This document shows, one piece after another, positions 1 to 33,419 of a stretch of DNA of 33,419 nucleotides. Under the pieces are notes generated by a model, which was given only the letters and a program-made list of their open reading frames with translations, searched no databases and was not told where the DNA came from. A program made the position numbers and the translations under genes. The stretch comes from Rubrobacteraceae bacterium (GTDB lineage: Bacteria; Actinomycetota; Rubrobacteria; Rubrobacterales; Rubrobacteraceae), in assembly GCA_050698295.1 (NCBI GenBank), contig JBOHBL010000057.1, forward strand, positions 1 to 33,419, given 5' to 3'. Within the stretch, counting starts at the first letter, position 1, and the number at the start of each line of letters is the position of its first letter.

Positions 1-237
1 ACCGAAATGGAAACCGATCCTCGGATCACAACAAGAAAAACAAGGGTTCGCGGCGGGAGCGCCGCGGGCCACGCCTCCGGAATGGAGACCGTGAGGCGAG
101 TCAGCCCGGGAAGGCTCGAAGACATAGTACAACAACTTCCAGGTATGTCACGTTCGGGACGATTCGTCGCCAGACAGCGAGACGCGGGATTTTGGTGTAA
201 GTTTCGAGGAGTGGCCGAGGATGGAGGAAGGAAATCC

Positions 238-849
238 ATGAAACGTGTCGAGTTCTATTTTGATCTGGTGAGTCCGTATTCGTATCTGGCGCAGACCCGG
301 ATGGACCGCATCCGCGACGAGACCGGCGCGGAGTTCGTCCTGCGGCCGATGCTCCTCGGGGGAGTGCACAAACTCTCCGGGAACCATGCTCCTATAGAAA
401 CTCCGTTGAAGGGGAGCTACCAGTTAAAGGACATACACCGCTGGGCCGAGAGATACGGCGCCCCGATGAGCTTTCCCGACCCGTTCCCCTTCAGGACCGT
501 CACGACCATGCGCGCCGCCGTCTTCCTCGATGAGCAGGGTGAGCTGGAGGACTTCGCCCGCGAGGCGTTCAAGCTCTACTGGGAGGAAGGCGGAGCCCCC
601 GACGGCCTCCGAGCCGACGAGACGGGACCCGTCTCCGAGGTCGCGCGCCGCATCGGGAGGGAGCCGAAGGAAATTCTGGAAGCCGCTTCCGAGCCGGGCA
701 TGAAACAAAAGCTCAAAGAACTGACCGAACACGCTGTCGAGCGTGGGGTGTTCGGGGCGCCGGCTTTCTTCGTCGGGGACGAGATGTTCTGGGGCAACGA
801 CAGGCTGCATTTCGTGGAGGCGGCTTTGGAGCGGGATCCGGCGAGCTGA
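238..849 (+). CDS. 2-hydroxychromene-2-carboxylate isomerase / DsbA-like thioredoxin-fold protein
   Basis: Part of ORF 7..849. The family-typical N-terminus MKRVEFYFDLVSPYSYLA starts at ATG 238, preceded by GGAGGAAGGA. The C-terminal GVFGAPAFFV..FWGNDRL motif is typical of HCCA-isomerase/DsbA-family proteins. The 77 upstream codons of the ORF are Arg/Gly-rich and look non-coding. Confidence 0.8.
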   Translation: MKRVEFYFDLVSPYSYLAQTRMDRIRDETGAEFVLRPMLLGGVHKLSGNHAPIETPLKGSYQLKDIHRWAERYGAPMSFPDPFPFRTVTTMRAAVFLDEQGELEDFAREAFKLYWEEGGAPDGLRADETGPVSEVARRIGREPKEILEAASEPGMKQKLKELTEHAVERGVFGAPAFFVGDEMFWGNDRLHFVEAALERDPAS

Positions 850-982
850 CGCGAAGTCCGGTTGATCGTGAGACGCGCCACCGGTGCGCCTCTACAGCGA
901 GGTCATAAGGAATCCGGGTGATCGCTCCCCCACCACGACGCTTTTCCGGGGGCGTTGGCATCCTGGGGGCGTGGGCATCCCG

Positions 983-1056
983 CCCGCGATGCACGCCTGT
1001 CCGCTCATGCGGGAAGGATGCCCGCACCCCCAGAGAGGAAAGCCGTCTTCTCTCGG
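983..1056 (+). repeat. REP-like intergenic repeat, copy 1 (second copy at 28126..28197, same orientation)
   Basis: cccgcgatgcacgcctgtccgctcatgcgggaaggatgcccgcaccccc..ggaaagccgtcttctctcgg aligns by eye with 28126..28197 at roughly 85-90 percent identity. It contains nested cccgc/gcggg inverted segments. It lies between convergent genes (849 / 1084). Confidence 0.7.
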
Positions 1057-1083
1057 CGCGGAGCTCTTCATCCGGATTCGGTG

Positions 1084-3156
1084 TCAGAGCTTCCCCTTCC
1101 CAAATCGTCTCAGCCAGGCGAAGGCGGCGAGGCTCATGGCGGTGCGTTCTTTGGGAAGAGCGAGGTCGGAGGCGAGGATCTCCTGCGCCCGACGCATCCG
1201 GTAGCGCACGGTGTTCGGGTGGACGAATAGCTTTTCGGAGGCTTCCTCGGGCGAGCCGAGGGCGAGGGTCAGGCAGAACGTATGGGTGAGTTCGGATCCC
1301 TTGTCGCGGTCGTGTTCGAGGAGCGGCTCCAGCGTCTTCTCCGCGAAGGCGGCCAGTTCTTCGGAGGTCTTCGGGCTTTCGAGCAGGGAGTCGAGTCCCC
1401 GCCCGTCTACCTCGGAGATGTAGCGTCCATCTTCCTCCCGCCGGAGCCGCTCGACGGTCCCGGCGGCCTGGAGCAGCGCGTCTTTGAGCGCGTCCGGCGA
1501 CTCGTAGGCCGCGCCGTGCGCCAGCCACAGAGGGGAAGGCCCGAGGTGCTTGAGCAGTTCGTCGCGGACGGTCGAGGGAGCGTTTCGGGACGGCTCTCGA
1601 AGCAGAACCACCCCCACGCCGTCGTCGAGGACGATGAGCGGGCCGCCGAGCTGGTCGAGGACCACGTCGTCGGCGAGCATGCGGAGTCGGGTTTGCTCGC
1701 GCGCGGTCTCCGGCTCCCAGGCGAAGGCCCACACCTCGCCCTTCTCCACGGGGAGGCCGAGGCGGTATCCTTCCCGGCGCGAGCCGCGGTTCGCCCTTCC
1801 CTCCGCGACGCTCTGGATCCAGTGCGACCGCCTCCGGTTGAGGCGGTCGTGAGCCTGCTCGACGCGGTCGATCACGACGTTGAACGCGGCGAGGGCGTCC
1901 TCGATCAGATCCGGCCAGCCTTCGAGCGGGAGACTCGCCGAAGGCCGCAGATGGAGGCGCCCGCGAGCGGACGGCCCGTTGAGGGGGAAGGTCCGAACGT
2001 CGTCCTGCGCGTGGATCCGGAGCCTTTCGAGCCTGTCGAGGTTGGCGGGGACGTAGGGGTGTCCCGCGCCGTCCGTCAGGATGGCCGCTCCCCCAAGAAG
2101 CTGTTCCATCCACGCCTCCAGCTCCCGGACCCGGTCGCATTCCAGGAGCAGCCGGCGCAACTCGTTCTTCTTCATCTTCAAATAGTCGAGGCCCGAGGTG
2201 AAGAGGCGGCGGGGAGCCGTCCACGCCCCGCTCACCGGTTCGATGTCGCTCTTCACCCGCAGAAGCAAGGCGCGGTCGGCGTCGGAGAAGGGCGCGACCG
2301 TCCGCCTCACTGCGTAAAGGACTCCGCCGGATCCCTCTCCGCCGCCCCGGACGGGGACCGCCAGAACCGAGCGCACCTCCTCGTCGTCGGTGGCGTCGCT
2401 GACCCCCGGATATCGGTACTGGCAGTTGCGGTAGTCGGGGATGTCGAAGGCTTCGCCCCTCGCGAACACCCTTCCGCCGACGCCCTCCCCGAGCGGAAGC
2501 TCGAACCCGAACCCGGAGTTCTTCGCCCCGACGTTCCACTCCACGTCCACGACGCCCTCATGAACCCCGCCCCAATACGTGAAGTCCGCGCCGCTCACGT
2601 CGCGAGCGAGAGCGAGCATCTCCGGAAGCCCGTCCTCGTCGCGCGCCCGAAGGGAGAGCGCGAGATCCCGGTCCAAAACGCCCTCGCCGCCGAAGTGGAC
2701 CCTCTCCATGCACTCGACCTCGATGAGCGTCTCCATCTCCCGCCGCACGCGCTCCATGCTTTCTCCATCCGGCGTCCCGCGCGGCCACACGATCCACAAC
2801 CCGGACATCGAAGGGGAGCCGGGATGGAGCGCGAAGAGCATGGGATTTGTCCCCGGCAGGAAGGGCGGCGTCTCGGAGAGGGCCGCCGCCGTTGTCTCCG
2901 GCGAATCATCGAGGCGCTCTCTCAGCCAGCGAGTCATCTCTCTGTTTCTCTCGCCGACGTAATCCACGCGCCGGAGTGTGTCCCCGCCCGGACGCAGCAA
3001 AGCCGTCCCCGCCGCCGGAACGCCGCGAACCGCCGCCTCGAGGGCGAGTCGGATGGAGGCCGGACGCTGCGAGCGAGACAGCCCGGCCTCCCTCAAATAC
3101 CCCACGCTCTCCGAGAGCGCGACATGCGACAAGGTGTTCTCGTAGTGTCCGATCAT
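1084..3156 (-). CDS. PucR-family transcriptional regulator with central GAF-like domain
   Basis: Part of ORF 1084..3186. The C-terminus ..SELTHTFCLTLALGSPEEASEKLFVHPNTVRYRMRRAQEIL is the PucR C-terminal HTH signature. The central segment ..GEGVGGRVFARGEAFDIPDY..VLAVPV.. is GAF-like. I prefer the start at ATG 3156 (MIGHYEN..) with GGGGAA upstream; ATG 3186 is the alternative. Confidence 0.8.
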   Translation of the reverse strand: MIGHYENTLSHVALSESVGYLREAGLSRSQRPASIRLALEAAVRGVPAAGTALLRPGGDTLRRVDYVGERNREMTRWLRERLDDSPETTAAALSETPPFLPGTNPMLFALHPGSPSMSGLWIVWPRGTPDGESMERVRREMETLIEVECMERVHFGGEGVLDRDLALSLRARDEDGLPEMLALARDVSGADFTYWGGVHEGVVDVEWNVGAKNSGFGFELPLGEGVGGRVFARGEAFDIPDYRNCQYRYPGVSDATDDEEVRSVLAVPVRGGGEGSGGVLYAVRRTVAPFSDADRALLLRVKSDIEPVSGAWTAPRRLFTSGLDYLKMKKNELRRLLLECDRVRELEAWMEQLLGGAAILTDGAGHPYVPANLDRLERLRIHAQDDVRTFPLNGPSARGRLHLRPSASLPLEGWPDLIEDALAAFNVVIDRVEQAHDRLNRRRSHWIQSVAEGRANRGSRREGYRLGLPVEKGEVWAFAWEPETAREQTRLRMLADDVVLDQLGGPLIVLDDGVGVVLLREPSRNAPSTVRDELLKHLGPSPLWLAHGAAYESPDALKDALLQAAGTVERLRREEDGRYISEVDGRGLDSLLESPKTSEELAAFAEKTLEPLLEHDRDKGSELTHTFCLTLALGSPEEASEKLFVHPNTVRYRMRRAQEILASDLALPKERTAMSLAAFAWLRRFGKGKL

Positions 3157-3215
3157 TTGTTCCCCATTACAAGTTCCCCACTGCAAATTTGTTCAGGCTC
3201 ACATAGTAACCCGAG

Positions 3216-3243
3216 TTGCCCGCAACCTACAATAGCGGGGCAA
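3216..3243. promoter_or_regulatory. Candidate operator / -10 region in the divergent regulator-hydrolase intergenic region
   Basis: The imperfect inverted repeat ttgcccgc(3216-3223)/gcggggcaa(3235-3243) brackets a TACAAT hexamer (3228-3233) 36 nt upstream of ATG 3269. No convincing -35 was found. Confidence 0.25.
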
Positions 3244-3268
3244 GGGAAAGATCCAAAGGGAGACAAGC

Positions 3269-4762
3269 ATGGAAGTCGAAGGGGAAGCCCGCAGGTCAAA
3301 GTCGCCGAAGGTCTTTTTGGCGGCCTTGCTATGTCTGGCGGTCTTCGCGCCGCTGTTCATGTACGTGGGATCGGTGGACGCCGACGACGGGGAGGCGGAA
3401 CTCGGGCGGGACTCGGGCGGCAATTCGGGCAAGTGTCCGAAAAAGGAGGGGGCCGTGACGGTTCCGGGGGCCGACTTCCAGGATGCCGACTGCCTGCGGG
3501 ATCTCACCACGGCCGGCACGCAGGAGACCGGGCACACTGACAGGAAGGACTGGGACGGATTGCACGCCGAGGGAACCGAGAATCCCAGCGGCGTGCCGGG
3601 CCTCCATGTAGACGGGTGCTTCCCCGACGACTCGACGACGAACACGACCAGCGCCAACATCGACACGAACAACACCTGCGAGCATGATTCGCAGTTCGTG
3701 ATCCGTTTCCCCAACGACTGGAACGGGAAGCTGGTTATAACCGGCGCTCCGGGGGTGCGCGAGCAGTACGCAAACGACTTCATCATCAGCGACTACGTTT
3801 TGGACAAGGGCTACGCCTTCGCCTCGACGGACAAGGGCAACACCGGGGTCAACTTCTACGACGACGGCTCCGAGCCGGGCGGCTCCATCGCCGAGTGGCA
3901 CGAGCGCGTCGAGCAGCTCACGAGGGCCACCAAGAAGGCAGCCAAAGACAACTACGGCAAGAGGCCGGAGCGCACGTACATCACCGGCATCTCAAACGGC
4001 GGATACCTGACGCGCTATGCTCTGGAGAACACCCCCGAACTCTACGACGGCGGGGTGGACTGGGAGGGGACGCTCTTCCTGGAGGAGGGGCCGAACCTGC
4101 TCACCTTCCTGCCGCCCACGCTTCGAAACTACCCCGAGTGCAAGACCGACCGTGAGAGCGGCCAGAGTCTCGAAGAGAGCGAAGCCTGCCAGAACATCGT
4201 GGAAGCCGGCTTCGCGCCCGAGTCCGAGTTCCTCTGGGACGAGCACTACACCATCTACTGGGACCTCACGCAGCGCATCTACCGCGAAGAGTTCGACCCC
4301 GAGTACGACGGCGCGCTGAAAGCCGGAATACCTTTCTGCCAGCCGGGGACCCCCAACTGCGACGCCGACTACGACTACGATGAGAGACCTCAAGAGGTCA
4401 GGGACGCCATGGGGAGCGTCTCGAACACCGGCGACATCGGGAAGCCCATGATCACGCTTCATGGAACGCTCGACACCCTGCTGCCCATCGAGCCCGACTC
4501 CGACGTGTACAGGAAGCTCGTCAAAGAGGAAGGCAACAAAAAGCGTCACCGCTACTACGTCATAGACGAGGGCAACCACGTCGATTCCTTCTACGAAGGC
4601 AACGAGGACAGGCTGCGACCGATGCTCCCCTGCCACAGGACCGCTTTCGACGATCTCGTGGCCTGGGTCGAGAGGGGCAAGAAGCCGCCGAAGAACCAGT
4701 TCGTGAACAAGCCAAAGGGCGGGGACGTGGTCAATAGCTGCGAGATCGGCAAGGAGGAGTAA
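3269..4762 (+). CDS. Secreted alpha/beta-fold hydrolase (esterase; possible 3-hydroxybutyrate-oligomer / ester hydrolase)
   Basis: N-terminal Sec-type signal (RRSKSPK + VFLAALLCLAVFAPLFMYVG + SVDA/DD). Nucleophile elbow GISNGG in ..TYITGISNGGYLTRYAL... Late acidic and His positions (..LHGTLDTLLP.., ..IDEGNHVDSF..) could complete a Ser-Asp-His triad. The 3HB-ester assignment rests on context (bdh and acetoacetyl-CoA synthetase downstream), not on a recognised motif. Confidence 0.7.
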   Translation: MEVEGEARRSKSPKVFLAALLCLAVFAPLFMYVGSVDADDGEAELGRDSGGNSGKCPKKEGAVTVPGADFQDADCLRDLTTAGTQETGHTDRKDWDGLHAEGTENPSGVPGLHVDGCFPDDSTTNTTSANIDTNNTCEHDSQFVIRFPNDWNGKLVITGAPGVREQYANDFIISDYVLDKGYAFASTDKGNTGVNFYDDGSEPGGSIAEWHERVEQLTRATKKAAKDNYGKRPERTYITGISNGGYLTRYALENTPELYDGGVDWEGTLFLEEGPNLLTFLPPTLRNYPECKTDRESGQSLEESEACQNIVEAGFAPESEFLWDEHYTIYWDLTQRIYREEFDPEYDGALKAGIPFCQPGTPNCDADYDYDERPQEVRDAMGSVSNTGDIGKPMITLHGTLDTLLPIEPDSDVYRKLVKEEGNKKRHRYYVIDEGNHVDSFYEGNEDRLRPMLPCHRTAFDDLVAWVERGKKPPKNQFVNKPKGGDVVNSCEIGKEE

Positions 4763-4878
4763 GGGACGGGGGGTGGTGGGAAAGGGAAAAGCGGGCGGGG
4801 TTGATCGGGCGGCGCACTAAACAGCGCGTCCCGCGTCTTTCGCGGGGATGGAGAGGAACGTATGAAAGGAATGCATAG

Positions 4879-6225
4879 ATGGAGAGGTTAGGCGGAGAGA
4901 ACCAGGGGGAGCGCACCTCGGTCGGCCAGGTGGCGCTGGCGAGCTTCATAGGCACGACGGTCGAATGGTACGACTACTTCCTGTACGGGACGGCGGCGGC
5001 GGTCGTGTTCGCGCCTTTGTTCTTCCCGGACTCCGACCCGCTGGTGGGGACGCTCCTCGCGTTCGCCACGTTCGGCGTCGGGTTCGCCGCGAGGCCCATC
5101 GGCGGCGTGGTCTTCGGGCATTTCGGCGACAAGATCGGGCGCAAAGCGATGCTCGTGACCACGCTGCTTTTGATGGGCGTGGCGACTTTTTGCATCGGGC
5201 TTTTGCCGACTTACGGGCAGATAGGGATACTCGCCCCCGCATTGCTCGTGTTCTTGAGATTGATACAAGGCTTCTCGCTCGGCGGGGAGTGGGGCGGGGC
5301 CGTCCTCATGGCGACGGAGTATTCGCCGCAGAACCGGAGGGGTTTTTACGGAAGCTGGCCGCAGATGGGGGCGTTCTCGGGGCTTCTCATCGGGACCGCG
5401 GTCTTCGCGGCCTTCTCGCAGCTTCCCGAGGAGGCGTTCCTCGCGTGGGGATGGCGCATACCGTTCCTGCTTTCGATCATCCTCGTTGGCGTCGGGCTTT
5501 TCGTGCGTTTGAAGATAGCCGAGTCGCCCGCCTTCGAGCAAGTCAAGGAGAGCGGCACCGAGGCCCGGATGCCGATCGTGGACGTTTTCCGCGAGCATCC
5601 GAAGAGCGTGTTCCTCGCGATGGGGGCGCGGATGGCCGAGAACGGCGTTTTCTACATCCTCGCGGTCTTCAGCATTTCGTACGTCACCACGACGGTCGGT
5701 TTGAGCAATGGCGTGGCTTTGACGGCGGTCATGATCGGGGCGGCGGTCGGCTTCTTCGTCATCGCGGGCTTCGGCGCGCTCTCGGACGTGGTGGGGCGGC
5801 GTCCGGTGTATATGGGCGGGGCGGCGTTTTCGGCGCTGTTCGCCTTCCCGTTTTTCTGGCTGCTCGACACGGGATCCACGTTCCTCGTGTGCGTCGGCGT
5901 CCTCGTGGGGATCATCGGCCACGCGGCGATGTACGGCCCGCAGGCGGCGTTCTTCTCGGAGCTTTTCGGGACGCGAGTTCGGTACTCCGGCGCCTCGACC
6001 GGCTACCAGCTCGCATCGGTTCTCGCCGGAGGTCTTTCGCCGTTCATCGCGACGGCGCTTTTGGCTTGGGCCGGGAGCTATTGGCCGGTCGCGCTGTACA
6101 TGATCGGGCTTTGCATCATAACCTTGATCGCGGTATATCTCGCCACCGAGACGTACCGGAGCGAGACCGAAGAGCGGCCGAAAGAAACGGCGCCCGCCCG
6201 CGAGAGCAGCGCGGTGACCGAGTAA
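4879..6225 (+). CDS. MFS transporter, metabolite:H+ symporter (MHS) family, paralog 1
   Basis: VALASFIGTTVEWYDYFLYGTAAAVVF..GHFGDKIGRK..LRLIQGFSLGGEWGGA.. are MHS (ProP/KgtP/ShiA-like) signatures. About 12 hydrophobic segments. AAAGGA lies 8 nt before the ATG. Confidence 0.85.
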   Translation: MERLGGENQGERTSVGQVALASFIGTTVEWYDYFLYGTAAAVVFAPLFFPDSDPLVGTLLAFATFGVGFAARPIGGVVFGHFGDKIGRKAMLVTTLLLMGVATFCIGLLPTYGQIGILAPALLVFLRLIQGFSLGGEWGGAVLMATEYSPQNRRGFYGSWPQMGAFSGLLIGTAVFAAFSQLPEEAFLAWGWRIPFLLSIILVGVGLFVRLKIAESPAFEQVKESGTEARMPIVDVFREHPKSVFLAMGARMAENGVFYILAVFSISYVTTTVGLSNGVALTAVMIGAAVGFFVIAGFGALSDVVGRRPVYMGGAAFSALFAFPFFWLLDTGSTFLVCVGVLVGIIGHAAMYGPQAAFFSELFGTRVRYSGASTGYQLASVLAGGLSPFIATALLAWAGSYWPVALYMIGLCIITLIAVYLATETYRSETEERPKETAPARESSAVTE

Positions 6226-6241
6226 AAGGTCGCTGTCGCTC

Positions 6242-6318
6242 CCGGAGGAGTGGAGGAGTGGAGGAGTCGTATTCGCCCTTTCCAACTCCTCCATCCCGCT
6301 ATTCCTCCACTCCTCCGG
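6242..6318 (+). terminator. Long stem-loop between MFS paralogs 1 and 2 (possible terminator / processing site), built from GGAGGAGT x3 and its complement
   Basis: ccggaggagtggagga (6242-6257) is the exact reverse complement of tcctccactcctccgg (6303-6318). An inner tggaggagt/actcctcca pairing adds to the stem. No U-tract follows. Confidence 0.45.
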
Positions 6319-6384
6319 CGGCGTAGCCGCCCAATCCGGCATATTTGTGGCAAGATATTGGAGAACGAGGGACAGGAGGAGATC

Positions 6385-7740
6385 ATGGCGGGCAACGTGA
6401 ACGCGGGCGGGGATGTGAGGGAGGAGTCGATCCGGAAGGTCGCTCTGGCGAGCTTTATCGGGACGGCCATCGAGTGGTACGACTACTTCCTCTACGGGAC
6501 GGCGGCGGCGCTGGTGTTCGGCGCTCTGTTCTTCCCGGACTTTTCGCCGCTGGCGGGGACGCTGGCTTCGTTCGCCACGTTCGCGGTCGGCTTCTTCGCG
6601 AGGCCGGTGGGTGGAATCGTCTTCGGCCACTTCGGAGACAAGATCGGGCGCAAGACCATGCTGGTCATGACGCTCATGATCATGGGCGTCGCCACGTTCT
6701 TCATCGGGCTCCTGCCCACCTACGAGACCATCGGGATCTGGGCTCCGATCCTGCTCGTCCTCTTGCGCGTGTTCCAGGGCTTCGGCGTCGGCGGCGAGTG
6801 GGGAGGCGCGATCCTGATGGCCGTCGAACACTCTCCGAGAGGAAAGCGCGGCTTCTACGGGAGCTGGCCGCAGATGGGCGTTCCGGCGGGCCTCTTGCTC
6901 GGCACGGGAGCCTTGTACGCGTTCTCCCTGCTGCCGGAGGAAGCGTTTCTGGCCTGGGGCTGGCGGGTTCCGTTCCTCCTGTCCATCATCCTCGTCGGCG
7001 TGGGGCTCTACATCCGGCTCGCGATAGACGAGTCGCCTGCGTTCCGGCAGGTGCAGCAGAGCAACACCACGGCGCAGATGCCCATCCTGGACGTACTCAG
7101 GACGTATCCGAAGGCCGTCTTCATAGCGATGGGTCTGCGCGTCGCCGAGAACGGCTCGTTCTACGTCTTCTCCGTCTTCGTGCTCACCTACGTCACCCAG
7201 CAGTTAGGGCTTCCGAACAGCCTGGCATTGGCCGGCGTCATGATCGCCTCGGCGCTGGAGTTCTTCGCCATCCCGTTCTTCGGGGCGCTCACCGACAGGG
7301 TCGGGCGCAAGCCGGTGTACATGTTCGGGGCCGTGTTCTCGCTTCTGTTCGCCTTCCCGTTCTTCTGGCTGCTGAACACCGAGGTGACCGTCCTGATCTG
7401 GCTCGCCATCGTCCTCGCGCTCGTGGTCGGACACGCGGCGATGTACGGGACGCAGGGCGCGTTTTTCTCCGAACTCTTCGGAACGCGGGTCCGTTACTCG
7501 GGCGCTTCTCTCGGCTACCAGCTCGCCTCCGTCTTCGCGGGCGGCCTCTCGCCGTTCATCGCGGTGGCGCTTCTGGCGTGGGCGGGCAGCTTCTGGCCGG
7601 TCGCCGTTTACCTGGGCTTCATGGCGCTCATAACCATCGTCTCGGTCTACGCCGCCACCGAGACTTTTCAGGATGAGATCTCCGAGGACAGGCCCGAGGA
7701 ACAGCGACTCATCCGCGAAGCCCAGCCCCGGACACAGTAA
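6385..7740 (+). CDS. MFS transporter, MHS family, paralog 2
   Basis: Part of ORF 6250..7740. ATG 6385 is preceded by GACAGGAGGAGATC. The protein aligns along its whole length with paralog 1 (roughly 65-70 percent identical by eye), for example VALASFIGTAIEWYDYFLYGTAAALVF. Confidence 0.85.
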   Translation: MAGNVNAGGDVREESIRKVALASFIGTAIEWYDYFLYGTAAALVFGALFFPDFSPLAGTLASFATFAVGFFARPVGGIVFGHFGDKIGRKTMLVMTLMIMGVATFFIGLLPTYETIGIWAPILLVLLRVFQGFGVGGEWGGAILMAVEHSPRGKRGFYGSWPQMGVPAGLLLGTGALYAFSLLPEEAFLAWGWRVPFLLSIILVGVGLYIRLAIDESPAFRQVQQSNTTAQMPILDVLRTYPKAVFIAMGLRVAENGSFYVFSVFVLTYVTQQLGLPNSLALAGVMIASALEFFAIPFFGALTDRVGRKPVYMFGAVFSLLFAFPFFWLLNTEVTVLIWLAIVLALVVGHAAMYGTQGAFFSELFGTRVRYSGASLGYQLASVFAGGLSPFIAVALLAWAGSFWPVAVYLGFMALITIVSVYAATETFQDEISEDRPEEQRLIREAQPRTQ

Positions 7741-7753
7741 AATGACTTCACTG

Positions 7754-7785
7754 CGGGAGGCGGTCAAAGTCGCCTCCCGTTTTTA
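7754..7785 (+). terminator. Intrinsic terminator after MFS paralog 2
   Basis: cgggaggcg (7754-7762), loop gtcaaagt, cgcctcccg (7771-7779), then ttttta. It lies 14 nt after the stop codon. Confidence 0.75.
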
Positions 7786-7800
7786 TCGGGAAGGAGACAT

Positions 7801-8580
7801 ATGAGCGAGACTTCGATCATGGCGCAAACGGTGGACGTGGACTTGAGCGGCAAGACGGCGCTCGTCACCGGAGCCGCGAGCGGCATCGGTAAAGCCTGCG
7901 CGAAGAGACTCGCCGCAGCCGGAGCGTCCGTGACGGTCCTCGACCTGAACGGAGAGGCGGCGAGGGAAGTCGCGAAGGAGCTGGAGGGTCGCTCGGTCCA
8001 GGCCGACCTCTCCGACTACGACGCCCTCGACTCCCTCGAAATTTCCGCCGACATCGTGGTCAATAATGCGGGTTTGCAGCACGTCTCTCCAGTCGAGGAC
8101 TTCCCGCCGGAGAAGTTCTCCACGATTCTGCGGGTGATGCTCGAAGCTCCGTTCCGGATAGTTCGGCTGGCCCTGCCCGGCATGTACGAGAAGGGGTGGG
8201 GGAGGGTGATAAACATCTCCTCGGCGCACGGGCTCGCGGCGTCTCCGTACAAGTCCGCCTATGTCTCGGCCAAGCACGGACTTGAAGGGCTCTCGAAGGT
8301 CGTCGCCCTCGAAGGCGGGGACAAAGGCATTACGAGCAACTGTATTTGTCCGGCGTATGTGAGGACGCCTCTGGTTGAGGGGCAGATAGAGGATCAGGCG
8401 AAGACGCACGGCATCTCCGAGGACGAGGTGATAGAGAAGATCATGCTGACTCTGCCCTCGATCAAACGCCTCGTCGAGCCGGAAGAGGTCGCGGAGATGG
8501 CCGCCTTCCTCTGCACACCTCCCGCTTCGTTCATAAACGGGGCCTCTATTACAATGGACGGCGGTTGGACGGCTCGGTAA
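7801..8580 (+). CDS. bdhA: 3-hydroxybutyrate dehydrogenase (short-chain dehydrogenase/reductase)
   Basis: TGAASGIGKA Rossmann motif, NNAG, catalytic S..YxxxK (SSAHGLAASPYKSAYVSAKHG) and the C-terminal ..NGASITMDGGWTAR ending typical of BDH-type SDRs. AAGGAG lies 4 nt before the ATG. Confidence 0.85.
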   Translation: MSETSIMAQTVDVDLSGKTALVTGAASGIGKACAKRLAAAGASVTVLDLNGEAAREVAKELEGRSVQADLSDYDALDSLEISADIVVNNAGLQHVSPVEDFPPEKFSTILRVMLEAPFRIVRLALPGMYEKGWGRVINISSAHGLAASPYKSAYVSAKHGLEGLSKVVALEGGDKGITSNCICPAYVRTPLVEGQIEDQAKTHGISEDEVIEKIMLTLPSIKRLVEPEEVAEMAAFLCTPPASFINGASITMDGGWTAR

Positions 8581-8589
8581 GGAGGAATA

Positions 8590-10575
8590 ATGACCGAAAC
8601 GGCGGAAGGCAAACCGCTCTGGGAGCCTTCGGAAGAGCTCAAGTCGAACTCCCGCATGACGCGCTACATGGAGTGGCTGGAGCAGAATAAAGCTCTCTCC
8701 TTCGATGACTACGCGGACCTGTGGGAATGGTCCGTGACGGACCTGGAAGGTTTCTGGGCCTCCGTCTGGGAGCACTGCGGCGTGAAGGCGTCGAAGCCGT
8801 ACGAAAAAGTCCTCGGCGAACGCGAGATGCCCGGCACGCAGTGGTTTCCCGGAGCGGAGTTGAATTACGCCGAGAACATCCTTTCTCACGCCGGCGAGAG
8901 GCCGGACGAGACGGCGATAGTCGGTTTCTCCGAGGCTCGTTCGGGGCTTTCGGAGACGAGTTGGGGCGAGCTTCACGGCCGGGTGGCGGCGATGGCGGCG
9001 GCTCTGAAAGGGCTCGGCGTCGGGCGCGGGGACCGGGTCGTGGCGTACTTGCCGAACATCCCCGAGGCGATGGTCGCGTTTCTGGCGACGGCTTCGCTTG
9101 GGGCGATATGGTCGGCGTGTTCGCCGGACTTCGGGGCCGGGAGCGTCATGGACCGCCTGAAGCAGATCGAACCGAAGGTCCTCCTCGCCGTGGATGGCTA
9201 CCGCTACGGCGGAAAAGGCTTCGACCGGACGCAGGTGGTGTCGAAGCTTCAAAAAGAGATCCCAACCCTGCAGAAAACCGTCCTCCTGCCGTACCTGAAC
9301 GAAAGCCCGGACGCGAGCTCTCTGGAAAACGTCGTATTCTGGGACGAATTCGTCGAGTCGCACGGAGGCGCGGAGCTGTCCTTTGAGCAGGTGCCGTTCG
9401 ACCATCCGCTTTGGGTCCTCTATTCGTCCGGGACTACGGGGCTTCCCAAAGCGATAGTCCAGGGACACGGGGGCATCCTCGTCGAGCACCTCAAAAAGAT
9501 GTTCCTGCACGTGGACATAGGTCCCGGCGACAGGATGTTCTGGTTCACGACGACGGGTTGGATGATGTGGAACTTCGTCGTGGGCAGCCTGCTCTCCGGC
9601 TCGACCGCCCTCGTCTACGACGGCAACCCCGGATACCCGGACATGAACGCCCTCTGGTCCTTCGCCGAAGAAACCAAAATGACCGTCTTCGGCACCAGCG
9701 CGAGCTACCTGACCGCTTGCATGAATGCCGGCATCGAGCCGGGAAAGGATTTCGACCTTTCGAGTCTCGTGTCCATTGGCTCGACGGGCTCGCCGCTGCC
9801 TCCCGAGGGTTTCGATTGGGTCTACGAGCACGTCAAAGGCGACCTCTGGCTCTTCTCGACGAGCGGCGGCACCGACGTATGCACCGCCTTCGTCGGCGGA
9901 GTCCCGCTCCGTCCGGTTCGAAGCGGAGAGCTCCAGGGACGCTCCCTCGCGGTCAAAGTCGAAGCGTACGACGAGGAAGGGAAGCCGCGCATCGGAGAAG
10001 TCGGGGAACTCGTCATCACCGAGCCGATGCCCTCGATGCCGATTTACCTCTGGAACGACCCCGGCGGCGAGAAGTATCTCGACAGCTACTTCGACAAATA
10101 CCCGGGGGTGTGGCGGCACGGGGATTGGATCCTGATTAAAGAAAACGGCGCTTGCGTCATCTACGGACGTTCCGACTCCACCATAAACCGCGGCGGCGTC
10201 AGGATGGGCACAAGCGAAATATACTCCGCCGTCGAGTCCGTCGAGGAGGTGGCGGATAGTCTGGTTGTGGACGTGCATAAACCGGACGGCTCCGCTTTCA
10301 TGCCGCTCTTCGTCGTTCTCAAGGAAGGAGAAGAACTCGACGACGACTTGAAAAAGAGCATCAAGTCTTCCATCCGGGAGCGCACCTCGCCGCGCCACGT
10401 GCCGGACGAGATATTGCAGGTCGAAGAAGTCCCGCGGACCCTCAACGGCAAAAAGCTGGAGGTGCCGGTAAAGAAGATCCTATCCGGAACTCCGCCCGAA
10501 AAGGCCGCGAGCAAGGACTCCCTCTCCAACCCCGAGGTCCTCGACCACTACGTGGAGCTTGCTAAGAAGATGTAG
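8590..10575 (+). CDS. Acetoacetate--CoA ligase (acetoacetyl-CoA synthetase)
   Basis: The N-terminus ..KPLWEPSEELKSNSRMTRYMEWLEQN..FDDYADLWEWSVTDLEGFWASVWE.. is characteristic of acetoacetyl-CoA synthetases. AMP-binding motif YSSGTTGLPKA. Length is about 660 aa. AAGGAGG lies before the ATG. Confidence 0.9.
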   Translation: MTETAEGKPLWEPSEELKSNSRMTRYMEWLEQNKALSFDDYADLWEWSVTDLEGFWASVWEHCGVKASKPYEKVLGEREMPGTQWFPGAELNYAENILSHAGERPDETAIVGFSEARSGLSETSWGELHGRVAAMAAALKGLGVGRGDRVVAYLPNIPEAMVAFLATASLGAIWSACSPDFGAGSVMDRLKQIEPKVLLAVDGYRYGGKGFDRTQVVSKLQKEIPTLQKTVLLPYLNESPDASSLENVVFWDEFVESHGGAELSFEQVPFDHPLWVLYSSGTTGLPKAIVQGHGGILVEHLKKMFLHVDIGPGDRMFWFTTTGWMMWNFVVGSLLSGSTALVYDGNPGYPDMNALWSFAEETKMTVFGTSASYLTACMNAGIEPGKDFDLSSLVSIGSTGSPLPPEGFDWVYEHVKGDLWLFSTSGGTDVCTAFVGGVPLRPVRSGELQGRSLAVKVEAYDEEGKPRIGEVGELVITEPMPSMPIYLWNDPGGEKYLDSYFDKYPGVWRHGDWILIKENGACVIYGRSDSTINRGGVRMGTSEIYSAVESVEEVADSLVVDVHKPDGSAFMPLFVVLKEGEELDDDLKKSIKSSIRERTSPRHVPDEILQVEEVPRTLNGKKLEVPVKKILSGTPPEKAASKDSLSNPEVLDHYVELAKKM

Positions 10576-10618
10576 TCGCGTGGAGGTTTGCCCGCCCCGA
10601 TAATCGGGTAGTCTTCGG

Positions 10619-10652
10619 CGAATAAGCTCTTGTAGCAGAGAGCCCTTATTCG
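10619..10652 (+). terminator. Stem-loop downstream of the acetoacetyl-CoA synthetase gene
   Basis: cgaataagctct..agagcccttattcg form inverted arms with a 2-nt bulge. There is no U-tract, so function is uncertain. Confidence 0.3.
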
Positions 10653-10669
10653 GACTCAGGAGGAACGAA

Positions 10670-12058
10670 ATGGCCGGCGCAAGCGCACAGCCCCAGGTAG
10701 GAGAGAGGTCTATCATGAAGATAGCCCTGACGAGCCTCGCGGGGTCGAGCATCGAGTGGTACGACTTTTTCATCTTCGGGACGGCGGCGGCGCTGTTCTT
10801 CCCGGAGTTGTTCTTTCCGGATGCCGCTCCCTTTGTCGGGACGCTGCTCGCTTTCGCCACGTTCGGGGTGGCTTTTCTCGCTCGTCCCCTCGGCGGGGTG
10901 TTGTGGGGTCACTTCGGGGACAGGATCGGTCGCAAAAAGGCGCTGGTCGCCGCGTTGATGTCCATGGGCGTAGCCACGACGCTCATAGGGCTTTTGCCGA
11001 CCTACGCAGTCATCGGGGTCGCCGCGCCGATCACACTCGTGATCCTGCGCTTTATACAGGGGCTGGCCGTCGGGGGGCAATGGGGCGGGGCGGTCCTCAT
11101 AGCGACGGAGAGCGCCCCCAGAGAGAAAAGGGGTTTCTACGGGAGCTTCGCCCAGGTGGGGGTCCCCGTGGGCGTCATCCTCTCGAACGTGGCCTTCCTC
11201 ATAGTATTCGCGGCGATGGGCCCCGAGGCGCAGGCGGCGTGGGGCTGGCGGGTTCCGTTTTTGTTGAGCTTCCTCCTCATCGGCGTGGGCCTCTACGTCC
11301 AGCTTCGTCTGGAGGAGACGCCCGCGTTCCAGCATCTTCAGGAGCGGGCCGAAGCGTCGAGCGAGTCCGAAGAGTCCCGGCAACAATCGAGCGGCTCGCC
11401 GATCATCGAGGCTTTCCGCCGCTTTCCGAAGGAGATCTTCCTGGCGGCGGGAGCGTTCGTCGTCGTCAACGCGACATTCTACATATTCATCGTCTATATC
11501 CTCTCCTACGGGGAAACCGTCCTGGGGCTTTCGCAGGGCGTGATGCTGACCGGAGTTTTGCTCTCTTCCATCATCCAGATACCGGCCCTCATGGGCTTCT
11601 CCGCGCTCTCCGACCGCGTGGGCCGGCGGATAGTGTATTTGAGCGGCGCGGGGCTGCTTGGGTTGTGGGCATTTCCGTTCTTCTGGCTCGTGAACACCGA
11701 ATCCTCCATTCTCATCTGGCTCGCGCTGATAGTCGGACAGACTTTCCTGAGCATGATGTACGGTCCCCAGGCGGCCCTCCTCTCGGAGATGTTTTCCACC
11801 GAACTCCGCTACAGCGGGGCTTCGCTCGGCTACCAGCTCGGAGCGGTCTTCGGCGGCGCTCTCGCCCCGATCATCTGCGCCTCGCTGCTGGAGGCGACGG
11901 GCTCTTCGCTCGCCATCTCCGCGTACATGCTCCTCATCGCCATAATCTCCTTTGTCTGCGTCATCTTCATCACCGAGACTTATCAGACCGACGTGGACGA
12001 AGCGGAAGCGCAAAAACGCGCAACCGCCACGGCGAGGCAGGACCCGGCGACCGGTTAG
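10670..12058 (+). CDS. MFS transporter, MHS family, paralog 3 (more divergent)
   Basis: IALTSLAGSSIEWYDFFIFGTAAALFF..GHFGDRIGRKK..LRFIQGLAVGGQWGGA... CAGGAGGA lies 5 nt before ATG 10670. Confidence 0.85.
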   Translation: MAGASAQPQVGERSIMKIALTSLAGSSIEWYDFFIFGTAAALFFPELFFPDAAPFVGTLLAFATFGVAFLARPLGGVLWGHFGDRIGRKKALVAALMSMGVATTLIGLLPTYAVIGVAAPITLVILRFIQGLAVGGQWGGAVLIATESAPREKRGFYGSFAQVGVPVGVILSNVAFLIVFAAMGPEAQAAWGWRVPFLLSFLLIGVGLYVQLRLEETPAFQHLQERAEASSESEESRQQSSGSPIIEAFRRFPKEIFLAAGAFVVVNATFYIFIVYILSYGETVLGLSQGVMLTGVLLSSIIQIPALMGFSALSDRVGRRIVYLSGAGLLGLWAFPFFWLVNTESSILIWLALIVGQTFLSMMYGPQAALLSEMFSTELRYSGASLGYQLGAVFGGALAPIICASLLEATGSSLAISAYMLLIAIISFVCVIFITETYQTDVDEAEAQKRATATARQDPATG

Positions 12059-12073
12059 GGCACAGACCAAAAA

Positions 12074-12113
12074 ACCCTCCCCGCCAAAGCGAGGAGGGTG
12101 GTGTTTCTATTTG
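12074..12113 (+). terminator. Candidate intrinsic terminator after MFS paralog 3
   Basis: accctcc (12074-12080) / ggagggt (12093-12099) with a 12-nt loop, followed by ggtgtttctattt. Confidence 0.4.
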
Positions 12114-12191
12114 CGTGATCTCTAGCGGAGAATGCGTCGAGCGACGAGGCCGCCCGCGACCATCAGCCGTGCTTGACGGCTCGAAGCTGGT

Positions 12192-13148
12192 ATGCTCCTC
12201 GTTCGGATGCGGTCTTTGGGTCACATGAGGTCCAGGTACATAGGGTTTTCGCGCGGGGAGTGGAGAGGACTCCGGGCGGCGACCCCGCTCGTGCTGGACG
12301 AGGACGACCTCGCCGACCTGCGCGGGATCAACGAGAAGGTCTCTCTCGATGAGGTGGCCGACATCTACCTGCCGCTCTCGCGCCTGTTGAACCTCTACGT
12401 CGCGGCGACGCAGGGTTTGTACAAGGTCACCGACACTTTCCTGGGCAGTCCGGCGTCGAAGGTGCCGTACATCATCGGGGTTGGCGGCAGCGTCGCGGTC
12501 GGCAAGAGCACGACGGCCAGAATTTTGCAGGCCCTCCTCTCGCGCTGGCCCGACCATCCCAGGGTGGACCTCGTCACCACCGACGGCTTTCTGCACCCGA
12601 ACCGGGTGCTCGAGGAGCGCGGCCTCCTGACCCGGAAAGGCTTCCCCGAGAGCTACGACCAGAGAAGCCTCGTCCGCTTCCTCGCCGACGTGAAATCCGG
12701 CGAGCCCGAGGTCGCCGCCCCCGTCTACTCGCACCTCGTCTACGACATCGTGCCCGACGAATTCAGGTACGTCAGAAGGCCTGACATAGTCATACTCGAA
12801 GGCTTGAACGTGCTTCAGACCGCGGACGAGAGGAGCGCCCGCACCTTCGTCTCGGACTTCTTCGATTTCTCGATCTACGTGGACGCCGACGAGGAGGATG
12901 TGGAGCGATGGTACGTGGACCGCTTCCTGACCTTCAGAAACACCATCTTCAAGGACGAGAACTCGTACTTCAAACGCTACGCGGACCTCACCAACGAACA
13001 AGCCGTCGCCGAGGCGCGGAGGATATGGGCGGAGATCAACGGCCCCAACCTCAGGAAAAACATCGAACCCACCCGCGAAAGGGCGCAACTCATCCTCAGG
13101 AAGTGTCCGGATCACTCCGTGAGCAACGTGAGGTTGAGGAAGATTTAA
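12192..13148 (+). CDS. coaA: Type I pantothenate kinase
   Basis: ..[80 protein letters not shown].. is co-linear with E. coli CoaA. The start is uncertain: ATG 12192, 12207 and 12225 are all in frame and none has a clear SD. Confidence 0.85.
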
Positions 13149-13155
13149 AGGCAGC

Positions 13156-13205
13156 GAGTGGCGAGTAGTGAATAGTGAATAGCGTTTTTTATCTGCTCGC
13201 CACTC
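13156..13205. terminator. Shared hairpin between convergent coaA and the flavoprotein gene; the loop carries TAGTGAA TAGTGAA TAGCG heptads
   Basis: gagtggcgag (13156-13165) is the exact reverse complement of ctcgccactc (13196-13205). The 30-nt loop contains a T6 run. The right arm overlaps the stop of the minus-strand gene. Confidence 0.45.
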
Positions 13206-14571
13206 ACCGGTTTTTCTCGAACTTGCCCGACAGCACGGTCGCGGCCTGGATGACCGGGCTCAGGGTCGGGCCGAAGGGCGGGGCGTAGGCGAGGTCTATG
13301 TTGACGAGGCTCGAAACCGTCAGTTCGCCCCAGACGGCGGTCGCCGATACGTCGATCAGCTTGTCCGCGCCCGCGCCGACGGCTTCGGCGCCGAGGACGC
13401 GGCCCGAGTTTTTGTCCGCTATGAGCTTGAAGAACACGTCCGCCGAGCCGGGGAAGTAGCCGGCTCGATTCGTCGCCTCGACTCCGGCGCAAAGCGTCTC
13501 GAAGCCGGCTTCTTCGGCCTCGCTCTCCGAGAGGCCGGTCTTGCCGACGCCGAGGTCGAAGACTTTGAAGATGCCGGTGCCGAGCACACCGGGAAATTTT
13601 AGGGCATCATCTCCTTTCGCCGCGTTCGTTCCGGCGACGCGGCCCATCTGGTTGGCCGTGTCGCCGAGCGGGACCCACGCCGGCTCGCCCGAGACCAGAT
13701 TCGTCGTCTCGGCGCAGTCGCCCGCGGCCCACACGTCGGGGAGGTTTGTCTTCAGGTGTTCGTCGGTTTGGACCGCGCCGGTCGGGCCGAGCTTTATTCC
13801 AGCTCTTTTCGCCAGCTCCACTTCGGGCCTCACCCCGATGCCGACCACGACGAGGTCCGCTTCGATTCTCTCTTCGCCGAATTCGACGACGTGGACGCAT
13901 CCGTCGTCTCCGCCCTCGCAGGCCATCTCCTCCACGGCGTCTCCGGCGAAGACCCTCACTCCCTTCTCTTCGAGGTGCTCGTCCGTGATCCGGGCGACCT
14001 CGGGACCATAAGTCGGAACGAGCCTCTCTCCGGCTTCGATCAGAGCGACCTCCATACCCCGCTTCGTCAGGCTCTCGGCCATCTCCAGCCCGATGTAGCC
14101 TCCCCCGACGACGACGGCCCTCCTCGGAGACCGCTTTTGGATGTGCCTTTGGATTTCGTCCGCGTCGGTCAGGAAACGGAGCGTGAACACGCCGTCGAGG
14201 TCGGAGCCGGAGATGGGAGGCAGAATCGCCTTCGCCCCGGTCGCGATGATGAGCCTGTCGTATGAATCCTCGAAAGCCGAGTCGGAGTCGAGGTTCCGAA
14301 CGAGAAGCTTCTTTTTCTCCGCGTCCAACCCCTCGACGCGGTGGCGGACTTTGACTTCGATGCCTTTCTCCTCGAACTCCTCGGGCGTTCGGGCGACGAG
14401 GCGTTCCCGCTCTTCGACGATGCCGGAGAGTAAGTATGGCATGCCGCACTCGCTGATGGAGACATCCGGTTCGGCCTGGTAGATCACGACCTCCGCCTCC
14501 GGGGCGACCCTCTTCGCCCGCGAAGCCGCCTTCGTTCCCGCCGCCACGCCGCCAACCACGACCAGCCTCAT
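13204..14571 (-). CDS. FAD-dependent pyridine nucleotide-disulfide oxidoreductase, CoA-disulfide reductase / NADH oxidase-peroxidase family
   Basis: Part of ORF 13204..14613. MRLVVVGGVAAGTKAA (FAD GxGxxG). A single redox Cys in ..DVSISECGMPYLLSG.., at the position of the CoADR/Nox SFxNCxLPY motif. Second Rossmann fold VVVGGGYIGLE, then WAAGDCA. ATG 14571 is preceded by GAGGGGA. Confidence 0.8.
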   Translation of the reverse strand: MRLVVVGGVAAGTKAASRAKRVAPEAEVVIYQAEPDVSISECGMPYLLSGIVEERERLVARTPEEFEEKGIEVKVRHRVEGLDAEKKKLLVRNLDSDSAFEDSYDRLIIATGAKAILPPISGSDLDGVFTLRFLTDADEIQRHIQKRSPRRAVVVGGGYIGLEMAESLTKRGMEVALIEAGERLVPTYGPEVARITDEHLEEKGVRVFAGDAVEEMACEGGDDGCVHVVEFGEERIEADLVVVGIGVRPEVELAKRAGIKLGPTGAVQTDEHLKTNLPDVWAAGDCAETTNLVSGEPAWVPLGDTANQMGRVAGTNAAKGDDALKFPGVLGTGIFKVFDLGVGKTGLSESEAEEAGFETLCAGVEATNRAGYFPGSADVFFKLIADKNSGRVLGAEAVGAGADKLIDVSATAVWGELTVSSLVNIDLAYAPPFGPTLSPVIQAATVLSGKFEKNR

Positions 14572-14626
14572 GGAAAGCTCCCCTCTCATAGCGGGTCGCG
14601 AAACCTTCCGCAACTCGCGCCGTTAG

Positions 14627-14656
14627 CGTAGAGACGTAGCATGCTACGTCTCTACG
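14627..14656. repeat. 30-bp perfect palindrome cgtagagacgtagcatgctacgtctctacg (second copy at 24351..24378)
   Basis: Read directly from the sequence. The 28-bp core gtagagacgtagcatgctacgtctctac recurs at 24351..24378 with one substitution (gtGgagac..). Confidence 0.85.
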
Positions 14657-14788
14657 AGTTTTCTGTCCTTGCCCGTAGTGTACCGGCCATCGGGGATTTG
14701 GCCCGCGGCAAAGCCGACAGCGGACTGAAGCGGTTCTCAGAAAGGCTCTGCGCCCTCCTGAAAACCGCGCCATTGGCTTTTTGTTTTT

Positions 14789-14816
14789 TTGCTAATGGCT
14801 AACCGCTAACTGCTAA
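14789..14816 (-). repeat. Heptad array: four TTAGCNN units on the - strand (ttgctaa tggctaa ccgctaa ctgctaa on +)
   Basis: Strict 7-nt period. The 19-nt core tgctaatggctaaccgctaa is the exact reverse complement of 24328..24346. Related arrays occur at 18315..18335 and 13166..13186. Confidence 0.8.
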
Positions 14817-14820
14817 CAGC

Positions 14821-14841
14821 GCGATTTGCGGAGCAAATCGC
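14821..14841 (-). terminator. Hairpin immediately after the wall-hydrolase stop codon
   Basis: gcgatttgc / gga / gcaaatcgc, a 9-bp perfect stem starting 2 nt beyond the TAA at 14843-14845. There is no strong U-tract on the minus strand. Confidence 0.4.
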
Positions 14842-14842
14842 T

Positions 14843-16822
14843 TTACGACTCCCCTTTGACGCTTTTGTCCGTCGAATTCGGCACGAAATACACGAGCAGA
14901 GCCGTGAGCAGTCCCGTCGCCGCCACGGAAAACTCCGTCTCGCTCAGCGTCCCGGTTTGAACCCAAAGCATGAAGGCGCTCACGAGCGGCACGGCGGCGG
15001 CCACGATGGCCTTCGCGGCTTTGCTGAGTTTCGGGGCTTTTATCGGCTCCTCTTCTTTCGGAGCCTCCGGCTCTTCGACGGGAGCTTCGGGTACTGCTGA
15101 GGGAGGGGCTTCGAGAACAGGTTTTTCGGGAGCAGGGGCTTCGAGAGTAGAGTCCTCGGGAGCAGGGGCTTCGGGAGGAGGGGCCTGGAGTGCGGGATCT
15201 TTGGGAGGAACCTCTTCGCGCGGAGGGGCTTCGGGGATTTCGGGCTTGTCGGGCTCTTCCGCCGGCGGCTCGGGAAGAAGAACGGGCTCCGGGGGTCGGG
15301 CTCCCGCGGACTCCAGCCTGTTGCGCCACGCCTGGTGCTTTTGAGCGAACTGGGCGGAGTACGTGCGCAGTACGCTCCGGCGGTTCGACTCCCCGGCGTT
15401 GTATGCTCCTATGGCTTCGAGGTAGGGATATTTGCCGTAGTATCCGGCGAGGAGTTCGAAACCCACGGCGCACTGGTGTTTCGGCAGGTGCGCGCCTCCC
15501 CGTCTCTCCGCGTCGTAGATGAAGTCGCGCCACGTGAGCTGGGTCAGACCGACCCCGTTCGAGACGCCTCCGGCCCGGACGTGGGCGACGAGTTGTCTGA
15601 CCCTCTGGCCGGTCACGGGGAGGTGGGCGAAGGGGATGTGATCGGCGCGCCTGGTCCCCCAATCGGCGCCGAAGACATTGCGTCCCGCCGATTCCTGCTC
15701 GACTAAAGCGCACGCCGACGTGATGTGGAGGTTCGCCCGCTTCGCCTCGTCGTAGATGATGGCCCCGACCGGAGTGTACGGCGCCAGCGTCGAATGAAGC
15801 GAGGAGAAGTATGCGTCTACGACGGCGGCGACCCTCGCCCGCTCCAGGTCTCCCGGAGGTTCGGGTTTCACGGGTTCTATCGGTTCGGGTTCCACGGGTT
15901 CGGGCTCCGCCGGGTCTTCTTTCTGGGGTTTCGCGGGCTTTGGGACGAGCATCTCCACCCCGCGAGGCACGATGACCGCCCTATCCGCGCCGTCGAGGGT
16001 CATCACCCTGGCCGCATCCAGGTGCTTCTCCTCGTAGCGGCCCGCGGCGATGCGCTCCAGGTTGGGGAGCCATATCTTTGGGGGCGGCTTCACGATGGGT
16101 TCGGGCTTCTCGGGTTCGGGCTTCTCGGGTTCCGCGGGCTGATCTCCGCCGGGGTTCTTCCCGGCGCGGAAAGGCTTCACGAAGTCCTCCATGAGCGTTC
16201 CGGGGCAGGCCGAGGCGCCGACTTCGAGGTGTCCTTTGAGCGCGGTTCGGGGGAGGCCCATCGCCGCCAGGTGGTCGAGGGCGCGGGCGGTGTGGGTCCT
16301 GAGCGTCGTCGCGTCGGCGCGCTGGGAGCCGCCTATCGGGACGTGGGAGGCTATGGAGCCGAAGTTCCACGTCGTGTTGCCGCAGTGGGGAAGCACCGCG
16401 TCGGGGTTGCGGAGAAGGTAGACGACATCTCGCCAGATGAACTCGTGGTAGGCGATGCCATTGAACCGCCAGCCGGGAGAGAAACGGCCCGTCTCCTTGT
16501 GGAGTTCGGTGATGAATTTGATCCAGGCGATGATGTCGGCGTGGGCCTGCGCCCCCACCTCGGGACCGTTGTAGTGGGTGACGTTGCCGAGCGTCTTTTT
16601 CCGCGTCGCCCAACTCGAGTCCGCCGGACAGAACCTTCCGCGCAGGTCCACGACCCGGTAGACGCTTTCGGTCCTACCGTCGGCGGCCGCGGCGGCGACC
16701 TGCACCTCGTCCGTCGTGGCCTCAAACGATTCCTCGACGTGGAACGCCCCCGCCTCCTCTTCGAAGAGCACGGCCTCGTTCTCCGTGGGCCACGTGGCGT
16801 CCAGCAAGGTTTTCTCGATCAT
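14843..16822 (-). CDS. Bifunctional peptidoglycan hydrolase: N-acetylmuramoyl-L-alanine amidase (amidase_2/PGRP) + SLT-type lytic transglycosylase, Pro/Glu-rich linkers, C-terminal membrane anchor
   Basis: Amidase_2 signatures: ..NVTHYNG.., ..GIAYHEFIW..LPHCGNTTWNFGSIASHV.., ..GHLEVGASACPGT... SLT motifs: ..ALVEQESAGRN.., ..VGLTQLTW.., ..AYNAGE... PEKPEP-type linkers. Two C-terminal hydrophobic helices (AIVAAAVPLVSAFMLWV, VAATGLLTALLVYFV). The N-terminus is acidic with no signal peptide. Confidence 0.8.
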   Translation of the reverse strand: MIEKTLLDATWPTENEAVLFEEEAGAFHVEESFEATTDEVQVAAAAADGRTESVYRVVDLRGRFCPADSSWATRKKTLGNVTHYNGPEVGAQAHADIIAWIKFITELHKETGRFSPGWRFNGIAYHEFIWRDVVYLLRNPDAVLPHCGNTTWNFGSIASHVPIGGSQRADATTLRTHTARALDHLAAMGLPRTALKGHLEVGASACPGTLMEDFVKPFRAGKNPGGDQPAEPEKPEPEKPEPIVKPPPKIWLPNLERIAAGRYEEKHLDAARVMTLDGADRAVIVPRGVEMLVPKPAKPQKEDPAEPEPVEPEPIEPVKPEPPGDLERARVAAVVDAYFSSLHSTLAPYTPVGAIIYDEAKRANLHITSACALVEQESAGRNVFGADWGTRRADHIPFAHLPVTGQRVRQLVAHVRAGGVSNGVGLTQLTWRDFIYDAERRGGAHLPKHQCAVGFELLAGYYGKYPYLEAIGAYNAGESNRRSVLRTYSAQFAQKHQAWRNRLESAGARPPEPVLLPEPPAEEPDKPEIPEAPPREEVPPKDPALQAPPPEAPAPEDSTLEAPAPEKPVLEAPPSAVPEAPVEEPEAPKEEEPIKAPKLSKAAKAIVAAAVPLVSAFMLWVQTGTLSETEFSVAATGLLTALLVYFVPNSTDKSVKGES

Positions 16823-16823
16823 C

Positions 16824-18011
16824 TCAGCGTCCTTTCAACAGCGGGAAGAGCTTTACCGAACCATTTGGTTCCGGCGGCTCGGGTTTTTGGGGTTCGGGTT
16901 TCGGGGGTTTGGAGGGGATGAGGAGCTTTCCCTTCGATTTTTGGGCGTCCGCGATGCCCGCCCCGTAGTGCGTTATGGCCGAGCCGTTCTTCCTCGCCCC
17001 GGAGAGAAGCCCCGCGAGCAGAGCGTCGCCCCTCTTGCCCGTCTCGGCCAAGAGGCCCGCGGCCGTCCACGCCACGTTCGGGGTGGCCTGCGAGGTCCCG
17101 GACATCCGGATTAAGGTGGCCCGCGCCGAATACGAAAGCACCGATACCCCCGAATGCGCGATGTCCACGTGCGCCCCGTGGCACGAAAACGAGGCCCGGC
17201 GGTCTGAGGCTCTGTCGAAGGCCCCGACCGCGATGGCCGAGCGGCATCCGCCGGGGAACCTCTTCGGGTTGCCCTTCTGGGCCTCGTTTCCGCTCGCGCA
17301 GAAGACGAGGACGCCTTTGTCCCTGGCGCGTCGGATCGCCTGCTCGTAAGCGGCCTCGTTGCCGGGACCCGAAAGCGACATGCTGATGATGTCGGCGCCG
17401 GAGTCCACGGCCCAATGGATGGCGGCTATCACACCCGACGTTCCGCCGGAGCCGTTGTTCGCAAGCACCGCGCCGTGCAAGAGTTTGGCCTTGTCCGGGA
17501 GCGCGGTGCAGGCGCAGTGCGAGCCGTGATCGTTATTCCCTCCGAGAGCCGAGCCCCCAACCCACGACTTATGCCCGACGATGTAGTTTCGGAGCATCCG
17601 GGCGGTGGCGGCCCCCAGCGCGGTGTCCAGCACGGCGACTTTGACGCCCGCGCCTTGCTTTCCAGCGGAGCTTCTCAGCCACGTCGAGCGGCCATAGTTC
17701 GTGTCCTCCGTGGGCGGGATGGCCGGGAAGTTCGCGACGCTCGCCACCTCGTCCATCAGCTCCGTGCCGCGCTCGACCCAGCCCTCCGCGACCGCCTCGG
17801 TCTCCTCCTCGATCTCGATGAGGTTGCTCGATCTCGCGTAGGCTTGCGCTCCCTCGTCGGTGAGGTCCACGCTTAGCTGGCGCATCTCCCCGATCTCGGC
17901 GTGGTGCATCTCGCGGGGATTTCGCTGGTAAGCGCGCGCCACGTCCCGCTCTTCGGGCGGAATGACCCGGCAAGAATAGATGTACGTCTTCGTGTTTTCG
18001 GTTTCAGCCAC
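16824..18011 (-). CDS. Subtilisin-like serine protease (peptidase S8) with I9-like propeptide and no signal peptide
   Basis: D/H/S triad motifs VAVLDTA, NDHGSHCA and MSGTSQATP. I prefer the GTG start at 18011 (VAETENTKTYIY..), because the purine-rich GGAGAGGAGGGAGGAGAAGGAG ends 7 nt upstream. The ORF is open up to ATG 18116, but those 35 codons are Arg-rich. The stop lies 1 nt from the start of the downstream hydrolase. Confidence 0.8.
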   Translation of the reverse strand: MAETENTKTYIYSCRVIPPEERDVARAYQRNPREMHHAEIGEMRQLSVDLTDEGAQAYARSSNLIEIEEETEAVAEGWVERGTELMDEVASVANFPAIPPTEDTNYGRSTWLRSSAGKQGAGVKVAVLDTALGAATARMLRNYIVGHKSWVGGSALGGNNDHGSHCACTALPDKAKLLHGAVLANNGSGGTSGVIAAIHWAVDSGADIISMSLSGPGNEAAYEQAIRRARDKGVLVFCASGNEAQKGNPKRFPGGCRSAIAVGAFDRASDRRASFSCHGAHVDIAHSGVSVLSYSARATLIRMSGTSQATPNVAWTAAGLLAETGKRGDALLAGLLSGARKNGSAITHYGAGIADAQKSKGKLLIPSKPPKPEPQKPEPPEPNGSVKLFPLLKGR

Positions 18012-18225
18012 CTCAAAGCTCCTTCTCCTCCCTCCTCTCCACTTTCCACGACCCACGAAGACCTCGATCTCCCCATACACCCTGCGCGGCATGCGCCGTC
18101 GGATTCGCCGGCGCATTTCGATGTGGCGCGACTACCTCGTACATGCTCTTTCCCGTTCGCGTTGACGCGATGCCAATGTGCTCCACTCCATACCTTTCGA
18201 TGCGCCGAGGTAGCCGCTTCTCGTA

Positions 18226-18255
18226 ATTTTGGTCGCCTTGCAACGGTATTGTCAA
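18226..18255 (-). promoter_or_regulatory. Candidate promoter of the protease-hydrolase operon
   Basis: On the minus strand: TTGACA (18255-18250), 18-nt spacer, CAAAAT (18231-18226). It lies just downstream of the sodA terminator. This is sequence inference only. Confidence 0.35.
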
Positions 18256-18271
18256 GTGCGGCCGACAACGC

Positions 18272-18341
18272 AAAGACCGCGCCCCCGATGAATTATTTCG
18301 GGGGCGCGGTCTTTTTAGCCATTAGCTTTTAGCTAATGGCT
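18272..18341 (-). terminator. sodA terminator region: two tandem perfect hairpins
   Basis: Hairpin 1: aaagaccgcgcccccg (18272-18287) / cgggggcgcggtcttt (18299-18314), 16 bp, flanked by A/T runs and potentially bidirectional. Hairpin 2: agccattagct / ttt / agctaatggct (18317-18341), made of TTAGCNN heptads. Confidence 0.7.
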
Positions 18342-18352
18342 TTGCGAATCGG

Positions 18353-18973
18353 CTACGAAGTGGCGGCCTGGTAGCGGTTTTCGGCTTCTTCCCAGTTCAC
18401 CACGTTCCACCACGCTTCGATGTACTCGGGACGGCGGTTCTGGTACTTGAGGTAGTAGGCGTGCTCCCACACGTCGAGCCCGATAACCGGGTTCTTGCCC
18501 TCCATCAGAGGAGAGTCCTGGTTGGGCGTCTTCTCTATGGAGAGAGAGCCGCTCGAATCGGCTATCAGCCACACCCAGCCGCTGCCGAACACCGAGCCCG
18601 GCGCTCCGACCGCGGCCCACTGCTCCTTGAACTCATCGAAGGAGCCGAAGTCCCGGTTTATCGCTTCGGCGAGCGAACCGGTGGGCTCTCCTCCGCCGTC
18701 GGGGGACATGATCCGCCAGAACATCGAGTGGTTTGCGTGACCTCCTCCGTTGTTGCGGACGGCGGTGCGGATGTCCTCGGGGACGGAGTCTATGTTGCGG
18801 AGGAGGTCTTCGACGTCGCCGGGGTCTGAGTCGGGGTGCTTTTCCACGGCTCCATTGAGGTTTGTCACGTAGGTGTTGTGGTGCTTGCCGTGGTGGAGGT
18901 TCATGGTCTGCTCGTCGATGGTCGGTTCGAGAGCGCTCGGCTCGTAGGGAAGCGGCGGTAGTTCGTAGGCCAC
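18353..18973 (-). CDS. sodA: Mn/Fe superoxide dismutase
   Basis: [50 protein letters not shown] are canonical Fe/Mn-SOD motifs. The start codon is GTG (18973), preceded by GGAGAAGGAAAA. Confidence 0.95.
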
Positions 18974-19042
18974 TTTTCCTTCTCCTTTCCTGACGTAATT
19001 TACTCTACCGGGAGTATCATATACCCTGAAATCCCGCGTTTC

Positions 19043-20596
19043 TCACTTCTCGCGCATGTCCGCCAGCGCCTCAATCGCGCAGTTGCGCCCCGGCGCGCCG
19101 AAGACCGCGCCGCCCGGCCACGTTCCGGCCCCGCACAGGTAGAGGTTTCGGATCCGGGTTTCGTAACCTTTGAAGCCTGGGGCGGGGCGACCTCCGAACA
19201 TCCTCTCCGGTGTCATCTCGCCGTGGAAGATGTTGCCGCCCGTTATGCCGATCCTCGCCTCTATGTCCGGCGGTCCCAGAACTTCGATGTGTTCGATGGC
19301 GTCCGGCAAATTCGGGGCATACTCCGCGAAAGTGGCGATGATGCGGTTCCCGATCTCCTCGCGCCTCGATCCCCAACTCCCCTCCGCGAGCCGGTACGGA
19401 GCGTACTGGCAAAACAGGCTCATCGTATGTTTGCCTTTCGGCGCAAGCCCATCTTCCGTCGCGCTCTGAATGTACGCTTCCATGAATGGTTTTTCCGAGG
19501 GGCGGCCTTCTTTGCAATCCTCCCACGCCCGCTGCAAATAGTCGATGGAGGGGTTGATGACGATGGCGCCGGTGTGCTGAGGCCCGACCTCTTTCCCCGG
19601 CAGCGCGGCGAAGTCCGGCAACTCTCCGAGAGCCAGAAGCACCTTGACGACGGAGCCCTCGACGGGAGCTTTCTTCACGCCTTCGACGAGGTCGTTCGGC
19701 AAATGCCTTTCGCCTACCATGCCGAGTAAGGCGCGTTGCGGGTCGGCGTTGGAGAGGATGGCGTCCGCTGTGAAGGAGCGCCCGTCGCGGAGGGTGACGG
19801 CGCGGGCTTCGCCGTCTTCGACCTCGATCCGCTCCACCTCCGCATCCGTGACTATTTCGACCCCACGCTCCCTCGCCGCCGAAGCGATGCTTTCGGCGAC
19901 CGCGCCCATCCCGCCCCGGACGTAGCCCCACGCGCCCTGATGGCCTTCGATGTTGCCGAGGATGTGGTGGAATTTTATGTAGGCCGTTCCGGGGTCGCGG
20001 GGACCCGCGCTCGTCCCGATCACACCCCCGACCGAGAGCGGGGCCTTCACTTCCTCCGACTCGAAGAACTCATCCAGTAGCTCCGCAACGCTCGCCTGAG
20101 TGAGTCGCTTCCAATCTTCATCACCCTCCGGCCCGTCGAAAGCGGCTTCGAGTTCGTCTTCGGCGGGAGCTTGTCGTTTTATCAGCGGACGCATCCGGGC
20201 GATGATGCGGTCCCACATCTCCCAGTAGGCGTCGTGGTTCTTTGCGTCCTTCTTCGAGAACTTCCGGATCTCCGCTTTCGTCTTCTCGCCGTCGAGGTGG
20301 GATATGAGGCACCGTCCATTAGGGAACGGGGTGAAATACTGCGGATCGAGGGGACGCACGTCGTAACCGTGGCGCGGGAGCTCGAGGTCCCGGATCACCT
20401 CCCCCAACAGCAGGCTGCACACGTACGAGCAGGTCGAGAGCCTGTATCCGGGCCACATTTCTTCCGTCACCGTCGCCCCGCCGATGACCTCGCGCCGCTC
20501 CAGAACGAGGACCTTCTTCCCGGCCTTCGCCAGATACGCCGCCGAAATGAGCCCGTTGTGTCCCGCTCCGACCACGATGGCGTCGTATCTTCTCAT
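19043..20596 (-). CDS. FAD-dependent oxidoreductase, phytoene-desaturase (CrtI)/COG1233, PYROXD2-like family
   Basis: Part of ORF 19043..21040. The real start is ATG 20596 (MRRYDAIVVGAGHNGLISAAYLAKAGKKVLVLERREVIGG, a dinucleotide-binding fold). This ATG overlaps the stop of the upstream GNAT gene (ATGA). The ORF extension upstream is in the GNAT shadow frame. Confidence 0.8.
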   Translation of the reverse strand: MRRYDAIVVGAGHNGLISAAYLAKAGKKVLVLERREVIGGATVTEEMWPGYRLSTCSYVCSLLLGEVIRDLELPRHGYDVRPLDPQYFTPFPNGRCLISHLDGEKTKAEIRKFSKKDAKNHDAYWEMWDRIIARMRPLIKRQAPAEDELEAAFDGPEGDEDWKRLTQASVAELLDEFFESEEVKAPLSVGGVIGTSAGPRDPGTAYIKFHHILGNIEGHQGAWGYVRGGMGAVAESIASAARERGVEIVTDAEVERIEVEDGEARAVTLRDGRSFTADAILSNADPQRALLGMVGERHLPNDLVEGVKKAPVEGSVVKVLLALGELPDFAALPGKEVGPQHTGAIVINPSIDYLQRAWEDCKEGRPSEKPFMEAYIQSATEDGLAPKGKHTMSLFCQYAPYRLAEGSWGSRREEIGNRIIATFAEYAPNLPDAIEHIEVLGPPDIEARIGITGGNIFHGEMTPERMFGGRPAPGFKGYETRIRNLYLCGAGTWPGGAVFGAPGRNCAIEALADMREK

Positions 20597-21342
20597 TCGC
20601 CGAAGAACTCCTTTCGCGGCAGCTTCATCAAGTGAGCCGGCGCGGATTCTCCGGGGACGTGTATCGTCTTGAAATAGCGGAACCCCGCTTTCTCGTAGGC
20701 CCGAATCGCCGCCCTGTTCTCCGGCTCCGGGTCGATCACGCAGACCTCGATGCTCTCGTCGGCGAAGACTACCTCTTCGAGAAAACGCCGGATGATCAAT
20801 GCTCCGAGTCCGCGATACAGAAATTCCTCCTCCCCGATGAACAGGTCCACCCCGGCGGAGTCCTCGATGCCGATGAGCCTGTTGCACTCCTCGTCGTCGG
20901 AGACGCGGTACGTCTGGATGTAGCCGATGGGAAGTTCTCCGTGGAGGATGAGAAAAGGTTCCACCGGCTCTTTCCCTTCGATATACGCGGCGTACCTCTT
21001 TTCGACCTCCTCGTAAGGACCGACGTCGTCGTACCACCACCGGGCGACATGCGGGGTGTGCAGCCAGTGGTGCGCAAGGGGGATGTGCGCCCGCCTCATG
21101 CGCTCGAAGCCGATCTTCGACGAGTCCGGATTCCGGGCCTGATGCCGGATCTCTTCTCTACGCTTCTCCACAAGACGGTCGTGTTCCCGTTGCTCTGCGA
21201 AGGTATCTCCACGGGAGATCACACCGAGCCTGTCGAGCAACTCCATCCCTTCTTCGTCTTCGGGAGTTTCGGGGGCAAGCTCGACGAACTCGACCTCTTC
21301 GCCGTCCCGGACCCTGCGACCTCTGAGCGTCTCGCGTTTCAT
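20593..21342 (-). CDS. GNAT N-acetyltransferase, AAC(6')-Ib-like, with ~75-aa charged N-terminal extension
   Basis: ..HHWLHTPHVARWWYDD..PFLILHGELPIGYIQTYRV..GVDLFIGEEEFLYRGLGALIIRRFLE..VIDPEPENRAAIRAYEKAGF.. is co-linear with the AAC(6')-Ib-type GNAT fold. Start is ATG 21342 or GTG 21345. Confidence 0.75.
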   Translation of the reverse strand: MKRETLRGRRVRDGEEVEFVELAPETPEDEEGMELLDRLGVISRGDTFAEQREHDRLVEKRREEIRHQARNPDSSKIGFERMRRAHIPLAHHWLHTPHVARWWYDDVGPYEEVEKRYAAYIEGKEPVEPFLILHGELPIGYIQTYRVSDDEECNRLIGIEDSAGVDLFIGEEEFLYRGLGALIIRRFLEEVVFADESIEVCVIDPEPENRAAIRAYEKAGFRYFKTIHVPGESAPAHLMKLPRKEFFGE

Positions 21343-21360
21343 CACGGGCGACTCTCTTCA

Positions 21361-22779
21361 TCAATCGCCATACGGATACCACCACTCTTTCTTCTCGACT
21401 CTCGGGTCTATGTGGACGTGCTTGGACTCCTGAAACGCTTCGAGCCCTTCGCGTCCGAGTTCGCGCCCGACGCCGCTCCCTTTCTGACCGCCGAAGGGAG
21501 CGGCGTCGTTGTCGGTGAGGGGGTCGTTGATCCAAACCGTCCCCGCCCGTATCTCCCTCATGCACCTCAGCATGTTCCCGAAGTCTTCGGTGTACACGTT
21601 CGCCCCAAGCCCGTACGGCACGGAGTTCGCATACTCGATGGCCTGGTCCAGACTGCCCACTTCGACGACAGGGACGACGGGACCGAAGGTCTCCTCGCTC
21701 ATCACGCTCATGGAGGACTCCACGCCGGTGAGAATGGTCGGCTCGTAGAAATAGCCCCGCTCTCCCCACCGCTCGCCTCCGACTATGACCTTCGCGCCTC
21801 TGTCCTTCGCCTCGCCGACGTGGCGCTCGACCTTCTCGCGTCCCTTCGCGTTGATCATGGGCCCGATGTCCGTGGTTTTGTCCATCGGATCGCCGATGTT
21901 GAGCGACTCCACGTAGCTCTTCGACGCCTCGATGAAATCGTCGGCGACGTTTTCCATAACGTAAAACCGCTCGGAGGAGGTGCAGACCTGACCGGCGTTG
22001 AGACATGCCGCCCAGACCGCTCCCTGTGCCGCGACCTCGATGTCCGCCACGTCGTCGCAGATGATGAACGGGTCCTTGCCGCCGAGCTCGAGGTTCGCCC
22101 GGATGAGACGTTCGGCGGCTATGGTCCCGACCTTCCTCCCCGTATCCTGGCTGCCGGTGAAGGCGACCATGTCCACCTCTGGGTGGCGGACGAGCATCTC
22201 TCCGACATCGCCCGCGCCGTGGACGATTTGGAGCAAGCCGTCCGGCAGACCTTCGATCAGGTCGACCATCCGCCGCGTCGCGAGCGGGGTTTCTTCGGAA
22301 GGTTTCAGAAGGACCGCGTTCCCGGCGGCGAGCGCCGGGGCGACTTTCCACGCCGCCAGAAGGAGCGGGTAGTTCCACGGCACGATGCACGCTACGGTCC
22401 CGATGGGCTCTTTTATGACGAGCGCGAGTTGCTGGGTCTCGATGGGAGCGGGCAGGTAGCCGACGGAATCGCGGGCGATCTCGGCGTAGTAGTCGAAGCA
22501 GGCCGCCGTCCAGTCCACCTCGTCGCGGTTCTCGATGAACGGTTTGCCGCCCTCTTTGGTCATGATCTCCGCGAGTTCGTCGCCGCGGCCGCGGAGGTCG
22601 CGGGCGAGGTCGTGGAACAGCTCCGCTCTCTCAAGCCCGGAGACGCCGCGCCATTCACGGAAAGCTTCTTTCGCCTTTTGCGTCGCGCGGTTCAGTTCCT
22701 CGCGGCTCGTGACGGGGACTTCGGCGAAAGCCTCGCCGGTGGACGGGTCGAAGACCCGCAGTGAATCGCCTCCGGGCAT
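21361..22779 (-). CDS. NAD(P)+-dependent aldehyde dehydrogenase
   Basis: ALDH motifs: VPWNYPLL, FTGSQDTGRKV, catalytic Glu in LELGGKDP, catalytic Cys in NAGQVCTSSER, and EETFGPV. AGGAG lies before ATG 22779, 12 nt after the gabD stop. Confidence 0.9.
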   Translation of the reverse strand: MPGGDSLRVFDPSTGEAFAEVPVTSREELNRATQKAKEAFREWRGVSGLERAELFHDLARDLRGRGDELAEIMTKEGGKPFIENRDEVDWTAACFDYYAEIARDSVGYLPAPIETQQLALVIKEPIGTVACIVPWNYPLLLAAWKVAPALAAGNAVLLKPSEETPLATRRMVDLIEGLPDGLLQIVHGAGDVGEMLVRHPEVDMVAFTGSQDTGRKVGTIAAERLIRANLELGGKDPFIICDDVADIEVAAQGAVWAACLNAGQVCTSSERFYVMENVADDFIEASKSYVESLNIGDPMDKTTDIGPMINAKGREKVERHVGEAKDRGAKVIVGGERWGERGYFYEPTILTGVESSMSVMSEETFGPVVPVVEVGSLDQAIEYANSVPYGLGANVYTEDFGNMLRCMREIRAGTVWINDPLTDNDAAPFGGQKGSGVGRELGREGLEAFQESKHVHIDPRVEKKEWWYPYGD

Positions 22780-22791
22780 GTTCGTCTCCTT

Positions 22792-24258
22792 TTACAGGTT
22801 GATCGCCACGTACTTCGTCTCCAGAAACTCCTCGATGCCTTCCGCTCCGCCTTCGCGCCCGAACCCGGAGTGCTTTATGCCTCCAAACGGCGCGCTCGCA
22901 TTGGAGACCATGCCCTGGTTCAGCCCGACCATCCCGGTTTCGAGCCCTTCGCACACTCGAAGCGCGCGCTTGAGGTTGCTGGTGTAGACGTAGGCGACGA
23001 GGCCGTACTCGGTGTCGTTGGCGGCGGCGACGGCGTCTTCTTCGGAGTCGAAGGAGGCGACCGGAGCGACGGGACCGAAGATTTCCTCTTTGAGGAGGTT
23101 CGAGTCGGGGGAGACGTCGCCCAGCACCGTGGGCTGATAAAAGTATCCCGCTCCATCGACCTTTCCTCCTCCGACGAGGGCCGCCGCGCCTTTGCCGAGG
23201 GCGTCCTCGACGAGGTCGGAGACTTTGGAGCGTTGATCGTCGTCGATGAGGGGGCCGACCTGCACGTCCTCTTCGGTGCCGCGCCCGACCTTCATCTGCC
23301 CCATTTTGGCGGCGAGTTTTTCGGCGAACTCGTCGGCGACGGAGCCTGAGACGTGGAAGCGGTTCGCGGCGGTGCAGGCTTCGCCGATGTTCCGCATCTT
23401 GGCGACTATGGCGCCTTCGACGGCGGCGTCCACGTCGGCGTCGTCGAAAACTAGGAACGGGGCGTTGCCGCCGAGTTCCATCGAGACGCGCAGTATCTGC
23501 TCCGCCGACTGCTCGACGAGCTTGCGTCCCACCTCCGTCGAGCCGGTAAAGGAGAGCTTGCGGGCTCTCGGGTCGGAGATCAAGGGCGACATCACCGACC
23601 CCGACGACGAACTCGTCACGATGTTGAGGACGCCGCCAGGGAGTCCGGACTCTTCGAGGATCTGGGCGAGGGCGAGCATGCACAGCGGGGTTTGCTGGGC
23701 GGGCTTGACGACCATCGCGCAGCCCGCCGCCACCGCCGGCCCTATCTTCCTCGTTCCCATCGCCATCGGGAAGTTCCACGGCGTGATGAGGATGCACGGC
23801 CCCACCGGCTGCTTCATCGTGAGCATGCGTCCCGCGCCGGCGGGCGGTACGGCGTAGCGGCCTTCGATCCTCACGGCCTCCTCGGAGAACCAGCGGAAGA
23901 ACTCGGCGGCGTAAGCTATCTCCGCCTTCGACTCCGCGACGGTCTTTCCCATCTCCAGCGTCATGAGGAGGGCGAGTTCGTCGGTCCTCTCGACGATCTT
24001 CTCGAAGGCGCGGCGCAGTATTTCTCCCCGCTCCCGAGGCGGGTGGTTCTTCCATTCCTTCTGCGTCTCGTGCGCCGCGTCGAGGGCGGCCATCGCGTCA
24101 TCCGGAGTTCCGTCGGCGACTTCGCAGAGCGCCTCTCCGGTGGAGGGGTCTTCGACGGCGAGTTTCCCGTTTCCGGTAGCGTCGCGCCACTCGCCGCCGA
24201 TGAAGAGCCGCTTGTTCACGCGGTCGAGGACCTGCTGTTCGGAGGTCGCTGTGGTCAT
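22792..24258 (-). CDS. gabD: Succinate-semialdehyde dehydrogenase
   Basis: ..LFIGGEWRDATGNGKLAVEDPSTGEALCEVADGTPDDAMAALDAAHETQKEW.., ITPWNFP, MELGGNAP, GEACTAANR and the ..GGIKHSGFGREG.. ending match GabD-type ALDHs. Confidence 0.85.
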   Translation of the reverse strand: MTTATSEQQVLDRVNKRLFIGGEWRDATGNGKLAVEDPSTGEALCEVADGTPDDAMAALDAAHETQKEWKNHPPRERGEILRRAFEKIVERTDELALLMTLEMGKTVAESKAEIAYAAEFFRWFSEEAVRIEGRYAVPPAGAGRMLTMKQPVGPCILITPWNFPMAMGTRKIGPAVAAGCAMVVKPAQQTPLCMLALAQILEESGLPGGVLNIVTSSSSGSVMSPLISDPRARKLSFTGSTEVGRKLVEQSAEQILRVSMELGGNAPFLVFDDADVDAAVEGAIVAKMRNIGEACTAANRFHVSGSVADEFAEKLAAKMGQMKVGRGTEEDVQVGPLIDDDQRSKVSDLVEDALGKGAAALVGGGKVDGAGYFYQPTVLGDVSPDSNLLKEEIFGPVAPVASFDSEEDAVAAANDTEYGLVAYVYTSNLKRALRVCEGLETGMVGLNQGMVSNASAPFGGIKHSGFGREGGAEGIEEFLETKYVAINL

Positions 24259-24319
24259 GGAGCGCTCCTTTCCTGTTCGTCTCGCTCGGGCTCACGAACA
24301 GTCTACCCATTCTGAGCTA

Positions 24320-24347
24320 TTGGCAATTAGCGGTTAGCCATTAGCAT
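24320..24347 (+). repeat. Heptad array ttggcaa ttagcgg ttagcca ttagcat (inverted copy of 14789..14816)
   Basis: Read directly. It lies 3 nt from the palindrome at 24351..24378. Confidence 0.8.
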
Positions 24348-24350
24348 AAA

Positions 24351-24378
24351 GTGGAGACGTAGCATGCTACGTCTCTAC
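24351..24378. repeat. 28-bp palindrome gtggagacgtagcatgctacgtctctac (copy 2)
   Basis: Same core as 14628..14655 with one substitution, which would be a G-U pair in RNA. Confidence 0.85.
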
Positions 24379-24419
24379 AATGACAACGCGGAAACCGGCT
24401 CGCCGAAAACCGCTTGAGA

Positions 24420-25856
24420 TCACACCTCCTCCGGGACGCGCCGCGGCTCGCTCCCGGTCAGACGACGCTCCCAGGCCGCCATGCGTTCCTCGGAGGGCTT
24501 CGGTGTGATGAGGCTCGCCACGACGAAGACCACGAGGCTCGTGAGCATCCCGACGTAGATCGGGGAGTTCGCCAGAAGCCCGTACATGACCATGAGCGCG
24601 ACGACCACGACACTACTCACCACCATCGACGCCAGAGCCCCGGTCGCGGTCGCTCGCCTCCAGAAAAGAGCGCCCACTATCGGGACGAACAGCGCGCCGG
24701 TGAGGAGGTTGTAAGCGACCGTCAAAGCCCCGACCACGTCGCTCACCGCGAGCGAAACCACGAGCACCCCCACCCCCACGAGCAGCGTGCAAACACGGCT
24801 CACCATGACCTTGTTATGTTCGTCTCTCGCGAGGAACCCCTCGTACACGTCGTTGGCGAGGATGGTGGAGGAGGCGAGAAGGCCGGCGCTCGCGGTGGAC
24901 ATCACCGCCGCGAGGGCCGCCGAGAGGACCAGGCCGGTGAGTCCCACGGGGAGGAACTCGATGGCTACTCTGGCGAAGGCGTTGTCGGCGGTCTGGAGGT
25001 TCGGGAGGAGGACCCTCGCGGCAGAGCCGATGAGAGCGCCCGCCAGAGCGTAGACGAGGCAGTACACTCCGGCCACGATGCTCCCCCACCGGGCTATAGA
25101 CGGGCTTCGGGCCGTGAAGACGCGCTGCCAGATGTCCTGCCCGATCATCAGCCCGAAGAAGAAAAGCAGGAAGTAGGTGAAGATCGTCGCTCCGCCGATG
25201 GCCGTGAGGTCGAAGTACGACGCGGGCAACTCCGCTGCCATGCCGGAGAACCCTCCCGCACGGAGGATCGTCACGGGCAGCAACACAAAGAAGATGCCCA
25301 CCGTCATCACGCAGAACTGCAAAATATCCGTCAGGGTGATCGACCACATGCCCCCGGCGACCGAGTACGCGACGACGATGCCCCCGGCCACGAGGATCGC
25401 CAGGGTGGGCGGGATGTCCAGCGCGACCCCGAACACCGTGTCGATGGCGATGGTGGAGGTCACGGCGATCATCAGCGCGTAAGCGGCTATGACGATGGCG
25501 CTGATCAGGCGCGAAGAGCCGCCGTAGCGGTTCTCGAGCATCTCCGAGACGGTGTACACGCCGAGACGCGAGAGCCGGGTGGACATCAAAACGCCGAGGG
25601 CTATGACGCCAAGCCCGATCATGAAGACCAGCCACATCCCCGAGACGCCGTTCTCATAACCCAAACTCACCCCGCCGATGGTCGAAGCCCCTCCGAGCAC
25701 CACCGCGCTCAAACAGCCTATGTACATGAAAGGCCCAAGTCTCCGCCCGGCCACCAGGTAGTCCTCGGCGTCCCTCGCCCGCCTCAGTCCCCAGTAACCT
25801 GCCCCGATCATCACGGCGAAGTAGACCAGCATTACAAAATAATCCAGCAAACTCAT
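24420..25856 (-). CDS. Sodium:solute symporter (SSS/SSF family)
   Basis: MSLLDYFVMLVYFAVMIGAGYWGLRRARDAEDYLVAGRRLGPF.. is the classical SSF N-terminus. About 13 hydrophobic segments. No SD is present upstream of the ATG; see the IS insertion finding. Confidence 0.85.
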   Translation of the reverse strand: MSLLDYFVMLVYFAVMIGAGYWGLRRARDAEDYLVAGRRLGPFMYIGCLSAVVLGGASTIGGVSLGYENGVSGMWLVFMIGLGVIALGVLMSTRLSRLGVYTVSEMLENRYGGSSRLISAIVIAAYALMIAVTSTIAIDTVFGVALDIPPTLAILVAGGIVVAYSVAGGMWSITLTDILQFCVMTVGIFFVLLPVTILRAGGFSGMAAELPASYFDLTAIGGATIFTYFLLFFFGLMIGQDIWQRVFTARSPSIARWGSIVAGVYCLVYALAGALIGSAARVLLPNLQTADNAFARVAIEFLPVGLTGLVLSAALAAVMSTASAGLLASSTILANDVYEGFLARDEHNKVMVSRVCTLLVGVGVLVVSLAVSDVVGALTVAYNLLTGALFVPIVGALFWRRATATGALASMVVSSVVVVALMVMYGLLANSPIYVGMLTSLVVFVVASLITPKPSEERMAAWERRLTGSEPRRVPEEV

Positions 25857-27070
25857 AAAGAAACCGGGTTGGAGACCGCTCCCAGGCTTCGCCGGTAGCG
25901 GAGGAAAGCCCGGCGCTTCACCACCTCTCCATACTTGACTACTCGTGGCAAGATGCGGGCATGAAACTGACCGTCCAGGTGAAGCTCCTTCCGTCCAAAG
26001 AACAGGCCGACGCGCTCAAGGAGACGCTTCGCCGATCCAACGCCGCGGCCAATGAGATCAGCGCCGTCGCGTGGGAGCATTCCTCGTTCGGCCAGTACAA
26101 GCTCCACAAGCTGGCCTACCACGCGGTAAGGGCTTCGACGGGGCTCACCTCGCGGATGGTGATCCGAGCCATCGCCAAAGTCGCCGACGCCTACAAGCTC
26201 GACAGGAGGCGCAAGCGGGCCTTCAAGGCGCTTGGCGCTATCGCCTACGACGACCGCATCCTCCGCTGGAGGGATGAGGAGGTCTCCATCTGGACCGCCG
26301 AGGGGCGGCAGGCCATCCCGTTCGTTTGCGGCGAGAGGACAGCCGAGCTTCTGGAGTTCAGGCAGGGCGAGTCCGACCTCGCGCATCGGGGCGGCAAGTG
26401 GTTTCTGCTGGCCACGGTCAACGTCGAGGAGCCGCCTCCGGGCACTCCCGAAGACTGGGTCGGGGTCGACTTCGGCGTCGCCAACATCGCCACCGATTCC
26501 GACGGGGAGGCGCGCGCCTCGGAGCGAACCGAGAACTCCCGCGAACGCTACGAGCGCATCCGAAGCAAACTTCAGGCGGCGGGGACGAGCAACGCCAAAC
26601 GCCACCTCAAGAATCTCGCCGGGCGCGAGAGGCGCATGAAGCGCGACGCCAACCACGTCATCTCCAGGCGGCTGGTTTCCAAAGCCGCCGACTCCGACAG
26701 GGGAATCTGTCTCGAAGACCTTCAAGGCATCCGCAAGCGGACAACGGTTAGGAAGGCGCGGCGTTCGAGGCACGGCAAGTGGGCCTTCGGGGAGCTGAGG
26801 GCTTTCGTGGAATACAAGGCCAGGCTCGCCGGAGTGGCTTTCGCGGTGGTCGATCCCCGCCACACGTCGCGAACCTGCAATGAGTGCGGGCATTGCGAGA
26901 AGGCCAACCGCCGGAGTCGGCGCGAGTTCGTGTGCAAAGCCTGCGGGTTTGTTGCGTCCGCGGATGAGAACGCCGCCGTGAACATACGGAGCGGGGCATC
27001 CGTCATGATGCCTATCGCGGCTGGGGCTGGTCCTCAAGCCGCAAGCTGTCTGCTTTAGCTGACGGTTCAT
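25857..27070 (+). mobile_element. TnpB-only IS200/IS605-type (IS1341-like) element, 1,214 bp, flanked by TCAT
   Basis: tcat at 25853-25856 and at 27067-27070. Removing 25857..27070 recreates an SD + ATGA-coupled junction between the two flanking minus-strand genes. The element carries only tnpB and no tnpA. The exact ends could shift by up to 4 bp because of the repeat. Confidence 0.6.
25961..27058 (+). CDS. tnpB: RNA-guided endonuclease TnpB (IS605 OrfB family)
   Basis: MKLTVQVKLLPSKEQADALKETL.. N-terminus. RuvC-I Asp in WVGVDFGV, RuvC-II Glu in ICLEDLQG, zinc finger CNECGH..CKACGF, RuvC-III Asp in SADENAAVNI. All three catalytic positions are present. Confidence 0.9.
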   Translation: MKLTVQVKLLPSKEQADALKETLRRSNAAANEISAVAWEHSSFGQYKLHKLAYHAVRASTGLTSRMVIRAIAKVADAYKLDRRRKRAFKALGAIAYDDRILRWRDEEVSIWTAEGRQAIPFVCGERTAELLEFRQGESDLAHRGGKWFLLATVNVEEPPPGTPEDWVGVDFGVANIATDSDGEARASERTENSRERYERIRSKLQAAGTSNAKRHLKNLAGRERRMKRDANHVISRRLVSKAADSDRGICLEDLQGIRKRTTVRKARRSRHGKWAFGELRAFVEYKARLAGVAFAVVDPRHTSRTCNECGHCEKANRRSRREFVCKACGFVASADENAAVNIRSGASVMMPIAAGAGPQAASCLL

Positions 27071-28023
27071 GACCGATTGTCCTCCTTCTTTCGCCACGCG
27101 ACGAGGCTCAGGAAATCGTGGGCGATGTTCGCCGCGAGCAGGGCCGTGATCTGGGCCGGGTCATAAGCCGGATACACCTCCACCACATCGAACCCGACGA
27201 TGTCGAGCCCGGCGAGACTCCGGACAAATTGCTGCGATTCCCAGCTCGTGAATCCCCCGACCTCCGGCGTCCCGGTACCCGGAGCGAATGCCGGGTCCAC
27301 GAAGTCCACGTCGAAGGAGACGTAGGTTTTGGAATCTCCCACCCTTTCCCGGATCCGCTCGATGACGGCTTCGATGCCGATCTTCCTCACCTCGTCCGTC
27401 GTGACCAGGTCGAAGCCCATGTCTCTGGCATCCTCCCAGTCCCGTTCATCGTAGATGGAACCGCGCATCCCAACCTGAATGGAGTTTTCCGGCTTGAGCA
27501 AACCTTCCTCGACGGCGCGAACGAACGGTGTGCCGTGCGTGTGCTTCTCTCCGAAGTACGAGTCCCACGTATCCGGGTGCGAGTCGAACTGGACGAGTGA
27601 GAGCGGACCGTGCTTTTTGGCGGCGGCGCGAAGCTCCGGCAGGGCGATCGCGTGATCTCCACCCAGGACGATGGGAACGACTCCGGCCTCGTGGATGGGT
27701 TGCAGTCCCTCTTCTATTCTCTCGTAACTCGCCTCGATGTAACCGGGCACAACGGGAACGTCGCCGTAGTCGATGGCGGAGATATGGTCGAAGATAGCCA
27801 CCCCCAGGCCGGAGTTGTGGTGACGTAGCAAATGGGAGGCGCTTCTTATCCCCTCCGGCCCGAAGCGAGCTCCGGCGCGGAAAGTCGCCCCCGTGTCGAA
27901 CGGCGCGCCTACTATGGCGACGTCGGCGTTTTGGAGGTCGTGGTTGTTCGGCAGGCGCATGAAGGTCCGCACGCCCGAGAAGCGCGGGGTCGTGAAAGAG
28001 TCTGCGGGTTCGTACCTGGTCAT
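27067..28023 (-). CDS. Ureohydrolase, agmatinase / guanidinobutyrase family (paralog 1)
   Basis: ..IVGAPFDTGATFRAGARFGP.., LGGDHAIA, QFDSHPDTW, SFDVDFVDPAFAPGTGTPE: the binuclear-Mn arginase-fold motifs are complete. AGGAGG lies before ATG 28023. Substrate cannot be read from the sequence. Confidence 0.85.
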   Translation of the reverse strand: MTRYEPADSFTTPRFSGVRTFMRLPNNHDLQNADVAIVGAPFDTGATFRAGARFGPEGIRSASHLLRHHNSGLGVAIFDHISAIDYGDVPVVPGYIEASYERIEEGLQPIHEAGVVPIVLGGDHAIALPELRAAAKKHGPLSLVQFDSHPDTWDSYFGEKHTHGTPFVRAVEEGLLKPENSIQVGMRGSIYDERDWEDARDMGFDLVTTDEVRKIGIEAVIERIRERVGDSKTYVSFDVDFVDPAFAPGTGTPEVGGFTSWESQQFVRSLAGLDIVGFDVVEVYPAYDPAQITALLAANIAHDFLSLVAWRKKEDNRS

Positions 28024-28125
28024 GTGTCTCCTCCTGTCGGAATCTTAGAGTATCTGGCCTTTTGCCGCGTCGGATGCCGGCCTGGAAGCCTGTGCGCGTC
28101 GCTCTTCGTCGAGCCCGTCGCCCTG

Positions 28126-28197
28126 CCCGCGATGCACGCTCCTCCGCTCATGCGGGCAGGATGCCCGCGCCCCTAGGGGAAAGCCATCTTCTCTCGG
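28126..28197 (+). repeat. REP-like intergenic repeat, copy 2
   Basis: cccgcgatgcacgctcctccgctcatgcgggcaggatgcccgcgcccc..ggaaagccatcttctctcgg. A 9-bp stem cctgcccgc (28122-28130) / gcgggcagg (28152-28160). Same orientation as the copy at 983..1056. Confidence 0.7.
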
Positions 28198-28214
28198 ATC
28201 CAGCTTGGAGATAC

Positions 28215-29255
28215 TCAGCTTTCGACATCTCTATGCGGTGGCGAACACCGAGCGCGTCGATGGGCGGTCCCGGAGAGCGCTTCGACGACTACCCTGTTGC
28301 CGGCCAGAGCCGTGATCCCGGCGTGGTCGTAGGGCGGGGAGACTTCGACCAGGTCCATGGCGCAAAGGTCCAGCGACTTTGCCACTTCGCGGACGGCCCA
28401 CAACAGCTCGCGGGTGGTCATGCCGCCGGGCTCGGGGGTCCCTGTGCCCGGTGCGAAGGCGGGATCCAGCACGTCGATGTCCACGGTCAGGTACGTCCGC
28501 GAGGCGCTCTTTTGGGCGTGTTCGATAGCGTCGGAGACGACGGCCTCGAGGCCGCGATCCAGAATCTCCCCCATAGTGTGCCAGCGGGCGCCGTGCTCCG
28601 TCATCCAGTCGAACTCTTCCTGAAGGTAGGAAAACCCGCCGCGCAATCCCACCTTCACCATGTTGCCCGGCTCTAAGAACCCTCGCTCGGCGGCGCGGGA
28701 AAACGGCGTCCCGTGGTGGTTGGTTCCCGAGTGCGAAGGCTCCACGTCGGCGTGGGTATCGAAGTGCACCACCGAAAACTCTTCGGGACCGAAATGTTCG
28801 GCGAGAGATTGCATCATCGGGGCCGAGACGGAGTGATCCCCTCCGAGGACGAAAGGCACAGCATCCGCGGCGAGGACCTCCGCCACCTTCTCCCGGAGGG
28901 CGTCGTGGGAGGCTTCCAGGTCGTTTGGGTCCGCCGGGGCGTCGCCGTAATCGACGACCTTGAGCGCCCGGAAGGGGTCGAGGTTGGCGAGTTCCGGGTG
29001 CTGGTAGGCGGGCTCTCCCACGTAGTCGGCTTCCCGGATGGCCCGCGGACCGAAACGCGCGCCGGGGCGGTACGTCGTCCCTCCGTCGAAGGGAGCGCCG
29101 ACTATCGCGGCGTCCGCTGTCGCAAGCTCATCGGGGTCGAGTGTCAGCGGGCACCGGAAGAACGTCACGCCGACGCCCGCGAAGGCGAACTCGTTCGGTC
29201 GGAAGGGGCGCATCTGTCCGCCTGCCTCCGTATCCGAACCTTCAATCCCTGTCAT
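28215..29255 (-). CDS. Ureohydrolase, agmatinase family (paralog 2, divergent)
   Basis: ..IVGAPFDGGTTYRPGARFGP.., LGGDHSVS, HFDTHADVE, TVDIDVLDPAFAPGTGTPE. In-frame starts at 29264, 29255 and 29213. I prefer 29255 because AAGGAG lies 9 nt upstream. The gene overlaps the 3' end of the NCS1 permease gene. Confidence 0.8.
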   Translation of the reverse strand: MTGIEGSDTEAGGQMRPFRPNEFAFAGVGVTFFRCPLTLDPDELATADAAIVGAPFDGGTTYRPGARFGPRAIREADYVGEPAYQHPELANLDPFRALKVVDYGDAPADPNDLEASHDALREKVAEVLAADAVPFVLGGDHSVSAPMMQSLAEHFGPEEFSVVHFDTHADVEPSHSGTNHHGTPFSRAAERGFLEPGNMVKVGLRGGFSYLQEEFDWMTEHGARWHTMGEILDRGLEAVVSDAIEHAQKSASRTYLTVDIDVLDPAFAPGTGTPEPGGMTTRELLWAVREVAKSLDLCAMDLVEVSPPYDHAGITALAGNRVVVEALSGTAHRRARCSPPHRDVES

Positions 29256-30690
29256 GTTCGTCATCTCCTTCCTTCACGGGGTCTGTGTATCCTCCCTTGC
29301 CGAGCGGTTGGATTATGAGCTTCGTGAGGAGGACGTGCGTGAGGGTTGCGGCGAGGAAGGCTGGCATCGAGGCGCTGACGAACCGGAAGAGGTTCGCCTG
29401 TTCGAAGCTGATCGGGTTCAGTAAGAGGAGGTACACGGCCGAGCCGACCGCGAGCGCGACCAGGGCCGCCGGGTTGAGGCCCGCCCAGAAGGCGTAACGC
29501 GAGCGGGACTCCGGCTCGTAGAGGCCGCGCGCGTCCAGGCGCCTGTGCCGGAGGAAGAAGAAGTCCACGAAGTAGATCCCGCACAGCGACGCCAGGGCGA
29601 CGCTCTGCCAGGCGAGGAACTTGAAGAAGTTATCGTAAACGGCAGCGGGGAAAAGCACCCCGACGGCTGCCGGCAGAAGGAGTGCGCCGGCCACCGTGGC
29701 CCACCGCAACCGCCTTGCGGTGTCGCCCAGTCGGAACAAAGCCAGGCACGACGAATAAGTCTGGCCCACCATGCTGGTCACGTTGGCGAAGGCGATGAAC
29801 ACGAGCGCGAGCGCGCCCAAAGCTACGCCGCCGAGTGGGATCATCCACACCGTCGGGTCGCTGTCTCCGAGGACGAGCGCGGCGAGGAGGCCGACGACGG
29901 AAGCCAGAGCAGCCGCCGCGTAAAGACCGAGCATGTTCGGCCAGAACGCCGCGCGCTGAGACTTCGTGAGCCGGGCGAGGTTGCCCATCAGGGGCCACCA
30001 TGAGAACCCGGCGGCGAGGTTCAACTCGATGGCGATCATGAAGTCGAGCGTTCTGTCGCCGAACGGCTCGATAGGCTCGGCGGCGCGGAGTTCGCTCCAC
30101 GAACTGCCCGCGAAGATCAGAACGAGCATCACAAGAGCTATTATCGCAAGCCCGGGAGCCACGATCTTGTTGACCCACTCGATGGAGGCCGGTCCTCTGA
30201 CGACCACGAACCAGGAGATTGCTATGGCGGCGAAGGCGAAAGCGATGACGACGGCGCCGTTCGGTCCTGCATCCGTAGCAAAGGCCGCGTTCGAGACGTT
30301 CGCCGCGGCTCGGCCGAACATGATGGCGAGTACGGCGTTCCATCCCCACGAGAGCAAAGGGACCACTGCAAGGACGATCAGGCGCGTGCCGTTGGAGCCA
30401 AACACGCTCCTGAGAGCCGTGTACTGCTCAAGGCCGTACTTCGCCGACGGGATGCAGGTGGCGAGAGCCATCAGGCTCACGGCTATCACGTTGCCGATGA
30501 GAATGGCGGCGATCCCCGTCTTCGCTCCCACGAAGAGAGCCGTCGAGCCGCCTATCAGGAACGCCCAAGTCGCAATCGCCAGCCCAACGTTGACCGAAGC
30601 GAAGTCCCAGAAACCCCAGATGCGCTCACGCCCGAGCACGGGCAAATCGTTGAAGGCGGCATCGCTTCGCGCCTGCTCCGGGCCGGTCAT
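29242..30690 (-). CDS. NCS1-family permease (cytosine/purine/uracil/allantoin/hydantoin-type)
   Basis: ..RIWGFWDFASVNVGLAIATWAFLIGGSTALFVG.. and a 12-helix hydrophobic profile typical of CodB-like NCS1 transporters. The ATG lies 1 nt after the stop of the 54-aa ORF (TAGGATG). Confidence 0.75.
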   Translation of the reverse strand: MTGPEQARSDAAFNDLPVLGRERIWGFWDFASVNVGLAIATWAFLIGGSTALFVGAKTGIAAILIGNVIAVSLMALATCIPSAKYGLEQYTALRSVFGSNGTRLIVLAVVPLLSWGWNAVLAIMFGRAAANVSNAAFATDAGPNGAVVIAFAFAAIAISWFVVVRGPASIEWVNKIVAPGLAIIALVMLVLIFAGSSWSELRAAEPIEPFGDRTLDFMIAIELNLAAGFSWWPLMGNLARLTKSQRAAFWPNMLGLYAAAALASVVGLLAALVLGDSDPTVWMIPLGGVALGALALVFIAFANVTSMVGQTYSSCLALFRLGDTARRLRWATVAGALLLPAAVGVLFPAAVYDNFFKFLAWQSVALASLCGIYFVDFFFLRHRRLDARGLYEPESRSRYAFWAGLNPAALVALAVGSAVYLLLLNPISFEQANLFRFVSASMPAFLAATLTHVLLTKLIIQPLGKGGYTDPVKEGDDEHDRD

Positions 30691-30691
30691 C

Positions 30692-30856
30692 CTAGTACCC
30701 CCACCAGTACATCACGACGACCGTGACGAGGATGATGGCGGCGAGAAGGACGAGATCCAGCGTCGGAAGGTCTCTCCGAGCGGGGTCGTCGTAATCCGGC
30801 GCCTCTATCCTCCGCAACCGTCGTTCGAGTTCCTCGTCGAACTCTCGGTCTCTCAT
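30692..30856 (-). CDS. 54-aa membrane peptide (charged N-terminus + one C-terminal TM helix), translationally coupled on both sides
   Basis: MRDREFDEELERRLRRIEAPDYDDPARRDLPTLDLVLLAAIILVTVVVMYWWGY. The ATG overlaps the amine-oxidase stop (ATGA), with AAGGAG 6 nt upstream. The stop lies 1 nt before the permease ATG. In the ORF track it is hidden inside the longer shadow ORF 30692..31600. Confidence 0.6.
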   Translation of the reverse strand: MRDREFDEELERRLRRIEAPDYDDPARRDLPTLDLVLLAAIILVTVVVMYWWGY

Positions 30857-32166
30857 GACTTTCTCCTTTCCCGAATGAGGCTTTTTACCTGTCGCGCGGT
30901 GGTCAGCCCGGACTCGATGGCCCCGTCTATGAAGCCGCCCCACAGGTTGCCGAGGTCGCTGCCGGCGAGGAAAACCCGCCCTTCCGGACGTTGCAGCTCG
31001 CGCAGGTAGCGGCTCGTTTGTCCCGGCCTGAGAAAGCCCCAGGTGCCGAGCGAGAACTCGTCGGTGGACCAGTCGTGGGCGCAGGTGTCTATCACCTCCA
31101 CCTCCGGGAGAAACTGCTTTACGGCGGAGGCGACCTGTTCCGGGTCGTTGCCGTCGAATTTTCCGGCGTCCGGGGCGAAAGCCACGAGGAGCTGACCGTC
31201 CGGGAGATCGTACTCCGACTGCACCCAGGTGAAAGGCGCGTCGTCCGGGGCGGTGGCGTAGATTTTCTCCAGCTCTCCTTTGACCCGCACCCAGACCTTC
31301 ACCCCTCGCGACGCCTGCCCCTCGGCGGCGACCGCGCGCTTGCCCTCGGAAAGCTCGGGCGTGAACCGTATTCGGCCAAGCGTGTTGAGAGGCACGGCCA
31401 CGATGGCGACTCTTGCCCTGACCGCCTCGCCTGCTCCGGTGGTCACGAGTACGCCGTCTTCTTTTTGCTCGACGAAGGAGACCGGGGTGGAGAGGCGTAT
31501 CTCCGCTCCCGCGTCTTCGGCGATGGCTGCGATGAGGCTGCGCGTGCCGGTCTTGAGCTTGAAGCGGGCGATGGCGTCCTGGGTGAGCGGGTTGCTCCAC
31601 TTCGCGGGCGAGAACCAGCGCAGAGACGACACGAGCCCGCCGAGCCGGGACGGGCTGTGGCTGTTGGTCGCGAGTTGCCCGGAGAGGATCGCCCGCTCCT
31701 CGGGAGACAGTTCGAGCTTTTCGAGCCGGTCTTCCGCGGAGAGACCGTCTATGGCCTCGATGGCCTCTTTGTCACGCAGCGGGTCGTGGGGGTGCTCCAG
31801 AGCGTCTTCGAATCCGGCGCGGAACTTCTCCACTCCCCGGTTGAGGAGGGTGTCGAACTCGGCCAGTTCGCCCGAATAGCGTTCGCCGTCGGCGAGCCAC
31901 ACGCACCGCTCGGGTGTGGGGCTCTCGGTGACTTCGATGCCGTAGCGTGTGACTTCGGCCCAGACGTGAGGTTGGAGCCAGTGGATCCAACCACCTCCGA
32001 GCTCCACGTCCACGCCGGCGAACTCCGCCGTCCACGTGCGCCCGCCCAGCCGGTCGCGAGCTTCGAGGAGCAAGCAATTCCGGCCCGCGTTGCCGAGCTC
32101 CCGCGCGACCGTGACACCCGCGAACCCGCCCCCGACTATCACCGCGTCGAAGTCGTTGTTACTCAT
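30853..32166 (-). CDS. Flavin-containing amine oxidase (putrescine/monoamine oxidase family)
   Basis: FDAVIVGGGFAGVTVARELGNAGRNCLLLEARDRLGGRTWT.. is the FAD-binding amine-oxidase N-terminus. Near the C-terminus, ..GRVFLAGSD...GFIDGAIESG.. is typical of the family. Confidence 0.85.
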   Translation of the reverse strand: MSNNDFDAVIVGGGFAGVTVARELGNAGRNCLLLEARDRLGGRTWTAEFAGVDVELGGGWIHWLQPHVWAEVTRYGIEVTESPTPERCVWLADGERYSGELAEFDTLLNRGVEKFRAGFEDALEHPHDPLRDKEAIEAIDGLSAEDRLEKLELSPEERAILSGQLATNSHSPSRLGGLVSSLRWFSPAKWSNPLTQDAIARFKLKTGTRSLIAAIAEDAGAEIRLSTPVSFVEQKEDGVLVTTGAGEAVRARVAIVAVPLNTLGRIRFTPELSEGKRAVAAEGQASRGVKVWVRVKGELEKIYATAPDDAPFTWVQSEYDLPDGQLLVAFAPDAGKFDGNDPEQVASAVKQFLPEVEVIDTCAHDWSTDEFSLGTWGFLRPGQTSRYLRELQRPEGRVFLAGSDLGNLWGGFIDGAIESGLTTARQVKSLIRERRKS

Positions 32167-33419
32167 TTTCCGTCCTCCTTAGCCTCGAAGGGACGGCGAC
32201 CGAAGAAGCTTTCGCGCGAACCGACAAGCCGCCAGATGAACATCAGGATCACGCCCGCCAGAAAGGTGCCCGCCCCGATGACGAACGGCAGGCCAAGCCC
32301 TAAGAGGGAACTGCCGGTGTAGGAAGCGGTCGGGTCGGCGAGTTCGGGAACGGCGCGGATGAGGAGGAAGATGAGGGCCGTGGCCCCGAGCAGCGGAGCG
32401 AGGCCCATGAACACGAAGTTCTTCACGCTCTTGAAAAGCTCTTTCCGGTAGTAAATGGCGCAGGAGATTCCCACGAGCGTGTAATAGAAAGCTATGAGCA
32501 GCGTCAGCGCGGAGAGGGTGTCGAAGAGGAAGTTCTGCGAGAAGACGTTGAGCGGCACGTACCACGCCGTGGCGAGAGTCCCGATGGCGATGGCCGCCAC
32601 GTGGGGTGTGCGGAAGCGGGGATGCACTTCGCCGAGCCTCGCCGGGAGCGCCCGCGCGCGGGCCATCGAGAGGGCGGTGCGCGAGGCCGAGACGATCACG
32701 GTCTGCGTCGAGGCAAGCCCGGAAGTGAACACGGCGAGTACCACGAGCTTGCCCCACGTCGAGCCGAGGACGCCGGCGGCGAGGGTGCTCAGGATGGCGT
32801 CGTCGTCGGCGAATCGGCCCACGGTCTCCGGCCCCCCGAAGGCGACCACCGCCGTGGTCACGGCGACGTAGGTGACGAGGAGTATGACCGTGCTCGCCAC
32901 GGCCGCCAGCCCGGGAGCCGACGCGCTATGCTCGGTCTCTTCGTTGAGCGTGAGCGTGACCTCCCATCCCCAGTAGATGAAGACCGCGATCAGGAGCCCG
33001 GTAACCAGCGCGCCTCCATCGGAGACGGCGAACGGCGAGAACCACGAGGCTTCCGGCGCCACCGAGCTTGCCTGGGCGCTCCCGGTGTAGACCCGAAACA
33101 GCGCGATCACCGCGAACACGAGCAGCGCCCCGACCTGAGCCGCGATCAGGACGTTCTGGAAACGGGCCGAGGGTTCGACGCCGTATACGCAGATGGCCGT
33201 CGCCACGGCGATGAAGAGTACGGCCAGCGCACTCACCGCCGCCTTCGATGTCGCGGCGGACTCCCACCCGATGAACAGCAAGCCGTAGCGGGCGGCGACG
33301 TCCGCGAGAGAGCCGATCACGAACACCAGAGAGATGCCCATGGCCCACCCGCCCATCCAGCCTGCCCACGGTCCCAGCGCCCTGGTGGCCCACGCGAAGG
33401 TGGTGCCGCAGTCCTGATC
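32163..33419 (-). CDS. APC-superfamily amino acid / polyamine permease (5' end outside the window)
   Basis: The frame is open to the window edge (..GTTFAWATRALGPWAGWMGGWAMGISLVF..). There are multiple TM segments. The C-terminus ..FEAKEDGK carries the AAGGAGG SD for the next gene, and its TGA overlaps that gene's ATG. Confidence 0.8.
   Translation of the reverse strand, partial: DQDCGTTFAWATRALGPWAGWMGGWAMGISLVFVIGSLADVAARYGLLFIGWESAATSKAAVSALAVLFIAVATAICVYGVEPSARFQNVLIAAQVGALLVFAVIALFRVYTGSAQASSVAPEASWFSPFAVSDGGALVTGLLIAVFIYWGWEVTLTLNEETEHSASAPGLAAVASTVILLVTYVAVTTAVVAFGGPETVGRFADDDAILSTLAAGVLGSTWGKLVVLAVFTSGLASTQTVIVSASRTALSMARARALPARLGEVHPRFRTPHVAAIAIGTLATAWYVPLNVFSQNFLFDTLSALTLLIAFYYTLVGISCAIYYRKELFKSVKNFVFMGLAPLLGATALIFLLIRAVPELADPTASYTGSSLLGLGLPFVIGAGTFLAGVILMFIWRLVGSRESFFGRRPFEAKEDGK

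Follow-up and report, generated by a model that had tools for sequence, protein, structure and literature searches.

The Interrupted Gene Pair

The window analyzed here is a 33,419-nucleotide stretch of DNA from a member of the Rubrobacteraceae, in which an element on the + strand splits a pair of genes on the - strand. The upstream gene of the pair encodes an agmatinase/guanidinobutyrase-like ureohydrolase of 318 aa (27067..28023; Pfam Arginase, 1.3e-94), and the downstream gene an intact SSS-family symporter of 478 aa (24420..25856; Pfam SSF). Between them lies tnpB (25961..27058, + strand), whose 365-aa product carries the OrfB_IS605 (PF01385) and Cas12f1-like_TNB (PF07282) domains. Positions 25857-27073 (+) very probably constitute a 1,217-bp non-autonomous, TnpB-only element of the IS200/IS605 family with an IS1341-like layout. 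It is a small, ordinary element, and nothing found here alters the understanding of TnpB biology.

Symporter orthologues (73-81% identity) lie directly downstream of the ureohydrolase (orthologues 72-87% identical) in 18 Rubrobacteraceae loci, and their N-termini, M(G/N)(S/L)(A/L)LDY, match the MSLLDY of the window protein. The junctions in these relatives include overlaps of the ATGA (L012, L031), GTGA (L026) and 8-nt types. This adjacency bears out the proposal of an earlier note, made from the DNA alone, that the element entered a junction at which the ureohydrolase and symporter genes had once been contiguous. We found no uninterrupted version of the locus in the same species; the nearest orthologue of the ureohydrolase is 87% identical, and the empty site described below is therefore reconstructed rather than observed.

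The Left End and Its Target

The tetranucleotide TCAT (25853..25856, +) stands directly 5' of the left end. At this position TCAT or TCAC was found in all 15 related loci (15/15); the sequence further upstream is unrelated, and conservation among relatives begins directly after the TCAY. The left end comprises 104 nt (25857..25960, +) and contains a guide tetranucleotide, G_L (GAGA, 25872-25875, positions +16 to +19), followed by a subterminal hairpin (25876-25901). This hairpin is 82% paired across relatives and has a covariation score of 0.46, compared with 0.17 in shuffles, of which 0/500 reached the observed value. Applying the IS608 rule, G_L and the left cleavage site C_L, here TCAT, form 39/45 Watson-Crick pairs. 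Moreover, G_L ends in A where the flank is TCAT (11/11) and in G where it is TCAC (3/4; Fisher p = 0.009). Conservation and pairing thus support TCAT as the target and candidate TAM, predicted from the G_L of the left end, in line with the earlier proposal. Since removing TCAT would destroy the symporter start as well as the FakA/DegV and DsbD/AhpC junctions of two relatives, we place the motif outside the element. Upstream of tnpB, the left end also contains what may be conserved -10-like boxes.

A Predicted Omega-RNA Scaffold

Covariation, single-sequence folding and a covariance model point to an omega-RNA scaffold core of about 79 nt (26995..27073, +), which lies almost wholly within the tnpB reading frame. 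The predicted RNA contains helix A (26995-26999/27008-27012), helix B (27017-27022/27036-27042), helix C (27046-27050/27061-27065) and a pseudoknot between GUCAUG (27002-27007) and CAUGAC (27068-27073). Over 18 relatives its 25 pairs are 97.5% paired, with compensatory changes in 19, a level reached by 0/500 shuffles and well apart from slid controls (27-47% paired). Helices A, B and C are reproduced by the single-sequence fold. In the pseudoknot, the last six bases of the element covary with the loop of helix A: most relatives pair GUUGAC:GUCAAC, the window and two others (L084, L085) pair CAUGAC:GUCAUG, and L087 pairs GUUUAC:GUAAAC. Like a known omega-RNA, the predicted structure is drawn from the tnpB 3' end and the right end and has a pseudoknot adjacent to the guide, and it ends at the final base of the element. 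In covariance-model searches, which the earlier note had suggested, no Rfam family matches, and the only match of model R1 in the window is the scaffold region, at 73.8 bits.

The TnpB Protein and the Probable Mobility of the Element

The RuvC residues D170/E252/D335 are intact and align with the catalytic residues of the solved Cas12f 9nzq, and a CxxC..CxxC zinc finger is present (C306/C309, C325/C328). More generally, the protein matches solved Cas12f and TnpB structures with their catalytic residues aligned. We considered a TldR-type nuclease-dead derivative and rejected it on the basis of the intact triad and zinc finger; the alignment to Cas12f agrees here with the earlier reading of a protein that appears competent rather than dead.

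It is nonetheless conceivable, if distinctly unlikely, that this is a stranded or domesticated copy, either immobile or without an active TnpB ribonucleoprotein, which persists only because it is tolerated or because its RNA or protein has been co-opted, for instance to regulate the ureohydrolase/symporter junction in an antisense or RNA-guided manner. No TnpA gene lies within the 33-kb window, and a single copy was seen: the sequences available contain no further copy of the exact element, the closest of more than 3,900 TnpB homologues is 82% identical, and the same insertion recurs in an independent Logan assembly (L001). The tnpB stop lies 15 nt earlier than in most relatives, in many of which it is the TGA of the terminal TTGAC. 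Finally, both the predicted guide and the scaffold lie antisense to the ureohydrolase mRNA at its 3' end, and the guide is complementary to the last codons and to what used to be the symporter's Shine-Dalgarno sequence. Against such a fate stand the intact D/E/D and zinc finger, unlike in TldR-type derivatives, a tnpB GC3 of 0.82 that resembles that of host genes, and the preservation of every scaffold helix. Both ends likewise keep the hairpins and the guide/cleavage complementarity for TnpA action. In addition, the relatives (about 20 compared) are scattered over many unrelated loci, so that the family is mobile or was so until recently.

The Right End Lies at 27073

The signals for transposition at the right end span 27042..27073 (+), as delimited by IS608-rule pairing and by the limit of similarity among relatives. 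They consist of G_R (CAAG, 27042-27045), a hairpin identical with helix C (27046-27065; 96.7% paired, with compensatory change in 4/5 pairs) and the right cleavage site C_R (TGAC, 27070-27073), which forms the final 4 nt of the element and pairs with G_R.

The earlier note had taken tcat at 25853-25856 and at 27067-27070 as a bracket, and described an element of 25857-27070 ending in its own TCAT, an empty site reading ..CGGTCATGAGT.., a ureohydrolase ending in ..DNRS* and a guide running from 27071 (gaccgatt..). Both tcat motifs are present, deletion of 25857-27070 reproduces the quoted string exactly and also yields an in-frame ATGA overlap, and TTCAT occurs near the right end in three relatives (L084, L085, L099). 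Because 27070 and 27073 differ by 3 nt, the reading frame cannot separate them, and it is the comparative evidence that decides; it makes an end at 27070 very unlikely. In more than 15 independent contexts, similarity among relatives extends through GAC and no further, and 20 relatives in unrelated contexts all end in ..TGAC or a close variant. About 20 elements with unrelated flanks share the three bases past the right-hand tcat (GAC, rarely GAT, GGC or TAC), and these bases belong to the covarying pseudoknot. Over 18 loci, G_R forms 48/54 Watson-Crick pairs with TGAC, as against 18/54 when C_R is placed 3 nt upstream. Most relatives have AGTT instead of TCAT at the equivalent position, and TCAT is common in the window (114-115 per strand), which undoes the bracket as a marker of the ends. 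The shorter element would also imply a Shine-Dalgarno spacing of 10 nt at the empty site, compared with 7 nt at a sister junction described below. Sequence conservation, pseudoknot covariation and the pairing of CAAG with TGAC together place the right end at 27073; judged by these comparisons, the right-hand tcat belongs to the element itself and is not a second copy of the target. The flanks of relatives show the conserved TCAY on the 5' side and the variable 3' side that had been anticipated for further copies, with ends that match 25857 but not 27070.

As a rule, the guide begins immediately after the right end (PMC10278001). With the right end at 27073, the predicted guide cgattgtcctccttct starts at 27074 (27074..27089, +) and not at 27071; the interval proposed before, 27071-27086, was correctly located in the right flank but began too early.

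It is very unlikely that a different system mobilizes the element, such as IS607 with its serine recombinase, TCAT then being a chance or selection-filtered flank. IS607 elements also carry TnpB (PMC8612924) and neither type of TnpA is visible at the element. Against this, the left hairpin lies 19 nt from the cleavage site, the tetranucleotide before it shows just the IS608 pattern of pairing with the flank, the right end obeys the IS608 rule down to a compensatory AAAG:TTAC in L087, and elements at TCAC have a compensatory G_L ending in G.

The Reconstructed Empty Site

Removal of the IS200/IS605-type element 25857-27073 yields, on the - strand, ..GGAGGACAATCG|ATGAGT.., an ATGA stop/start overlap in which the ancestral ureohydrolase most likely ended in ..KKEDNR*. 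The overlap had been recognized before; with the corrected boundary, the protein end changes from ..DNRS* to ..DNR* and the junction reads ..CAATCGATGAGT.. in place of ..CAATCGGTCATGAGT.. / ..AATCGGTCATGAGT... The ATGA, reverse complement of the TCAT at 25853-25856, provides the ATG of the symporter, as previously noted, and before insertion would also have provided the TGA of the ureohydrolase. The present TGA had been attributed to a duplicated target. It comes instead from the right end of the element itself, the last 7 nt of the ureohydrolase gene (G TCA TGA, - strand, 27067-27073) being element sequence. Both the Shine-Dalgarno sequence of the symporter and the stop codon upstream now lie 1,217 bp away from it, and its ATG is preceded by ..ccaacccggtttcttt, the sequence quoted in the earlier note. 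An intact APC-permease/amine-oxidase junction elsewhere in the window reads aaggaggacggaaaATGAgt, also as quoted. The corrected empty site shares the AAGGAGGAC-N5-ATGAGT design of this junction (at 32163), and the Shine-Dalgarno spacing is 7 nt in both, not 10 nt.

Proposed Life Cycle and Effects on the Host

The element very probably inserted 3' of the + strand TCAT, which on the - strand was the ATGA overlap of the ureohydrolase and symporter genes. To move, it would depend on a Y1 TnpA provided in trans. This TnpA would attach to the two subterminal hairpins (25876-25901 and 27046-27065) and locate its cleavage sites through DNA-DNA pairing, in which G_L GAGA matches TCAT and G_R CAAG matches TGAC. 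Processing of the tnpB mRNA would give an omega-RNA consisting of the scaffold (about 26995-27073), closed by the pseudoknot that the last six bases form, and then of flanking sequence serving as guide from 27074. Guided by this RNA, TnpB would cut the empty site (TCAT + CGATTGTCCTCC..) wherever a copy occurred, and repair from an element-bearing sister copy would retain the element. The comparisons establish the ends of the element, its target motif, the covariation of the RNA structure, the conserved adjacency of the two genes and the intact catalytic motifs; expression of the RNA, nuclease activity and dependence on TnpA are all predictions from sequence. For the host, the ureohydrolase has gained one codon and a new TGA from the right end of the element; the symporter has kept its ATG but lost its Shine-Dalgarno sequence and translational coupling, which may alter its expression.

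Since TCAY reads RTGA on the opposite strand, relatives too occupy stop and start codons of genes encoded there, and two of them split RTGA overlaps, of FakA/DegV (L087) and of DsbD/AhpC-TSA (L113). One could imagine, although we hold it to be unlikely, that the lineage is adapted to opposite-strand stop/start codons, including 4-nt overlaps, with a right end shaped to donate an in-frame stop to the upstream gene within 2-7 codons, a TGA in the window and in relatives a TAA lying in the loop of helix C; insertion would then be a tolerated, perhaps regulatory, uncoupling of operons and not a simple disruption. The repeated presence of the TCAY lineage on RTGA codons has predictable operon effects, namely loss of coupling and a new stop from the right end.

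This locus is a natural case in which the ends, target/TAM, scaffold, guide and empty site can be read from the sequence and cross-checked with about 20 relatives. The IS608 guide/cleavage rules and the guide-adjacent pseudoknot fix the boundary to the base, where reasoning from a repeat at both ends was 3 nt off. It also offers a compact candidate TnpB system: the protein has 365 aa, the scaffold core measures about 79 nt, and the predicted TAM is TCAY.

Comparison With Known Systems

IS608 of Helicobacter pylori is the mechanistic paradigm for this element. Both lack terminal inverted repeats and target duplication, both are inserted 3' of a fixed tetranucleotide that remains outside, and both have subterminal hairpins, with 19 nt between the left cleavage site and the foot of the hairpin 3' of it, and with a right cleavage site that is internal, 3' of the right hairpin. 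The pairing scheme is also the same: position 1 of the guide tetranucleotide pairs with position 2 of the cleavage site, 2 with 1, and 4 with 4. The target, however, is TTAC in IS608 and TCAT/TCAC in the window lineage, and the distance from the hairpin foot to the start of the right cleavage site is 4 nt here (TGAC) as compared to 10 nt in IS608. Unlike IS608, the window element has no tnpA, and tnpB occupies almost its entire length.

ISDra2 of Deinococcus radiodurans likewise encodes an RNA-guided RuvC nuclease, although protein similarity is low (phmmer E = 4e-9). Its omega-RNA derives from the tnpB 3' end and the right end, with the guide directly after the latter, and its pseudoknot joins nucleotides -6 to -2, which adjoin the guide, to an upstream segment, much as predicted here. 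In the window element this upstream segment is the loop of helix A, the first helix, unlike in ISDra2, the scaffold core is about 79 nt rather than 116 nt, and the TAM would be TCAY rather than TTGAT. For AmaTnpB of Alicyclobacillus macrosporangiidus, experiments have yielded a 4-nt TAM, TCAC, which is of the TCAY type proposed for the window lineage, whose flank here is TCAT; the likeness is one of TAM type. AmaTnpB turns its own mRNA into omega-RNA, as we propose for the window element.

Gene context of the insertion

The insertion is an ordinary compact TnpB-only element of the IS200/IS605 type. Its tnpB ORF (25961-27058, plus strand) encodes 365 aa carrying the Pfam domains OrfB_IS605 and Cas12f1-like_TNB, and is flanked on the minus strand by genes for an Arginase-family ureohydrolase (27067-28023) and an SSS-family symporter (24420-25856). 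The earlier note named these three genes correctly, and was also right on the tcat copies at 25853-25856 and 27067-27070, the junction left by deleting 25857-27070, the sequence preceding the symporter ATG and the APC-permease/amine-oxidase junction. Its interpretation holds in substance but misplaces the right boundary, and so errs on every point that follows from that boundary. The nuclease motifs are intact, as that note had stated: D170, E252, D335 and a CxxC..CxxC zinc finger are present and line up with catalytic residues in solved Cas12f/TnpB structures.

Scanning species-representative genomes with the ureohydrolase gave 80 loci, the closest of which were all from Rubrobacter/Rubrobacteraceae MAGs (72-86% identity). 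A symporter orthologue (73-81% identity) directly follows the ureohydrolase in 18 of the 80, and tnpB is absent from all 18. Among these relatives the two genes meet in an ATGA overlap (L012, L031), a GTGA overlap (L026) or an 8-nt ATGGGTAR overlap (L007, L015, L044); the remaining junctions have a spacer of a few bases or of 40-90 nt. Because the orthologue N-termini (M-G/N-S/L-A/L-L-D-Y) agree with MSLLDY in the window, the ATG at 25856-25854 is the native symporter start. The proposed insertion into an ATGA overlap is supported by this adjacency, and the reconstructed junction agrees with it. The uninterrupted pair, which was to be sought in related genomes, is thus contiguous in 18 loci; no same-species locus lacking the insertion was found via ureohydrolase homologues, the best being 86-87% identical. 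The identical insertion, base for base, is present on an independent Logan contig (L001). Exact-protein look-ups returned no record for TnpB or the symporter, and for the ureohydrolase a sole match, a Logan contig with the same insertion.

The surrounding minus-strand genes form a long co-directional cluster (20593-33356) that looks like one for guanidino-compound or polyamine catabolism. It includes an APC permease, a flavin amine oxidase, an NCS1-type permease, the SSS symporter, two aldehyde dehydrogenases, a GNAT acetyltransferase and two tandem Arginase-family paralogues (28215-29264 and 27067-28023). An open frame of 414 codons, whose GC3 is 0.63 (tnpB, 0.82), runs antisense through the entire tnpB (25853-27097, minus strand). 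Most likely this frame reflects high G+C content rather than a gene. Elsewhere in the window, a 659-aa ORF without a Pfam match (14843-16822, minus strand; host-like GC3 of 0.79) adjoins a subtilase-family (Peptidase_S8) gene at 16824-18116.

Element boundaries and transposition signals

Boundaries were drawn from TnpB relatives (45-82% identity) on metagenome, ENA, JGI and viral contigs. The viral contigs held no more than two distant TnpB relatives, and tblastn against plasmids gave only relatives below 50% identity, useless for boundaries. In about 20 elements in unrelated contexts, the right end reads AAGC-hairpin-GGT(AGT/TCA)TGAC and similarity ceases directly after GAC (variants GAT, GGC and TAC), which in the window is base 27073, three bases past the 27070 of the earlier note. 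This similarity, the pseudoknot described below and the pairing between the right guide tetranucleotide (G_R) and the right cleavage site (C_R) all place the last base at 27073. Since most relatives carry AGTT at the position of the right-hand TCAT, a tcat at both ends is not a family property. At the left end, similarity sets in directly behind TCAT in 11 loci and behind TCAC in 4; the sequence upstream shows no conservation. We rejected the alternative that the left TCAT belongs to the element: without this TCAT, several flanking genes would lose a start codon, a stop codon or an overlap, and the alternative is at odds with IS608-type pairing.

The left cleavage site (C_L) of IS608 lies outside the element, 19 nt 5' of the left hairpin, and the right one lies inside it, 3' of the right hairpin; each is found through base pairing with the tetranucleotide 5' of the corresponding hairpin (G_L AAAG/C_L TTAC; G_R GAAT/C_R TCAA; A+16:T-3 and A+17:T-4) (PMC3201880; PMC5934647). 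The window ends share this geometry and the pairing rule, in which position 1 pairs with cleavage-site position 2, 2 with 1 and 4 with 4. On the left, TCAT is followed by 19 nt ending in GAGA (25872-25875) and by a hairpin (25876-25901) that covaries among relatives; on the right, CAAG (27042-27045) precedes a hairpin (27046-27065), TTCA and TGAC (27070-27073), all on the plus strand. Across loci the rule gives Watson-Crick pairs in 39/45 positions at the left end and 48/54 at the right, against only 18/54 when the right cleavage site is shifted 3 nt upstream, as the 27070 boundary implies. There are compensatory cases: the final base of G_L is G in three of four TCAC-flanked elements and A in 11/11 TCAT elements (Fisher p = 0.009), and in L087 AAAG pairs with TTAC. 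One element has a TCAC flank (L113:1396-1399) although its G_L, GAAA, would call for TCAT; a post-insertion change from T to C would turn the neighbour's ATG into GTG and might hamper re-excision or TAM recognition.

These signals support a putative Y1 TnpA acting in trans as mobiliser, a TCAY (TCAT or TCAC) target and an element ending at 27073; the 33-kb window itself encodes no TnpA gene. The prediction of TCAT as both target and candidate TAM, the motif needed by TnpB, is supported by a TCAT or TCAC left flank in all 15 loci and by pairing under the IS608 rule. A TCAY TAM is not new, because TCAC has been established by experiment as the TAM of AmaTnpB. Neither blastn nor a covariance model found a second copy or solo end, whether in the window or across the 732 kb of fetched loci; related elements show a TCAY left flank and an unrelated right flank, the pattern that the earlier note expected of further copies.

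Reconstructed empty site and effect on the flanking genes

Deleting 25857-27073 joins, on the minus strand, ..AAGAAGGAGGACAATCG to ATGAGTTTGCTG.., and the reconstructed ureohydrolase end ..K K E D N R TGA overlaps the symporter ATG, with the ATGA overlap retained. The predicted empty junction is ..AATCGATGAGT.. rather than the ..AATCGGTCATGAGT.. of the 27070 boundary. The correction brings GGAGG to 7 nt from the ATG instead of 10 nt, and the layout AAGGAGGAC-N5-ATGAGT becomes that of the intact APC-permease/amine-oxidase junction at 32163 (aaggaggacggaaaATGAgt). It also changes the reconstructed ancestral ureohydrolase end from ..DNRS* to ..DNR*; the present end, ..N R(CGG) S(TCA) TGA, is one residue longer and terminates at a stop codon supplied by the element. 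Two ureohydrolase paralogues ending in ..VDNRSR* (L107:3100-3140, L108:2560-2590), vs ..EDNRS* in the window, were rejected as support for ..DNRS*. Their next gene is convergent on the opposite strand, no symporter lies downstream and the codons differ, so these C-termini are uninformative and the likeness appears coincidental.

The predicted guide remains in the right flank, its start moving with the corrected right end from 27071 to 27074 (27074-27089, cgattgtcctccttct). TCAT followed by cgattgtcctccttct is the predicted target in the reconstructed site, as expected for TnpB-mediated retention. This guide would be antisense to the last part of the ureohydrolase message and to what was the symporter's Shine-Dalgarno sequence; geometry alone dictates this orientation, which is therefore not evidence of function.

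The symporter ORF is intact, and is now preceded by ..ccaacccggtttcttt, with neither a Shine-Dalgarno sequence nor an upstream stop codon for coupling. Scanning 25700-27250, including the element ends, for sigma-70 promoters and intrinsic terminators found none. Upstream of tnpB, the window (25925-25960) and the aligned left ends of relatives share two conserved -10-like boxes: (C/T)ATACTTGA, and CATAAT/CAAGAT 6 nt before the tnpB start codon. A leaderless tnpB mRNA would be consistent with the second box; neither was called by the consensus promoter scan.

RTGA stop and start codons as insertion sites

TCAY is the reverse complement of RTGA (ATGA or GTGA). We reconstructed the empty sites of 13 relatives under the same boundary rules and found two more stop/start overlaps of long opposite-strand genes, identified by Pfam as FakA/DegV (ATGA; L087:416-1630) and DsbD_TM/AhpC-TSA (GTGA; L113:1400-2632). 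Three further sites are TGA stop codons of long ORFs (L086, L084 and the opposite-strand DUF6328 gene of L103:1903-3126), and two are opposite-strand start codons, those of PALP (L110:1400-2632, its Shine-Dalgarno sequence split off) and RuvX (L095:695-1936). The upstream gene in several such relatives enters the right end and stops about six codons in, at a TAA in the helix C loop, which explains why called genes overlap tnpB by 18 nt.

The window holds 404 TCAY sites, 54 of them outside CDS interiors, with 10 RTGA starts and 6 RTGA stops. The left flank starts a long opposite-strand ORF in 6/15 family members, vs 10/404 of all window TCAY sites (p about 1e-6) and 10/54 of those outside CDS interiors (p = 0.04). 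Because the excess over tolerated sites is only modest, the start-codon pattern is most simply read as largely the product of the target motif together with purifying selection, with no special strategy behind it.

Predicted omega-RNA scaffold

We aligned the last 84-118 nt of 18 elements, obtained three helices with RNAalifold, and added a pseudoknot that joins the first-helix loop to the six terminal bases of the right end. The covarying alignment predicts, on the plus strand of the window, helix A (26995-26999/27008-27012), helix B (27017-27022/27036-27042), helix C (27046-27050/27061-27065) and the pseudoknot (27002-27007 with 27068-27073). Across the 25 pairs, pairing holds in 97.5% of cells, vs 27-47% in slid controls; 19 pairs show compensatory changes, and the covariation score is 0.52 vs 0.18 in shuffles (0/500 reach 0.52). 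In the pseudoknot, most relatives pair GUCAAC with GUUGAC and L087 pairs GUAAAC with GUUUAC, while the window shares GUCAUG:CAUGAC with L084 and L085. Because of this covariation, the right-hand tcat of the window is one pseudoknot strand and not the duplicated target that had been proposed. Folded alone, the window sequence also yields these helices, with CAUGAC left unpaired.

The covariance-model search suggested in the earlier note was fruitful with a model built from this alignment, which has a single match in the window (26990-27073, 73.8 bits) and matches only related elements in the 732 kb of fetched loci; an Rfam E-value scan of 25000-28000 gave chance-level matches only, with no omega-RNA family.

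The tnpB stop is the TGA inside the terminal TTGAC in many relatives (L102, L103, L106, L109, L110, L083, L094, L088, L092), whose tnpB frame spans the entire scaffold and stops 1 nt short of the element's final base. Through a frame difference, the window tnpB stops 15 nt earlier, at a TAG in the helix C loop (27056-27058).

The right end of the transposon is known to form the 3' end of the scaffold, with the guide outside the transposon (PMC10278001). In the ISDra2 omega-RNA, the pseudoknot involves nucleotides -6 to -2 and adjoins the guide (PMC10097598); the predicted pseudoknot of the window likewise directly adjoins its guide.
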